In this document: positions 1-64,000 of the stretch, one piece after another
How positions within the stretch are numbered: the stretch's first letter is position 1
Layout of the letters: every line of letters starts with the position of its first letter
Assembly (NCBI GenBank): GCA_965233585.1
Contig: CBDDTI010000746.1
Location: 352,001-416,000 of the forward strand
Direction of reading: 5' to 3'
DNA length: 64,000 nt
From: a bacterium
GTDB taxonomy: Bacteria; SAR324; NAC60-12
The notes under the pieces: generated by a model
The model's database searches: none
Told to the model about the DNA's origin: nothing
What the model saw: only the letters and a program-made list of their open reading frames with translations
Translations under genes and position numbers: made by a program

Positions 1-1
1 C

Positions 2-592
2 ATTTTAGACACAGAGGTCATTAAAACAGAAGGTTTCCAAGTCATCTACCCTGAATTGGGGGCTGAAGAAAAGGCTTTTATTGCCGACTATCACAGAGAA
101 CATCTGGGAGTTTCTAGGTTCACCAAATTTGCTTTTTTTGAACAGCATTTTTTTCAGAGAGAACTCACACTCCAAAGACGTGAGGAATTGAGCCAACGTT
201 TTACAGATTACACCTTCCAAAAGGTGGTAGAAGCAGACTTTATCCCAGGAGTGATGGAATTTTTAGAGAGGCAGACGTCTCATATCAAATTCACAGCTTC
301 TGGGTCATGGCAAAAGGAGTTGGTAGAAATTTTAGACCAGCGCCAAATCAGTCAGTATTTTCAAGAAATTGGAGGTTCACCCAGAACGAAAGTGGAGATC
401 ATCAATGAGACCATTGCCAAATATCAACTGAAGCCAGAACGCGTGGTCATGCTTGGTGATGCGATGGCAGACTACGATGCGGCTCACCAAACAGGAATCG
501 CTTTTATTGGCATTTGCTACCAAAAAGACTCTCCTTTTGTTGAAGGCACAAAGGTTCTTGAAGATTTGCGTGAGTTGCATCAATTTGTCTAG
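2..592 (+). CDS. HAD-superfamily phosphatase (5' partial)
   Basis: Frame open from base 2 (ILDTEVIKTEGF, just after the expected motif I); motif II TAS, Lys in GSPRTK, motif IV GDAMAD. Confidence 0.8.
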   Translation: MLDTEVIKTEGFQVIYPELGAEEKAFIADYHREHLGVSRFTKFAFFEQHFFQRELTLQRREELSQRFTDYTFQKVVEADFIPGVMEFLERQTSHIKFTASGSWQKELVEILDQRQISQYFQEIGGSPRTKVEIINETIAKYQLKPERVVMLGDAMADYDAAHQTGIAFIGICYQKDSPFVEGTKVLEDLRELHQFV

Positions 593-651
593 TGAATCAT
601 CAACAATCTCATCAAACGCATCTCTATTTTTAAAAGTAGAATCTATCATCT

Positions 652-1656
652 ATGGAATTAATGGAATCATTTGAATTACTTGCCAAAGTCTATCGTGGGG
701 GGCATGTTGAAAGCTGTCATTTGGGAGTGATTTATGCTGTGGATTCCAAAGGGCATGTGCTTTACCAAAAAGGCAGTGCTGAAAAGTGTTTCTTTCCCCG
801 TTCTTCTTGCAAAATGTTTCAAGCGACTGCACTGGTTGCTTCTGGTGCAATGGAACATTATCAACTCCCTGAACATTACCTTGCCTTAGCCTGTGCCTCG
901 CACCTTGGGGAAGACTTGCACCAGCAAACGGTTGATGAATGGCTACAACATTTGAAACTCAAACAAGAACAGTTGCTTTGTGGGGCAGACTATCCTCAAC
1001 GCAAAAGCGACCTCATTCGTGTTGTTCAAACAGGCATTTCCAAACGAAGTGTTTATCATAATTGTTCAGGCAAACATGTTGGAATGCTGACCGCCTGCTT
1101 GATGAATCAGTGGGATTTGGAAAGTTATGCAGACCTTGAACATCCTGTCCAAAAAGAATGGCAAACATGGTTTTCAGAGTTTTTGGGATATGATGCCAGC
1201 CAAATAGATTATGCGATTGATGGCTGCACCTTGCCAACGCCTTATTTGAAGATTCAAGATTTTGCTTTAGCACTGGCACGTTTTGCAAAGCCTGAGGCTT
1301 TAAGTCCCAAAGCACAACGCATCGCCAAGCAAATCTCTCAGGCGATTGGTAACTTTCCAACCTACGTTGCAGGAACAAAAACTTTGGTAGAAGCCCTCCC
1401 GCAGGCAACTGATGGACGCATTCTTTGTAAAAATGGAGCAGAAGCCGTTTATGCCGCATGGGAGCAAGAGTTAGGAATCGGGCTTGTCATTAAAATTGCG
1501 GACGGGTCAACAAGGGCGTTAGATTGCATTCTTGTCAATGCTTTGGACACGCTTGGTTTGCTGAAAGATGAAGAACTTCAAAAATTAGAAGATTTTTTGC
1601 ACTATTCCATCACGAATAGTCAAAACAAAAAAGTTGGACATCTGGAAGTGGTGTGA
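652..1656 (+). CDS. L-asparaginase II (rhizobial AnsA type)
   Basis: RSSCKMFQ, HNCSGKH and DGC motifs typical of the asparaginase II family. Confidence 0.85.
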   Translation: MELMESFELLAKVYRGGHVESCHLGVIYAVDSKGHVLYQKGSAEKCFFPRSSCKMFQATALVASGAMEHYQLPEHYLALACASHLGEDLHQQTVDEWLQHLKLKQEQLLCGADYPQRKSDLIRVVQTGISKRSVYHNCSGKHVGMLTACLMNQWDLESYADLEHPVQKEWQTWFSEFLGYDASQIDYAIDGCTLPTPYLKIQDFALALARFAKPEALSPKAQRIAKQISQAIGNFPTYVAGTKTLVEALPQATDGRILCKNGAEAVYAAWEQELGIGLVIKIADGSTRALDCILVNALDTLGLLKDEELQKLEDFLHYSITNSQNKKVGHLEVV

Positions 1657-1734
1657 TACTCTGAAGTGGACTAAAAATTTTATTCTTTTCGCAAAACTTT
1701 TTCAAAAAACAATATTTTTTAACAAACAATCAAA

Positions 1735-3189
1735 ATGAGGAAAACAATGAATAGACTTTTGAAACTTAAAAAACATTTTTTTGCTGTAAGCCTGTTGATT
1801 TTTATTGTCAGTTGTAATGGTAAATCAGGGGACAGTTCAGACAGCGAAAAGGACGATTCAGCAGAGCCAAATTCTCCCCAAACCCCAAAAAAAGTTTTAG
1901 ATGTGAGTCAACCTGCAGACCGTGCGTTGTTGGGAAAATCCTTTCAAATCAATTTTAAAATCTCTTCAGCCAAAACACTCGCAGGAATGTCTGCTGCTGA
2001 CATTGTCACTTTTGCTCACCCCCTTCAAAAAAATAATCCAACCTTTGCACAACAGCATGGAATCCCTACCCAAAACTTTAAAACGAGGAACACATTAGAC
2101 GTTCAATTTTCTGTCACGTCTCGGGCAGAATCAGGTCAGTTTTATACCTTGAAAAATTATGATATTTTTTATGAAGATTTTAAAAATACTTCTACTCCAC
2201 TGAATTTAGCTAGTGCCAAGATAGAAAATAAAATTGAGAATGTCAAACTTTGGAAAAGGCAGTCTGGTGTGACGTTCAGTTCAGCATTTTTCAGTCAAAA
2301 TACAGGCAAAATGATGGACAGAGCCAATGGCAGACCTTTGATTTTTTACGTGAAAATTGACAATCAATTAAGCAATGGCATGCAAATTCTCAATTTGCCT
2401 AGAACCAACCCGTACCTTACTGTGAACACAGGTGATTGCTCAAGAATTGAAAACTCTGACCAAGTGGAGTTAGAAGGTTTTTTACAACGAACCTGTGTGG
2501 AAGCACACGGCTATAAAATCCCCATTTTAATTGAAGACAAAGACAAGGAACGTTCGGCTGACAAAATTCCTCACATCAGAAAGATTTTTAAATTCTATCT
2601 TGATTTTTTCCCAAAAGAAATCACAGAAACAATCGCAGAAAATCAAGCAACACTTGCTCTTTTCTATGATGACGACTGGACAGATAGGCAAGAAGAAGAC
2701 CATAATAATTCTGCAGAGAAACATCTGGTTTTCCAAGATTTGTCTGCAGCAGAATCCATGCCTCATCTACCGAAAGGGGAAAGAGATGCCAGCTTTGAAG
2801 AAATTCTGCACCTTGTTCACGATTATGGCATCATGGCAAATGCTGTTAAAAACCCCTCTTCAAAATGGGCAGGATTCCAAAAAGAGCTTGAAGCATTGAT
2901 GACTCAAGCAATTCAAAATGGTGCGTTTTATCCAAATCAAAAAGACCCAGCTGGAGACGCTGAACTTGATGCAGAATCTTATGACCAAGAATACCTTGCT
3001 TATTCTTTACAAGCCTATTATGACTTTAATTACAAAGGCTATGTTGCACCTGAATTAAATTCAGGAAACTATGATGAGCTAAAAAACAATGATCCTGATA
3101 TGGTAAAGTTTATGGAAAAATATTTTCCAAAACGTCAAGATGCCAAACGACTTTTCCCCGGCTATCCTTTGGATGGCAAAGATGACTAA
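1735..3189 (+). CDS. Lipoprotein with a possible zincin-like C-terminal domain
   Basis: Lipobox IVSC, Ser/Asp-rich tether, DASFEEILHLVH and downstream QEYLAY. Confidence 0.55.
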   Translation: MRKTMNRLLKLKKHFFAVSLLIFIVSCNGKSGDSSDSEKDDSAEPNSPQTPKKVLDVSQPADRALLGKSFQINFKISSAKTLAGMSAADIVTFAHPLQKNNPTFAQQHGIPTQNFKTRNTLDVQFSVTSRAESGQFYTLKNYDIFYEDFKNTSTPLNLASAKIENKIENVKLWKRQSGVTFSSAFFSQNTGKMMDRANGRPLIFYVKIDNQLSNGMQILNLPRTNPYLTVNTGDCSRIENSDQVELEGFLQRTCVEAHGYKIPILIEDKDKERSADKIPHIRKIFKFYLDFFPKEITETIAENQATLALFYDDDWTDRQEEDHNNSAEKHLVFQDLSAAESMPHLPKGERDASFEEILHLVHDYGIMANAVKNPSSKWAGFQKELEALMTQAIQNGAFYPNQKDPAGDAELDAESYDQEYLAYSLQAYYDFNYKGYVAPELNSGNYDELKNNDPDMVKFMEKYFPKRQDAKRLFPGYPLDGKDD

Positions 3190-3221
3190 CTCCTTTTGTT
3201 CCTCTTGTCTCTCTCTCTTCA

Positions 3222-4172
3222 ATGTATCTCATCACAGGTTCTGCAGGTTTTATCGGATTTCATACCAGCTTGAAATTGCTTGAGCAAGGTCAAGCTGTTG
3301 TTGGAGTTGACAATTTAAATGATTATTATGATGTCAACTTAAAAAAGGCACGTCTCCAAATTCTTCAAGATTTTGACAACTTTGTGTTTTATCAGACAAG
3401 TCTTGAAGATTTGGAAGGTTTGCAAACTGTGTTTCAAAAACACACCATTCAATCTGTCTGCAACCTTGCCGCACAAGCAGGGGTTCGGTATTCTCTCAAA
3501 AATCCCTTTGCCTACCAAAAAAGCAATCTGGAAGGTTTTTTGAACATCATTGAGCTTTCTAAAAGAAGCCAAGTTCAAAACTTTGTCTATGCCTCCTCTT
3601 CTTCTGTTTATGGGAACAATCCAAAACTGCCTTTTGCTGTTAGCGACCGTGTGGATAATCCTATCTCTCTTTATGCCGCAACCAAAAAAGCCAATGAATT
3701 GATTGCCCATAGTTACAGTCATTTGTTTGGTTTGCCAACGACTGGCTTGCGTTTTTTCACAGTCTATGGAACTTGGGGAAGACCAGATATGGCATTGTTT
3801 CTTTTCACTGAAGCTATTTTGGCAGGGCGTCCAATCCAAGTGTTTAACTATGGCAAGATGAAGCGGGATTTTACATACATTGATGACATTGTGCAGGGCG
3901 TGTTGATGTGCCTAGACAATCCCCAAAGCTATGAACTTTTGAACATTGGCAATCACCGTGCTGAAAATTTGATGGATTTTATTGCGGTGATTGAATCTTG
4001 TTTGGGCAAGAAGGCAGAAATAGAGTTACTTCCCCTTCAAGCAGGAGACGTCCCAGAGACTTTTGCAGACATTAGCCGCATTCAAGAACTTTATCATTTT
4101 GACCCCAAAACCAGCATTCAAGAAGGCATTCCAAAATTCATCAAGTGGTACCTTGAGTTTTATCAGCCTTGA
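3222..4172 (+). CDS. UDP-glucuronate 4-epimerase (NAD-dependent epimerase)
   Basis: GSAGFIG, LAAQAGVRYS, ASSSSVYG, YAATKKANE, GRPDMA. Confidence 0.9.
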   Translation: MYLITGSAGFIGFHTSLKLLEQGQAVVGVDNLNDYYDVNLKKARLQILQDFDNFVFYQTSLEDLEGLQTVFQKHTIQSVCNLAAQAGVRYSLKNPFAYQKSNLEGFLNIIELSKRSQVQNFVYASSSSVYGNNPKLPFAVSDRVDNPISLYAATKKANELIAHSYSHLFGLPTTGLRFFTVYGTWGRPDMALFLFTEAILAGRPIQVFNYGKMKRDFTYIDDIVQGVLMCLDNPQSYELLNIGNHRAENLMDFIAVIESCLGKKAEIELLPLQAGDVPETFADISRIQELYHFDPKTSIQEGIPKFIKWYLEFYQP

Positions 4173-4285
4173 GCAAAACAACTCTTTGAGTAAAAAAATT
4201 TTAGCAAAAAATTGGAAAGACTTGAGGCGACCCAGAAGACTTACTTTAGGAAAGAACGAACTGGGCAGACTTTTTTTGAAGAAAC

Positions 4286-4369
4286 TACCGAAGGCGGGAT
4301 TTGAACCCGCACGAGCTTTCGCTCACTGCCCCCTCAAGACAGCGTGTCTACCAACTCCACCACTTCGGC
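4286..4369 (-). tRNA. tRNA-Leu(GAG); CCA not encoded
   Basis: Reverse complement GCCGAAG..TGGTAGAC..CTGTC-TTGAGGG-GGCAG..long variable arm..GTTCAAATC..CTTCGGTA folds as a class II cloverleaf. Confidence 0.95.
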
Positions 4370-4469
4370 AAAAACGGAAGATTCTAACATTTGAAGTTTT
4401 AACTTGCAAGGACGTTTTGGTCTAGTAAACTAGTCTGTTTTTTCTCTTCCACGATGCCCCTTTGATCCA

Positions 4470-5933
4470 ATGACATCTTTATCTATTGACAATCTTCAGC
4501 AATCTGTTCAATCAGGACAACTTCAAGTCTGCCAGCTTGTAGAATCCCTTTTTTCTCACATTGAGGCACTAGATGACCAACTGCAAGCCTATCGCTTTTT
4601 AATCTCCAAAGAAAATGCCATCAAACAGGCATCAAGAATTGACCAAAAAGTCAAACAAGGACAACCTGTTGGCAAGTTTGCAGGTTCATTGATTGCTGTC
4701 AAAAACAACATTTGCATCAACGATTCAGACCTCCCCACAGAATGCTGCTCTAAAATGCTACAAGGGTTTGTGTCCCCATACACTGCCACTGCTATTAAGT
4801 TGCTTCAAGCAGAAGATGCAATCGTCATAGGAACAACCAACATGGACGAGTTTGCAATGGGTGGTTCAACAGAGTATTCAGCCTTCCAAAAAACACGCAA
4901 TCCTTGGGATTTGGAACGTGTCCCCGGAGGCAGTAGCGGCGGGTCTGCTGTGGCTGTTGCGGCACAAATGGCAACGTTCGCCTTAGGGTCAGACACAGGG
5001 GGGTCTATCAGACAACCTGCCTCTTTTTGTGGAGTCACAGGATTCAAACCGAGTTATGGCGCCATCTCTCGCTATGGACTTGTGGCACACGGTTCCTCTC
5101 TTGACCAAATTGGTGTCTTTGCCAAGACAGCTCAAGATGTCACTTCAGTCTTTTCTACACTTCGTCAGCATGATGCCCACGACAACACTTCTGCCGTTAA
5201 AGAGTATCCCAAATCGTTCTCTACTGAACTAGAGACTTTGAAGTGTTGCATCATCAAAGAATTTGTAGAACATGAGGCATTTGAGCCTGCTACAAGAAAG
5301 AGTTTTGAGCAGTTTACAGATTTTTTAAGCAAGCAAGGAGTGCAAATAGAAATGGCAAGTTTAGCAACCACGCCATATCTGTTGCCTGTTTATTACATTT
5401 TGTCTTTTGCAGAAAGTAGCTCTAATTTAAGTCGTTTTGACGGCATTCGTTATGGATTGCGTGCAGCAGACCAAGGCAATCTTGAATCTCTCTACCGTGC
5501 CTCAAGAAGTCAAGGTTTTGGTGATGAAGTGAAAAGACGCATCATGCTGGGGTCTTTTGTGTTAAGTGCAGGATACTACGACCAGTACTACGGCAAAGCC
5601 TCTTATGCTAGAAATCAGATTGTCAAAGAAGTTGGTGCTTTATTGAACCACTATGATTTGATTCTTGCCCCAGTCTCTCCTTTCCAAGCCTTCCGTTTTG
5701 GTGAAAAGACAAGCGACCCGTTGTCTATGTATCTGGCAGACGTTTATTCTACTTTGCCCAACCTTGTCTATGCACCTGCCATCTCTATTCCTTCTGAACT
5801 GGCTGACGGCTTACCTGTGGGTGTTCAGTTGATGGCTAAGCCAATGCAAGACTTCCGATTGCTTGCCATTGCAGAAAAACTCCAACAGCAGTCTGACTTT
5901 CATCTCAAACAACCTTCTCTGCTTCACAAATAG
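4470..5933 (+). CDS. gatA: Asp/Glu-tRNA amidotransferase subunit A
   Basis: Amidase signature GGSSGGS, GSDTGGSIRQPA, SSNLSRFDGIRYG, EVKRRIMLG. Confidence 0.95.
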   Translation: MTSLSIDNLQQSVQSGQLQVCQLVESLFSHIEALDDQLQAYRFLISKENAIKQASRIDQKVKQGQPVGKFAGSLIAVKNNICINDSDLPTECCSKMLQGFVSPYTATAIKLLQAEDAIVIGTTNMDEFAMGGSTEYSAFQKTRNPWDLERVPGGSSGGSAVAVAAQMATFALGSDTGGSIRQPASFCGVTGFKPSYGAISRYGLVAHGSSLDQIGVFAKTAQDVTSVFSTLRQHDAHDNTSAVKEYPKSFSTELETLKCCIIKEFVEHEAFEPATRKSFEQFTDFLSKQGVQIEMASLATTPYLLPVYYILSFAESSSNLSRFDGIRYGLRAADQGNLESLYRASRSQGFGDEVKRRIMLGSFVLSAGYYDQYYGKASYARNQIVKEVGALLNHYDLILAPVSPFQAFRFGEKTSDPLSMYLADVYSTLPNLVYAPAISIPSELADGLPVGVQLMAKPMQDFRLLAIAEKLQQQSDFHLKQPSLLHK

Positions 5934-5936
5934 TCT

Positions 5937-6383
5937 ATGACTCTTCCTACTCTCAAAGTTAAAAAATTACACCCAAAGGCAGTGATTCCCTCCCGCGGGC
6001 ATTCATCAGATGCAGGTTGCGACCTGACTGTCATTGACTTTAAAATCCGTGAAAATGGAGTCTTCTTGTTCCAAACAGGGCTTGCTGTCTCTATTTCAGA
6101 AGGTTTTTACACAGAGATTGTGCCCCGTTCCAGCATCATTAAAACAGACTTTGCCCTTGCCAATAGCATTGGCATCATTGACCCTGACTATCGGGGAGAA
6201 CTGATGATTCCTTTTCGTTTTCTTGGCAAGACAGAAGACGCAGAAGCCAGAGCCAAAGAATTAGTGGGAACTCGCGTAGCTCAACTGCTTGTCAGACGCC
6301 TAGAACTTTGCAAGATTGAGGAATGCGAAGAATTAGATGAGACCGCCCGTGGCACAGGAGGCTTTGGAAGCACAGGGTCTTGA
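5937..6383 (+). CDS. dut: dUTP diphosphatase
   Basis: AGCDL, PRSS, GIIDPDYRGE, RGTGGFGSTG. Confidence 0.95.
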   Translation: MTLPTLKVKKLHPKAVIPSRGHSSDAGCDLTVIDFKIRENGVFLFQTGLAVSISEGFYTEIVPRSSIIKTDFALANSIGIIDPDYRGELMIPFRFLGKTEDAEARAKELVGTRVAQLLVRRLELCKIEECEELDETARGTGGFGSTGS

Positions 6384-6384
6384 T

Positions 6385-7320
6385 TCACTTCACTTCTTTT
6401 CTTTTGATTTCGCTTAATTTTTTTGACTTCTCTTTAAGTGTTTGCAAAAATTTTGACGATGAGAAGTTGCCAACCATTGGCAAAGTCTGAAACTCTCCCC
6501 CCCATGATTCTAAGAGTTGTTGCTCTTCCAAAACTCTTTCCTTTTCATAAGAACCCCCTTTGATATGTAAATGAGGCTTGAGCAGAGAAAGCATGTTCAA
6601 AGGCGTGTCTCCAAAAAAAGGCAACACATAGTCCACTGCTTTTAAGCAAGCAAGCGTTTTTAGACGTGATTGCAGTGAAAAAATAGGACGAGTTGTCCCT
6701 TTTCTTTCACGGACAGATTCATCGCTATTGACCAACACCATCAACACATCTCCTTGCTCTTTCGCTTGTTGAAGGTAGCGAACATGCCCAAGATGCAACC
6801 AATCAAAACTGCCATTGGTCGTGACAAGTGTTTTTGAATCAAATTGCTGGCAAAGCCTCAAGGCTTCTTGTTCATTCAAAATGTTCTCAAGGGGTGCTTG
6901 GGTCTTCAACATTTGCAACGGACTTTGATTGGAAACCTTTTTTAAAAGCAGATGATGACTCATTGCCTCTGAAATGGGGAAGGGGTGCAATGGATTTTGC
7001 AACAAATGCTCTAATTTTAGGAGTTTCAAGATGGCAGGTGTTTCTGGGGTTTGAATGACCTCCCAATGCTTTGAAGGCTCAAGATGCCTTGCCTCTGACA
7101 CAGCACCAACACATTGCAAAGACTGCAATAGCTCGCACCTTTCTTGGAGAGGCAAAATGGGTTCAATGCCTAATGCCTGCTTGGCTTCTTCTTCACTTAG
7201 AACAACAGCCATCACGGGTTGTTGCGGTGTCAGTTGAGTCTTCAGACGCAAAAACATTTCAACGGTGTTGGCATGAATCCCATCAAACACACCAAAAAAG
7301 ACAGAAAAAGTTTGGTTCAT
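6385..7320 (-). CDS. RfaE/HldE domain II-like heptose-1-phosphate adenylyltransferase with an extra degenerate N-terminal nucleotidyltransferase domain
   Basis: C-terminal TNGSFDWLHLGH, VNSDESVRERKG-RPI, KGGSY; N-terminal GVFDGIH...ERCELLQSLQCV. Confidence 0.8.
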   Translation of the reverse strand: MNQTFSVFFGVFDGIHANTVEMFLRLKTQLTPQQPVMAVVLSEEEAKQALGIEPILPLQERCELLQSLQCVGAVSEARHLEPSKHWEVIQTPETPAILKLLKLEHLLQNPLHPFPISEAMSHHLLLKKVSNQSPLQMLKTQAPLENILNEQEALRLCQQFDSKTLVTTNGSFDWLHLGHVRYLQQAKEQGDVLMVLVNSDESVRERKGTTRPIFSLQSRLKTLACLKAVDYVLPFFGDTPLNMLSLLKPHLHIKGGSYEKERVLEEQQLLESWGGEFQTLPMVGNFSSSKFLQTLKEKSKKLSEIKRKEVK

Positions 7321-7386
7321 TTTTTGCTTTTGTCTTGATTTCTTGTTTTGATGCTGGCTTTAAACCAGCATTTGAGTTTTGAAACA

Positions 7387-8955
7387 ATGAGCTTATTATC
7401 TTATCAAAAAACTATCACCTTTTTTGTTTCGTTTGTCTTAGTCCTCACGTCTTTTGAAGTCTTTGGCAAAGATTCTGGCAAAAATGCCTTGTTCCCAACT
7501 TCCACAGTGATTAAATTGCAGGTGTATTTTTGGAAGCGGATTTATACAGATTTTTCAGTCAATGAAGGGGTGTTGCATGACAGACAATTAATCTTGCCTA
7601 TTTATGAACGTGTCCCACTTCATGGCTTGAGTCGTCGGCAGGTCAGTGATTTTATTGCACAGCGAAAACGTTCGGTTGCCCAGAAACTTCATCAACTAGC
7701 CGATGCCCTAGAAAAGAAGCAAACACTTTCACAAGACCAGCAAAATTTGTTGAGAAAGTTTTACAAAGGCGTCACTCCTAAAGTCTTGCGTGGTGCTTCG
7801 GGACGAATCCGTTTTCAAAGGGGATTGATGGAACGTTTTCGGCAGGGAATCGCACGTTCTGGTGCTTATCTCAAGCATTTTCGCCAAGTGTTCCAAAAGA
7901 GAAATCTGCCTGAAGAATTAGTTTTTTTGCCTCATGTAGAGTCTTCTTTTAACCCGATGGCAGTTTCACGGTCTGGTGCATTGGGTGTGTGGCAATTTAT
8001 GCGCAGAACAGGGGCAGAATTTATGACAGTCAACAACACGATTGACGAACGACGAGACCCCTGGATCGCCACAGAATCTGCCGCAAAACTCTTGCAAAGA
8101 AATTACGATGCACTGGGGTCATGGCCTCTTGCCATCACTGCTTACAATTACGGTCATAACGGGCTTAAACGGATTGTCAAGAGAATGCAGTCTTCTGATT
8201 TGGGATACTTAATTCGCTACTACCAATACCCCGCATTTGGATTTGCCGCAAAGAACTTTTATGCAGAATTTCTTGCCGCCAAAGAGGTTGCAGAGAATTA
8301 TCAACTTTATTTTGGTCACATTGAATTGGAAAAGCCCCCGACTTTTCGCATTGTCCGCTTGCCTAAAACTGCCTCTATTTACAAGATTGCCAAGCAGTTT
8401 GCTGTCCCCCCAAGAAAAATTTCTGAATACAATCTGGCGTTTCAAGCCTCCATCGTCAAGGGGAAGTCTTTCATTCCCAAAAACTATGCGGTCAAACTTC
8501 CTTTGAACCCTGAAAAATATCTTGTCCATGACACCATTCTCATCAAAAAAGGACACACGTTGTATGCTGTGGCAAGGCAGTGTGGTATGTCAGTCGCACA
8601 ATTTCAAAAACTCAACAACCTCAAAACTCAAACCATTCACCCGGGACAACGTTTCCAGTGTAGCCCCTCGAAACCCTCCAAAACTGCTCCTTCAATCGCT
8701 CAAAACTCACTCGTTCAAAAGCTAAGGCAGCCCCAAACAAAGAAGCCTTCAAACGTCATTAAAAAATCTTCAACTCCTAAAAAATCTGCAAATTTGACGC
8801 AAGCTAACTTGACCAAAACCATCATTGTTCAAAAAGGAGATACCCTGTATTCTCTGGCACGCAAGCATCGGATTCCTGTCAAAGACTTGATTGCACTCAA
8901 CCAGCTGGAACAATCTACCATCTACCCCGGTCAAGAAATTCTTGTCAAACTTTAA
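7387..8955 (+). CDS. Lytic murein transglycosylase with LysM domains (MltD-like)
   Basis: LPHVESSF, GALGVWQFM, DERRDP, AITAYNYG, C-terminal LysM repeats (KGHTLY, KGDTLY); ATG 7387 preferred over TTG 7348. Confidence 0.9.
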   Translation: MSLLSYQKTITFFVSFVLVLTSFEVFGKDSGKNALFPTSTVIKLQVYFWKRIYTDFSVNEGVLHDRQLILPIYERVPLHGLSRRQVSDFIAQRKRSVAQKLHQLADALEKKQTLSQDQQNLLRKFYKGVTPKVLRGASGRIRFQRGLMERFRQGIARSGAYLKHFRQVFQKRNLPEELVFLPHVESSFNPMAVSRSGALGVWQFMRRTGAEFMTVNNTIDERRDPWIATESAAKLLQRNYDALGSWPLAITAYNYGHNGLKRIVKRMQSSDLGYLIRYYQYPAFGFAAKNFYAEFLAAKEVAENYQLYFGHIELEKPPTFRIVRLPKTASIYKIAKQFAVPPRKISEYNLAFQASIVKGKSFIPKNYAVKLPLNPEKYLVHDTILIKKGHTLYAVARQCGMSVAQFQKLNNLKTQTIHPGQRFQCSPSKPSKTAPSIAQNSLVQKLRQPQTKKPSNVIKKSSTPKKSANLTQANLTKTIIVQKGDTLYSLARKHRIPVKDLIALNQLEQSTIYPGQEILVKL

Positions 8956-9782
8956 AAAATGGCAAGTTCGCTGTAGGCACCGAGTAGATGATATTCAAAT
9001 TTTTTAATCCGCATGACTTCAAGGCAGTCTTGAATCCTTTCTGAATTAAACAAATCTATGAAAAAGACGTAATTCCAAGCAGTTTGTTTGGAAGGGCGTG
9101 ATTCTAACCTGCACAAATTAATTTCAAACAGATGAAAGATGCTTAACAAGTCATAAAGCAAGCCCGGTCTGTCGTTTGGGAATCTGACTTGAATAGATGT
9201 TTTTTTGTGTGAAAAATCGGGTTGTTCTTCCTGAAGACGAGGTTTGATGAGAATGAAGCGGGTCGTGTTGTGTTGATAATCTTGGATTTGAGAATGCGAA
9301 ATATAGTGGGGGACTCCTTTGGCAAAAGAGGGCGGGACAATGGCGGCAACCTCTTTGTTTTGATTGATGCACTCCAGAAAAAGTTGCCCTGATGCCACAT
9401 TGCTTGCTGTCAGTTCAATGCTGGCATGGGGAAGATGCTTTGCCAAAAATTCTCTGGTCTGCCCTCCCGCTTGTTCATGGGTGAACACTTTTTGAACAAG
9501 TGCTAACGGAACAAGAGACAAAAGCTCATAACTGACGGGTCTGTTGAGTTCTCCACAGATGACAAAATCTTCACTCACCAACAAATCTTGCACAGCTGTT
9601 ACAACTCCCTCTACTGAATTTTCAATGGGAACCATGGCATGGCATCGCTTGGATTTGGCAAGCAACAATGTTTCAATCAGGGTGGAGGCATACTGAATTT
9701 GTGAGGCTTGCGGAACAATCAATCTTGTTGCCTCATCGCTAAAAGTCCCCGGCGGTCCTAGCGTGATGACGTGTTCTAACAT
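8952..9782 (-). CDS. pheA: Prephenate dehydratase
   Basis: LGPPGTFS, VPIENSVEG, NTTRF, ACT domain DRPGLL...LESRPS. Confidence 0.9.
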   Translation of the reverse strand: MLEHVITLGPPGTFSDEATRLIVPQASQIQYASTLIETLLLAKSKRCHAMVPIENSVEGVVTAVQDLLVSEDFVICGELNRPVSYELLSLVPLALVQKVFTHEQAGGQTREFLAKHLPHASIELTASNVASGQLFLECINQNKEVAAIVPPSFAKGVPHYISHSQIQDYQHNTTRFILIKPRLQEEQPDFSHKKTSIQVRFPNDRPGLLYDLLSIFHLFEINLCRLESRPSKQTAWNYVFFIDLFNSERIQDCLEVMRIKKFEYHLLGAYSELAIF

Positions 9783-10049
9783 TTTTCTAAAAAATTATTG
9801 TCTAAAAAATTAATTTCTAAAATTTCTAAAAAATCGTTGAGTTGAGGGGGTTGATGGTAGATGTTCAATAAAGAACGTTTGGAAGTTAAGAAAAATTTCA
9901 TTTGCCCGTCATTGTAGCACTTGATGCCGAACCTTTCTAGGAAGGTAGAATCAAGAAACCTTCAGTCGTTGAATGCCTTGAGTTATGAGGCAAGCAGTGG
10001 TATAGTGCTTGTCTTTTAAGTTTTTTAATCAAAAAGAGAAGGAACAAAC

Positions 10050-11612
10050 ATGACAGGAAGTGAACAGCGAGAAAAATTACAAAGGTAAATTTGGCAAATT
10101 GCTAACGAGGTCAGAGGGGCAGTTGATGGCTGGGATTTTAAGCAATATGTGCTTGGCACGTTGTTTTATCGCTTTATCAGCGAACACTTTGCCAGCTATA
10201 TTGAAGCAGGCGATAAAAGCATCAATTATGCTGAAACTTCTGACAGCGTCATCACAACAGCCATCAAAAACGATGCCATTCAAACCAAAGGTTATTTTAT
10301 CTATCCAAGCCGGCTTTTTGCTAATGTTGTCAACAATGCTGACACTAACGGCAGCCTCAATACCGACTTAGCCAACATCTTCAGCCAGATTGAAAACTCT
10401 GCTACTGGTTACCCTTCTGAACAACACATCAAAGGGTTATTTGCTGATTTTGACACCACCAGCAACCGCTTAGGGGGTACAGTGCAAGCCAAGAATGAAC
10501 GTTTGGCGAAGGTCTTGAAAGGGGTAGCAGGTTTAAGATTAGATGATTTTCAAGGCAATCAAATTGACCTCTTCGGTGATGCTTATGAGTTTTTAATCCA
10601 CAACTACGCCGCCAATGCAGGTAAGTCAGGAGGTGAGTTTTTTACTCCGCAAAATGTCTCTAAATTGATTGCACAGCTTGCCATGCACGGGAAAGATGAG
10701 ACAAACAAAGTCAACAAAATCTATGACCCCGCTTGCGGTTCTGGCTCATTACTGCTACAAGCCAAAAAGCAGTTTGATGAGCATCTTGTAGAAGATGGCT
10801 TTTTTGGTCAAGAGATTAATCACACGACTTACAACCTTGCCCGTATGAACATGTTCTTGCATAACATCAATTACGACAAGTTTCACATTCAGCAAGGCAA
10901 CACTTTAACAAGCCCATATTTTGGCAACGACAAACCTTTTGACGCCATTGTTTCAAATCCTCCCTATTCTATCAAATGGGTTGGTTCTGATGACCCGACC
11001 TTGATTAATGACGACCGCTTTGCTCCTGCAGGCGTTCTTGCTCCCAAGTCCAAAGCAGATTTTGCTTTTATCATGCACGCTTTAAGTTACTTGTCAGCCA
11101 AGGGAAGGGCTGCCATTGTCTGCTTTCCCGGTATCTTTTACCGCGGCGGTGCAGAGCAGAAAATCCGTCAGTATTTAGTGGACATGAACCACGTTGAAAC
11201 CGTCATCGCCCTTGCTCCTAATTTATTTTACGGCACTTCTATTGCCGTGACTATTTTAGTGCTTGCCAAAAATAAAATTGACACAAACATTCAATTCATT
11301 GATGCCAGCGGCGAACAATTTTTCAAAAAAGGAACCAACAATAATGTCCTGACCGATGAGTATATAAAGCAGCTTATTGAGCTATTTGCCAACAAAAAAG
11401 ACGTGCCGCATATTGCCCAATCCGTTACTTTAGAGGCTATCAAAGCCAACGACTACAACCTATCAGTCGCAAGCTATGTAGAAGCCAAAGACACCCGCGA
11501 AGTCATTGACATTACAATGCTCAATGCTGACTTAAAAAATACCGTTGCTAAGATTGACAATTTACGCACTGATATTGACGCCATCGTTGCAGAGATTGAG
11601 GGGGAAGCATAA
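10050..11612 (+). pseudogene. hsdM: Type I RM methyltransferase subunit M with in-frame TAA at codon 13 (10086-10088)
   Basis: ATG10050 [33 protein letters not shown] continues in frame into ORF 10149; [18 protein letters not shown] motifs. Confidence 0.85.
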
Positions 11613-11640
11613 CCGAGAGCTAAACATCAAAGACTAAACC

Positions 11641-12687
11641 ATGACCAAAGAACTACAATTTTTCATCTACCAAACCTCAGACGAAAGCATCACCGTTGAT
11701 GTAATGATGCAAGACGAGACCATTTGGCTAAGCCAAAGACAAATGGGGGAGTTGTTTGGGATTGACCGTACAGGCATTAGCAGACATTTAAAAAATATTT
11801 TTGAATCGGGAGAATTGGACGAAAAAGTGGTCTGTGCAAATTTTACACATACCACTCAACATGGTGCAATTCAGGGGAAAACCCAAGACAGAAATGTCAC
11901 TTATTACAACCTAGATGCAATCATTTCCCTTGGCTATCGGGTCAACTCTGCTAAAGCCACCCAATTTAGAATCTGGGCAACGGGCGTTTTAAAGGAATAC
12001 ATCAAAAAGGGTTTTGTCTTAGATGACGAACGTCTCAAGCAAGGTGAATCTGTTTTTGGCAAAGATTATTTTCGTGAACTCTTAGACCGCATTCGTTCCA
12101 TTCGCAGCAGCGAACGCAGAATCTGGCAACAAATCACTGACATCTTTGCTGAATGCAGTCTGGACTATGACAAAAATTCTCAAATTACCCACGATTTTTA
12201 TGCGATGGTTCAAAATAAATTTCATTTTGCCATCACTGGGCAAACAGCGGCAGAAATTGTCTATTCCAACGCAGACCAAAATCAAGAAAATATGGGATTA
12301 AAAACATGGAAAAACGCCCCTGACGGACGCATTCTAAAATCTGATGTAACCATTGCCAAAAATTATCTATCAGAAAAAGAAATCAAACAATTAGAACGTA
12401 CCGTAACAGGATATTTTGATTATGTAGAGGATTTGGTAGAGCGGGAAAATACCTTCACTATGCAACAATTTGCTGACAGCATCAACGCCTTTCTAGCATT
12501 TAGACAATATAAGATTTTATCAGGCAAAGGAACAATATCTAAAAAGCAAGCAGATTTAAAAGCAGGTGAAGCATACAATGCTTTTAATAAAACCCAAAAA
12601 ATCAACTCTGACTTTGACAAAACCATCAAAGCCATTAAAAACAAAACTGCCAAAAATAACACCACAAATACAGATGAACAATCATAA
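11641..12687 (+). CDS. RhuM-family (virulence RhuM) DNA-binding protein
   Basis: ETIWLSQ, HLKNIFESGEL, YNLDAIISLGYRVNS, ATQFRIWA, IRSSERR, AKNYL. Confidence 0.9.
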   Translation: MTKELQFFIYQTSDESITVDVMMQDETIWLSQRQMGELFGIDRTGISRHLKNIFESGELDEKVVCANFTHTTQHGAIQGKTQDRNVTYYNLDAIISLGYRVNSAKATQFRIWATGVLKEYIKKGFVLDDERLKQGESVFGKDYFRELLDRIRSIRSSERRIWQQITDIFAECSLDYDKNSQITHDFYAMVQNKFHFAITGQTAAEIVYSNADQNQENMGLKTWKNAPDGRILKSDVTIAKNYLSEKEIKQLERTVTGYFDYVEDLVERENTFTMQQFADSINAFLAFRQYKILSGKGTISKKQADLKAGEAYNAFNKTQKINSDFDKTIKAIKNKTAKNNTTNTDEQS

Positions 12688-12765
12688 AATCTCAGAGAAC
12701 TTTGCACAAATAGACACACAAGAACTAGAAATCAATTTATTATCACAAAAATTGAGGGAGGTAAT

Positions 12766-13098
12766 ATGTACTTTCTTGTAGAACATAACCGAGACACCAA
12801 GCACACTGAAGTTGGGGAATTTACAGATTTTGATGAGGCAAAGAAGCAATTCTTTAAACGAGAACAACATTATTTGCAACAGGGGCAAGATGAAATGGAA
12901 GTTGTCCTTTTTGAATCAGAGTCACTAGATACTTTAACGGCAACACATAGTCGCTATTTTGTCAATGACTATGAAAAAAATAATGAAAAAAAAGGAGGCA
13001 AAATAGGCGATGCTCTGATAGCAACAGGCGTTGCTTTCATAGCAGTTGGTTTAGTCTCATTAGCCGTTGGAATCCTTACTAAACATTTAGACGAGTAA
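12766..13098 (+). CDS. Hypothetical protein with C-terminal TM helix
   Basis: Strong RBS (GGGAGG) before ATG; hydrophobic C-terminus [22 protein letters not shown]. Confidence 0.6.
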
Positions 13099-13132
13099 AA
13101 TATCTCAAATTTTTTCAAACCGCTCATTGCCG

Positions 13133-13595
13133 ATGGTCTTACCTAACAAACTCAACCTTGCCAATCAAGTTGACCTTGCCAAAGCAGAAGAAAAAATCGG
13201 CAAACAACAGGCAAAAAAGCTCTTTGATTCTGGTGAAATAGACAAGGTAGAAGTTGGCACTTTCAAAGGGTTGGCGTGCATTCACGCTTATTTGTTTGGT
13301 CAAATCTATGACTTTGCAGGCATCATGCGCACCGTCAACCTCAGCAAAGGCGACTTCCGCTTTGCACCTGTCATATATCTCCAACAAGCCTTACAACATA
13401 TTGACCAAATGCCTCAACACACCTTTGACCAAATCATTCAAAAATATGTTGAGATGAACATCGCCCACCCTTTCCGTGAAGGCAACGGACGCACAACACG
13501 CATCTGTCTTGACCTCATGCTTAAAAAACACCTCAAACAAGTCATTGATTGGAACGCCATAGACAAAGACGACTACCTTTCTGCCATGCAACGAA
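13133..13595 (+). pseudogene. fic: Fic-domain adenylyltransferase truncated by IS1
   Basis: HPFREGNGR motif; reading runs into the IS inverted repeat after DYLSAMQR, native C-terminus absent. Confidence 0.8.
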
Positions 13596-13603
13596 GGCAG
13601 TGT

Positions 13604-13984
13604 TCACTTGATATTGGCATGATATTTTTCAAACCTTTTATAGTCAAAGAAGAGTTGTAGAGAGTGTTCCAGCATGTCAAAAGTTTTGGAATGTCGTTTA
13701 GATTTTCTCATCAAGCGAGCTAGGTTATCTCTGATGGAAGAATTAGAAGATTCAATGAGATGAGTGTTGTCCTTGCCTATCTGATGCTTTTGTGGAATTT
13801 GGAGTTGTGCAAATGCCACTTGATAGCATGAGTTGGCATCTGTATAAATCGTTTCAATTCTAGCTCGTTGTGCTTTGACTAGTGCATACAGCTGCTTTGC
13901 TGCTGCTAATCCTTTGCCTATCACAAAGGCAATCACACATTGTTCTTGACGAGAATAGGCTGTCCAAACAGCTACTCTTTGGCT
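13604..13984 (-). CDS. insB: IS1 InsB-like DDE part, reached by -1 frameshift
   Basis: -1 frame reads [53 protein letters not shown]. Confidence 0.8.
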
Positions 13985-14319
13985 TTTTTTTGAACAAAAG
14001 TGTAGATCTCATCCATCTCTATACTATCTACTTGTGCATGGAAACTTGGTGCGTCTTTTGGAAGTTGAGACACTCTAGCTTTTTTGATCCAGTTGACAAT
14101 TGAAGCGGGAGACACCTGCAAAAAACGAGCGATCTTTCTGATGCCTACACTATTGACATACATCTCTAAGGCTTGACGCTTGGTCTCTAGTGGGATTCTC
14201 AAACCATTTGAGGTGAATGCTCTCTGACATGACTTGCAACGATACCTCTGAACCCCTTTGTAACTTCCATTCTTGATATAAGTCTGACTCCCACAATGAT
14301 GACAACTTCTCATTTCCAT
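13972..14319 (-). CDS. insA: IS1 InsA-like N-terminal part (zinc ribbon + HTH)
   Basis: CHHC...QRYRCKSC, HTH GIRKIARFLQVS, ends [10 protein letters not shown] at an A8 slippery run (T8 at 13984-13991 on +). Confidence 0.85.
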   Translation of the reverse strand: MEMRSCHHCGSQTYIKNGSYKGVQRYRCKSCQRAFTSNGLRIPLETKRQALEMYVNSVGIRKIARFLQVSPASIVNWIKKARVSQLPKDAPSFHAQVDSIEMDEIYTFVQKKAKE

Positions 14320-14504
14320 TCCTCAAATTCACTCTCACATGCAATGACAATACCAACTAAACACTGCTCCTTAGCAGTGGCTTACTCACGTCAAGCAAGG
14401 TAATTTTATTTTGGCAGATTCCCAAATTGGGAGAAACAATAAAAGATTTTGCAAGAAAGAGAATTAGGCAAGAGGTAGTTTTTGAGATTAGTGTTGCATT
14501 TGTC

Positions 14505-15071
14505 TCACATTTTATTCACCTTAAAAATGAGAAGGGATAAGGATTTATCAAAGCTTTGATAAATCTTCTCTTGTTTTTTCTGTTGAAGTATTGTGTATTT
14601 AAACCCTTTTTCCTGAAAACTTCCGCCAGTGACAATGTTTTTGTACTGGTAACGGAAGTTTTTTATCTCTTCAAACTCCTTTTGAAAGATATTTTTGTGA
14701 GAATACTCAGATAGTGTAATTATTGTATCAAGTTGGTGTGCGATAGTAGTAAATAAGTGAATCAAATGGGATTCCCTGTCTTTTGAAACTGCTGACTTTC
14801 GCACACATTCTGTGACAACACGATTGACACTTGTAACAGTTTCTTGCAGTGTTTCAATTTTTCGGATGATAACATTTTTTTCACTTCGCTTATTGTGCAT
14901 ACTTTTTTCTAGAAAGTTTGGAATATAAACAGCTAGAAAAATTGTGACGAGTAATGTCGCAAACTCTACAATGTCAATTTGTTCTTCAAAGGGGAAAGCT
15001 GGGTAGTAATGTTGCGTCCCTACTCCAATAACAATACCTAATAGCAGACTTACGATAATAAGTTTTGTCAT
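14505..15071 (-). CDS. Hypothetical membrane protein (2 N-terminal TM segments, helical cytoplasmic domain)
   Basis: Hydrophobic segments at about aa 4-18 and 34-52; start overlaps the upstream stop (TAATG). Confidence 0.7.
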   Translation of the reverse strand: MTKLIIVSLLLGIVIGVGTQHYYPAFPFEEQIDIVEFATLLVTIFLAVYIPNFLEKSMHNKRSEKNVIIRKIETLQETVTSVNRVVTECVRKSAVSKDRESHLIHLFTTIAHQLDTIITLSEYSHKNIFQKEFEEIKNFRYQYKNIVTGGSFQEKGFKYTILQQKKQEKIYQSFDKSLSLLIFKVNKM

Positions 15072-15400
15072 TAGGCATTAGCTTCTTTGATATATTCAGT
15101 TATATCTCCTTCTAAAAAAGGATCATCTTTTGATTTAAATTCTAAATTAGCGAGAACGATTTTCCAATCCTTATATTCTCTTACTAATCCGCCAAAAGCC
15201 GCCTCCAAAAATGAAGTGGCATACCCAGCTGTATCATCAAGATCAATAAACACCTTTTTCTTTTCGGAAAGAGCTTGCTTAAACTTTGGAAGGAGGATTC
15301 TTGATAGAAACTCTTCACCTGAGTAATCACCTTCTTCTGATTCCCGTACACCCGGAGTCGTCGTGTAATCATACGCTATTTTGATAGTTATTTTATCCAT
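15071..15400 (-). CDS. STAS-like domain protein (DUF4325)
   Basis: PGVR...SGEEF, VFIDLDDTAGYATSFLEAAFGGLV signature; ATG 15400 overlaps the end of the upstream gene. Confidence 0.8.
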   Translation of the reverse strand: MDKITIKIAYDYTTTPGVRESEEGDYSGEEFLSRILLPKFKQALSEKKKVFIDLDDTAGYATSFLEAAFGGLVREYKDWKIVLANLEFKSKDDPFLEGDITEYIKEANA

Positions 15401-16371
15401 TTGTTTGTTTTGTTTAATTCCCAATAAATAAATGTCCCACTAAATTCTTTTGATAGCTTTTCATACTTTCCCATGCTTAAATCAGCCTTGACATCATTTG
15501 AGACAATTTTTAGGTTACTGTAGGCATTTCTTTTTGATGCTCCCAGATAAATACTCGGTAATCCCTTTCCTCTATAACGAAGCTGCGTACTCGACATTTT
15601 ACGACCCTCAATGATTTTCTTCAATACCTCCCGATTATCGGTAAAACCGAAACGATCAGTCAATTTCTCTTTAAGAGATATCACTTTTTTAGTCTTAAAA
15701 ATACCTACTCCCATATCAACGAAAGCGAAAGACGCCTTCTTGGCAGATTCATTATAATAAACAGTTAACCACCATGTTTCATGTCCAACCTGATCTGGCT
15801 TTGCATGGTAACACGTATTTGCCATACACTCCATCAATGCTCTATAAACACCTTGACACCTAGCTTCATGATCAAAAACAAATTTAGTTGTTTGTTTTAT
15901 AATTTCATTAGCTATAGCTCCGTCTGCTTTCTTATTTTGCTGAGTAAGAATGTAGTTTTTGTGTTTGTTCTTTGTATTCGCACCAAAAATCCCACTTTCT
16001 ATAAAAATTCTCCTCAGTTTTTTCTTTCTTGGAGAATTACCTTGTATTGACACGCCTTGCTTAATTGAGAGGCTCTGGACAGTTGCAAGCAATAAGACAA
16101 TAGCATCATTAGTTAGTTTATCAATACTTTTAAGGTCTATGAGTACCGATACGTCTTTATCAATATGGGAACGAATTTTTTTCAGGTAGGAAATCACCCC
16201 TGCGGTATTTTCAATAAATGAAAAGTTGCGTGGTGCAGGCAGTTTTTTAAAATGGTCGGTAGATTGACGTGTTTTGTTACGTCTTTTTTTACTTAATCGT
16301 TGTTTTAAACAATCTTTAGCGTGTTTGGTATTGCGTTTTTTGTACTCATCCGTTGAGTAAAGTTTTTTCAC
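15388..16371 (-). CDS. STAS-like + GHKL (histidine-kinase-like) ATPase / anti-sigma-kinase-like protein
   Basis: VLIDLKSIDKLTNDAIVLL (STAS-like), ECMANTCYHA (N box), DMGVGI (G1), RGKGL (G2), GTFI; no HisKA H-box seen. Confidence 0.75.
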   Translation of the reverse strand: MKKLYSTDEYKKRNTKHAKDCLKQRLSKKRRNKTRQSTDHFKKLPAPRNFSFIENTAGVISYLKKIRSHIDKDVSVLIDLKSIDKLTNDAIVLLLATVQSLSIKQGVSIQGNSPRKKKLRRIFIESGIFGANTKNKHKNYILTQQNKKADGAIANEIIKQTTKFVFDHEARCQGVYRALMECMANTCYHAKPDQVGHETWWLTVYYNESAKKASFAFVDMGVGIFKTKKVISLKEKLTDRFGFTDNREVLKKIIEGRKMSSTQLRYRGKGLPSIYLGASKRNAYSNLKIVSNDVKADLSMGKYEKLSKEFSGTFIYWELNKTNKWIK

Positions 16372-16435
16372 AACTAAATTTCTTCGCTACCCTTCAACCT
16401 CATAACGCCTGCTATTCCACACACCAGCTAACACA

Positions 16436-16459
16436 CTCTATCATTTAAGAAATGATAGA
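16436..16459. promoter_or_regulatory. Perfect 10-bp inverted repeat upstream of the GHKL operon (possible operator)
   Basis: TCTATCATTT-AAG-AAATGATAGA about 65 bp upstream of the GTG at 16371. Confidence 0.35.
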
Positions 16460-16602
16460 TTCAACCGAAAAAATCTTTTTTGAACACCAAAGCCCCAATA
16501 CACAGGCGCAGCTGATACAGTAGCAAGAGTATTTGAGTTTCTTGATGCAACCGTCCCAAATCTTTATTAATCCTGATGCTGTCAGAGGAATAGGTAATGA
16601 CT

Positions 16603-17286
16603 TCAAAATTTGGTTTTGAGCTTTAAAGAGATGCGGGCTTTGTCTACGTAAGGAGTAAGAGAATACTTTGAGGTGTGGTCTGTCAAAAAGTATAAGGCAG
16701 AAGAGCCAATCAAAGCACCTGCAACAACATCATCGTTCAGTGATTGTTGAGCTTGGACTGGACGGGATTTGATACGATTTTTGTCAGTGTGAGGAATAGA
16801 TGAATAGTCTGAATGGTTGTCGGTCAAAAAATAGGCAGAAGCCGAACCAATCAAAGCACCTGCAACAACATCAATGAGAAAGTGTTTTTTGGCATAGACA
16901 CGGCTGAATGCTGTGAAAGTAGCCGCAAGGTAAGGGATTTCAGCCGCTTGAAATCCGTAGCGAACATGTAAATAAGTGGCACTGTGAAAAGTCATGGACG
17001 TATGTGCAGAAGGGAACGATTCTTCATCTGATTGGTCTGGACGTTCTTTGTCAATGGCTTTTTTCAAACCAAACGTGACTAGTGCATTAACTCCCAGAGA
17101 TTTGAACCACATCATGCCTCCTTCTTCATCTCCTTTGTCCAAACTACTGCCTATCGCCCATGCTGGCAAGGTCACAAGAATCACATCACCTGCTCGCTGT
17201 ATGCTACCTTTCTCGGATTCTTGTGCGAAAGTTAACGACACAAATAATGACGTTATCAGGGTAAGAATACTAAATTTTTGATACAT
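16603..17286 (-). CDS. PAP2-family phosphatase (LpxE-like) with duplicated C-terminus
   Basis: Signal peptide; KKAIDKERP, SFPSAH, SRVYAKKHFLIDV. Confidence 0.85.
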   Translation of the reverse strand: MYQKFSILTLITSLFVSLTFAQESEKGSIQRAGDVILVTLPAWAIGSSLDKGDEEGGMMWFKSLGVNALVTFGLKKAIDKERPDQSDEESFPSAHTSMTFHSATYLHVRYGFQAAEIPYLAATFTAFSRVYAKKHFLIDVVAGALIGSASAYFLTDNHSDYSSIPHTDKNRIKSRPVQAQQSLNDDVVAGALIGSSALYFLTDHTSKYSLTPYVDKARISLKLKTKF

Positions 17287-17380
17287 GATTGACCCAACAA
17301 AGAAAAATAAATCTCCCGATTATAAAACATCTGAAAAGATTGTCAATGTCTATCTATTAGACAAATTTTTGAACGAACGG

Positions 17381-18250
17381 TTACCTTGCTTGTGACATTT
17401 GTAAAAATTGTCCTATGGAATACACCGCCAAGCCACACCATATCAAAACAAAGGAAACCAGTAAGTCTGTGTTTAAAGGTTGCTTGAACCAGAAAAGACC
17501 TTCTAAGAATTGTAGTGATGGGGTCAGGTAGCTGATTAATCCTAAATGAGCTAAAGGTATAAGCCTTGAAATTGATGCAAAAATGATCAATGGCAAAATG
17601 GTGATTCCCCCGCCAATCAACAACAGTAAGATGTCATAACGATTTGTGCCAAAAACTGGCTCACCATTGAAAAACATGAAGACTAGAGTTATCAAAAAAA
17701 ATGGTGCAATCGTCATCATCTCTACGGTGAAACAAACACGCACGTCACCTTTTGAGGTTTTTCGCAAGACGCTATAAGCACAAAGCGACCCTGCCAACCC
17801 GATTGCAATCCATGAGAAACTCCCTATTTTTAAAACTTGATAGCCCAGAGAAAGTGATGCACAAAGAATCGCAAAGGTCAGGTTCCACCTCAGCTTTTCC
17901 TGAAAAAACACAATTCCAATCAGCATGTTTAAAAGCGGTAAAATGAAGTATCCCATGCTGACTTCCAACACATAGCCTTGCTCCAAAGCGGCTAAAAAAA
18001 TCAGCCAATTTGTTGCAATCAAAACCCCGCAACCCATATTGGTTAAGACACTTTTTTTGTCTTTTAAGTGCAGTTCTTTCAGCCGACCAATGCTTTTTAA
18101 AATCATAAGCATTAAACATGTGGCAACCAACCCCCTGTACATTAGAATCACCAGAGGCGGAAGATGTTTCATCAACGTAAAATAAAGAGGAAAGAATCCC
18201 CACATCAAGAATCCAGAGAAGGCTAAAAGGTAAACTCGCATGCAATTCAA
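17381..18250 (-). CDS. rarD: RarD / EamA-family transporter
   Basis: WGFFPLYF, NWLIF, SMGYFILPL, YLTPSLQF, FVLIWCGL; about 10 TM segments. Confidence 0.85.
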   Translation of the reverse strand: MNCMRVYLLAFSGFLMWGFFPLYFTLMKHLPPLVILMYRGLVATCLMLMILKSIGRLKELHLKDKKSVLTNMGCGVLIATNWLIFLAALEQGYVLEVSMGYFILPLLNMLIGIVFFQEKLRWNLTFAILCASLSLGYQVLKIGSFSWIAIGLAGSLCAYSVLRKTSKGDVRVCFTVEMMTIAPFFLITLVFMFFNGEPVFGTNRYDILLLLIGGGITILPLIIFASISRLIPLAHLGLISYLTPSLQFLEGLFWFKQPLNTDLLVSFVLIWCGLAVYSIGQFLQMSQAR

Positions 18251-19161
18251 GTGTAATACGGATTTTCACCTGTTGTATGGTCAGTCGCATCAATGATTTC
18301 TTTCACATCAGGAATGTTTTCTTTCAACGTTTTTTCTACTCCCAACTTCAAAGTTTGTGCAGACATACTACACCCATGGCAGCCACCACCAAAAATCAAG
18401 TAAATGTTCCCTTCTTCTGCTTTCAAAAATTCCACATACCCCCCATGCCCTGCAACCATCGGGTTAATCTCTTCTGCTAGTAAACGATTGGTCACCGACT
18501 CTATCGTTTCACCTTCTTTGAGTGGAGGCACTTCCCAAGTTTGATTTGAAGCAATAAGTTCATTGTTGCAAACATCAATCTTGGTTTGTTTGAGGTAAAG
18601 CAATGTTTCATGGGTTGTGCATAAAGACATGCCCTCATGTTCAAGAATCAATTCATGGCTTGCCAAATCTTGCTTGTCTTTCAGAAAGCACTCATAGCTT
18701 GCCCGTTTGGGAGAGATTGGCTGTGCTGCCAAATAAACCCATTGAGACGCATCTGCCTTTTGCACAAACTCCTTAGCTTCAGCTGTGATTTCAAAGGTAG
18801 CTTGCATCAAAAAATCAATCAGGTCATCATAAGACTCAATGAATGCAAAGACATCAAAACCGTTCTCGTAAAGCATTTCTCCTGCCTTTTCTACCTCGCC
18901 ACGACCATTGCCATACAGCAGTAAATCGCCTTGATAGGGCATCTGATAGATAGAGCTTTCAAAATATTCAAAAGGCAGGTTATACGAACCTGACAAATGT
19001 GATTCTTCGTATTCTTCTGGTGAACGGAGGTCAAACACAAAGGGACGTTCTGAGGTTCTTCTTCTTTCAAGAAAATCTTCAAAACTGACGCGATAGTCTC
19101 CAGGGTTGTAAACCTCTTCTTCCGCCTGTGATGATTCTGATAAATTAGTGAAATTAAACAT
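18247..19161 (-). CDS. Rhodanese-like domain fused to NfuA-type Fe-S carrier
   Basis: DLRSPEEYEESHLSGS; C-terminal INPMVAGHGG, GGGCHGC, DATDH..GENPYY; ATG 19161 follows AGAGG. Confidence 0.8.
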   Translation of the reverse strand: MFNFTNLSESSQAEEEVYNPGDYRVSFEDFLERRRTSERPFVFDLRSPEEYEESHLSGSYNLPFEYFESSIYQMPYQGDLLLYGNGRGEVEKAGEMLYENGFDVFAFIESYDDLIDFLMQATFEITAEAKEFVQKADASQWVYLAAQPISPKRASYECFLKDKQDLASHELILEHEGMSLCTTHETLLYLKQTKIDVCNNELIASNQTWEVPPLKEGETIESVTNRLLAEEINPMVAGHGGYVEFLKAEEGNIYLIFGGGCHGCSMSAQTLKLGVEKTLKENIPDVKEIIDATDHTTGENPYYT

Positions 19162-19246
19162 AAAGCCTCTATAAGTGGAAGGGTTAAAAGTCAAATTGTA
19201 TTCTATGGGAGTTGCTGTAAGTTGACAAGGTGTGAAGGTTTTGACA

Positions 19247-20293
19247 TCAAATTTTGTGATGCTGGACTCTAGCTTTTCTGCTTAAATTGAGCAAAAAAGT
19301 TGCTTGTTCCAAAACCTGTTCAGGGGCAATGCCTGACAAACATTCAAGGTGGCATTTTGGATACATACAAGCATTTTTACAACCCGGGTCATACTCAGCC
19401 GCCTGATGAATTTGTGAGTTTGGAGGATTCCAATTTTTGGCATGAGGTTTTCCAAAGATAGCTAGTGATGGTGTGTTGGCACAAATCGCCAAATGTCTGA
19501 TGCCATTGTCATTGCCAAGATGCAGGTGCGTTTTTTCTAAAATCGCAACAGTTTGCGGAAGCGTTGGAATGTCAAATGCAGGCAAAGGCTGGTAAGTCAT
19601 TGCATTTTTGACTGCATTGATCTGGTCTTCTTCTCCGTATCCGTATAAAAATAAGATTTTTGCATCATAGTTTTTGATGAAATAGTCTGCAAGAGTGGCA
19701 AAGTGTTGAGGATTCCATCTTTTGTAAGGTTGCCTAGAAACAGGAGACATGGAAATCACAAGGTCATCGTGTTGGATTCCCAATGACTCAAATAAAACTC
19801 CTGCATCATGCCTTGCTTGTTCATCAATGAAAAAATCCAAATCTGCTGACCGAGACGTCACGCCTAAAGGTTGCAATAACTCCAGTTTATGCAGCGCAGA
19901 ATAATCACCAAATTTGCCATGTTGAATACTTTCACTATACAAAAAACGACGGCTCACTCGGAAGCCAATCCGACGTTTTGCCCCAGAAAACCACGCAATC
20001 AATGCACTGCTAGAACTTCCTGAAAAATCAATCACTACATCAAATCTTGCTTGCCGAATATTACTGAAAAATAAAATTTTTTTGAGAACATGCTGTTTGC
20101 GAGGATACAACCAAACTTTTTGAACATAAGGACTATGCTGGAAGATTTGGTCGCATGGTTTGTCAGTCAAAAAATGAATTTCTGCATCTGGCAAATGGCA
20201 AGCCAGTTCTCTCAAAGCAGGTGTCGTCATCAGTGTATCACCAATCCGTTTGAGCTGAATGAGCAAGAATTTAGGATTTGTTTTTGGCGTCAA
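19247..20293 (-). CDS. Glycosyltransferase family 9 (heptosyltransferase-like)
   Basis: RIGDTLMTTP, KRW, GNDNGIRHLA, AIFG. Confidence 0.9.
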   Translation of the reverse strand: MTPKTNPKFLLIQLKRIGDTLMTTPALRELACHLPDAEIHFLTDKPCDQIFQHSPYVQKVWLYPRKQHVLKKILFFSNIRQARFDVVIDFSGSSSSALIAWFSGAKRRIGFRVSRRFLYSESIQHGKFGDYSALHKLELLQPLGVTSRSADLDFFIDEQARHDAGVLFESLGIQHDDLVISMSPVSRQPYKRWNPQHFATLADYFIKNYDAKILFLYGYGEEDQINAVKNAMTYQPLPAFDIPTLPQTVAILEKTHLHLGNDNGIRHLAICANTPSLAIFGKPHAKNWNPPNSQIHQAAEYDPGCKNACMYPKCHLECLSGIAPEQVLEQATFLLNLSRKARVQHHKI

Positions 20294-20585
20294 GAGTCGG
20301 TGCAGAAATCAGTTTTTGTAAACGTTCACGAGATGAAGTAATTTTAGAAATACGGGCACCAACTTTTTCTTGACTGCTGACAAGAGTGGCTTCTGCAAGT
20401 AAGCGGTCATTGATGCGCAGTTTAAAGGGTTGGTCTGTTTTGGTATCAAGCTCAAGGATTGAGCCTTGTGTCATGTCTAACAGATTGCTGATTGGCAAAG
20501 ACACTTCGCCCAGCACAAAACGCACTGTGAGCTTCATCTCTAATAACTGTTTGACAATGTGCTGGTTAGGAGTTTCTTTTTTCAA
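20271..20585 (-). CDS. FliN/FliM C-terminal (SpoA) domain protein
   Basis: LTVRFVLGEVSLPISNLLDMTQGSILELD...LRINDRLLAEA...GARI. Confidence 0.75.
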   Translation of the reverse strand: MKKETPNQHIVKQLLEMKLTVRFVLGEVSLPISNLLDMTQGSILELDTKTDQPFKLRINDRLLAEATLVSSQEKVGARISKITSSRERLQKLISAPTLDAKNKS

Positions 20586-21132
20586 AATGTTCTAAAACTG
20601 TGTAAATCATAGATTGCTGATAAAATGCGACACATTTTTCGTTACATGCAAAGCATAAGCAATAGAGTTTAAGTTGATGTTGTTCATAAATGAGTTTAAC
20701 CTGTGGGTCTCGGCTTAATGCTCGGAAGGACGAAAGTGTTGCCTCCTGATAGACTGATTCCACCAGATTTTTCAAAGATTCTTCAGACTGAAAGTCAATA
20801 GGAAATTCTAACACAAAAGAAAAGGGTTCTTCTTTCTTTTGAATATGAGTGGTTTTTTGAAAAATAGTGCTGTTTGGTATCCAAAGCAGAGTACCAGATT
20901 GAAGTCTGACCCCCAAATGAGTCAATTTTTGCATCTTGATTTCACCTGCTCCTTCTGGCAACTTGAGCCAATCTCCAAGATGGATTTTCAACACATAGCG
21001 AAGGCAAAATGCCGCCATCATTTCTTTGAACAAAGGCATCAGCAAAAAGACTGCAACTAACAACACGACAAGGAAAAAAACTTCTGTTCCGTCTATCGTC
21101 AGTGTGAAAATGTCAGCAAGTTTAGAAGTCAT
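20566..21132 (-). CDS. Short MscS-like mechanosensitive-channel domain protein
   Basis: N-terminal TM, IHLGDWL...GEI...WIPNS; ATG 21132 overlaps upstream TGA (ATGA). Confidence 0.65.
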   Translation of the reverse strand: MTSKLADIFTLTIDGTEVFFLVVLLVAVFLLMPLFKEMMAAFCLRYVLKIHLGDWLKLPEGAGEIKMQKLTHLGVRLQSGTLLWIPNSTIFQKTTHIQKKEEPFSFVLEFPIDFQSEESLKNLVESVYQEATLSSFRALSRDPQVKLIYEQHQLKLYCLCFACNEKCVAFYQQSMIYTVLEHFEKRNS

Positions 21133-23945
21133 TGGAGCAATGCAGATTGTTTCAACGATTGATACACAACCTGATAGGATTTGGGGTTGATGGTCAACAT
21201 AGAATCTTTTGTGCAAATCAAAGATTGGTCTGTAAGGTAGTGTATGCAGATTTGCAGATTTTGAATCAACCGACTTTCTTTGAGAGACTTTAAAGACACA
21301 GCACCTTGTGTCAAGATCATACGAAGAATTAAAAGTTCATCTTGTTCTAATTGGCAGAATTGTTGTTGTTCAAACGGCATGAGTACAATTTGCTTATGAC
21401 TTGCCCGACTTTGATGTGTCCAAAGTTGCATGGCTATTGACGGGTTGCCCTGACTCCTTTGCATTAATTCTTTGAAAAAAAGATTTTCTGCCCAACATTG
21501 ACAAAAATGAGGAGCGATTTTGTGCAACAAATAATAAATTCGCTTTTTAGGTGATATAAAGTGAAGTGAGTATCCCACGACATGATGCCTTTGATAAATC
21601 AACTGCTTCAACGTAGATTGATCCATAGGGGCAATCGCTTTGATCTCTGTAAACATTTTTTTAATTTGTGGAATGAGTGAAAAAGACTTCCAAACAAATT
21701 CATGAAAGTGAAAGAGATAAAGATGAATTGTAGGGGTGCAATGCAACTGCTGCAAAAAATCACAAAGTGCGTGGATTTGAACATTGCCCATAAAAGAATG
21801 TTCTGCAAGTTGAAGTGAGACAACCTGCATCTGGTCAGTGTCTAGCCGTTGAAAAAAGTCATCAGCCTGTAACTCACTTTCCCCGGTGAATAATTTGAGA
21901 CGTTCCTCTTGAAAAGTTAACTTCACCTTCAGTAAATGATGATGATGTTTTTGTGTAAAATGTTCTATCAAACTTCTAATTCCAACACCCGGGACACCAA
22001 ACAACACAATCATTTGACGTTGCTTAGATTTTGCACAATTTTTCAAATATTCCAACTCTTCAGTTCTACCAACAAATAGTGAGCTAACCTCCAAAGTATC
22101 AGGGACAAAAACATGTGCATAATAATTGGGAGTAGCATGTGTTTTCGGCATGTCATAAGTCCGCCATGAGATTTTGAACCGACGCCATTTCAGCCAAAAG
22201 GATTTATTAATTCTCCAAAGCCAACGCAAAGACCGATATTGTTTAAAAGGCTTGCTATACTGAAATTGCAATAAAAACCTTCTTAAAAACCCTTGAATGC
22301 TTTGACCCTGCAAGGTGACATTCAAAAAACCAGACCGCATCTCAGGGTCAAAAATCAAATTTCTAAAGTCCACAATCAGCTCATTGATAATGGCTTGCAC
22401 TTGACCTTGAAACTCACGAAACTCTGCATCTAACTCTGCAAGAATCTGCTGCACTTGACTTTCAAACGGAATCAAAATGTGGTGCAAAGTTTGATAAAGC
22501 TCTTCTGAATGAAAACTGTCTGTCTTAGATTTGCTATTTTCCCACTCTTGCAAAGTCGTGTGTACACTCAATTTAAAAAACTGCTCTTGTTGTTCCAGCT
22601 CTCTTAACCATCTGGCAATGGAATCCAACCATCTCTGATGAATGGGAATCATTTTTTCAACTCGCTGTAAAAAAAGCTGTTCTGCAGGGAATCGGAGCGG
22701 AGTTGCAACATCTACCTCTATTTTGCTCTTACTCCATGACCATAGTTTTTGGAAGTGAATGATGTCTGCATGTTCAGGCAAAGATTGAGCAATAAAGTCA
22801 TACTTGCCTGAGATAAGTTTGGGGAAATGATTAGTCCGTGGATTCTCTTTGACCAATCTAAACACCCTTGTCATGCTTGCAACTTCTCTGTAAAAGAACT
22901 GTTCTATTTTGGCAATTTTTTGGGAAGATTCTTGATAAGTCCATTGCTGTTGTTCATCATCTTTGGTTTTTTGGAGCAAATGAGAGGTTGCAGCAAGGGC
23001 TTTTTGTAACACATTTTGAATCCTTTGTTTTTGAGTATCAAAAGTATTGATTTCAAAAAATGCTGTGTTTTTCAAATTCAACTGCATCTGAATACAACGA
23101 AGATACAAATGAAAGCCTTCCAGCATTTTTTCAATGGCATCTTCATAACGATTGAGCTTGAATTGCTCGTTTGCTTGGAGTTGGGGAAGTTTTTTTAATT
23201 TCCAACGAATATGTTGGTACCTTGCCAGATACGAAAAAGAGTGGGCGCAACGATACAACTCATTTTGCAAACCATGATACAAATAAGACAGGTGTGAGCG
23301 ATGAGATTTGATTAAGTTCTCACAAAGTTGGTTCACATCATCAAGAAGTTCTTGACAAATCTCAGTCGTGTTGTCTTTAGGACGGAAGTCAAAAAAACGT
23401 TGCAAGGTTCGCAAAAACACAAAATACATGTCCCCTGCTTCCCGTAGTGTGCCAAGCATTTGATAATGATGCTCAAAGTTAAACCAATACAATGCAATTT
23501 CCCGCAATGGAATCTTGCGACAGCTAGAGTTATTGGTTTCTATGACAATATGAGAGGCAAAAGTGTTGGGAATGTCTTTAAGCGGTGCGAAAAGCTCCAT
23601 GTACATACTCACAGAGTACTGTTGAGAGATGGCAAAAAACTTTCCAAAAATCTCTCCCATGATGCGGTCATTGCCTTGTGTTGTCCATTCTTCAGGTAAC
23701 TCTGAGACAATTTTTTTAAGCGATTGACTGGTCTGTCTCGCCCATTGGTCTGCAGCAGCTGAAGCATCTTCAATGACACGATACGACCTTAAAAAAGGGC
23801 GTGTCAATTTCCCCATGTTCCAATCAGGACGTTCTAACAGCAGTTGATCATGAGACGGAGCATCGTCATCAATCAACTCTGCTAGTAAATTAATCTCTCC
23901 TGTGTAGTTGGCTTGCATTTGTATTAATTCTTCATCTTGACACAA
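21129..23945 (-). CDS. Large helical protein with degenerate C-terminal P-loop (AAA/STAND-like) domain
   Basis: LFVGRTEEL...GVPGVGIRS (Walker A Lys replaced), SQGNPSIA, wHTH-like end; start uncertain. Confidence 0.6.
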   Translation of the reverse strand: MCQDEELIQMQANYTGEINLLAELIDDDAPSHDQLLLERPDWNMGKLTRPFLRSYRVIEDASAAADQWARQTSQSLKKIVSELPEEWTTQGNDRIMGEIFGKFFAISQQYSVSMYMELFAPLKDIPNTFASHIVIETNNSSCRKIPLREIALYWFNFEHHYQMLGTLREAGDMYFVFLRTLQRFFDFRPKDNTTEICQELLDDVNQLCENLIKSHRSHLSYLYHGLQNELYRCAHSFSYLARYQHIRWKLKKLPQLQANEQFKLNRYEDAIEKMLEGFHLYLRCIQMQLNLKNTAFFEINTFDTQKQRIQNVLQKALAATSHLLQKTKDDEQQQWTYQESSQKIAKIEQFFYREVASMTRVFRLVKENPRTNHFPKLISGKYDFIAQSLPEHADIIHFQKLWSWSKSKIEVDVATPLRFPAEQLFLQRVEKMIPIHQRWLDSIARWLRELEQQEQFFKLSVHTTLQEWENSKSKTDSFHSEELYQTLHHILIPFESQVQQILAELDAEFREFQGQVQAIINELIVDFRNLIFDPEMRSGFLNVTLQGQSIQGFLRRFLLQFQYSKPFKQYRSLRWLWRINKSFWLKWRRFKISWRTYDMPKTHATPNYYAHVFVPDTLEVSSLFVGRTEELEYLKNCAKSKQRQMIVLFGVPGVGIRSLIEHFTQKHHHHLLKVKLTFQEERLKLFTGESELQADDFFQRLDTDQMQVVSLQLAEHSFMGNVQIHALCDFLQQLHCTPTIHLYLFHFHEFVWKSFSLIPQIKKMFTEIKAIAPMDQSTLKQLIYQRHHVVGYSLHFISPKKRIYYLLHKIAPHFCQCWAENLFFKELMQRSQGNPSIAMQLWTHQSRASHKQIVLMPFEQQQFCQLEQDELLILRMILTQGAVSLKSLKESRLIQNLQICIHYLTDQSLICTKDSMLTINPKSYQVVYQSLKQSALLQ

Positions 23946-24096
23946 GTAGTCATCATTTTATTTTGTCAGACTCTACCATTCCTGCAAGGTTTATCAAAGG
24001 TTTATCAGCTGAATTGTAGCTAAACCAATATCATTTGATTTGTTATTTTTTTATTATTGCCCTTGCATGATATAGGATTTCTCCGTCAAGTCCTTT

Positions 24097-25305
24097 GTCA
24101 TTGCTTACCTTGACCCGCAATCTCCCTTTTTTCCAAACGACCCCGTCATTGCGGGCTTGACCCGCAATCTGTGCTTTGTTTGGTGATAGATTCCACATCA
24201 AGTGGGGAATGACAAAGAGAGTTTGCAGACTTGTTTTGTCGTCATTGCTGACCTTGCCCCGCAATCTCATTCTTCTTAAAACACAGGACAAACTTGGGTT
24301 TGTCCCTACGTTGTCATTGCGGGCTTGACCCGCAATCTCACCTTTTTCATTGTGTTGACATTCTTTTTTGAGATTCCGCATCAAGTGCGGAATGACTACG
24401 ACCGTCATTCCTGCGAAAGCAGGAATCCATGCGATGTTGACGATGGATTCCGTGTCAGGTACGGAATGACAGAAAAAAGAGGGGAATTGAAACACCCCGT
24501 TCCTGCGTCATTGCTCACCTTGAACTTAGTCATTGCTCATCTTGTCCGCAATCTCATTTTTTCCCGATTTTACCAGAGCGACTCTTTTTTTGAGATTCCG
24601 TGTTCCCCCGTCATTGCGTGCTTGTGTTTCCGTCATTGCTCACCTTGACCCGCAATCTCTCTTGTTTTCTATCCGCGTCATTGCTTAATTTGAAAACCGT
24701 CATTGCGGGCTTGACCCGCAATCTCACCTTTTTCATTGTGTTGACATTCTTTTTTGAGATTCCGCATCAAGTGCGGAATGACTACGACCGTCATTCCTGC
24801 GAAAGCAGGAATCCATGCGATGTTGACGATGGATTCCGTGTCAGGTACGGAATGACAGAAAAAAGAGGGGAATTGAAACACCCCGTTCCTGCGTCATTGC
24901 TCATTTTGAAAACCGTCATTGCTCACCTTGACCCGCAATCTCTCTTGTTTTCTTCGTTCACTTTTTTTAGAAACGACTCGCTTTTTGAAATTCCGCATCA
25001 AGCACTCAAGTGACAGAAAAAAAGAGAGGGAAATTGAAACACCCCGTTCCCCCGTCATTGCTCACCTTGACCCGCAATCTCTCTTGTTTTCTATCCGCGT
25101 CATTGCGGGACTTGACCCGCAATCTCCCTCGTCTTCTTCCAAACAACTCCTTTTTTTGAGATTCCGCATCAAGTGCGGAATGACTGAGAGGTTTTGTAGG
25201 CGTGTCTTTTTGTCATTGCGGGACCTGACCCGCAATCTCTCTTGTTTTCTATCCGCGTCATTGCTTAATTTGAAAACCGTCATTGCGGGACCTGACCCGC
25301 AATCT
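24097..25305. repeat. Dense cluster (>20 units) of CGTC/GTCA-tagged REP-like palindromes, containing a 205-bp exact direct repeat
   Basis: Units GTCATTGCGGGCTTGACCCGCAATCT, AGATTCCGCATCAAGTGCGGAATGAC, CGTCATTCCTGCGAAAGCAGGAATCC; 24313-24517 = 24699-24903. Confidence 0.9.
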
Positions 25306-25370
25306 CATTTTTTTTCAAACTACCTTCAAACCCGCATCTTTCCTGACTTCCTGATCTTCCTCTTTTTTAC

Positions 25371-25621
25371 AAAAAATCTTCAAAATTCCTTAAAAAACCA
25401 AAAAAATTTCCTCAAATCCTGAGTCTTGACTTGTTTTTTTTTTTTGTACGTGCATAATGCCCGTTTTGGTTTTTCTCAAAAACTCTTATCTTGAAGAGAA
25501 ATCAATTTTTCATTTCAAGAGGGGAGTTTTTCGTGTCACAGCACCCGCAGGGGTGCTGTTGTTTTGTTGATTTTGTAATTTTTCTTCATCTTGTTCAATT
25601 TTGTTTAATAGGTAGGTTTTT
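25371..25621 (+). promoter_or_regulatory. Promoter with T12 tract and two-hairpin 5' leader (copy 1)
   Basis: TTGTTT-16-CATAAT (25431-25458); hairpins 25478-25531 and 25538-25559 followed by a T-rich run; homologous to 36237-36457 and 39457-39600. Confidence 0.6.
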
Positions 25622-28600
25622 ATGCAAAAGCTCATCAATCGTTGTCTTGTTCATTTGGCATCTGTTGTCAAACCTTCTGTTGTCCAGACAGGTGTTTGCC
25701 TGCTGTGCATCACGACTCTCTTTGCTTGCAGTAGTGACGATGGTGGTGCGTCTTCAGGAGCGAACACCCCAGCTGCCATCTCATCAAAGGAAGCAGAAAA
25801 AGAAACAGAAGCACAGGGGGGGCAATGTTTGCAGATTCCCAAAACACAGACGCAAGGCACAGGCAACCTTGCCATCTTCAACTCACTAGATGAAGATGTG
25901 CTGCTGTCGTATTCCAGCAGTCTGAATGCTGATGATGTGATGGCTGTCATTGGTGGCAAGCAAAATGGGGTGAAAGTGGACATTTCAAAACGCATCTCTT
26001 CCACGGTCATGGTGTTTGGATTCAAGATGCCAGCAGTCAAGGACTATCTGAAAGCAGATTGCGATGAGACCAAGATGCCAACAGCTTTTGTGCAAAGTGA
26101 GTTCATTCCAACAGCCGAATCCAGCTTTGTGCTGGAAGCCAGCGAGCTGAAACAAGATTACGGAACATTGCTGGTCAAAAACAATCGTTCTGGATTGGTG
26201 TCTATTTTTCAAGGCAGTTCAAGGAACAAGCAAATCGGAGTGATTCAAGGCAACCAAGCAAACTATCGCATTCAAATCCCCATCGGCTACAAGCAGTTGT
26301 TGTTTTACCTACACAACCCATCAGGAGGCATTGACTTTACAAAACCTGTCTTTTCCAAAAATCTAGTTTTTAACAAAGGAGATGAGAAGTTTGTGTTCAT
26401 TCCCAAAACGACCATCCTCACTGGTGCGAAGATCAAGTTTCTCAATGCCTCTGCTCAAGATGTGATGCTGATGGTGAGAAAGAGCGACCAACCTTTGTCT
26501 AATCTGGAGTGCGGTTGCAAATTCTTTGGCAAGGAATCGGCTAAAGCTGTGATGATTCTGGTGCAAGACAAATATTATGCAGATGATTTCTTCTTTTCTG
26601 TCATCAGTTCAGACACAGGTCAGCCCTTGAAACAAAGTGAAACTTTTCAGTTGAACAAGAACACGAATGTGCAATTTGAATTGAGAGCAGATTTGACTCT
26701 GAAGAAGACAGATTTGGGCAAGGGTCAAGTTGTTGTGCCAAATGAAAAACCCAGCACGCCAAGTGAAGTGAAAACAAGCGAGGTCAAAGCCAGCAGTGTC
26801 AAAGTCAGCTGGTTGCCTTCAGCAGATTCAGATGGTCAAGTGGAAGGTTATGAAGTCTCTTACAAGACAAGTAGCGGGTCATGGACTGGCACACAAACCA
26901 CCACTCAAACCAATTTGATTGTATCAGGACTTCAACCTGAAACCAGCTACACTTTCCGCATTCGTGCCAAAGATGATGAAGATGCTTGGAGTGATTATGC
27001 AGAAAGTGCGAGTGTTAAAACACCAGCCCCTAAAAATCTAGCCCCCAGCAAGCCCAGCACGATTCAAACCAGCAACATCACTGCCTCCAGCATCAAGGTT
27101 TCATGGTCTGCTGCCACCTCTGACGGCAGCATTGCAGGTTATGAAATCTCTTATCAGACAGGTAATGGATTTTGGAAAGGGGCAAGGACGATTACTGGCA
27201 CCACTTACACTTTTTACTCACTGCAGTCTGAAACTAGCTACACTTTCCGTGTTCGTGCCAAAGATGATGAAGATGCTTGGAGTGCTTACAAAGAGAGTTA
27301 CACTGTCAAGACTGCACCTGCCAAACCGTCTTCTCTTGCTGTCTCTGGCAGAACACTCACTTTTGCCACTGCTTCAGGCAAGAGTTATCAATGTAGCAAA
27401 GATGGCGGTACAAATGTCAGTGATTGCAACAGCCCCTTTGCTTTTGGCAACAATGCCATTGCGTCAGGCAAGCTGTGTGTTCGTGTCAAAGCTACTGGTA
27501 ACACTCCTGCATCAGATTGGAGTTGCTACACGCAAGCGATTAATGCTGTCAACCAAGCACCAAGCAAGCCAACTAACTTTACAGCAACAGAAATTAAGAC
27601 TAAAGTTATCAAATTGTCGTGGACAGCTGGCCAAGATTCAGATGGCTCAATCATAGGCTATGAACTCAAATACACCAAGCAAGGACAAGCAAACTACATT
27701 AACCTAAAGCTAGGCAGTGAGACGAATAAAACGCTCACTAATCTTGTTCCCGATACTACTTATGACTTGAAGCTAAGAGCAAAAGATAATAAAAATACCT
27801 TTTCGGATTATACTAGCTTGCAAGTCAAAACGAAGTCAGTAAGAAGCACCAAACCCAAACAAACGGGACAGACTAAAAGCTATGATGCTAGAGGTGCTGA
27901 GGTCAGTGATGGCAGTATTAAAGATGATGGCTACTATAAAAAAGGGGTTGCTCATAACTATTCAAGGGATAATGATATTGTTATCGATAATATTACGGGG
28001 CTGCAATGGCAGGATAATTTGCGTGACGCTGGTCGTAAAAATCAGAATGATGCCTCGATCTATTGCAATAACCTTAGTCTGGGAGGATATAGCGACTGGC
28101 GTCTGCCTCGTAGAAAAGATTTACTCAGTATTATAAGTTACGGTAGGCATCCCGCAGCGGATCCAGTCTTTAAAAATATTAAAAATCGCGGGAATTGGTC
28201 TAGCACTACTGCTTATACAGGTCCATTAAATGAAGAGAATGATTCATGGGTTATTGATTTTGGTGATGGAAGTATCTCTCATAGAAATAAGAGCAGCAAT
28301 AGTTACGATTTTCTCTGCGTGCGTCTTGATATGTCAAGTGTAAGTTATAGTTTTACCAGAAACAACGACATTGTAACAAACACTAAGACTAATCTACAAT
28401 GGCAAGATGATGCAGTTGTTAACAGCAACAAAAAAACTTGGATTGAAGCGATCAACTATTGTGAAAATCTTAATCTAGGTGGATTTAGTGATTGGCGGTT
28501 ACCCAACATTAAAGAGCTAGACACTATCATAGACGGTACTATACGTTATTACTGGAATAACCCCTATTACTACAGTGTTTTTCAATATGGTAGATTAGGA

Positions 28601-28732
28601 TTTTTTTATTCCAGTACTACCACTTACAATTCTAGTGGCAACAGGACTAATACTGCATGGGTTGCTTCAACCAGAGGCAGATACATAAATGGCAAAAAGA
28701 ACATTGGCTATTCTGTGCGTTGTGTCAGGTAG
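25622..28732 (+). CDS. Modular surface lipoprotein: beta-sandwich N-region, FN3 x3, 4-Cys module, 2x DUF1566 (Lcl/CLec-like)
   Basis: Lipobox LFAC (Cys36); FN3 motifs GLQPETSYTFRIRA; TGLQWQ..C..L.LGGYSDWRLP..WSST..CVR twice. Confidence 0.85.
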   Translation: MQKLINRCLVHLASVVKPSVVQTGVCLLCITTLFACSSDDGGASSGANTPAAISSKEAEKETEAQGGQCLQIPKTQTQGTGNLAIFNSLDEDVLLSYSSSLNADDVMAVIGGKQNGVKVDISKRISSTVMVFGFKMPAVKDYLKADCDETKMPTAFVQSEFIPTAESSFVLEASELKQDYGTLLVKNNRSGLVSIFQGSSRNKQIGVIQGNQANYRIQIPIGYKQLLFYLHNPSGGIDFTKPVFSKNLVFNKGDEKFVFIPKTTILTGAKIKFLNASAQDVMLMVRKSDQPLSNLECGCKFFGKESAKAVMILVQDKYYADDFFFSVISSDTGQPLKQSETFQLNKNTNVQFELRADLTLKKTDLGKGQVVVPNEKPSTPSEVKTSEVKASSVKVSWLPSADSDGQVEGYEVSYKTSSGSWTGTQTTTQTNLIVSGLQPETSYTFRIRAKDDEDAWSDYAESASVKTPAPKNLAPSKPSTIQTSNITASSIKVSWSAATSDGSIAGYEISYQTGNGFWKGARTITGTTYTFYSLQSETSYTFRVRAKDDEDAWSAYKESYTVKTAPAKPSSLAVSGRTLTFATASGKSYQCSKDGGTNVSDCNSPFAFGNNAIASGKLCVRVKATGNTPASDWSCYTQAINAVNQAPSKPTNFTATEIKTKVIKLSWTAGQDSDGSIIGYELKYTKQGQANYINLKLGSETNKTLTNLVPDTTYDLKLRAKDNKNTFSDYTSLQVKTKSVRSTKPKQTGQTKSYDARGAEVSDGSIKDDGYYKKGVAHNYSRDNDIVIDNITGLQWQDNLRDAGRKNQNDASIYCNNLSLGGYSDWRLPRRKDLLSIISYGRHPAADPVFKNIKNRGNWSSTTAYTGPLNEENDSWVIDFGDGSISHRNKSSNSYDFLCVRLDMSSVSYSFTRNNDIVTNTKTNLQWQDDAVVNSNKKTWIEAINYCENLNLGGFSDWRLPNIKELDTIIDGTIRYYWNNPYYYSVFQYGRLGFFYSSTTTYNSSGNRTNTAWVASTRGRYINGKKNIGYSVRCVR

Positions 28733-28777
28733 GTTGATGTGGAGTTAAAAGGAGTGTTTGGAGTATAATTTTGTCCC

Positions 28778-28801
28778 CAGCAAGTGTTTTCATACTTGCT
28801 G
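28778..28801 (+). terminator. Hairpin downstream of the DUF1566 lipoprotein
   Basis: CAGCAAGT-GTTTTCAT-ACTTGCTG, 8-bp perfect stem about 45 nt after the stop. Confidence 0.45.
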
Positions 28802-28814
28802 TCAAAAGTCATCA

Positions 28815-29159
28815 GTCATTGCTGACCTTGAGTGAGCAATCTCACTTGTCTTTTTCCCAACAACTCTTGTTTTTGAGATTCTGAATCAAGTTCAGAATGA
28901 CGAAAGGAGTTTGATCTTTTCCTCATTCCCCTGTCATGGCTCACTTTGACCCGCAATCTCATTCTTCTTTGTTGAGATTCCGTATCAAGTGCGGAATGAC
29001 AAAGAGAGGTACGGAATGACGAGAGAACGTTTGAGATTGCGGGTCAAGCCCGCAATGACGGAAAGACTGCTGGAGATTCCGCATCAAGTGCGGAATGACT
29101 GGGGGAGACACGGAATGACGAGAGGACGTTTGAGATTCTGCATCAAGTGCGGAATGACG
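28815..29159. repeat. REP-like palindrome cluster (same family as 24097-25305)
   Basis: Multiple GAGATTCCGCATCAAGTGCGGAATGAC and GAGATTGCGGGTCAAGCCCGCAATGAC units in both orientations. Confidence 0.9.
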
Positions 29160-29345
29160 AAAGGACTGTCATTTAATTTTATAGACTTGGCAGGAACAGG
29201 CAAGAGGAAGATTAAAGGAAAATTGAACGTAGGTTGATGATGTACAAAGAGAGCCTTTAGTCAATTTGCTTGTTTTTCTTTTTTTGTGTTATCCTACAAA
29301 ATTCTGTTCGTTCGTTTTTGATTCATTTTTTAGTATAAGGAAATT

Positions 29346-30509
29346 ATGGCAAGTTCTTTGTTTACTTCTGAAAGTGTGACGGAGGGTCACCCTGATAAAA
29401 TCTGTGACAAGATTTCAGACTCTGTTCTTGATGCGATGTTTAAGCAAGACCCTCATAGTCGTGTGGCTTGTGAAACCTTTGTGACAACAGGTCTGGTCTT
29501 AGTCGGTGGAGAAGTCAGTACAAAAGCATACGTTGATGTGCAAGGGATTGCACGTCAGACTGTGCAAGAGATTGGTTATACAGACTCTTCAATGGGTTTT
29601 GACTCTAAAACTTGTGGCGTCATTGTAACTTTAGATGAGCAGTCTCCAGACATTGCACAAGGTGTGGACTCCCAAGAACAACAAGGTAAAGAGCAAGGGG
29701 CTGGAGACCAAGGTTTGATGTTTGGCTTTGCCTGTGAAGAGACCGAAACCTTGATGCCTTTGCCTATTTTGTTGTCTCATCAGTTGACACAAAATTTAAC
29801 AAACCTCCGCAAAAGTGGTGAGCTTCCCTACCTCAGACCTGATGGCAAAGCACAAGTGACAGTGCGATATGTTGATGGAAAACCTGTTGAAGTGACAGCA
29901 ATCGTTGTCAGTACGCAACATGCCGAAGATGTGTCTCAGGAGCAGATTCGTCAAGATTTGATAGAAAAACTTGCCAAAGCTACCATTCCCAGCAATTTGC
30001 TTTCTTCCAATGTTGTCTATCATATCAATCCGACTGGAAAGTTTGTGATTGGTGGACCTCATGGAGATGCAGGATTGACAGGTCGCAAAATCATTGTGGA
30101 CACTTACGGGGGCATGGGCAGGCACGGAGGCGGTGCATTTTCAGGCAAAGACCCTTCTAAAGTAGACCGTTCTGCCGCATACAATGCACGTTATATTGCC
30201 AAAAACGTTGTTGCCGCAAAATTGGCGTCTCGTTGTGAAGTCCAGCTTGCTTATGCCATTGGCGTTGCTGAACCTGTTTCTGTCTCAGTGGATACATTTG
30301 GCACAGGTCAGGTTGATGAAACCAAGATTGCACAGCTCATCAGAGACCACTTTGCTCTCAAACCCAAAGAAATCATTGAGTCCCTAGATTTGTTGCGTCC
30401 CATTTATGCACAAACTGCGGCGTACGGGCATTTTGGCAGAGAACTTCCAGAATTTAGCTGGGAGAAAACGGACAAAGCAGACATTTTAAGAAGCCAAGCA
30501 GGTCTATAA
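29346..30509 (+). CDS. metK: S-adenosylmethionine synthase
   Basis: [28 protein letters not shown]. Confidence 0.97.
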
Positions 30510-31361
30510 TTGCTCAACAGTCAAACGGAGATTTACGGAGTACTAGGCTATCCTGTCAAGCATTCCTTGTCTCCTTCCTTCCATAATTCCGCATTGAGGC
30601 ATCTAGGAATCAATGCTGTCTATCTTGCTTTTGAAGTTGCTCCTTCAAATCTTTCAGATGCGATTAACGGAATCCAAAGTTTAGGGATTCAAGGTTGCAA
30701 TCTGACTGTTCCCCACAAAACAAAAGTCATTCCCCTGCTTGACCAAATCAGCCCAGAAGCCCAAATCATTGGAGCAGTCAATACTGTGAGTCTTGACAAA
30801 AACAGGCATCTGACAGGATATAACACCGATGGCATTGGCTTTCTTCGTTCTCTAAACGCTTTGAATTGCAAGGTTCTCAAGCAAAAGGTGTTGATTTTGG
30901 GTGCAGGAGGTTCAACACGTGCGATTGCTTATACTTTGGCAAAGTCTATGGTCTCACAAATCACGATTGTGAATCGCACTGTTCAAAAAGCGGAGAACCT
31001 TGCAGAAGAATTTGCACCTTTGTTCCCAGAGGTTTTTTTTGAAGGAAAAAAAATTGAGGACTTGCAAGGTCAATCTTTTGATTTAGTGGTCAATACCACA
31101 ACAGTTGGAATGGACGGACAATCGTCCATCTTGGATTTAAAACAGCTTTCTCAAGTTGGATCAGTGGTTGACATCATTTACACTCCTGCAAAAACTCCAT
31201 TGATGAAACAAGCGGAACGTTTGAAAATTCCTACCATCAACGGAATTGGCATGTTGCTCCATCAAGGGGCGAAATCCTTTGAGATTTGGACAAAGCAATC
31301 TGCACCGATTGACATCATGCAAAATGCTTTGCTTCAACAACTTTCTCAAAGAAAAATATGA
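30510..31361 (+). CDS. aroE: Shikimate dehydrogenase
   Basis: HSLSP, NLTVPHK, GAVNT, NTDG, GAGGS, MLLHQG. Confidence 0.95.
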   Translation: MLNSQTEIYGVLGYPVKHSLSPSFHNSALRHLGINAVYLAFEVAPSNLSDAINGIQSLGIQGCNLTVPHKTKVIPLLDQISPEAQIIGAVNTVSLDKNRHLTGYNTDGIGFLRSLNALNCKVLKQKVLILGAGGSTRAIAYTLAKSMVSQITIVNRTVQKAENLAEEFAPLFPEVFFEGKKIEDLQGQSFDLVVNTTTVGMDGQSSILDLKQLSQVGSVVDIIYTPAKTPLMKQAERLKIPTINGIGMLLHQGAKSFEIWTKQSAPIDIMQNALLQQLSQRKI

Positions 31362-31466
31362 TGGAAAACTTGAAGAGAATCAAGATGGAAGAATGCCTCA
31401 AAAATTGTCTATGGTTCATTAAAGCAAACGTTGAGAGCAAACTTTGAATGAACCTAGACAAAAAAA

Positions 31467-32897
31467 TTAATTTGAGAAAAGAGGTTTCACCTCAGAATGC
31501 AGATTGGCTCGTGCAGGTCTGACTTGAATGGAGTCAATTACGCCACAATCTGTCCGCATGTCTGAAATGAGAACGACTTCATCATCTGGAGTGATATGAC
31601 TGATTTTGTGCAAGATACGGAATGCACGCATCAGTGTTTCTTCATGGTCTGAACTAAATTCAATGAAGATGGGTCTGATATTCCGCATGATAGTCATCAG
31701 TTGATGAGTCTTTCTGTTGTTTGTAAAAGCGAAAGTGTCTTGTTTAGAGCGGCAATTTGAGACAAACCTTGCAGTTGTGCCAAATTGAGTCAAGATAATT
31801 AGCCCCTTGCAACCGTAATCTTCAGCAAATCTCACTGCAGTTTGAGCCAGACGTTGCTTTCTGCTTGTCACTTCAAGACCTTTCCCAAGCTCTAAACTTT
31901 CATGAACTTCTGTGGTTTTGGCAATTCTTGAAAGATACTTGACACATTGTTCAGGGTATTTGCCAACGGCAGTTTCACCTGAAAGCATAATCGCATCTAC
32001 TTCCTCATAAATGGCATTTGCCACGTCGCTGACTTCTGCACGTGTGGGCATTGGGTTCTCAATCATAGACTCAAGCAAATGTGTTGCAACGATGCTGCGC
32101 TTGCCTTTTTTAGCACACTTGGTGGCAATTTGTCTCTGGATATATGGAAGTTGTTCAGGGGGAATTTCAATTCCCAAATCACCCCTCGCAATCATCACTC
32201 CATCAGCAATATCAATGATTTCATCAACGTTGCCCAGACCCTCCACATTCTCAATCTTGGCATACACTTGGCATCTTCTGACATGCGGACCAAGAATTGC
32301 CCTTGCACGATCAATGACTTGAGCAGAACGGACGAATGACAACGCAAAAAAATCAAAATCGTGTTCTCTCCCAAATTTCAGGTCTAAAACATCTTGTTCT
32401 GTGATAGAGTCAAGGTTGACTTTGATACCGGGTAAGTTGACGTGTCTGTATCCCTTAACGAAGCCACCATGTTCTACCTGACAAGTGATGGTCTGGTCTT
32501 GTTGGCTCATGCTTAAAATTTTCAGATGAATCAGTCCATTGTCCACCAGAATTGTATTGTCAACAGCAACATCGTGGATTAAATCGGAGTAGTCAATAAA
32601 CAGGGTATTCGGGGCAGGTTCTTTGAGAGTGATGACGATTTCTTGACCCTCTTTCAGGTCCATAGAATTTGAACCTGTTCGGATTTCAGGTCCTTTGGTA
32701 TCAAGCAATAGTCCAAGAGGAGTGGAAAGCTCTTCATTGACTGCTTTGATGGTATCAATCACTTTGCGATGGTCATCATGGGTGCCGTGAGACATATTGA
32801 TTCTAGCAATGCTCATACCTGCATCATGCAATTTGGTCAGCATTTCTGGAGAAGAGCTTGCAGGACCAATGGTGCAAATAATTTTTGTATCTTGCAT
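31467..32897 (-). CDS. pyk: Pyruvate kinase
   Basis: TKIICTIGPAS, DTKGPEIRT, AKIEN, MIARGDLG, MLSGETAVG. Confidence 0.95.
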   Translation of the reverse strand: MQDTKIICTIGPASSSPEMLTKLHDAGMSIARINMSHGTHDDHRKVIDTIKAVNEELSTPLGLLLDTKGPEIRTGSNSMDLKEGQEIVITLKEPAPNTLFIDYSDLIHDVAVDNTILVDNGLIHLKILSMSQQDQTITCQVEHGGFVKGYRHVNLPGIKVNLDSITEQDVLDLKFGREHDFDFFALSFVRSAQVIDRARAILGPHVRRCQVYAKIENVEGLGNVDEIIDIADGVMIARGDLGIEIPPEQLPYIQRQIATKCAKKGKRSIVATHLLESMIENPMPTRAEVSDVANAIYEEVDAIMLSGETAVGKYPEQCVKYLSRIAKTTEVHESLELGKGLEVTSRKQRLAQTAVRFAEDYGCKGLIILTQFGTTARFVSNCRSKQDTFAFTNNRKTHQLMTIMRNIRPIFIEFSSDHEETLMRAFRILHKISHITPDDEVVLISDMRTDCGVIDSIQVRPARANLHSEVKPLFSN

Positions 32898-32938
32898 AAA
32901 TTCACCTTTTAAAATAGAAGATTTGGAAAGCAGTTATT

Positions 32939-33793
32939 ATGATAGTAAATCAAAAATTAAAAAAGAGTCTCTTTTTCAAGATGTTTTCATGTGGGTTGAT
33001 TTTCTATTCGTTTTCAGGGTATGCAGAGACGCTTTCGTTGAAGGATCTTAGGCAGATTGCTAACCAAACCAACTGGGTTTATCAACAGTATTTGCAAAAG
33101 CAGATGCAACTTTATATCAGAAATCAGCTAGACTTGCCACAACGTTTGTGCCAGCGAGATGACCAGACCTTTGGTTGCACAACGTATCAAAAACAAAAAA
33201 ATACATGGTCTATTCAACTCACACTAAAAGAAGCCTTGAGAGTGAAAGCATTAGATTTTGGTCAACTTTGGTTGTTGCGTCAGGGCAATGGACAGAGAAA
33301 ATTGGTAGCCAAAAACCAAAGTAATCAATCTCTTGAGTTTTCTTTTGATGGTCCAAGTCTTTCAGGTTGGCAAGTCAAAAATAAGCAAAGAACTTTGACC
33401 AACAGACAACTTGAAGCCTTGAAGCAAGATGCTGCATTCATTTACAGAGACCAACTCAAACGGGCGATGATTCAGTACCAAAATCAACAAATTGCATACC
33501 CGACAGACCCTTGTGACGCACGTATGCTGCGTCTGGGGTGTGTGTCATTTTCACGCTTTCAACATCATACTCAAATGACCATCGTGCTTTCAAAAGAGAA
33601 AAAGCAAACATTTCTTGGATTCCACAGTCTTTTATACAAACGTCAAAATGACGGAAGTGGTATGATTCAATTCCGTGACTCACAGCAATTCAATGAGTCT
33701 CAACAATCTCAAATTTTTATTCCTATTGTGAACGACCAAATGCAATCTTTGCATACTTTGGTGAATCAAACATTTGACTCATGGGACGACTAA
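32939..33793 (+). CDS. Secreted hypothetical protein made of two internal repeats
   Basis: Signal peptide (GYA|ET); two C-x8-C units ending GC. Confidence 0.6.
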   Translation: MIVNQKLKKSLFFKMFSCGLIFYSFSGYAETLSLKDLRQIANQTNWVYQQYLQKQMQLYIRNQLDLPQRLCQRDDQTFGCTTYQKQKNTWSIQLTLKEALRVKALDFGQLWLLRQGNGQRKLVAKNQSNQSLEFSFDGPSLSGWQVKNKQRTLTNRQLEALKQDAAFIYRDQLKRAMIQYQNQQIAYPTDPCDARMLRLGCVSFSRFQHHTQMTIVLSKEKKQTFLGFHSLLYKRQNDGSGMIQFRDSQQFNESQQSQIFIPIVNDQMQSLHTLVNQTFDSWDD

Positions 33794-34275
33794 CAGATTT
33801 ACTTGTTGCCAGAGGCATCATTAAAGATGCTGAAAGCGACCAAACCCCAGCCATTGCAGAAGAAGATATTTTAAGACTGACTGATGTCTTTGAAGAAGAG
33901 AATATCTCCCAACAAATCAAAGAAACTTTTCAAGAACAACAACAAACTCCTTTAGGTAGGAATAAACGTCTACTTTTTGGAAAACTTCCCTCCATTGGAG
34001 AATTTTTTATCCCCAAATCCATGAACGGACGACTGCTGGACTGCCCTGATGTTTTGTTTGTAGAAATGCAAAATGCCACGCCAACACTCAAAGCCAAAGC
34101 CTATGCCTTTGATGGTGATGAGCTTAGTTTTATCTACTATGACTCTCAAAGCAAGATGTTACAAACAGGGACGTTTACAGAATATCCAACTGACGCTTAT
34201 GGTGCCAAAATGGGACGCATTGGCGTTTATCACAAGACACTCATCTGGATTTCTAAAGTTTCTGATTTGATTTGA
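33781..34275 (+). CDS. Hypothetical protein
   Basis: 164 aa ORF overlapping the upstream stop; no recognised motif. Confidence 0.55.
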   Translation: MGRLTDLLVARGIIKDAESDQTPAIAEEDILRLTDVFEEENISQQIKETFQEQQQTPLGRNKRLLFGKLPSIGEFFIPKSMNGRLLDCPDVLFVEMQNATPTLKAKAYAFDGDELSFIYYDSQSKMLQTGTFTEYPTDAYGAKMGRIGVYHKTLIWISKVSDLI

Positions 34276-34491
34276 AAGTGTTTGATTGAATTTGAAAAAT
34301 CCTAGTTTCTAAAAAACACAAAACTTTTTTGGGTTGAGAGATGAAAATAGGACAAAACAAAACTACTTGAGCAGAGAAAGAACCCCCAAGACTGCTCTTA
34401 TGCACAAGGCATCATTCATTTTTTGAAGAAAGTGAAAAAGTTCTGTGTAGGAAAATAGTTGTCAAAAGTGAAGGAAAGCCAGCAAACCTCC

Positions 34492-34612
34492 CGTCATTCC
34501 GTGCCTCTCTTAGTCATTCCGCACTTGATGCGGAATCTCAAAGACAAGAGAGAGATTGCGGGTCAAGGTGAGCAATGATGGAGTAGGGACAGACACGTTG
34601 GTCTGTCGCTAC
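34492..34612. repeat. REP-like cluster incl. a GTAG-type REP (34583-34612)
   Basis: GTCATTCCGCACTTGATGCGGAATCT, GAGATTGCGGGTCAAGG; GTAGGGACAGAC-ACGTTG-GTCTGTCGCTAC. Confidence 0.85.
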
Positions 34613-34616
34613 AAAA

Positions 34617-36236
34617 CTACCTCCCAAACTTGATTAAAAATATGTCATCGCTTCCTTGATTGGTCTCTCCACCAAAATTTCCTGCAGAGAATCCTGCCAC
34701 GTAAACATTGCCTGCTGAATCCACACTTACTCCTCGTCCTCTATCATTTGTGCTAGTGCCAAGTAGTCTTGACCTCTGTTTGACACCTGAACTGTCATAC
34801 TTGATTAAAAACATGTCGTCACTTCCTGAATGGGTGTGTCCATCAAAAGCTCCTGCAAAGAATCCTGTCACGTAAACATTGCCTGATGAATCTACACTCA
34901 CTCCTTGTCCTCTATCAAAATTGCTAGTTCCAACCAACTTTGACCACTGCTTGACGCCTGAAGTATCATACTTCACTAAAAACATGTCTTCTTTTCCTGA
35001 ATTGGTCTTTCCATCAAAAGCTCCTTCAGAATATCCTATCACGTAGGCATTGCCTGAAGCATCCACACTCACTCCTTGTCCTCTATCATCACTGCTAGTG
35101 CCAAGCAATTTAGACCACTGCTTCGCTCCTGAAGTGTCATACTTGATTAAAAACATGTCCTCATTTCCTGAATTGGTCTCTCCACCAAAATTTCCTTCAG
35201 AGTATCCTGTCACGTAAGCATTGCCTGCTGAATCCACACTCACTCCCTCTCCTGTATCATTACCGCTAGTGCCGAGCAACTTAGACCACTGCCTGTTGCC
35301 TGAAGCATCATACTTGATTAAAAACATGTCCCTACCTCCTGAATTGGTCTTTCCATCAAAATTTCCCGCAGAATCTCCAGTCACATAGACATTGCCTGCT
35401 GAATCCACACTCACTCCAAATCCTTGATCAGTACTGCTAGTGCCAAGCAGCTGAGACCACTGCTTGTTGCCTGAAGTATCATACTTGATTAAAAACATGT
35501 CCCTACCTCCTTGATTGGTCTGTCCATCAAAATTTCCTGCAAGCGATCCTGTCACATAGACATTGTCTGATGAATCCACACTCACTCCACTTCCAAAATC
35601 AAAATTGCTAGTGCCAAGCAATTTAGACCACTGCTTGGCACCTGAAACATCATACTTGATTAAAAACAAGTCAGCATTTCCTTGATTGGTCTTTCCATCA
35701 AAATTTCCTTGAGAGAATCCTGTCACGTAAACATTGCCTTTAGAATCCACACTCACTCTACTTCCAAAATCAAGCCTGCTAGTGCCAAACAGACGAGACC
35801 ATTGTTTAGCCAAGTGTTCAGCAATGGCTTGGTTGTAGCAACTCCAATCAGAAGCAGGCGTATTACCTGATGCTTTGACACGAACGCAGAGCTTGCCTGA
35901 TGCAACGGCATCGTCTCCAAAAGCAAAAGGGCTGTTGCAATTAGTTGCAGTTGTTCCGCCATCTTTGGAACATTCGTAACTTTTGCCTGACTCTTCAGTA
36001 AAAGTGAATGTTCTGGCTGACACTGACAATCTAGTTGATGGTTTTGGTGGCTTTGGTGAGACAGAGGCAGTGTTTTCATCTGATGGACTACGTTTGTCAG
36101 TGCAGGCAACAAGGACACTGAAACCAAGCAGGATTGAACATTTCTTCAAAGAAGAAGATTTAAGAAACGATGCAAAAGCATCAGTGCAGGAAACAAGTGC
36201 TTTGATAAATACTTTGATTGTACGACATGCAAACAT
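34617..36236 (-). CDS. Surface lipoprotein: 4-Cys module + 7 SBBP-type beta-propeller repeats
   Basis: ATG 36236 follows GGAGTCAATCAA (as in the Kelch gene); lipobox LVAC (Cys45); seven 57-aa/171-bp repeats VSVDS.GN.YVTG. Confidence 0.85.
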   Translation of the reverse strand: MFACRTIKVFIKALVSCTDAFASFLKSSSLKKCSILLGFSVLVACTDKRSPSDENTASVSPKPPKPSTRLSVSARTFTFTEESGKSYECSKDGGTTATNCNSPFAFGDDAVASGKLCVRVKASGNTPASDWSCYNQAIAEHLAKQWSRLFGTSRLDFGSRVSVDSKGNVYVTGFSQGNFDGKTNQGNADLFLIKYDVSGAKQWSKLLGTSNFDFGSGVSVDSSDNVYVTGSLAGNFDGQTNQGGRDMFLIKYDTSGNKQWSQLLGTSSTDQGFGVSVDSAGNVYVTGDSAGNFDGKTNSGGRDMFLIKYDASGNRQWSKLLGTSGNDTGEGVSVDSAGNAYVTGYSEGNFGGETNSGNEDMFLIKYDTSGAKQWSKLLGTSSDDRGQGVSVDASGNAYVIGYSEGAFDGKTNSGKEDMFLVKYDTSGVKQWSKLVGTSNFDRGQGVSVDSSGNVYVTGFFAGAFDGHTHSGSDDMFLIKYDSSGVKQRSRLLGTSTNDRGRGVSVDSAGNVYVAGFSAGNFGGETNQGSDDIFLIKFGR

Positions 36237-36457
36237 TTGATTGACTCCATTTAGAGGTTGGACAAAAAGACAACACCCAACGGGTGCTTTCGTGGGAACA
36301 ACTCTTGGCTTGAAAAAAATCATCTGATTTTCAGGGGAAAGAGTTGAATAAAAAAACAAAGCCTATACTATGCAAGTACAAAAAAAAAATACAAGCCACG
36401 ACTTAGAATTTTAAGGGAATTTTTTGGTTTTTAAGGAATTTTGAAGATTTTTCAAAA
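36237..36457 (-). promoter_or_regulatory. Promoter with T10 tract and two-hairpin 5' leader (copy 2)
   Basis: Reverse complement AAAAATCTTCAAAATTCCTTAAAAACCAAAAAATT..CTTGTA-T10-GTACTTGCATAGT aligns with 25371-25458; hairpins 36299-36346 and 36272-36288. Confidence 0.6.
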
Positions 36458-36467
36458 ATCTCTCTTG

Positions 36468-36675
36468 GTCATTCCGCACTTGATGCGGAATCTCAAAAAC
36501 AAGAGTGAGATTGCGGGTCAAGCCCGCAATGACAGTTTTCAAAGTGAGCCATGACGAAAAGGCAAGCCATGAGGTCACAACGTAGGGACAAACCAAAGTT
36601 TGTCCTGTGTTTGAAGAAAAACAAAAGAGATTGCGGGTCAAGCCCGCAATGACATTTTTCAAGGTGAACAATGAC
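36468..36675. repeat. REP-like cluster incl. a GTAG-type REP (36582-36605)
   Basis: GTCATTCCGCACTTGATGCGGAATCT, 2x GAGATTGCGGGTCAAGCCCGCAATGAC, GTAGGGACAAAC-CAAA-GTTTGTCC. Confidence 0.85.
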
Positions 36676-36753
36676 GAAAGAACGAAGTGTTTCAATTTCT
36701 CTCCTTTGAAAGGGTGCTTGTTCAGGTCAAACAGTGTGGTTTTTCCAGAATAA

Positions 36754-39456
36754 TCAAGGTTCAAATGCCCAGACATCGTTTTGACCATCTCCAACATATC
36801 CCCCTAGCACCCAGACTTGATTATTGAGCATCACACTTGCATGACCTGAACGTCCAGACCAACGAACCTGACCTACTGGGATTTTGTGTTCTGTCCAATT
36901 TACACCATCAGAAGAACTCCAAACATCGTTTCTGCGGTTCCCGTCATATCCTCCTAGCACCCAGATTCTGTTGTTAAACACTAAACTTGCATGATCCTCA
37001 CGTCCAGACCAACGAGTTTGACCTGCTGGAATCTTGTGTTCTTTCCAAGTGACCCCATCAGAAGAACTCCAAACATCGTTTTTGTGGTATCCACCATCTG
37101 TGCTATATCCTCCTAGCACCCAGATTCTGTTGTTAAACACCAAACTTGCATGATCCTTCCTTGCAGACCAGCTTGCATCTGTGGCTTTTGTCCAATGTGT
37201 TCCATCTTGGGAACTCCAAACATCGTTTTTGTGTTCGTCATTTTTATCATATCCCCCCAGTACCCAGATTTTGCCATTGAACGTCACGCTTGCATGCTCC
37301 TCCCTTGCAGACCAACGAGTGCTGCCTAATGGGATTTTGTGTTCTTGCCAATTTTTCCCATCTGCCGAACTCCAGACATCATTTTGATAATAAGGAAAGC
37401 CATTACCTCCGCCCATGACCCAGATTTTGTTATTGAACACGACACTTGTGTGATTATAACGTCTTGCCCAACGTGTTTGACCTGCTGGAATCTTGTGTTC
37501 TTGCCAATTTTTTCCATCTGCCGAACTCCAGACGTCGTTTGTGCGGCTTCCAGCAATTCCTCCGAGCACCCAGATTTTTTGACTGAACGCTAAACTTGTA
37601 TGATTCCAACGTGCCGCCCAGAGATTCTTGCCTGCTGGAACTTTGTGTTCTTGCCAATTTTCTCCATCTGCGGAACTCCAGACATCATTTTTTAAGCGGA
37701 TGGAACTTTCATTTCCGCCTATGACCCAGATTTTGTTATCAAACACAACGGTTGTATGATCATTACGCCCAGACCAACGAGTATTGTCTGACGGGATTCG
37801 GTGTTCTGTCCAGTTCACGCCATCTGGAGAACTCCAGACACCGTTTGTGTAGGCTCCACTATATCCCCCTATGACCCAGATTTTTTTGTCAAACACAACG
37901 GTTGTATGACGATAACGAAGAGACCAACGAGTCCTGCCCGGAATCCGATGTTCTGTCCAATTCACACCATCTTGGGAACTCCAGACATCGTTTTTGAGGC
38001 TTCCGTCAACTCCGCCCAATACCCAGATTTTGTTATCAAACACAACGCTTGTATGATCCTCACGCCCAGACCAATCTGCTGAATCAGTCTCTTTTGTCCA
38101 ACTGACTCCATCTGAAGAACTCCAGACATCATTTTTGTATTCGTCGTTTTCATCAACTCCTCCCAATACCCAGATTTTTTTGTCTTTGACAACACTTGTA
38201 TGGCTATGACGAACAGACCAGCCTGCTGAATTTGTGACTTGCGTCCAACTGACTCCATCTGAAGAACTCCAGACATCATTTTTGTATTCGTCGTTTTCAT
38301 CAACTCCTCCCAATACCCAGATTTTGCTATCAAATACAACGCTTGTATGATTGTCTCTTGCAGACCAACGAGTGCTGCCTGATGGAATTTTGTGTTCTGT
38401 CCAAGTGACGCCATCTGCGGAACTCCAGACGTCGTTTGTGCGTTTTCCATCAGTCCCCCCCAATACCCAGATTTTGCCATTGAACGTTACACTTGTATGT
38501 TCCTCCCTTGCCGCCCAACGATGCCTGTCTTTTGCCTTCCAAGTAAATCTGGAAGTGTCAATAGATGGGGTGGGAGAAGATGGCTTGTCAGAAGGTTTTG
38601 GTTTTGGTTCAGAATTGTCAGGAGATGGCTTGTCAGAAGGTTTTGGTTTTGGTTCAGAATTGGAATTGGAAGATTGAGAGATGAGGACTTCGTCAAAGTG
38701 ATTAACAATAGTAGAGTGATTGAAGCTGTCAAAGAGAAGCCCCGCAGTCTGCCCCCAAGAATTACCTTGAGCATTGAAATTCACTTGGTCAGTGCTTTCT
38801 TCACAAAGTAATTGGCTATTGACAGATTTCTTGACTTTTTTGGCAGAAAAATCAAATTCCATTTGAAACCTCACCCACTTCCCAGCAGACACTTGACTTG
38901 TTTCTCCTCCCTTGCAAACGACAACAAGTTGACCACTACCTTGACGAGCAATGCCAAGATGTCCTGCCTCCCCTGCTTGGTTCTTTAACCCGATGCCTCC
39001 AAGATAGTCATTGCCATTTGCTTTCATAAACTTCATATTTGCCGAAATGGTGGTTTTTTGTGGAAAATCATTGGCAAAGTCTTTGCGGATTGAAGCAACC
39101 CGACCAGACTTTCCAGCCACTCTTAAATAACGATTCCCTTCAGATTCTTCTACCCGCTGCTGTGCTGTTCCCAAACCATTATAGATGACCTTGTAGCCTT
39201 CAGGCAGTGTGTTGACACTCACAGATTCAAAATCTTGGCTATAAATGGTCTCATTATTGGAAGAAGGCGTTGGGTCAGGATTGTCAGGAGATTGATTGTT
39301 AGAAGTCTCGTCGTCTCCCGCACAAGCAACGAGAACCGTGAGACACAGCAAGAGTGAACCTTTTTTAAAAAAAGAAGGTTTCAAGAAAAATCTAAAATTC
39401 CTGACAAAAACCACAAGTTCTCGGGAAAGAGAATTGTTTGTATTCAATGTAAACAT
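36754..39456 (-). CDS. Surface lipoprotein: ConA/jelly-roll-like domain, PKPS linker, 12 Kelch-like repeats
   Basis: Lipobox LVAC (Cys45); 12x W..R..H.S.VF..KIWVLGG...NDVWSS.DG..W. Confidence 0.85.
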   Translation of the reverse strand: MFTLNTNNSLSRELVVFVRNFRFFLKPSFFKKGSLLLCLTVLVACAGDDETSNNQSPDNPDPTPSSNNETIYSQDFESVSVNTLPEGYKVIYNGLGTAQQRVEESEGNRYLRVAGKSGRVASIRKDFANDFPQKTTISANMKFMKANGNDYLGGIGLKNQAGEAGHLGIARQGSGQLVVVCKGGETSQVSAGKWVRFQMEFDFSAKKVKKSVNSQLLCEESTDQVNFNAQGNSWGQTAGLLFDSFNHSTIVNHFDEVLISQSSNSNSEPKPKPSDKPSPDNSEPKPKPSDKPSSPTPSIDTSRFTWKAKDRHRWAAREEHTSVTFNGKIWVLGGTDGKRTNDVWSSADGVTWTEHKIPSGSTRWSARDNHTSVVFDSKIWVLGGVDENDEYKNDVWSSSDGVSWTQVTNSAGWSVRHSHTSVVKDKKIWVLGGVDENDEYKNDVWSSSDGVSWTKETDSADWSGREDHTSVVFDNKIWVLGGVDGSLKNDVWSSQDGVNWTEHRIPGRTRWSLRYRHTTVVFDKKIWVIGGYSGAYTNGVWSSPDGVNWTEHRIPSDNTRWSGRNDHTTVVFDNKIWVIGGNESSIRLKNDVWSSADGENWQEHKVPAGKNLWAARWNHTSLAFSQKIWVLGGIAGSRTNDVWSSADGKNWQEHKIPAGQTRWARRYNHTSVVFNNKIWVMGGGNGFPYYQNDVWSSADGKNWQEHKIPLGSTRWSAREEHASVTFNGKIWVLGGYDKNDEHKNDVWSSQDGTHWTKATDASWSARKDHASLVFNNRIWVLGGYSTDGGYHKNDVWSSSDGVTWKEHKIPAGQTRWSGREDHASLVFNNRIWVLGGYDGNRRNDVWSSSDGVNWTEHKIPVGQVRWSGRSGHASVMLNNQVWVLGGYVGDGQNDVWAFEP

Positions 39457-39600
39457 TTGATTGACTCATTGAAAGATTACAAAAAACAACACCTCCAATG
39501 GATGCTGCAGTGGCAAAAACTCTTATCTTAAAATAAATTTATATTTTAAAGACAATGACCCATGCTAACCACTTACAAAAAGAAAGGCAAGCGAATGCTT
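39457..39600 (-). promoter_or_regulatory. Promoter and 5' leader (copy 3)
   Basis: TTGCCT-17-TAGCAT on minus strand; bulged hairpin 39487-39507 + T6; GAGTCAATCAAATGTTT shared with copy 2. Confidence 0.55.
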
Positions 39601-39709
39601 GTAAATTTTTATAAAAATTCTGCAAAACAGTTTGACGGCGGATTGAAGCCAAAAAAAGATACTTGAAAGGGGGGCGAACAATCAAAAGACAAGCCCGCGA
39701 CCTCTCTTA

Positions 39710-39775
39710 GTCATTCCCTGCTTGATGCAGAATGACAGAGAGTGTTTGAGATTCCGCATCAGGCACTCAAATGAC
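39710..39775. repeat. Degenerate inverted REP-like pair
   Basis: GTCATTCCCTGCTTGATGCAGAATGAC ... GAGATTCCGCATCAGGCACTCAAATGAC. Confidence 0.7.
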
Positions 39776-39898
39776 AAGAGGACAGTGTCTTGCTATTGAG
39801 ACCTGTTTGACGATAGGAAGCGAACCGATTGCCAAATGGTCAATTCGCATGGTAAACTGACAACGTTTGTTTAAATTCCTTCATCTTATGAGGCATTG

Positions 39899-40234
39899 AT
39901 GCCAAAGCCTTCTGTTGTCTATCGTGTGACATTTGTGAATGACGGCAAAGTGTACGAAATCTATGCACGTTCTCTTTACCAAGCAGATTTGTTTGGATTC
40001 ATTGAGGTCAAAGATTTTCTGTTTGGTGAAAAATCAGAGTTATTGATTGACCCAAATGAGGAGAAGCTCAAAACAGAATTTAGCGGAGTTGAAAAATCTT
40101 ATATCCCTTTGCACTCTGTGATTAGAATTGATGTTGTCAAGAAGCAAGGAAAGGCAAAATTAATCCCGCTGCCTACCAAGAAAGAAGAAGGAATCAAAGC
40201 ACCGATTTATGTCAAAACTCCCTCACAAGACTAA
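39899..40234 (+). CDS. DUF1820-family protein
   Basis: YRVTFVNDGKVYEIYA, FGFIEV, IDPNEEKLKTEF, SYIPLHSVIRID. Confidence 0.8.
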   Translation: MPKPSVVYRVTFVNDGKVYEIYARSLYQADLFGFIEVKDFLFGEKSELLIDPNEEKLKTEFSGVEKSYIPLHSVIRIDVVKKQGKAKLIPLPTKKEEGIKAPIYVKTPSQD

Positions 40235-40249
40235 CCAACCTTTTCAGTT

Positions 40250-41515
40250 ATGATAGACCTCAAATATCTCCGAAACCATTTAGATGAAGCGAAAATCAAC
40301 TGCCAACGGCGCCATAGCCAAGCAGACCCAGAACAGTTACTTGTCATTGATGAAGCTGTCCGCAAGATTAAAAGCGAGCTTGATGAGCTGAGGTGTCAGA
40401 GAAATGAAATCAATACCAAAATGAAAACTCCACTTTCTGAGGAGGAACGTGGGCTTTTGGTGACAAAGTCCAGAAAGATGAAGGACCAAGAACAGGCTCT
40501 TGAACAAAACTATGCAAAAACCTTTCATCAAAGGCAAGAGTTGTGGCAAGCTGTTCCGAATTGGACACACCCTGAAAGCCCTGATGGTAAAGATGACACT
40601 GCTAACTGTGTTTTGAAAGAAGTTGGCAAAAAGCCTCAATTTGATTTTGCCCCGCAAGACCATATGACTTTGATGAAAAAACTAGACTGGCTTGATTTTG
40701 AAAGTGGTGCGAAAGTAGCAGGAAATAAATTTTATTACCTCAAAAATGATGCCGTGTTCTTGGAGATTGCATTAGTCCAATTTGCGATGCAATTACTGAC
40801 GCAAAAGGGCTTCGTGCCTTTTATAACTCCAGACCTTGCAAGGTCTGAAATTGTGGAAGGATTAGGCTTTCAACCGAGAGGAAACGAAACACAAATCTAT
40901 TCCATTGAAGATTCTGATTTGTGTTTGGTCGCTACTTCTGAAATTACACTGGCAGGACGCCTTAAAGATGAATTGCTACACGAAAGCGATTTGCCACTTA
41001 AACATGCAGGGTTTTCTCATTGTTTTCGCACAGAATCAGGGTCAGCAGGCAGAGAATCTAGGGGGCTGTTCCGTGTTCACCAATTTTCTAAAGTAGAGAT
41101 GTTTATCTTCGCAAAGCCTGAAGATTCAGACATGATGCACCAAGAATTATTGGAGATAGAGGAAGAGATTTACCAGAAGTTAGAGCTTCCCTACCGTGTG
41201 GTTGATGTGTGCTGTGGTGATTTAGGCGCCCCTGCTTATCGCAAATATGATTTAGAGGCGTGGATGCCCGGACGCAATGAGTGGGGAGAAATTACATCTG
41301 CTTCCAACTGTACCGACTATCAGTCAAGACGTTTGAACATTCGCTACAAAGACGCTCAAGGGCATAACCATTTTGTTCATCTACTCAATGGAACTGCGAT
41401 TGCTGTTTCAAGGGTTTTAGTGGCACTGATTGAAAACAACCAGAAAGCAGATGGCTCAATTTCCATTCCCCCTTCTTTGATTCCATTCATGCCTCAACTT
41501 GAAAAAACGATATAA
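40250..41515 (+). CDS. serS: Serine--tRNA ligase
   Basis: N-terminal coiled coil, ATSEI, CFRTESG, RVHQFSKVE, SASNCTDYQSRR, LNGTA. Confidence 0.97.
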   Translation: MIDLKYLRNHLDEAKINCQRRHSQADPEQLLVIDEAVRKIKSELDELRCQRNEINTKMKTPLSEEERGLLVTKSRKMKDQEQALEQNYAKTFHQRQELWQAVPNWTHPESPDGKDDTANCVLKEVGKKPQFDFAPQDHMTLMKKLDWLDFESGAKVAGNKFYYLKNDAVFLEIALVQFAMQLLTQKGFVPFITPDLARSEIVEGLGFQPRGNETQIYSIEDSDLCLVATSEITLAGRLKDELLHESDLPLKHAGFSHCFRTESGSAGRESRGLFRVHQFSKVEMFIFAKPEDSDMMHQELLEIEEEIYQKLELPYRVVDVCCGDLGAPAYRKYDLEAWMPGRNEWGEITSASNCTDYQSRRLNIRYKDAQGHNHFVHLLNGTAIAVSRVLVALIENNQKADGSISIPPSLIPFMPQLEKTI

Positions 41516-41524
41516 ACCGATGAT

Positions 41525-43228
41525 ATGAGTTATTGTCAAGAACTTCTCAATTTGTTGGTTGACAAATACACAGTTGACCATGCCAAAATCAATCCTCAAC
41601 GGCAAGAATTAGAAAGCCAACGAGACTTGACAGAACTCAAAGAGCTTTTGGTCAACTCCAAAGCCTTAACTGATGACACGTTTCAAAGAGCTGTTTCAGA
41701 ATTCTTTCAGCTAGACTACCTCCCTTCTCTTTCTGCAACTGAATTTACCAACGATTTCAGCAACAAGATTCCTTTGCGTTATGCCAAACGGTATATGTTC
41801 TTTCCCCTAAAAATTGATGAGTCTCATATTGAGCTTGCTGTTGAAAATCCCTGTTTTTTTGAGGCAATAGACGACATCAGTAGGCAGTTTCAAAAAAAAC
41901 CGCTTCTCTACATTTCCAACCGTCAGTCTATCTTAGACCTCATCAATCAGGCATATGAACGAAAAGACACGCACAAAGAATCTATTGCCAATTTAGATGC
42001 CACAGAGACAACCACTGTGAACTTTGAAGAAGTGGAAGATTTGCTTGAATCCACTGACGAAGAGCCAGTCAAAAGGTTGGTCAATAACATTTTATGGAAG
42101 GCGGCAAGAGAAGAAGCCAGCGACATTCACCTCACACCAAATGCCAAAGAAACCACTGTTCGTTACAGAATTGATGGAATCTTGTATCAAGAACTCACTG
42201 TGCCTAAATCTGCACACATGATGGTTGTCAACAGAATTAAGGTCATGTCCAAGCTGGATATTGCCCAAAAAAGCATGCCACAAGATGGTCGGACAATGGT
42301 CATTATTGCGGGAAAAAAGATTGACATTCGTGTCTCCACTGTCCCCACAGTGAATGGAGAAACGATTGTCTTGCGTCTGTTGTATCAAAATGAAGAAGCG
42401 CGTTCGCTGTCCGACATTGGTTTGCAACCCCTCATCTTTGAGCGATTTACCAAAATGGTTGAGTCCACAGGCGGAATGATTTTAGTTACTGGTCCCACAG
42501 GAAGTGGAAAGACCACAACACTTTATGCAGGTTTAGCCAGCTTAGACTCTGATACCAATAACATCATTACAGTAGAAGACCCTGTTGAATATCGCTTGCC
42601 GGGTTATTCACAAATTGAAGTACACACCAAAGCAGGTTTAACCTTTGCTGCTGCTTTGCGTTCTGTTTTAAGGCAAGACCCTGACATCATCATGGTTGGT
42701 GAAATGCGGGACCGCGAAACTGCCGAAATCGCTGTCCAGTCTGCATTGACAGGGCATTTGGTGTTTAGTACAGTCCACACTAACAATGCAGCTGCAACCA
42801 TTACAAGACTGATTGACATGGGAATTGAACCCTTCTTAGCCGCATCAACCATCATCGGAATCCTTGCCCAAAGACTAGTCAGGCAAATTTGTGCAGACTG
42901 CAAGACGACCTATGAACCCACTGAAGAAGAACTCATGGAAGTTGGATTGACACATGAAGATTTGAAACAAAATCAAGGGATGCTGTTTCATGGAAAAGGC
43001 TGTGAAACTTGTCGTAATACAGGGTTCAAAGGCAGGCTGGGAATCCATGAGCTACTGACGATGAGCAACGGCTTGAGAAGGCAGATTGTCCATTCCAACG
43101 ATGAGAATTTTTTAAGAAACATTGCACTTGATGAAGGTATGATCTCTTTGCGAATGGACGGAGCATATAAAATTGTGCAAGGTTTAACTACTATTGAAGA
43201 AATTGTATCTATCACACGAGAAAAATGA
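41525..43228 (+). CDS. GspE/PilB-family secretion ATPase
   Basis: ASDIH, PQDGR, GPTGSGKTT, EDPVE, LRQDPD.IMVGEMRD, TGHLVFSTVH, tetracysteine motif. Confidence 0.9.
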   Translation: MSYCQELLNLLVDKYTVDHAKINPQRQELESQRDLTELKELLVNSKALTDDTFQRAVSEFFQLDYLPSLSATEFTNDFSNKIPLRYAKRYMFFPLKIDESHIELAVENPCFFEAIDDISRQFQKKPLLYISNRQSILDLINQAYERKDTHKESIANLDATETTTVNFEEVEDLLESTDEEPVKRLVNNILWKAAREEASDIHLTPNAKETTVRYRIDGILYQELTVPKSAHMMVVNRIKVMSKLDIAQKSMPQDGRTMVIIAGKKIDIRVSTVPTVNGETIVLRLLYQNEEARSLSDIGLQPLIFERFTKMVESTGGMILVTGPTGSGKTTTLYAGLASLDSDTNNIITVEDPVEYRLPGYSQIEVHTKAGLTFAAALRSVLRQDPDIIMVGEMRDRETAEIAVQSALTGHLVFSTVHTNNAAATITRLIDMGIEPFLAASTIIGILAQRLVRQICADCKTTYEPTEEELMEVGLTHEDLKQNQGMLFHGKGCETCRNTGFKGRLGIHELLTMSNGLRRQIVHSNDENFLRNIALDEGMISLRMDGAYKIVQGLTTIEEIVSITREK

Positions 43229-44478
43229 GTACAGTCAGAAACTTTTTTGCCCGTCATTCCAACGGATATTATGGGCAATATGGCGGAGCATTTGTTCCTG
43301 AAATTCTTAAAAGCACCTTAGATGAATTGACTGCCGCTTTTGAGGAAGCCTATCAAGACCCATCATTTTGGCAAGAATACTGCGACATTTTACAAAGCTA
43401 TTCTTGCAGACCAACTCCCATCACTCCTTTGACGAACCTTTCTCAAAAGCTGGGAGGTGCAGACATTTATTGTAAACGTGAAGACTTGAATCAAACGGGT
43501 GCGCACAAGATCAATAACGTCATAGGACAAGGTCTATTGACTAAGAGAATGGGCAAGACCAGAGTCATTGCAGAAACAGGAGCAGGACAGCATGGTGTGG
43601 CAATGGCAACGATGGCAGCAAGGCTTGGTTTGGAATGCACCATTTACATGGGGGCTAAAGATGTTATTCGGCAGAGACCCAATGTTTTTTGGATGGAGCA
43701 ACTCGGAGCTTCTGTTGTGAGCGTTTCTGATGGAAGTGCCACGCTCAAAGATGCCATCAATGAATCCATGAGAGACTGGACTCAATCCATGAACACAACC
43801 CATTATGTGTTAGGCACAGCCTGCGGACCTCACCCTTTTCCCCAAATGGTTTCGTGGTTTCAGTCTATCGTTGGACAAGAAAGTTTTGCACAAATGAAAG
43901 AACTGACGAATCAAGCACCTGATGCTATTTATGCTTGTGTTGGAGGGGGTTCAAATGCGTTGGGTATGTTTCTGCCATTTTTAGATGAACCATCAGAATT
44001 GGTGGGAGTAGAAGCAGGAGGGCATGGAATTGCTTCAGGTCAGCATGCGGCAAGAATGTCTGGCGGAAGTGTTGGCATTGCACAAGGTTACAAAACCTAT
44101 TTCCTTCAGAATCAAGAGGGACAAATGAACTCCACCCATTCCATTTCCGCAGGTTTGGACTATGTGGGAATCAGCCCTATCCTAAGCTGTTTACACGATA
44201 CAAGACGAGTACGTTTCATTCATGCCAAAGATGAGGACACTATAGCCGCAACAAAATTGCTTATTGAAACTGAAGGCATCATTCCAGCCCTTGAAAGCGC
44301 ACATGCCTTTGTCCCTGCCATTCAAGAAGCCCCTCACGCTAAAGGTCAAACCTTCCTAATCAACTTGTCAGGAAGGGGAGACAAAGACATCTTCAATGTT
44401 GCCAATGCCATGCAAGATGAAAAGTGGAAGGAGTTTATCTGCCAACAAGCCAAAGAATTTGCATCAGTCTCACTTTGA
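43225..44478 (+). CDS. trpB: Tryptophan synthase beta chain
   Basis: KREDLNQTGAHKINN, AETGAGQHG, GGGSN, HSISAGLDY, NLSGRGDKD. Confidence 0.95.
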   Translation: MSTVRNFFARHSNGYYGQYGGAFVPEILKSTLDELTAAFEEAYQDPSFWQEYCDILQSYSCRPTPITPLTNLSQKLGGADIYCKREDLNQTGAHKINNVIGQGLLTKRMGKTRVIAETGAGQHGVAMATMAARLGLECTIYMGAKDVIRQRPNVFWMEQLGASVVSVSDGSATLKDAINESMRDWTQSMNTTHYVLGTACGPHPFPQMVSWFQSIVGQESFAQMKELTNQAPDAIYACVGGGSNALGMFLPFLDEPSELVGVEAGGHGIASGQHAARMSGGSVGIAQGYKTYFLQNQEGQMNSTHSISAGLDYVGISPILSCLHDTRRVRFIHAKDEDTIAATKLLIETEGIIPALESAHAFVPAIQEAPHAKGQTFLINLSGRGDKDIFNVANAMQDEKWKEFICQQAKEFASVSL

Positions 44479-44697
44479 CAGAGTCTTTAATCTTTTGGAA
44501 AGCACAAAATGCTTGACAACCTCACGTTTATCATTCACACTACCCAACCAATTCAGAGTGAATTTTTGAGTTGCTTGCTAGTATTCTTTTTTCTTTTGAA
44601 TTGAGAATGCTGATTCTGCAAGGATTGGATTGCTAAAGAATCTTAGTCGCCCAAGCCTTGTTCTTTTTATCAACCTTATTATTTTGGAGATATTTTA

Positions 44698-45941
44698 TGA
44701 TGAAAAAAATAGTGAAAAGAAGTCTTGGAACAGCTTTGGCTGTTGGAATGAGCTTGTCAGCAAATTTGGCGTTTGGTGGTAAGTTGGTGATTAATTCAGA
44801 TACGTCAGACCCTGCCCCTAAAAAGGCGATGCAATACCTTGTGAGTGAGTTTGAAAAAGCTCACCCTGACATTGAAGTCAAATGGAATGTGTTTGACCAT
44901 GAAGGGTTTAAAACTTCTATCAGAAACTTTTTAAGTGCTGATGCACCAGACATTGTGACTTGGTATGCAGGAAACCGAATGTTACCTTTTGTCAAAGCAG
45001 AATTGTTTGCACCGATTGACGATGTTTGGGACAAAAACAATTTTCACGAATTGCTAGCTTCTTCTGCAGATTCTTCTACTGTCAATGGTAAAAAGTATGC
45101 TGTGCCTTATTCTTACTATCAATGGGGAGTTTATTATCGCAAGGATATTTTCAATAAGCACAACATTCCAGTACCTAAAACTTGGGCAGATTTTATCCAA
45201 GCAGGTGAAGTCTTAAAAAGTAAGGGTATTACACCAATTACGATTGGAACAAAATTTTTGTGGACAGCCGCAGGTGTCTTTGACTACATCAATTTGAGAA
45301 CTAATGGTTATGAATTTCACATGGACTTAACCAATGGGAAAGTAGCTTGGACTGACAAACGTGTGAAAGACACGATGAACAACTGGAAAGAATTGATTGA
45401 TAGAGAGTTTTTTATCAAAAACCACACAACTTACAGTTGGCAAGAAGCTCTTTCTCCAATGGTCAAAGGAGAAGCAGCAATGTATGTGATGGGTAATTTT
45501 GCTGTTGCCCCTTTAAGAGAAGCTGGCTTGAATGACGACCAAATCGGGTTTTTTCAATTCCCCATCATCAACGGAAAAGTTTCATTGGCAGAGGAAGCAC
45601 CTACCGAAACGATGCACATGCCTATGCGTGCTAAAAACAAAGAAGAAGCTAGAAAGTTCCTTGCTTTTCTGGGACGTGCTGAAGTTCAAGCTGGAATGAA
45701 TCAAATTTTAGGGCAACTGCCTATCAATAAAAATTCAGAAGTCGCTGATGACCCATTCATCAAAGCTGGCTTTCAAATGCTTTCCAACACCAAAGGAGGG
45801 ATTGCACAGTTTTTTGACCGTGATGCCCCTGCTAATATGGCAAAACCTGCAATGGAAGGGTTTCAACAATTTATGGTCAAACCTGAAAGAGTGGACGGCA
45901 TTTTGAAAAAATTAGACAAAGCCCGCAAACGAGTTTATTGA
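44698..45941 (+). CDS. Sugar ABC transporter substrate-binding protein
   Basis: Signal peptide; extracellular solute-binding family 1 features; followed by two permeases; ATG after GGAGA. Confidence 0.9.
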
Positions 45942-45961
45942 TTGTTGGATTTCGTTTCAAT

Positions 45962-46001
45962 AAGGCAACCTTCAAAGCCTTTGACCTTTGGAGGTTGCCT
46001 T
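45962..46001 (+). terminator. Intergenic stem-loop after the SBP gene (partial terminator or mRNA stabiliser)
   Basis: AAGGCAACCTTCAAAG...CTTTGGAGGTTGCCTT. Confidence 0.65.
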
Positions 46002-46023
46002 CTAATCATAGTTATCAACTCCT

Positions 46024-46914
46024 ATGCTCTCCTCCTCCTTTTTCAGGAAAAACCGCCTAAAAATATCTCCATGGCTCTTTCTAGCCCCTGCCTGTTTGAT
46101 GTTTTTGGCTTACGTGATTTTTCCCATTTTTGAATCTATCACAATCTCTTTTTACAAATGGGACGGTTTAGGTGAAAAAACGTATATTGGGCTGTCAAAT
46201 TACGTAGAATTGTTTGAAGATGAAGATTTTTATACTTCACTCAAAAACAATGTCATCTGGCTTGTTCTCTTCCTACTCGCTCCCCCTCTTGGCTTGTTCA
46301 TCGCCTTATTTTTAAACCAAAATGTTTATGGGATTCGGTTTTACAAATCTTTGTTTTTCTTCCCTTTTGTGATTTCTCAAGTTGTAGTGGGATTGGTGTT
46401 TTCGTGGTTTTATGACCCATCTAACGGCATCTTGAATTTGATTTTAAATGCTTTAGGATTTGAGACTATTTCTATTTTGGGTAATGAAGACTTGGTAACT
46501 TATGGAATTGTTGCGGCTGGTCTTTGGCCCCAAATTGCTTATTGCATGATTCTTTATCTCACAGGGTTAAATGCTGTCAATCCTGAACAAATAGAGGCGG
46601 GTAGATTAGATAATGCAAAGGGTTGGAGAATGCTTTGGTACATTATCCTGCCCCAGCTCAAACCTGCAACTTTCATCGCAGTTGTTGTCACAGTGATTGG
46701 TGCTTTAAGGTCTTTTGATTTAATTTCTATTATGACCGATGGTGGACCTTGGGGGTCTAGTCGGGTCTTGGCTTTTTTCATGTATGAACAAGCCTTGTCA
46801 GAATATGGATTCCGTATGGGATATGGCGCTGCAATCGCCGTCATTCTCTTCTTAATCATGTTGGTTTATATAGTTGGCTTCTTAGCTAAAATGTACCAAG
46901 ATGAAAAATCTTAA
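46024..46914 (+). CDS. Sugar ABC permease (MalF-like)
   Basis: 6 TM segments, EAGRLDNA (EAA loop), LRSFDL, GYGAA. Confidence 0.9.
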   Translation: MLSSSFFRKNRLKISPWLFLAPACLMFLAYVIFPIFESITISFYKWDGLGEKTYIGLSNYVELFEDEDFYTSLKNNVIWLVLFLLAPPLGLFIALFLNQNVYGIRFYKSLFFFPFVISQVVVGLVFSWFYDPSNGILNLILNALGFETISILGNEDLVTYGIVAAGLWPQIAYCMILYLTGLNAVNPEQIEAGRLDNAKGWRMLWYIILPQLKPATFIAVVVTVIGALRSFDLISIMTDGGPWGSSRVLAFFMYEQALSEYGFRMGYGAAIAVILFLIMLVYIVGFLAKMYQDEKS

Positions 46915-46947
46915 AAATATGCAGAATTAATCAATGCCTTTTTAAAT

Positions 46948-47799
46948 ATGTTCCCTACTCCCATTCAAAGAACCTCACTTTTCACACAAAAGACTTACAA
47001 AATTATTCTACCAATGACCTTGTTGATTTGGTTGCTTCCCTTGATTGCCGTCATGCTGACGTCTATTCGTTCATCGGGAGACATCATTTCAGGCAATTAT
47101 TGGGGGATTCCAACGACTTTCAACTTGGTTGAAAATTACACAGCAATTTTTGAAAGTACTCCGATTGGAAGGTACATACTCAATAGTTTTTATGTCACTA
47201 TCCCAACAGTTTTGGGGGCAGTGGCTCTTTCGTCTTTAAGTGGTTTTGCGTTGGGGGTGTATCGTTTTAAGGGCAATTTATTCATTTTCTTCATGTTTAT
47301 TGCAGGCAATTTTATTCCTTTCCAAATTTTGATGGTACCTGTCCGCGACATGAGTGTCAGTTTGGGATTGTATGACACCTTTGCTGGTTTGATTTTATTT
47401 CATATTGCGTTTCAAACAGGATTTTGCACTTTATTCATGCGTAATTTTATCAAGGCGTTACCTTTTGAATTGATAGAAGCGGCACGTGTTGAAGGTGTGA
47501 GTGAACTCAGGATTTTTGGGTTTATCGTATTGCCTTTGATGCGACCAGCCATCGCCGCTCTTTCTGTCTTGATTTTTACTTTTATTTGGAATGATTACTT
47601 CTGGGCAGTGACTTTGACTCAAGGTTCAGATACTCAACCGATTACTGCAGGTCTTCATTCTTTGAATGGGCAGTGGCTTGCAAATTGGCATTTAGTCTCT
47701 GCGGGTTCTATCGTTGCCGCATTGCCTCCTGTTTTAATGTTCTTCTTAATGCAAAAACATTTTATTGCAGGGCTGACTCTTGGAGCAGTGAAATCTTAA
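46948..47799 (+). CDS. Sugar ABC permease (MalG-like)
   Basis: ELIEAARVEG, WNDYFW, QKHFIAGLTLGAVK. Confidence 0.9.
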   Translation: MFPTPIQRTSLFTQKTYKIILPMTLLIWLLPLIAVMLTSIRSSGDIISGNYWGIPTTFNLVENYTAIFESTPIGRYILNSFYVTIPTVLGAVALSSLSGFALGVYRFKGNLFIFFMFIAGNFIPFQILMVPVRDMSVSLGLYDTFAGLILFHIAFQTGFCTLFMRNFIKALPFELIEAARVEGVSELRIFGFIVLPLMRPAIAALSVLIFTFIWNDYFWAVTLTQGSDTQPITAGLHSLNGQWLANWHLVSAGSIVAALPPVLMFFLMQKHFIAGLTLGAVKS

Positions 47800-47811
47800 A
47801 CTTTAAAAAAT

Positions 47812-47935
47812 ATGAAAAAATTTGGTCTTGTCCAACCACAACATCATCAAAAACACGTTCAGCAGTTCATGCGCCAAGGTGATCTTGATTTCCAAGACTT
47901 TCGCCATAGCTTTTATAAAAGTGTTGAAAATGGAC
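47812..47935 (+). pseudogene. Deleted remnant of a second GH42 beta-galactosidase copy
   Basis: MKKFGLVQPQ resembles the N-terminus (IKKYVPIQPQ) and QKHVQQFMRQGDLDFQDFRHSFYKSV matches internal 49612-49700 of the downstream gene. Confidence 0.75.
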
Positions 47936-48005
47936 ATTCACACATTTACAGTGTAAACCTTTTATATAATTATAATTTTCATAAAGATACAGAAAGGAAA
48001 ATCCT

Positions 48006-48563
48006 ATGTTTACATACCATGAAATAGATACGGCACCAGAAGAATCAAAGGCATTGATGGAAAAGTCTGCTGCTGCTTTTGGCAGAGTCCCCGACATGCA
48101 CAAAATCTTAGCCGAAGCCCCTGCAGCATATGAAGCCTATTTAACCACGATGGAGTTATTTGGCAACAAAAGTACTTTTACCCCCACGGAACAGCAAGTA
48201 GTGTTTATGACCATGAACTTTGAAAATAAGTGTCATTACTGCATACCCGGGCATACGGTATTGATGAAAATGCAAAATATATCTGACGATATTATTGAAG
48301 CATTGCGAGAAGGTACCCCCCTAGCCGATGCGAAACTGGAAGCCTTGCGGACATACACTAGGGAAATGTTTAACACCCGTGGTCGTATTGGTGAAGACGG
48401 ATTAAAAGCGTTTCTGGATGCAGGTTACACCCAACGGCAATCCTTGGAAGTGTTGGTGGGTATCGCTGCAAAAACAATTTCTAACTTCACCAATGCCCTT
48501 GCTGATACCCGCCTAAATGAGGTGGTATCAAAATACGCTTGGACACACCCAGACGACAGATAA
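48006..48563 (+). CDS. Carboxymuconolactone decarboxylase / AhpD-like protein
   Basis: IDTAPEES, ENKCHYC..GH, FLDAGY, KTISNFTN. Confidence 0.85.
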   Translation: MFTYHEIDTAPEESKALMEKSAAAFGRVPDMHKILAEAPAAYEAYLTTMELFGNKSTFTPTEQQVVFMTMNFENKCHYCIPGHTVLMKMQNISDDIIEALREGTPLADAKLEALRTYTREMFNTRGRIGEDGLKAFLDAGYTQRQSLEVLVGIAAKTISNFTNALADTRLNEVVSKYAWTHPDDR

Positions 48564-48580
48564 CATTTTAGTTATTTTTT

Positions 48581-48623
48581 ATAAAAAGCCTTATTTATGC
48601 ACATGACAAATAAGGCTTTTTAT
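48581..48623. terminator. Bidirectional intrinsic terminator
   Basis: ATAAAAAGCCTTATTT...AAATAAGGCTTTTTAT. Confidence 0.75.
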
Positions 48624-48734
48624 TTTTCAATAAGTTGAAATGACAACGCTATACCATTTTTACTGTTGTCAGTATGTGAATGAGTTGATATGACGGAAAA
48701 GATTGGTATGACAAAACAATAAAAAAGCCTTGAC

Positions 48735-50690
48735 ATGACTGAACGAATAAAAAAATATGTTCCTATCCAACCACAGCTAGGGGTTTGTTACTACCCTGAA
48801 CACTGCTCTTCTCAGTTGTGGCAATCTGATGCCCAACGCATGAAAGAACTCGGTTTGCAATGGGTGAGAATTGGAGAGTTTGCATGGAGTAGGCTTGAAC
48901 CCCAAAAGCAGAAGTTTCAGTTGGAATGGCTTGACGAAGTCATTGAGATTTTAGGGAATGCCAATTTAAAGGTGATTCTAGGGACTCCTACTGCCACTCC
49001 CCCAAAATGGATTCTTGAAGAATATCCAGAAATGTTAGCAAAAGACAGTCATGGTCAAGTCAGAAAATTTGGTTCAAGAAGACATTACTGTTTTTCGCAT
49101 GAAGGTTATCAAAAAGAGTGCAAACGCATTGTAGAAATACTTGCCAAACGTTATGGCAAGAATCCTCATATTTCAGCATGGCAAATTGACAATGAGTTTG
49201 GTTGCCATGACACAACCCTGTCTTACAGTGATTCTGCATTGCATGCTTTTAGACTTTGGTTACAAGAACGTTATGAGGCCATTGAGAAACTGAATGAATC
49301 TTGGGGGAATGTGTTTTGGTCTATGGAATATCAAAATTTTCAGCAAGTTGAGCTGCCTCATCAAACAACCACAGAGGCAAACCCTGCCCATTGGCTAGAT
49401 TTTAGAAGATTCTCATCAGACCAAGTCATTCGTTTTAATCGTCTGCAAGTTGAAATTTTGAAGCAACACACGCAAGCCCCAATTTTGCATAACTTCATGG
49501 GGAAAGAGCTGGGATTTGATCATTTTAAAATAGGCAAAGACTTAGACATTGCCAGTTGGGATAGCTATCCGCTCGGCTTTCTATCAACATTTTTTGGACG
49601 ACAAACACGCTATCAAAAACATGCTCAACAATTCATGCGACAAGGAGAACCTGATTTTCAAGACTTTCACCATAGTCTTTACAAAAGTGTTGGAAGCGGA
49701 AGATGTTGGGTCATGGAACAACAGCCCGGTCCTGTGAATTGGGCATCGCACAATCCAATTCCCTTGCCGGGCATGGTGCGTTTGTGGACAATAGAAGCCT
49801 TTGTCAGTGGTGTAGAAGTGGTGAGTTACTTCCGTTGGAGACAAGCAAGATTCGCTCAAGAACAAATGCACACAGGGCTTTTGTATTTTGACAATACCTC
49901 CTCTCCCGTTTTGGAAGAAATCAAACAGGTCACCCAAGACCTTCAAACCTTAAAAACGATTGAGCCTCGTCAAAATCCTGTGGCAATCATCTTTGACTAT
50001 GAATCAGCGTGGGCGTGGCAAACTCAACCACAAGGAGCAAATTTTGACTACTTTAGCTTAGCCTTTGAGTTTTACAAAGCACTCAGGTCTTTGGGAGTCA
50101 ATGCCGATTTGGTTTCTACCGAATGCACAAATTTAAAAGATTACAAAATGCTCATTGTCCCTGCCTTGATGCAGCTTAAAAAAAACTTTAAACAATCTTT
50201 GTTAGCGTACGATGGTATTCTGCTCATGGGACCACGGACAGGTTCTAAAGATGAGTGTTTTCACACAGCACAAATGCCTTTAAATGATTTTGGAATTGAT
50301 GCTGAAATTGGCTGGGTAGAAAGTTGGGGTGATGAGGCTAACCTTCCTTTGCAAAATGGTGGTCAAGTGGTGAAATGGTTGGAACATATCAGAGTCGGTC
50401 ACCAGTTGAAGCCAGAACAAATCATAGAGACTACACAGTGCCAAAAGCCTGTTTTATTGGGAAGTCAAAATCGGTTTTACCTCACAGGTTGGTTAGATGA
50501 AAAAGCCCTCAAACGCATTTTAAAAGAGTTGTCTCAAAACATTGGAATCCCCTTGTATGATTTGCCAGAAGGGTTAAGAATGACAGAAACAGCCACGCAT
50601 CGCTTCCTTTTCAATTACAACGCAACTCCTATAACATACCAACAGCACACCATTCCATCTGCTGACTTTCTCATACAACCTCTTGACTGA
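48735..50690 (+). CDS. Beta-galactosidase, GH42
   Basis: GVCYYPEH, RIGEFAWS, WQIDNE (acid/base), WDSYP, VMEQQPGPVNW (nucleophile), EQMHTG. Confidence 0.93.
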   Translation: MTERIKKYVPIQPQLGVCYYPEHCSSQLWQSDAQRMKELGLQWVRIGEFAWSRLEPQKQKFQLEWLDEVIEILGNANLKVILGTPTATPPKWILEEYPEMLAKDSHGQVRKFGSRRHYCFSHEGYQKECKRIVEILAKRYGKNPHISAWQIDNEFGCHDTTLSYSDSALHAFRLWLQERYEAIEKLNESWGNVFWSMEYQNFQQVELPHQTTTEANPAHWLDFRRFSSDQVIRFNRLQVEILKQHTQAPILHNFMGKELGFDHFKIGKDLDIASWDSYPLGFLSTFFGRQTRYQKHAQQFMRQGEPDFQDFHHSLYKSVGSGRCWVMEQQPGPVNWASHNPIPLPGMVRLWTIEAFVSGVEVVSYFRWRQARFAQEQMHTGLLYFDNTSSPVLEEIKQVTQDLQTLKTIEPRQNPVAIIFDYESAWAWQTQPQGANFDYFSLAFEFYKALRSLGVNADLVSTECTNLKDYKMLIVPALMQLKKNFKQSLLAYDGILLMGPRTGSKDECFHTAQMPLNDFGIDAEIGWVESWGDEANLPLQNGGQVVKWLEHIRVGHQLKPEQIIETTQCQKPVLLGSQNRFYLTGWLDEKALKRILKELSQNIGIPLYDLPEGLRMTETATHRFLFNYNATPITYQQHTIPSADFLIQPLD

Positions 50691-50702
50691 ACACCTCTTC
50701 TG

Positions 50703-51773
50703 ATGAAACCAAAAATGTCTGGAATACAGTTAAATCATCTTTTTAAGAATTTTGGAAAAACAGCAGTGATTCAGGGGGTTGAGATTGAGATTGAGGAGGG
50801 AGAATTTTGTGTTTTTGTCGGTCCTTCTGGCTGTGGAAAATCTACCTTATTGCGAATGATTGCAGGTTTGGAAGAGATAGACGATGGGGATATTTTGATT
50901 GACGGCTTAAAAGTCAATGATGTTGAACCAGCACAGCGGGGAGTTGCAATGGTTTTTCAATCCTATGCTCTTTACCCACATATGAACGTTGAGCAAAACA
51001 TGGGATTTGGTTTAAAAATGAACAAAGTCCCTGCAAAAGAAATCTCTCAAAAAGTGCAACGTGCCGCTGAAATCTTGAGGCTGACACCGTATCTGAAACG
51101 GAAACCCAAAGCACTCTCTGGTGGACAGAAGCAACGTGTGGCGATTGGTCGTGCCATTGTCAGAGGTTCTAAAGTCTTTTTGTTTGACGAACCCTTGTCT
51201 AATCTTGATGCAGAGTTGCGCGTGGAGATGCGGACAGAATTAGCCAGATTGCACAATGAACTCCAAATCACCATGATTTATGTGACCCATGACCAAGTGG
51301 AAGCCATGACGTTAGCAGATAAAATCGTGGTCTTGAGAGGCGGGAAGGTAGAACAAACTGGCTCTCCAATGGAGTTGTACAAAAATCCAGACAATCAGTT
51401 TGTTGCAGGCTTCATTGGCTCACCTTCAATGAACTTCATTAAAGCCTTTCAATATCTTCAAGGGGTTACAATTCCTGCCTTCTCCAATCAAGAAATCACA
51501 ATGAACCTCTCCCAGTGCGAAGAAAAACGGGAAGTGACCTTTGGAATGAGACCAGAACATTTAAGCCTGACCGAAGGCAATGACTGGACTGTAGAATTGA
51601 TAGAAAGATTAGGCGGTGTGGGTTATGTTTATTTGGTTTCCAAAACTCAGGAACGAATTACTGTGGAAATCAAAGGAGAAAGTGATGTGCAAAAAGGGCA
51701 AAAAGTGGGAATACTCCTGAATCAAGAGCATGCTTTTCTCTTTGACCCAAAGACTGAAGCACGAATCCGATAA
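50703..51773 (+). CDS. Sugar ABC ATP-binding protein (MalK/MsmK-like)
   Basis: [37 protein letters not shown] tail. Confidence 0.93.
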   Translation: MKPKMSGIQLNHLFKNFGKTAVIQGVEIEIEEGEFCVFVGPSGCGKSTLLRMIAGLEEIDDGDILIDGLKVNDVEPAQRGVAMVFQSYALYPHMNVEQNMGFGLKMNKVPAKEISQKVQRAAEILRLTPYLKRKPKALSGGQKQRVAIGRAIVRGSKVFLFDEPLSNLDAELRVEMRTELARLHNELQITMIYVTHDQVEAMTLADKIVVLRGGKVEQTGSPMELYKNPDNQFVAGFIGSPSMNFIKAFQYLQGVTIPAFSNQEITMNLSQCEEKREVTFGMRPEHLSLTEGNDWTVELIERLGGVGYVYLVSKTQERITVEIKGESDVQKGQKVGILLNQEHAFLFDPKTEARIR

Positions 51774-51856
51774 AATAAAATTATTTCCTTCAAATATCCT
51801 TCACTTAGTTTGATTGAAACTTCAATAAACTCTGTTCCTAAGAGTGAGCTTTGACA

Positions 51857-52714
51857 ATGGTTAAGTCCAATATTGTTCATACACTTGATGTTTTAAAATT
51901 CCTTGAACGTCTCAAAGGGGAGAGTCTATTTGATTTAATCATCATAGACCCGCCATATAACATTGGTCAAGATTTTGGAAACAATCAGGATCATCTATCC
52001 ATCAATGACTATGTGGATTGGAGTCTCAAATATCTTAAAGAATGCTTTAGGCTGATTAAGCCATCTGTTCCTATTTATGTTTATGGTTATCCTGAAATTT
52101 TGGCTCATATTGCAATCCATTATCCAATCAGTCACCAGCGATGGCTTGTTTGGCATTATACTAATAAAACAGTGCCTTCCAGTCGGTTTTGGCAACGAAG
52201 CCATGAAAGTCTTTTGTGTTTGTGGAAAGATGATAAACCTAAACTCATGGTAGATCGCATCAGAGAAGACTATACAGAAAATTTTTTAAAGAATGCTGCT
52301 GGTAAAGTTAGAAAGAGCAAAGACTGTAGATACAGTAAGGGACGTTCGCAAACGATCTATCAAGCACATCAAAACGGAGCATTGCCGAGAGATGTCATCA
52401 AAATTCCTGCTCTGGCAGGTGGTTCAGGTGTAGAAAGAGTGTCCTATTGTAAAAGCTGTAACAAGATTGTTTTAGGGCAAGAGAGGCATCAGCATACCGA
52501 TTGCGAAACAATCAGACATCCAACTCAAAAACCAACTAAATTAACAGAAAAGCTGATCAAAGGTAGCAATCCTCATAATCTATTGATCCCCTTTGCAGGA
52601 ACGGGATCGGAGTGTGTTGTTGCTAAAAAACATGGAGTCACCTTCTATGCAACTGAGATTAACCCTGAATATGTCAACATGGCAAATCAATGGATACAAA
52701 CAATATGGATATGA
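51857..52714 (+). CDS. Beta-class N6/N4 DNA methyltransferase with Cys/His insert
   Basis: IIDPPY near N-terminus, HPTQKP, PFAGTG near C-terminus; CKSC..H..C insert. Confidence 0.9.
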   Translation: MVKSNIVHTLDVLKFLERLKGESLFDLIIIDPPYNIGQDFGNNQDHLSINDYVDWSLKYLKECFRLIKPSVPIYVYGYPEILAHIAIHYPISHQRWLVWHYTNKTVPSSRFWQRSHESLLCLWKDDKPKLMVDRIREDYTENFLKNAAGKVRKSKDCRYSKGRSQTIYQAHQNGALPRDVIKIPALAGGSGVERVSYCKSCNKIVLGQERHQHTDCETIRHPTQKPTKLTEKLIKGSNPHNLLIPFAGTGSECVVAKKHGVTFYATEINPEYVNMANQWIQTIWI

Positions 52715-53388
52715 ACAAGCTAGAAGAATTTAATCAATTTTTATCAAAAATTGACTTGAAAAAGTATAGGGATAAATATTCAAAAATAAAACTGGTTGAG
52801 TTAGATTTACCAAGAGACATTCAAGCCATTCCATTTTTATACAAACATTATTGGGAGGAGTTTAAGTTACTTGATTATGATGATTTTTATCAAAATTATA
52901 TGACTTCACTAGAAAGAAAGTTAGAAGAATTTAGACGAAGGCAAATGTTTAGTGAAGAAACTTTTTATAGAGGGCTACCAGCTAGAATATACAGAACTTG
53001 GGCTTCTTTGCTCACACAAATTCAAGGTGGTTATGTTGCTCAATCTATCTATCCACGAGTAGAAATGTCAGCGGAATTAGATTATAACGGCATTGATATG
53101 AGAATATATCCTGAAGGGAATCCTGAAAGTTATATCAACATACAGATAAAGAAAGAAACTGTCAGTAGGGAGGTCAGGACTGCATGGGTTGGACTCAAAA
53201 GAGGTGAACAAATCACTAATATTACTTACGAAGTCACACCTTATTCGAGTTTGACTCCAACAGGCAAAGAGTGTATGCCTTATAAAAGGTGGCAAGAACG
53301 TTGGAAAAACAAATTAATCAAACTAGATAATGGATTTATTATTTTTTTACCAGAAATGTTTTATATAGATTACATCAAAACTGCTTAG
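52711..53388 (+). CDS. TaqI-family type II restriction endonuclease
   Basis: F.QFL..IDL..Y..KY..IK.VE.DLP, LY.HYW, GL.AR.YRT, ELD..GID, IQIKKET, L.NGF.IF resemble R.TaqI as recalled; ATG 52711 overlaps the MTase stop (ATGA). Confidence 0.8.
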   Translation: MNKLEEFNQFLSKIDLKKYRDKYSKIKLVELDLPRDIQAIPFLYKHYWEEFKLLDYDDFYQNYMTSLERKLEEFRRRQMFSEETFYRGLPARIYRTWASLLTQIQGGYVAQSIYPRVEMSAELDYNGIDMRIYPEGNPESYINIQIKKETVSREVRTAWVGLKRGEQITNITYEVTPYSSLTPTGKECMPYKRWQERWKNKLIKLDNGFIIFLPEMFYIDYIKTA

Positions 53389-53468
53389 CCTCTCTCATTC
53401 TTTTTTGAATTTTTATAAAAATAGTTGTTCCTCACCACCCTCAATCATAAATCATACGAAGGTCAGTC

Positions 53469-54575
53469 ATGGCAACACTTCAATTAAAAAACATTCACAA
53501 ATCGTTTCAAGGCACTGATGTCATTCGTGGCGTAGATTTAGACGTCAAAGACAAGGAATTTGTTGTCTTTGTAGGACCTTCAGGTTGTGGGAAATCCACG
53601 CTGTTGCGTATGATTGCAGGTTTGGAAGATGCCACCAGCGGAGAAATTTGGATTGATGGCGAGTGTGTCAATGAACTTGCCCCCATCAAACGTAAGATTG
53701 CTATGGTGTTTCAATCATACGCACTTTATCCGCACATGACCGTCTTTGACAACATTGCTTTTCCACTAAACATTGAAAAACGACCAAAGTCAGAGATTAA
53801 GGGAAAAGTAGAAGAAGTGGCAGAATCTTTAAAACTGACAGACCGCCTTGCACACAAGCCCGGTCAACTTTCAGGGGGACAACGTCAAAGAGTGGCGATT
53901 GGAAGAGCGATTGTCCGCAAACCTAAAATTTTCTTGTTTGATGAACCTCTTTCTAACTTAGATGCCGCTTTGCGAATTGACATGCGTCTTGAGTTGCAGG
54001 AACTCCATGAACGTCTGCAATCTACCATGATTTACGTGACCCATGACCAAGTAGAAGCCATGACGATGGCAGACCAAATTGTTGTCCTGAAAGATGGCAT
54101 TGTGGAGCAATCTGGCTCTTCTATGGAACTTTATCATCAACCTGCAAACCAGTTTGTTGCCACCTTCATTGGAGCGCCAGCTATGAATTTGATAGAAGGC
54201 ACTTGTACAGAAGTCAAGTCAAACTCTGTCAAAATCCGTTTAGATGACATAGGAGAATGGGATTTGCCTGTGGATTCGCAAAAGGTACAAGTTGGAGAAA
54301 AGCTGACTTTAGGGATTCGCCCTGAAAATGCAGGACATTCATCAGGAGAATGTCAGCTTCAGTTCAATGTTGGAATTTTAGAACGTCTGGGGTCGCACAC
54401 GGTTTGTCATGGGACACTTGGAAAGACGACCCATAAATTTTGTGCAGTGTTAGAAACCAGCGATCGTGTCAAAACAGGAGAGGACATGAACATTTCCTTT
54501 AAACCAAGTGATGCTCATCTTTTCAACAAATCGGGACAATCTTTGACACGATTGGAAGTTCCAATTTCTTTGTGA
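53469..54575 (+). CDS. Second sugar ABC ATP-binding protein
   Basis: [29 protein letters not shown] tail. Confidence 0.93.
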
Positions 54576-54591
54576 AAAACTTCACATGACC

Positions 54592-55449
54592 TCAAAATAA
54601 GTCTTCAATCACTTGCATCGTGTCAAGAGCATGTTGCAGTGCGTTGGGATGAGTCAGCAATTTTTTCCAAGTTTTTTTTTCTACTTCGTTGATTTGATAC
54701 TTGCCTGAAAGGCTTACAGACAATTCACCATACTGACCTTTTAACCCATCATCAAGATTGTATTGAATCTCTAATATTTTCATTTTGCTGTCAAAATATT
54801 TTTTTGCCACTTCTTCAAAAAAGGGCTTCACGGCTGCATAATGTGTGCAAGCAAGCAAGCCATAGATCACCTGACCATGCGTTGACTGATTGAAGCCTGT
54901 CATTTTCTGCTTGGTCAACTGCATTGCCTCATCAATCTTTGCTTTGATTTTTGTTGAATCTCCTGCCGATATACAGCTTGCTAAACCTTGACATGCAATA
55001 GAAATGACCCTTTCTTCTGTGATTCCAAATGACTCTAACATGCTTGGGTAAATCCCTTCATTTGCGGTGGTTTCTGTGGAAAAAAACACAGCAAGAGCAT
55101 CAGAGTTTTCTTGTAATCTAGGAAAAATGTGTTTCGTCCCTTCTTCAACAACACTCCAAATGATTTTTTGATTAAATTGCAGTTGGACATGCGGGAGTAA
55201 AGCGGCAAGAGAGTTACATGCTAGCAAGATGCGTGTTGGCTGATAACGTGCAGCGACAGCATTGAGGGCATTTTCAAAGGTTTGAACTTGAACGTGGCGT
55301 GGCATCTGGTTGTATCCTTGTTCGTGTGAGGGAGCAAGATTGACATACTGGACGCATGCCCCTGCGTTTAGGTTTTGTAATTGTGTCATCACACTTGCTG
55401 TAATGAGCAACCCTCCCCAACCTGAATCTATGATGAGAACTTGTGGCAT
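54592..55449 (-). CDS. Glutamate/aspartate racemase family protein (MurI-like)
   Basis: DSGWGG, ACNS, ACTHY two-cysteine motifs. Confidence 0.75.
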   Translation of the reverse strand: MPQVLIIDSGWGGLLITASVMTQLQNLNAGACVQYVNLAPSHEQGYNQMPRHVQVQTFENALNAVAARYQPTRILLACNSLAALLPHVQLQFNQKIIWSVVEEGTKHIFPRLQENSDALAVFFSTETTANEGIYPSMLESFGITEERVISIACQGLASCISAGDSTKIKAKIDEAMQLTKQKMTGFNQSTHGQVIYGLLACTHYAAVKPFFEEVAKKYFDSKMKILEIQYNLDDGLKGQYGELSVSLSGKYQINEVEKKTWKKLLTHPNALQHALDTMQVIEDLF

Positions 55450-56204
55450 GATTTTTTTTGAGACTTTGCAAGCTGTTCTTCTACACGAGCCAAGTCTTCA
55501 GGAGTATCTACTCCGATCGTGTCTTGTGTTGCTACCGTGCAAAAAATATCCAAATCATTTTCCAAAAACCTGAGCTGTTCCAGTTGTTCAGTTTGTTCAA
55601 GATGAGAAGGAGACCATCTAGCATATTGCTTCAAAACGTCTTGATGATAACAATAAACCCCAAAATGTTTGTAAAGGAACGGGGCAGGATTTCTTTGAAA
55701 TGGAATTGCAGAACGTGAAAAATACAATGCCCGATTTTTCAAGGACAACACAACTTTGACAACATGGGGGCTTTGAAGCTCTTCTTTTGATTGAATAGGG
55801 TAAATCAAAGTTCCCATCATGGGCTGACCAGAAGACTGGAATTGATGTAAAGTTTGTTCTACAAGTGATTGTAAATCTTGGGGAGAAATGAGAGGTTCAT
55901 CGCCTTGTACATTGAGTATCCAATCGGCTTGGTAACGTTCCATGACTTCAATCATACGTTCTGTGCCAGAGACACAATGGGGGCTGGTCATCTCTGCAAT
56001 GCCTCCAAAATCCTTGACAGCCTCAGCAATTTCTTCTGTATCAGTTGCCACAATGACTTGATTTTGATGTTGCGAAAACAAAGGCACTTGCCTGACACGT
56101 TCGTAAACGTGTTGAATCATCGGCTTGCCCAAAATAGTCTTCAAAGGTTTGCCCAAAAAACGCGTGGACTGGTAACGTGCAGGAATGACAGCAATGATTT
56201 TCAT
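55428..56204 (-). CDS. kdsB: 3-deoxy-manno-octulosonate cytidylyltransferase
   Basis: IPARYQSTRFLGKPL, SGTER, NVQGDEP, LYFSRS, EQLEQLR, VDTPEDL. Confidence 0.95.
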   Translation of the reverse strand: MKIIAVIPARYQSTRFLGKPLKTILGKPMIQHVYERVRQVPLFSQHQNQVIVATDTEEIAEAVKDFGGIAEMTSPHCVSGTERMIEVMERYQADWILNVQGDEPLISPQDLQSLVEQTLHQFQSSGQPMMGTLIYPIQSKEELQSPHVVKVVLSLKNRALYFSRSAIPFQRNPAPFLYKHFGVYCYHQDVLKQYARWSPSHLEQTEQLEQLRFLENDLDIFCTVATQDTIGVDTPEDLARVEEQLAKSQKKSCHKFSS

Positions 56205-56686
56205 ATTTGGTATGGTTTGGGAAACACTTTTACAAAATACTCTAGCACCAGTTCTGAATTTTCATCAAATGCAATCCCCATGTTCTTTGCTTCATTTTTG
56301 AAAAAATTGATGTGTGATGTTCTCCACCACTCATAAGTCCCATCACCTTCTCCTTCCAACGTAGCAAATTCAGGAGGCACTTCATTAAATTGACAAATTT
56401 TGACATCAGTTAATTTCACAACACAAACAGGACTTTGCTCCCAGTTCAAAACAACAATCAGGTCATTCACTTTTGGAATAGGCTGATTTTCAATGTCATA
56501 CACAGCTTTCAGACCACAAGAGGCTTGTTTAACTTCATGGTCAATGAGTTTTGCACACTCGTTTGCATTGTCTTCATCATCGCAAAAATGTTCTGCGACC
56601 ACTTTTGAAGATGAGAAAGTGCCTTGTTCTTTGAAATTCAATGTCTTAAGGTAACAATGCAAAAATTCTTGTTGTTCTGGAGTCAT
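56201..56686 (-). CDS. ASCH-domain protein
   Basis: ANECAKLI...KQASC, FATLEGEGDGTYEWWR..H..FF. Confidence 0.85.
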   Translation of the reverse strand: MTPEQQEFLHCYLKTLNFKEQGTFSSSKVVAEHFCDDEDNANECAKLIDHEVKQASCGLKAVYDIENQPIPKVNDLIVVLNWEQSPVCVVKLTDVKICQFNEVPPEFATLEGEGDGTYEWWRTSHINFFKNEAKNMGIAFDENSELVLEYFVKVFPKPYQI

Positions 56687-56728
56687 CTTGTTGACTGGTT
56701 TAGAAAGGCAATTTGCAAAATTGACATA

Positions 56729-58906
56729 TTATTTTGAATTGAAACTTTCAGGCATCAGCCAATTCTTTTGTTCAAAAATAGTTTTGGGGAGGTAAAAAGT
56801 TTGTTGAGTTTTGAGCTTGGGCTGACTAATGACTTCCTCCCATGAAATGGAGTCAATGAGAAAATAAGGTAAGGTTCTATTCGGCTGAAGGTTCTTTTGT
56901 TCCGACTCAAAGGGTGTCCCCTTGCAATCTAACTTTCCTTGACACAGAAGACCTAATAAATCAGCATTACTTAAAAAAGAGTTGTCTTGTCTGAGACTTC
57001 CTTGACCTCCTGCACGTTTCACCATCATTAACGCATTCATTCTGGAAAAGTCAGGGTATTCTGAATCTTTCCAACGGTCTGATTTCATATCTTTCCCTGT
57101 CCCTTCTAGTCCATGGTCTGAAAGGATGATGATTTCTGTATTGTCATAAATGTTGTTTTTTTGAAGCCACTGAATCCACTGAAGAATTGCTAAAAAGCTA
57201 CATTGAGCCGCATAGTAGGTGTTCTTGCCACTACTAAAATTGGTAAATTGGGGGTCAGGATATTGAGAAAGCAAAGGAATACAATCTTGACTCATAATAT
57301 TGGGAACATGAGTTAAATTATTCTGAAAAAACTTAAAAGTTTTGCCAATTTCTTTGATTTTAGGTGTTTGAGAAAGTGACTGCAAAAATGCCCAACTTGC
57401 AGAACGTGACCTGTAATGACCTGAAAACTTTCTAATCCCAAGCCACTTCCCGTGATTGTAAATTTGTTCTTTCCAGACAAAAGGGGCTACCCGAAACAGA
57501 GCTAAAGCCACCAAAATTTGTGCTTCATTGTATTCAGGTATTTCTTGCCTGTCTTTTTGTTGATTCCAAAAACTTGAGTAATCTTCTTCAAGTTGGCAAG
57601 CAACGCCTTTTTGCCTCATCTGATAGCAATTTCCATCAGAGGCGTAGTAATACTGAGGTCCTACAAAAGAAATTTCGTAGCCTTTTTGCTTCAAAGAATC
57701 AATCAACGTGTCATAAGCATCATTTAATGTGTGAATCAATGTTTGTTCAGTTTGAAGTTGGTTGACCTGTTCTGGTGTATATTGCCAGCCTCCAACTAAA
57801 GAACCAATGCTTCCAAGAGTGGTGTCTGAAATAGAAAGAGTTTGAGGGTACCACACAAAGCCTTGTAATTCTTCTTTCCAACTCGGATGATCATTTAAAA
57901 CCTCAAGGAACAAACCACTTGAAAGCATGTCAAGCATCAAGACAACGACATTCGTTTCATCTTTAGAAAAACTGATGATTTGCTCATGGTCTTGAGGTAA
58001 AAAACTTGGGGAATCTTCAACCTGTTGAATTGGAATGGGAGAGTAATTGACCAAAGCCCAAGCCGTTTGCCAAATGGTAGAGACGTGAAACACAATCAAA
58101 ATGATGAGAGCAATATGAGCTTTGAATCTTAGCAAAACGCAACTAGCATAAAACAAAATGACGACAACACACGCCTCCAAAATATAAAACAAAGAGCTTT
58201 TATGAAGTGCCTGTAAATTCAGTATAAACAACTGGTCTAAACCACCAAAGTTTTCCTTGAAAAGAAAAGCATAGAAAAAAACAACAAACGCACAAAAAAC
58301 ACTGACTTTGGATAAAAAAGCACGATAGGTCAAAAAACAACACAGGACAAGGGTCAAAATAATTCCAAAGCCAAACAAGTTGGAAACGATGACTTCACCT
58401 AAACTTTTCTGAAACTCATAAGGAGAGGAAAGATAAAACCAAATAGGCAAGTGGATAAAAATTAAGCTCACAACATAAGTCACTGACAAGACAATCAGGG
58501 CTATTTGATGATGAAAGATGACTTGCTTGTTTCTAATTGATTTCACCAAGAGAGGCATCAACAAAAATGCTCCAAGTAATTGAAGGATAAATAATTTTTC
58601 TCTTAAAATGAATATCGCAGAAAGCATGTTCAATATTCTACTGCCAACTAAAACGATGGACAGAACGTAAAGACCAATGAAACTCAATCCAATCAATCGG
58701 ATGTACTTCTTTGAAATTCCCTGTTTCCAAAGATAGAACAGTGTCACAAGATTCAGAATTGTCAATACAAGTAAAGCAAAGTTTAAAACTTCCCAAATCG
58801 TCGGCTTAGCAATATTTGTATATGCCGCAAAAAGAAAAAGAAGCACGCCATACACTCCAAGCAGAAGATGAGGAATAATTTTGTTGAATGGGAGAGTCAT
58901 CTTCAT
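56729..58906 (-). CDS. Multi-TM membrane protein with C-terminal sulfatase/alkaline-phosphatase-fold domain
   Basis: About 9 TM segments then NVVVLMLDM, THVP, YDNTEIIILSDHG. Confidence 0.7.
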   Translation of the reverse strand: MKMTLPFNKIIPHLLLGVYGVLLFLFAAYTNIAKPTIWEVLNFALLVLTILNLVTLFYLWKQGISKKYIRLIGLSFIGLYVLSIVLVGSRILNMLSAIFILREKLFILQLLGAFLLMPLLVKSIRNKQVIFHHQIALIVLSVTYVVSLIFIHLPIWFYLSSPYEFQKSLGEVIVSNLFGFGIILTLVLCCFLTYRAFLSKVSVFCAFVVFFYAFLFKENFGGLDQLFILNLQALHKSSLFYILEACVVVILFYASCVLLRFKAHIALIILIVFHVSTIWQTAWALVNYSPIPIQQVEDSPSFLPQDHEQIISFSKDETNVVVLMLDMLSSGLFLEVLNDHPSWKEELQGFVWYPQTLSISDTTLGSIGSLVGGWQYTPEQVNQLQTEQTLIHTLNDAYDTLIDSLKQKGYEISFVGPQYYYASDGNCYQMRQKGVACQLEEDYSSFWNQQKDRQEIPEYNEAQILVALALFRVAPFVWKEQIYNHGKWLGIRKFSGHYRSRSASWAFLQSLSQTPKIKEIGKTFKFFQNNLTHVPNIMSQDCIPLLSQYPDPQFTNFSSGKNTYYAAQCSFLAILQWIQWLQKNNIYDNTEIIILSDHGLEGTGKDMKSDRWKDSEYPDFSRMNALMMVKRAGGQGSLRQDNSFLSNADLLGLLCQGKLDCKGTPFESEQKNLQPNRTLPYFLIDSISWEEVISQPKLKTQQTFYLPKTIFEQKNWLMPESFNSK

Positions 58907-59666
58907 TGAATGCCAAAGTGTTCAGAATATACAGCACCTGCGGCATACAAGCCGTAAGCGGGGGCAGTCCTTCCACTTTGAGAACGGTCTTGACTTGCAA
59001 TCATTTGAGGAATAGATGCAACTGGAATCTTGCCTAAACCTACCTCAACCATGTGCCAACCATGATTCGCACCATGTGTTGTAAAAAAGAATTGGCTTGG
59101 ATTTCAATCGCATGTGTTGCAAAAGGGTGATGTGCTAATGGCTCAAGCCTGACATAGTCAATCTGTTTTAATGTTGAGGGAGAAGAACAGGCAGCAGCAC
59201 GAAATGCAGAACAATCATAACTTCCCTCAAGAAGTGTTGTTGCTTTTTGCATCAAATCAAAATCAAGGCGTTGTGAAAGATGCCAAGCATATTTCAGGCT
59301 GAAAGGGTTGGCGATTGGGGAGTTTTGAATCAGATAGCAATAACGTTTCTTGAGCGAGCTATGGCGTGCATGGAAATCATCGCTCACTTGCTTTGTTTTT
59401 TGAATGCGTATTGCTTGAGGTAGCAACCCATTGAGGGCATGAGACCACTTTTCTGGGGAAAGTGATTTTGTAGAGTGAAAGTTGGCATAAAAGAGTCTGG
59501 CATGAACTTGGGCGTCAGTACGCCCCGACCCATTGACTCTAATACGTCTCTGATGAATGGCAAAGAGAGCTTGTTCTAACTCTCTTTGAATGGTAGGAAC
59601 GTTGGGTTGAATTTGCCAACCGTGGTAATCAAAACCATCAAACGTCAAAGAAATCAGCCAGTTCAC
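58903..59666 (-). pseudogene. truA: tRNA pseudouridine synthase A, frameshifted near 59050 (real lesion or sequencing error)
   Basis: GSGRTDAQVHA, FHARHS, FLQHMVRIMVGT; C-terminus VEVGLGK..TAPAYGLY lies in another frame and ends at TGA 58903-58905. Confidence 0.85.
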
Positions 59667-59983
59667 TCACCTACTGAGTTTTGAACAAGCTCCTTGATTT
59701 TTTGGGGATTATTACCTGTCAACGTTTCTATCACCTCCCCATTTTGAAACAAAATCACGGTTGGGATTCCTCTGATGCCAAATTGCGCTGCAGTCTCTTG
59801 GTTTTGATCTACATCAATTTTACAAACTTTGACACGCCCATCATAGCTTTCTGCAAGTTCGTCAATGACAGGAGATAACGCCCGACAAGGACCGCACCAC
59901 TCTGCCCAAAAATCTAACAATACCCAACCTTCTTTAGTCTCTTCAGAAAAACTATCATCGGTCACATGTACAACTTTGCTCAT
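59663..59983 (-). CDS. trxA: Thioredoxin
   Basis: DFWAEWCGPC, GIPT. Confidence 0.95.
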   Translation of the reverse strand: MSKVVHVTDDSFSEETKEGWVLLDFWAEWCGPCRALSPVIDELAESYDGRVKVCKIDVDQNQETAAQFGIRGIPTVILFQNGEVIETLTGNNPQKIKELVQNSVGE

Positions 59984-60157
59984 TGTTTCGCCTTAAATCT
60001 AAAATTTGAAAAAACCAACCATTCTATCCCAATTTAAAACAAACTGCAACAAACTTGAATTTTGTAAACAATGGAATTGTTATTGTCTCAATTTGTAAGC
60101 TATAATGTCATGCTTGTCTTGAGTCATAATTTTTAACTCTCTTTATCAAAGGTATTT

Positions 60158-62446
60158 ATGGTTGTATCTCACAGCGTAGGCTTCCCAAGAATTGGAGCTA
60201 ATCGTGAAATGAAAAAAGCAGTAGAGTCATATTGGAAAGGTCAGACTTCCAAAGAAGAGCTGGTCGGAGCTGGTAAAAAAATCCGTTCAGTCAATTGGCA
60301 AACACAAGCTGATGCAGGTTTAGATTTTGTATCAGTTGGCGATTTTGCATGGTATGACCATATTTTAAACTGGTCAGCGACTCTCGGAGTGGTACCACCA
60401 CGTTTTAAAGCTCAAGGGACAGAAGTAGATTTGGATACCATTTTCAGAATGGGACGAGGACGCGCCCCAGTTGGTGAAAGCACTTCAGCATGTGAAATGA
60501 CAAAATGGTTTGACACGAACTATCACTACATCACCCCAGAATTGCAAGACAAGCAGGAATTTGCATTCTCTTATCACGCCATCATAGATGAGATTAAAGA
60601 GGCGTTGAACGCAGGTTACAAAGTGAAACCCATCATTCCTGGACCCATGACTTACTTGTGGCTTGCTAAGTCCAAAGCTGGAAATTTCAACAAACTTTCC
60701 TTGCTTGGTGATTTACTTTGCGTGTATCTGGAAATTTTGCAAAAAATTCAGTCGCTAGGGGTGGAATGGGTACAGCTAGATGAACCCATTTTGTGCCTAG
60801 ATTTACCAAGTGTCTGGAAAGCAGAATGTGTTCTTGCATACGAAAAACTCAGAGTAGAAGGACTCAAAGTGATGATTGCCACCTATTTTGGAAAATTGGA
60901 AGACAATTTAGAAACAGCACTGGATTTGTCTGTTGATGGATTACATGTGGACGCCATCAGAGGTCAAGATGAGTTGAAAGTGATTGCAGAAAAAATTGAC
61001 CCCAATCAAGTTTTGTCTGTGGGAATTGTCAATGGTCGTAACATTTGGAAGAACGATTTGAATGCAAGCCTAGCCACCTTAAAGGAAGTCCAAAATCTCT
61101 ACAAAGGTCAACTTTGGGTGTCCTCCAGCTGTTCTTTACTGCACTCTCCTGTTGATTTAGATTCTGAGAAAAAGCTGGATAGTGAACTCAAGTCATGGCT
61201 CGCATTTGCAAAACAAAAATGTGTAGAAATTGCGGTACTTTCCAAAAAATTGAAAGGAGAATCTAGCCAGCAGATTGACCAGATTTTTCAAGAAAATGAA
61301 CAAGCCATTCAAAGCAGAAAACTCTCCTCCCGTGTCCACAAAGACGGAGTCAAACAACGAACCAATCAAATAGATGACTCCATGTTCACACGTCAGTCAG
61401 AATACACAGCACGTGCTGAAATTCAAAAAAAAGCATTAAACTTGCCAGACTTTCCCACTACAACCATAGGTTCTTTTCCTCAAACTGCAGAGATTAGAAA
61501 ACAAAGACGGTCTTTCAAAGACAACAAAATGAGTGAAGATGACTACACTCACTTTATGAAAAAAGAAATCCAGCAGGTCGTCCAAAAGCAAGAAGGTTAC
61601 GATTTAGATGTTTTAGTTCACGGAGAACCTGAACGAAATGACATGGTGGAGTATTTTGGAGAATTACTTGACGGTTTTGCATTCACTCAATACGGCTGGG
61701 TTCAAAGCTATGGGTCTCGTTGTGTCAAGCCTCCTATCATTTATGGAGATGTGCAACGTCCTGAACCTATGACAGTAGAGTGGTCAAAATATGCACAATC
61801 ACTCACTCAACGTCCAATGAAAGGCATGTTGACAGGGGCATTGACCATTCTTTGTTGGTCTTTCCCAAGAGATGACATGGAACGTTCTGAAATTTGTATG
61901 CAGATTGCTCTTGCTCTGCGTGATGAAGTCCAAGACCTTGAAAAAGCAGGAATCACAGTCATTCAAATTGATGAACCTGCCTTTAGAGAAGGCTTACCTC
62001 TACGGCAAAAAGATTGGCAAAATTATTTAGATTGGGCAGTCAAAAGTTTTAAGCTCTCTGCGTCAGTCGTCCAAGATTCAACGCAAATTCATACGCACAT
62101 GTGTTACAGCGAATTTAATGATGTCATTGAATCTATTGCGGCAATGGATGCTGATGTCATTACCATTGAAACATCACGTTCTGATATGGAATTGCTAGAT
62201 GCCTTTGAAAATTTTTCATATCCCAATGAAATCGGACCTGGCGTTTACGACATTCATTCTCCCAATGTTCCTACTGTGCAATGGATGGTTGACCTCATGC
62301 GTAAAGCGGCAGACAGGATTCCCTCCCAGCGACTTTGGGTCAACCCAGACTGCGGACTCAAAACTAGAGCTTGGGAAGAAACTGATGCGGCATTGGTCAA
62401 TATGGTAGATGCTGCAAAACAACTTCGCCAAGAAGGTCAGGTTTGA
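60158..62446 (+). CDS. metE: Cobalamin-independent methionine synthase
   Basis: GFPRIG, KWFDTNYHY, PTTTIGSFPQT, HTHMCY, WVNPDCGLKTR. Confidence 0.97.
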   Translation: MVVSHSVGFPRIGANREMKKAVESYWKGQTSKEELVGAGKKIRSVNWQTQADAGLDFVSVGDFAWYDHILNWSATLGVVPPRFKAQGTEVDLDTIFRMGRGRAPVGESTSACEMTKWFDTNYHYITPELQDKQEFAFSYHAIIDEIKEALNAGYKVKPIIPGPMTYLWLAKSKAGNFNKLSLLGDLLCVYLEILQKIQSLGVEWVQLDEPILCLDLPSVWKAECVLAYEKLRVEGLKVMIATYFGKLEDNLETALDLSVDGLHVDAIRGQDELKVIAEKIDPNQVLSVGIVNGRNIWKNDLNASLATLKEVQNLYKGQLWVSSSCSLLHSPVDLDSEKKLDSELKSWLAFAKQKCVEIAVLSKKLKGESSQQIDQIFQENEQAIQSRKLSSRVHKDGVKQRTNQIDDSMFTRQSEYTARAEIQKKALNLPDFPTTTIGSFPQTAEIRKQRRSFKDNKMSEDDYTHFMKKEIQQVVQKQEGYDLDVLVHGEPERNDMVEYFGELLDGFAFTQYGWVQSYGSRCVKPPIIYGDVQRPEPMTVEWSKYAQSLTQRPMKGMLTGALTILCWSFPRDDMERSEICMQIALALRDEVQDLEKAGITVIQIDEPAFREGLPLRQKDWQNYLDWAVKSFKLSASVVQDSTQIHTHMCYSEFNDVIESIAAMDADVITIETSRSDMELLDAFENFSYPNEIGPGVYDIHSPNVPTVQWMVDLMRKAADRIPSQRLWVNPDCGLKTRAWEETDAALVNMVDAAKQLRQEGQV

Positions 62447-63288
62447 TGGGAGTTGACTTCAGTTTTGAGGTGTTTCCTCCAAAGAATATTATGAATCAAT
62501 TTTCACTTTGGAGGACAATCAATTCTTTTTTGGGGTTAAATCCCAAATTTATCTCTGTCACTTATGGTGCAGGGGGCAATCTGCCTTCTTTTACTTTGGA
62601 AACAGCAGAGGCGATTAGCTCCAACAAAAATACTTCTGTTGCCGCTCACATGTGTTGCATCAACTGTCCCAAAGAGCAAATTGAGGAAATGGCTCATCAG
62701 TACTGGGAAAAGGGGATTCGTCATATTGTTGCATTGAGAGGAGACATTCCCAAAAACTTGCAACATTTAGAACACCATGATTTCAAGTATGCTTCAGATT
62801 TAGTTGCCTTCCTGAAAACTTTACATGATTTTGAGATTTCTGTTGGAGGCTATCCTGAAGTCCACCCTGAAGCCCAGTCATTAGATGAGGATTTAGCAAA
62901 TCTAAAGCAAAAAGTTGAAGCAGGAGCAGATCGCGTGATTACCCAATTTTTCTTTGACCCTGAAGTATTTCTTAGATTCAGAGACCGTGCAACTGCGATT
63001 GGGGTCAACGTCCCAATCATTCCCGGTATTTTGCCAATTCTCAATTTTAAAAAAATGGTATCCTTTGCAGGCAAATGTCAAACTCAGGTCCCAGACTTTT
63101 TGCATGAAATGTTTGGTAACCTAGACTCCAGAAGTCTGGAACATCAGCTTTTAGCCATGAATATTCTCACACATCAAGTGACAAGACTGATTGATGAGGG
63201 CGTTGATTTTTTCCACTTCTACACATTAAATGAAACCATTGAGACCTATCACATCTGCCGTTGGCTTCGTGCCGCATTTCCAGTTTGA
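62446..63288 (+). CDS. metF: 5,10-methylenetetrahydrofolate reductase
   Basis: SFEVFPPK, SVTYGAGG, ALRGD, YPEVHP, ITQFFF, HFYTLN. Confidence 0.95.
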   Translation: MGVDFSFEVFPPKNIMNQFSLWRTINSFLGLNPKFISVTYGAGGNLPSFTLETAEAISSNKNTSVAAHMCCINCPKEQIEEMAHQYWEKGIRHIVALRGDIPKNLQHLEHHDFKYASDLVAFLKTLHDFEISVGGYPEVHPEAQSLDEDLANLKQKVEAGADRVITQFFFDPEVFLRFRDRATAIGVNVPIIPGILPILNFKKMVSFAGKCQTQVPDFLHEMFGNLDSRSLEHQLLAMNILTHQVTRLIDEGVDFFHFYTLNETIETYHICRWLRAAFPV

Positions 63289-63293
63289 CATCA

Positions 63294-64000
63294 GTGCAAG
63301 CTCCTAAATTAGCCACGATTCACTATTCATCTTCCTATAAAAAACGTTCTGCCACCGCTAAAAAATTCAAAAGAGACTTCAACTACTGGCTTCTCAAAAA
63401 TGGTTTTTTACTAGGTTCTACTCTACCTTTAAGCTGGTTACAGTGTTTGGGTAGAAGTCTCGGGAAGCTGGCATTTTTGCTTTTAAAACGTGAACGAAAG
63501 ATTGTCAAAGATCAGCTCAAAATGGCATTTCCTGACATTCATTCAGCACAAAGAGACATTTGGACGTATGAATGTTTTCAGCACTTTGGAAGTTTGTTAT
63601 TTGAAGTTTTGGCAACTCGTCAAATTTGTCAAAATCTGAATCAATATTTGACGGTTTACGGTGAGGAATATCTTGAAGAAGGATTTCAAAGAGGGCGTGG
63701 AACTATCATTTTAGGCATTCATCTTGGAAATTGGGAGGCATTCATCTCCTATTTTTCTCAAACTCCTTATCGCTTAAAAGTTGTTGCAACACAAATGTAT
63801 GACGACCGCTTGAATCAAATCTTAGAAAACTTACGAAAATCTTCAAATACAGTCTCGCTCCCCCGAAACCAAGAAGGAGGTTGGAGAATGATCCTAGACT
63901 CTTTCAAAAAAAATGAGTGTTTTGCTGTCTTGATTGACCAAGATACCAATGTTCCCAGTTGCTTTGTTCCCTTTTTTGACCACCTTGCAAAAACGCCAAC
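63294..64000 (+). CDS. Lipid A lauroyl/myristoyl acyltransferase family (3' partial)
   Basis: Own translation from GTG 63294: HLGNWE, LIDQD, VPFF..AKTP; runs off the window end. Confidence 0.85.
   Translation, partial: MQAPKLATIHYSSSYKKRSATAKKFKRDFNYWLLKNGFLLGSTLPLSWLQCLGRSLGKLAFLLLKRERKIVKDQLKMAFPDIHSAQRDIWTYECFQHFGSLLFEVLATRQICQNLNQYLTVYGEEYLEEGFQRGRGTIILGIHLGNWEAFISYFSQTPYRLKVVATQMYDDRLNQILENLRKSSNTVSLPRNQEGGWRMILDSFKKNECFAVLIDQDTNVPSCFVPFFDHLAKTP

Follow-up and report, generated by a model that had tools for sequence, protein, structure and literature searches.

Three lipoprotein genes in a 64,000-nucleotide stretch of DNA (the window) from an uncultured, probably coral-associated SAR324 bacterium raise the question of how unrelated binding heads come to stand behind one and the same leader, and whether the repeats around the genes put them there. 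As originally predicted, the three genes have homologous leaders and signal peptides, carry three unrelated heads (two Lcl_C, i.e. DUF1566, domains; seven SBBP repeats; Kelch repeats) and are surrounded by five clusters of REP palindromes (Table 1). The account that we favour, with a probability of roughly 60%, is a lineage-specific repertoire of modular lipoproteins shuffled through internal homology, with REPs that do not delimit the heads and with a poly-T tract in the shared promoter-like motif that may be slippery.

Table 1. Features of the lipoprotein locus, numbered from the first base of the window
Feature	Positions	Strand	Description
REP array 1, CGTC-type	24097..25304	+	20 strict units; internal duplication (386-bp spacing, 97% identity)
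Promoter-like motif, first gene	25430..25458	+	T12 run (25434-25445) in putative -35/-10 spacer
Two conserved leader hairpins, first gene	25478..25559	+	second (25538-25559) terminator-like, covaries across paralogues
First lipoprotein gene, 1036 aa	25622..28732	+	signal peptide (Cys36), base domain, two FN3, Cys module, FN3, two Lcl_C (DUF1566)
Base domain, first gene, ~300 aa	25817..26731	+	orphan; in 10 of 17 family loci
Cys module, first gene	27317..27541	+	75-aa four-cysteine FN3-like domain
Foreign-looking head, first gene	27542..28732	+	FN3 and two Lcl_C
3' trailer, first gene	28733..28814	+	starts at stop codon; common to SBBP-headed paralogues
REP array 2	28815..29158		7 strict units
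REP array 3	34492..34612	-	one strict CGTC-type unit, partial units, one GTAG-type palindrome
SBBP lipoprotein gene, ~539 aa	34617..36236	-	signal peptide, Cys module (35823-36047), seven SBBP repeats; start most likely the ATG at 36236
Promoter-like motif, SBBP gene	36367..36395	-	T10 run (A10 at 36380-36389 on + strand)
REP array 4, separating Kelch and SBBP genes	36468..36675	-	3 strict units and partial ones
Kelch lipoprotein gene, 900 aa	36754..39456	-	signal peptide, lectin/CBM-like domain (a lead only), Pro-rich linker, 12 Kelch repeats
Divergent promoter copy, Kelch gene	39562..39591	-	interrupted T run, fixed 17-base spacer (not slippery)
REP pair, upstream of Kelch gene	39710..39775		degenerate

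Some details of the prediction needed amending. The lipobox given as [LV]AC does not describe the first gene, which has L-F-A-C. One further pattern match, at 53466, falls where an ABC-ATPase gene begins and was rejected as a REP, and the claimed distribution of REPs in the window therefore holds. Within the window, no cluster lies beside housekeeping genes alone, although the metK-aroE-pyk housekeeping block lies next to arrays 2 and 3 as well; genome-wide, 40 of 132 arrays longer than 60 bp lie between two genes of which neither is multi-copy. A search of the window against Rfam returned a tRNA and nothing else.

Exchange of heads within a lineage-specific family

The three genes belong to a lineage-specific family of 17 dispersed genes that share promoter, leader and long signal peptide. 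Their modules (base, FN3, Cys, jelly-roll(-like), SBBP, Kelch and Lcl) occur in varying order, and their heads are SBBP, Kelch or DUF5122-type propellers or Lcl_C domains. With one leader in 17 genes, recombined modules and one head that looks recently captured, the notion of a fixed chassis with swappable heads was supported. The Cys module, confirmed as common to the first and SBBP genes (80% over 201 nt), precedes the head in most members; none of 87 further genomes from the class had it. The base domain has almost no relatives outside the family; AlphaFold gave no reliable model of it (pLDDT 34.5), and matches in the Atlas were leads (< 0.9) only. Open frames are kept in 13 of the 17 large family genes. 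The other four are broken: an insertion sequence interrupts two of them, one lacks a signal peptide and one is frameshifted. From the domain types, adhesion to or recognition of a coral host may be guessed as the function.

The head of the first gene looks as if it was recently captured from foreign DNA. Its synonymous-codon z score is -5.2 (residues 741-1036) versus -0.07 for the chassis, below the 1st percentile of controls (-4.35), and its TA dinucleotide value of 0.096 is at the 99th percentile; a plain codon score did not single out the head, whereas the context-aware score did. The first gene is the only Lcl_C gene of the genome. Its homology to the SBBP genes is lost where the Cys module ends and returns from the stop codon onwards, placing the foreign-looking head between a shared module and the shared 3' trailer, with the nearest REP 83 bases beyond; the comparison including the trailer drew on 41 of 59 rows.

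Mosaic blocks of 90-99% identity were located in the family loci. Of 112 block ends, 74 fell inside coding DNA and 10 in REPs, adjacent REP arrays making up 15% of locus length. Among 64 distinct coding block ends, FN3 domains (21 seen versus 10.5 expected) and linkers (15 versus 5.6) were over-represented; Cys modules were not (5 versus 5.2). Heads are indeed exchanged, as the codon use and position of the DUF1566 head show. Ordinary RecA-type recombination or gene conversion between internal modules that the genes have in common (FN3, linkers, Cys module, 3' trailer) would produce new combinations, and foreign DNA, such as the DUF1566 head, may occasionally be captured between shared anchors. 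Genes for RecA and ComEC are present in the genome.

A poly-T tract in the shared promoter-like motif

A run of T8-T12 within a promoter-like spacer occurs in 16 of the 17 family leaders; the sharing of this motif across the family is a new observation. There are 22 motif copies on the bacterial contigs (2.96 Mb) and none on the 9.05 Mb of other, non-bacterial contigs, counts that are not independent because the copies are paralogues. Long A/T runs are concentrated in the motif: on the bacterial contigs, 16 of 25 runs of at least 10 and all seven runs of 12 lie inside the full motif, and only nine runs of at least 10 lie outside it, compared with 605 runs of length 8 and 43 of length 9. T8 or longer stands upstream of 15 of 17 family genes versus 92 of 2489 others, and long T runs are retained before several different lipoprotein families. 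Between identical flanks, tract lengths were 10, 11, 12 and 12. The motif was found in 0 of 44 family-level genomes, and two metagenome matches were rejected as chance matches.

Among the genome's promoters the commonest spacing is 17, exactly that of the interrupted copy at the Kelch gene, and the poly-T motif fits a TTG-N17-TANNNT spacing. The -10 box of the commonest motif class is imperfect (CATAAT at 16, or TAATGC at 18), and a strict sigma-70 scan of 25300-25640 called no promoter. We lean somewhat towards a model in which poly-T between -35 and -10 slips and carries the spacer across a 16-18-base window, the shift in spacing allowing each gene to be tuned or switched independently; the tract is a candidate for slipped-strand switching as in the Vlp system of Mycoplasma. 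In 12 of the 22 copies the total length is the same, and no other copy exceeds it; a fixed structural T-tract, or under-calling of homopolymers in the assembly, fits this as well. Covariation in the leader hairpin gave 13 cells with two-sided change, a value reached in none of 500 shuffles, and a second lipoprotein family has G8-G9 runs within its signal sequence. A G7 run in the first gene was rejected as a phase switch because there are 75 such runs genome-wide.

REP arrays and their possible role in gene exchange

REP units number 592 on the 2.96 Mb of bacterial contigs versus 42 on the 9.05 Mb of other contigs, so that the pattern is beyond chance, and they are unevenly distributed rather than spread evenly over the genome. 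The expected enrichment beside lipoproteins with the common leader was found, with 17 of 17 family genes touching an array compared with 233 of 2489 other genes. It is not confined to lipoproteins, however: arrays also crowd coiled-coil (15/21), nuclease-like (19/20) and insertion-sequence genes (25/47), and outside the lipoprotein family 99 of 235 multi-copy genes touch an array versus 121 of 2130 single-copy genes. Arrays have the same orientation as a neighbouring multi-copy gene in 43 of 46 cases upstream and 50 of 60 downstream, a bias absent beside single-copy genes (16/26 and 23/40).

In our favoured account of shuffling through internal homology, the arrays would be NIME-like mosaics carried along when genes are duplicated, perhaps providing outer homology for whole-gene copying. 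A larger role is less likely: RecA could copy, loop out or replace whole genes between direct-oriented arrays and so spread unrelated families, head shuffling being a separate process. In four unrelated families, the two arrays that bracket a gene are co-oriented (8/8, 7/7, 8/8 and 6/7 cases). Both copies of one 2470-bp duplicate (95%) begin inside an array, and the duplicate ends at the edge of one; of 166 ends counted in recent non-IS duplications, 37 touch an array; and 235 of 331 array spacers (median length 38 nt) have a counterpart at >=85% in a different array. A like case is made for Neisseria in the text available from PMC1797815. Passive co-duplication with fast array turnover predicts the same patterns, however. 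Moreover, among the listed contig pieces of four runs from three samples, which represent near-identical populations and from whose contigs rare variants are lost, neither a head swap nor a poly-T tract-length variant was found; joints seen in these contigs were left unused because paralogous modules can explain them. Comparison with relatives showed metK-aroE conserved in 27 of 29 loci with a differing upstream neighbour, and because upstream synteny is lost, insertion sites could not be reconstructed. Whole-gene exchange and our favoured account are mutually compatible and do not exclude each other.

A more sceptical reading, which we consider rather unlikely, is that a host-restricted genome under weak selection simply piles up paralogues, insertion sequences and REPs, the T run being a structural part of one strong, copied promoter and the mosaics by-products. 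The crowding of arrays around coiled-coil, nuclease-like and insertion-sequence genes is what such proliferation would give, the four broken family genes fit decay, and one motif length dominates. Against it stand the near absence of A/T runs of at least 10 elsewhere and their persistence before several lipoprotein families, as well as the 13 open large genes, the covarying leader hairpin and the G8-G9 runs of the second family.

Candidate enzymes were sought in the SAR324 genome, which is 92% complete. Profiles for the Y1/RAYT transposase (PF01797, which as a control matched in 6 of 14 genomes) and for IS110 (PF01548 and PF02371) gave no match. The original proposal of a repeat-flanked RAYT, GIY-YIG or tyrosine recombinase gene found no counterpart: of the GIY-YIG matches listed, only one is on a bacterial contig, in a UvrC-sized frame, and the three tyrosine recombinase genes lie 4.7-26 kb, and the sole resolvase gene 16.6 kb, from any array. 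The REP-rich nuclease-like family was rejected as a mobiliser: of 30 relatives, 4 have it, as a single copy each, and several REP-bearing ones lack it. The features of an integron-like or recombinase-driven cassette system, a recombinase beside the repeats and cassettes bounded by them, were thus not found. That REP units serve as recombination or insertion sites delivering heads into a fixed chassis, probably via a dedicated enzyme, is very improbable and, for head swaps, largely refuted: every family gene touches an array and heads are clearly exchanged, but the arrays lie outside leader and trailer and also bracket non-lipoprotein families, few block ends fall in REPs, the best-resolved swap ends at the Cys module and the stop codon, and no REP-flanked recombinase was found.

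Significance and known systems

Most known surface repertoires that are phase-variable and shuffled belong to vertebrate pathogens under antibody pressure. The same layout in an uncultured SAR324 bacterium whose DNA was assembled together with that of a coral would point to a lineage in close and variable contact with a host, or to phage pressure. The full combination is doubtful as a whole: a shuffling repertoire with capture of foreign heads, a shared poly-T switching at least 22 genes independently, and direct-oriented NIME-like arrays as RecA substrates for whole-gene copying, together forming a pathogen-style surface-variation system of independent origin. If true, it would be the first contingency-locus repertoire for the phylum and a NIME-like arrangement outside Neisseria, providing a non-Neisseria case for asking whether REP arrays drive gene exchange or merely follow it. 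In the open-access literature nothing was found on phase variation in SAR324 or on such a symbiont lipoprotein family, and among the matches listed for SAR324 and coral there was nothing on this system.

By tag and stem-loop, the REP units appear to belong to the CGTC-1/CGTC-2 type (Di Nocera et al. 2013, PMC3733652). One end carries an unpaired tag, CGTC or TGTC (of 592 units, 227 have C and 202 have T just 5' of GTC), four of the six commonest units have an 8-bp stem starting with AT and a loop of 4-5 bases (the remaining two show either a loop of 6 bases or a break in the stem), and a short unpaired tail is present. As in those families, a few GTAG-type units occur alongside and there is no associated transposase; the CGTC-type pattern is common in SAR324 relatives, for example with 320 and 191 matches in two of them. 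In the available text of that source, however, clusters are rare for CGTC repeats and the three-base tail has the consensus CCA, whereas here 113 of 201 clusters hold at least two units and the tail is CCA in 53 of 592 units and CTC in the majority.

The arrays resemble Neisseria NIME/dRS3 arrays, which lie beside variable surface genes and are proposed to promote exchange, in being long mosaics of short inverted repeats with recurring spacers near surface genes; the text available from Bentley et al. (2007, PMC1797815) gives NIMEs as seen only in Neisseria. The exact dRS3 consensus ATTCCC-N8-GGGAAT was present in none of the 40 commonest units, which share with dRS3 only the core ATTCC/GGAAT or ATTGC/GCAAT. 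Unlike NIMEs, the SAR324 arrays also bracket non-surface multi-copy families, the genes beside them are paralogues at scattered sites, not alleles of a single locus, and a phage/IS110-type recombinase was not found in the genome. Exchange of C-terminal parts at shared internal sequence recalls mafB and fhaB of Neisseria, whose alternative C-termini are joined in that way according to the same partial source (PMC1797815), but instead of a silent downstream cassette row each SAR324 head lies in a gene with its own leader.

As to the poly-T tract, sabA of Helicobacter pylori likewise has an intergenic T run, the length of which tunes the adhesin promoter; that tract adjoins the -35 element according to the portion available of PMC4081817, whereas the SAR324 tract apparently lies between -35 and -10. 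In the Vlp lipoprotein multigene family of Mycoplasma hyorhinis, as the accessible part of PMC10502178 describes it, a poly-A homopolymer in each promoter can switch transcription, and a homopolymer run likewise occupies the promoter region of nearly all SAR324 family genes. The SAR324 tract differs in being poly-T on the sense strand and a candidate switch, and the proteins differ in being large, folded and multidomain, with exchangeable heads, in a bacterium that is diderm and marine.

Heads and chassis of the lipoprotein family

The window sits in contig C746 of a 12-Mb assembly. The repeats lie on six bacterial-looking contigs that total 2.96 Mb and have a coding cover of 0.76-0.85; coding cover is low in most of the remaining contigs. 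The best named match of MetK is a SAR324 bacterium (75%), the other 79 loci among the matches listed reaching at most 67%. Five repeat clusters and three lipoprotein genes with the predicted heads were present, as were their common leader and common Cys module, with small corrections (Table).

Features of the window and of the wider assembly. Module codes: B, base domain; F, FN3; C, Cys module; J/N, jelly-roll-like; S, SBBP; K, Kelch; L, Lcl_C.
Feature	Position (strand)	Remarks
Type I restriction-modification methylase	window 10149-13660	with RhuM and Fic genes
938-aa ORF	window 21129-23945 (-)	no Pfam match; beside array 1
Duplication within array 1	window 24313-24547 and 24699-24933	97%, 386-base spacing, recent
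Leader hairpins	window 25478-25559	also in paralogues
Lcl_C (DUF1566) gene	window 25622-28732 (+)	BFFCFLL
G7 run directly ahead of base domain	window 25816-25822	in frame
Same-site G7 run, paralogue	L012:3424-3430 (C747:469423)	one base out of frame
SBBP gene	window 34617-36236 (-)	CS7
Kelch gene	window 36754-39456 (-)	NK12
N6/N4 methylase and TaqI-like endonuclease	window 51851-53388	between two MalK-type ATPase genes
Extra poly-T motif copies	C747:368019, C747:820226, C745:128650, C747:28671, C747:680909, C746:459778	
1175-bp block, 98% identical	C295:232458-233632 and C745:226338-227512	
Tandem gene row L071	C746:88540-93393	
G13 run	C295:21866	isolated; just upstream of 2199-aa ORF with lipoprotein-like start
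G14 run	C729:57424	isolated

A profile built from the three window leaders detected 17 strong copies, each ahead of a family gene. Other members include FCS7, BFFFFK6, BFFCJK6J, BFFCJS7, CS4 and a BFFCF protein with a DUF5122-type propeller; ten heads are SBBP (two lying past an insertion sequence), five Kelch, one DUF5122-type and one Lcl_C. Four members are broken, two of them (L002 and L003) split by an insA-like element. One type of N-terminus is found with an Lcl_C, a Kelch or an SBBP head; the latter two head types occur on other chassis as well, with DNA identities of 67-88%. The base domain had no match in 30 relatives and only eight among 1.84 billion representatives, four of them (P0132-P0135) from outside this organism. 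P0132 and P0133 are base-domain fragments, approximately 50% identical, on one 45.7-kb ENA contig, and their signal peptide is similarly long; judged by sequence, the family is also carried by a related organism. The Cys module, predicted to fold as an FN3-like sandwich (pLDDT 82; best structure match Z 8.0, rmsd 2.4 over 74 residues, tied with many other FN3 domains), occurs at 31 places in this genome and was absent from 87 other genomes of the class by sequence search.

The repeats had been proposed as the sites of head exchange; exchange leaves its marks mainly elsewhere. Blocks of at least 90% identity between family loci gave 112 ends, 74 of which were coding in both genes; 28 more lay in a leader or trailer and the other 10 in REPs. 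Adjoining arrays account for 15% of the length of the loci. The 64 distinct coding ends were enriched for FN3 modules and linkers but not for the Cys module. The Lcl_C gene in the window is the clearest case: its match to SBBP genes runs through the Cys module and ends there (~27541). Beyond it, FN3 and two Lcl_C modules show foreign codon use (z -5.2), and TA dinucleotide in the head stands at the 99th percentile; a simpler codon score was not decisive for this head. It is the sole Lcl_C in the genome, with nearest outside relatives at 35-50% identity. Homology to three SBBP genes returns at the stop codon and covers their 80-base trailer and first REP unit. Most simply read, incoming DNA took the place of an SBBP head, and neither end of the exchanged stretch lies in a REP. 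Both copies of the 1175-bp block start from an insertion sequence and stop at a Cys module, past which one copy has a Kelch head and the other an SBBP head; this pair appears to be a second recent head exchange.

RecA and ComEC are encoded. No dedicated, repeat-flanked recombinase was found: a search of the genome gave no RAYT or IS110 gene, and tyrosine recombinases, a resolvase and the sole bacterial GIY-YIG match among those listed all lay kilobases from any array. The system is neither integron-like nor a recombinase-driven cassette system. Because 37 of the 166 ends of recent non-IS duplications genome-wide touched an array (93 were coding), there is room for arrays to act as outer homology in whole-gene copying.

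Five sequencing runs contain the locus, and four were compared, as contigs. Among the pieces listed, long pieces from X1, X2 and X4 had 0 differences over the Cys-FN3-Lcl join, the metK block and the Kelch leader. Pieces from X5 (another study) were short; they spanned 27366-28116 and also had 0. No head swap was seen among the listed pieces of these four runs, contigs being such as mask rare variants.

REP arrays and the genes they adjoin

The bacterial contigs hold 592 strict units in 201 clusters. The units have a C/T-GTC tag, an AT-initial 8-bp stem and a loop of 4-5 bases, and fit the CGTC-1/2 REP class as defined by tag, stem and loop in PMC3733652, a study in which CGTC repeats likewise had no transposase. 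At least one match to the pattern was found in 29 of 31 genomes of relatives (320 in G005, 191 in G015; reversed control 0-2). Arrays are mosaic, 235 of 331 spacers being found again in another array, and spacers likewise recur in Neisseria NIMEs (PMC1797815); the repeats are a known REP class in a NIME-like arrangement. The duplication within array 1 shows that arrays grow by duplicating.

Gene neighbours were counted on our own ORF calls (2506 genes). As predicted, the repeats were unevenly spread: a unit adjoined 17/17 leader-family genes and 99/235 other genes with at least three paralogues, versus 121/2130 single-copy genes. Only 22 of 113 multi-unit clusters touched the leader family. 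Further REP-rich families were a second lipoprotein family, CCDC90-like coiled-coil proteins (15/21), a nuclease-like family without Pfam match (19/20), which we take to be PD-(D/E)XK-like, and insertion-sequence genes (25/47), presumably IS1-like. Since non-lipoprotein families are also REP-rich, the arrays associate with multi-copy genes, not surface proteins per se.

Array orientation followed the multi-copy neighbour (43/46 upstream, 50/60 downstream), also in 23 of 27 cases where the other neighbour was a single-copy gene on the opposite strand, and was close to random beside single-copy genes (16/26, 23/40). This shows that arrays move together with genes; orientation does not tell cause from passenger. 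At four loci (L070-L073), coiled-coil nuclease-like and CCDC90-like genes follow one another in tandem, with a co-oriented array between successive genes. On the bacterial contigs, 40 of 79 insA-like genes had a REP cluster no more than 500 bp away, and the insA element may favour REP regions.

Leader hairpins and the poly-T motif

The leader contains two hairpins, the second terminator-like and followed by a U-rich tail ahead of the start codon. This second hairpin covaries, with two-sided change in four of ten pairs; the whole structure has 13 two-sided cells, a number reached in 0/500 shuffles, the rows being related. This hairpin may attenuate the message or may stabilise it; no antiterminator for it was identified.

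An alignment of the 17 leaders yielded a motif, CTTG, then T8-T12, then GTAC[GT]TGCATA[AG]T, present in 16. The bacterial contigs hold 22 copies and the remaining 9.05 Mb none. Six copies lie ahead of genes outside the 17-member family; judged by eye, the protein downstream has a lipobox-like start in five of the six cases, and these genes include three 1200-aa lipoproteins, with DUF7151 in both of two scanned. A/T runs drop steeply with length (605 of 8, 43 of 9, 25 of at least 10), and 16 of those 25, among them all seven runs of 12, lie in the full motif and one more in a partial copy. Copies with identical flanks have tracts of 10, 11, 12 and 12. For single-copy genes the commonest upstream spacing is TTG-N17-TANNNT, and the interrupted copy at the Kelch gene reads TTGCCT-17-TAGCAT. 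In this register the spacer is 18 in 12 of the 22 copies (the commonest), 17 in three and at most 16 in seven, so that a one-base slip would change a gene's match to the preferred spacing, shifting it onto or off. A strict promoter scan called none at the first window gene, whose motif class has an imperfect -10 box. It also fits that the T run is a structural tract, or that its lengths are under-called in the assembly, as one tract length dominates among copies. The poly-T motif is a candidate slippage switch, and a sharply testable one; the review PMC11868660 reserves the term phase variation for high-rate reversible switching and cautions that short tracts can arise by chance. G7-G9 runs in the signal sequence of a second lipoprotein family make slippage control in this organism more plausible and are not independent proof. 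The G13 and G14 runs are candidates for further slippage sites.

Comparison with known systems

A modular lipoprotein repertoire with one traceable head capture is well supported. Literature searches of open-access text found no report of a like system in this phylum. In its workings the system looks like a blend of homology-driven C-terminal exchange, the T-tract of H. pylori sabA and the promoter switching of Mycoplasma Vlp covered in a review, and it is at most a candidate member of any of the three.
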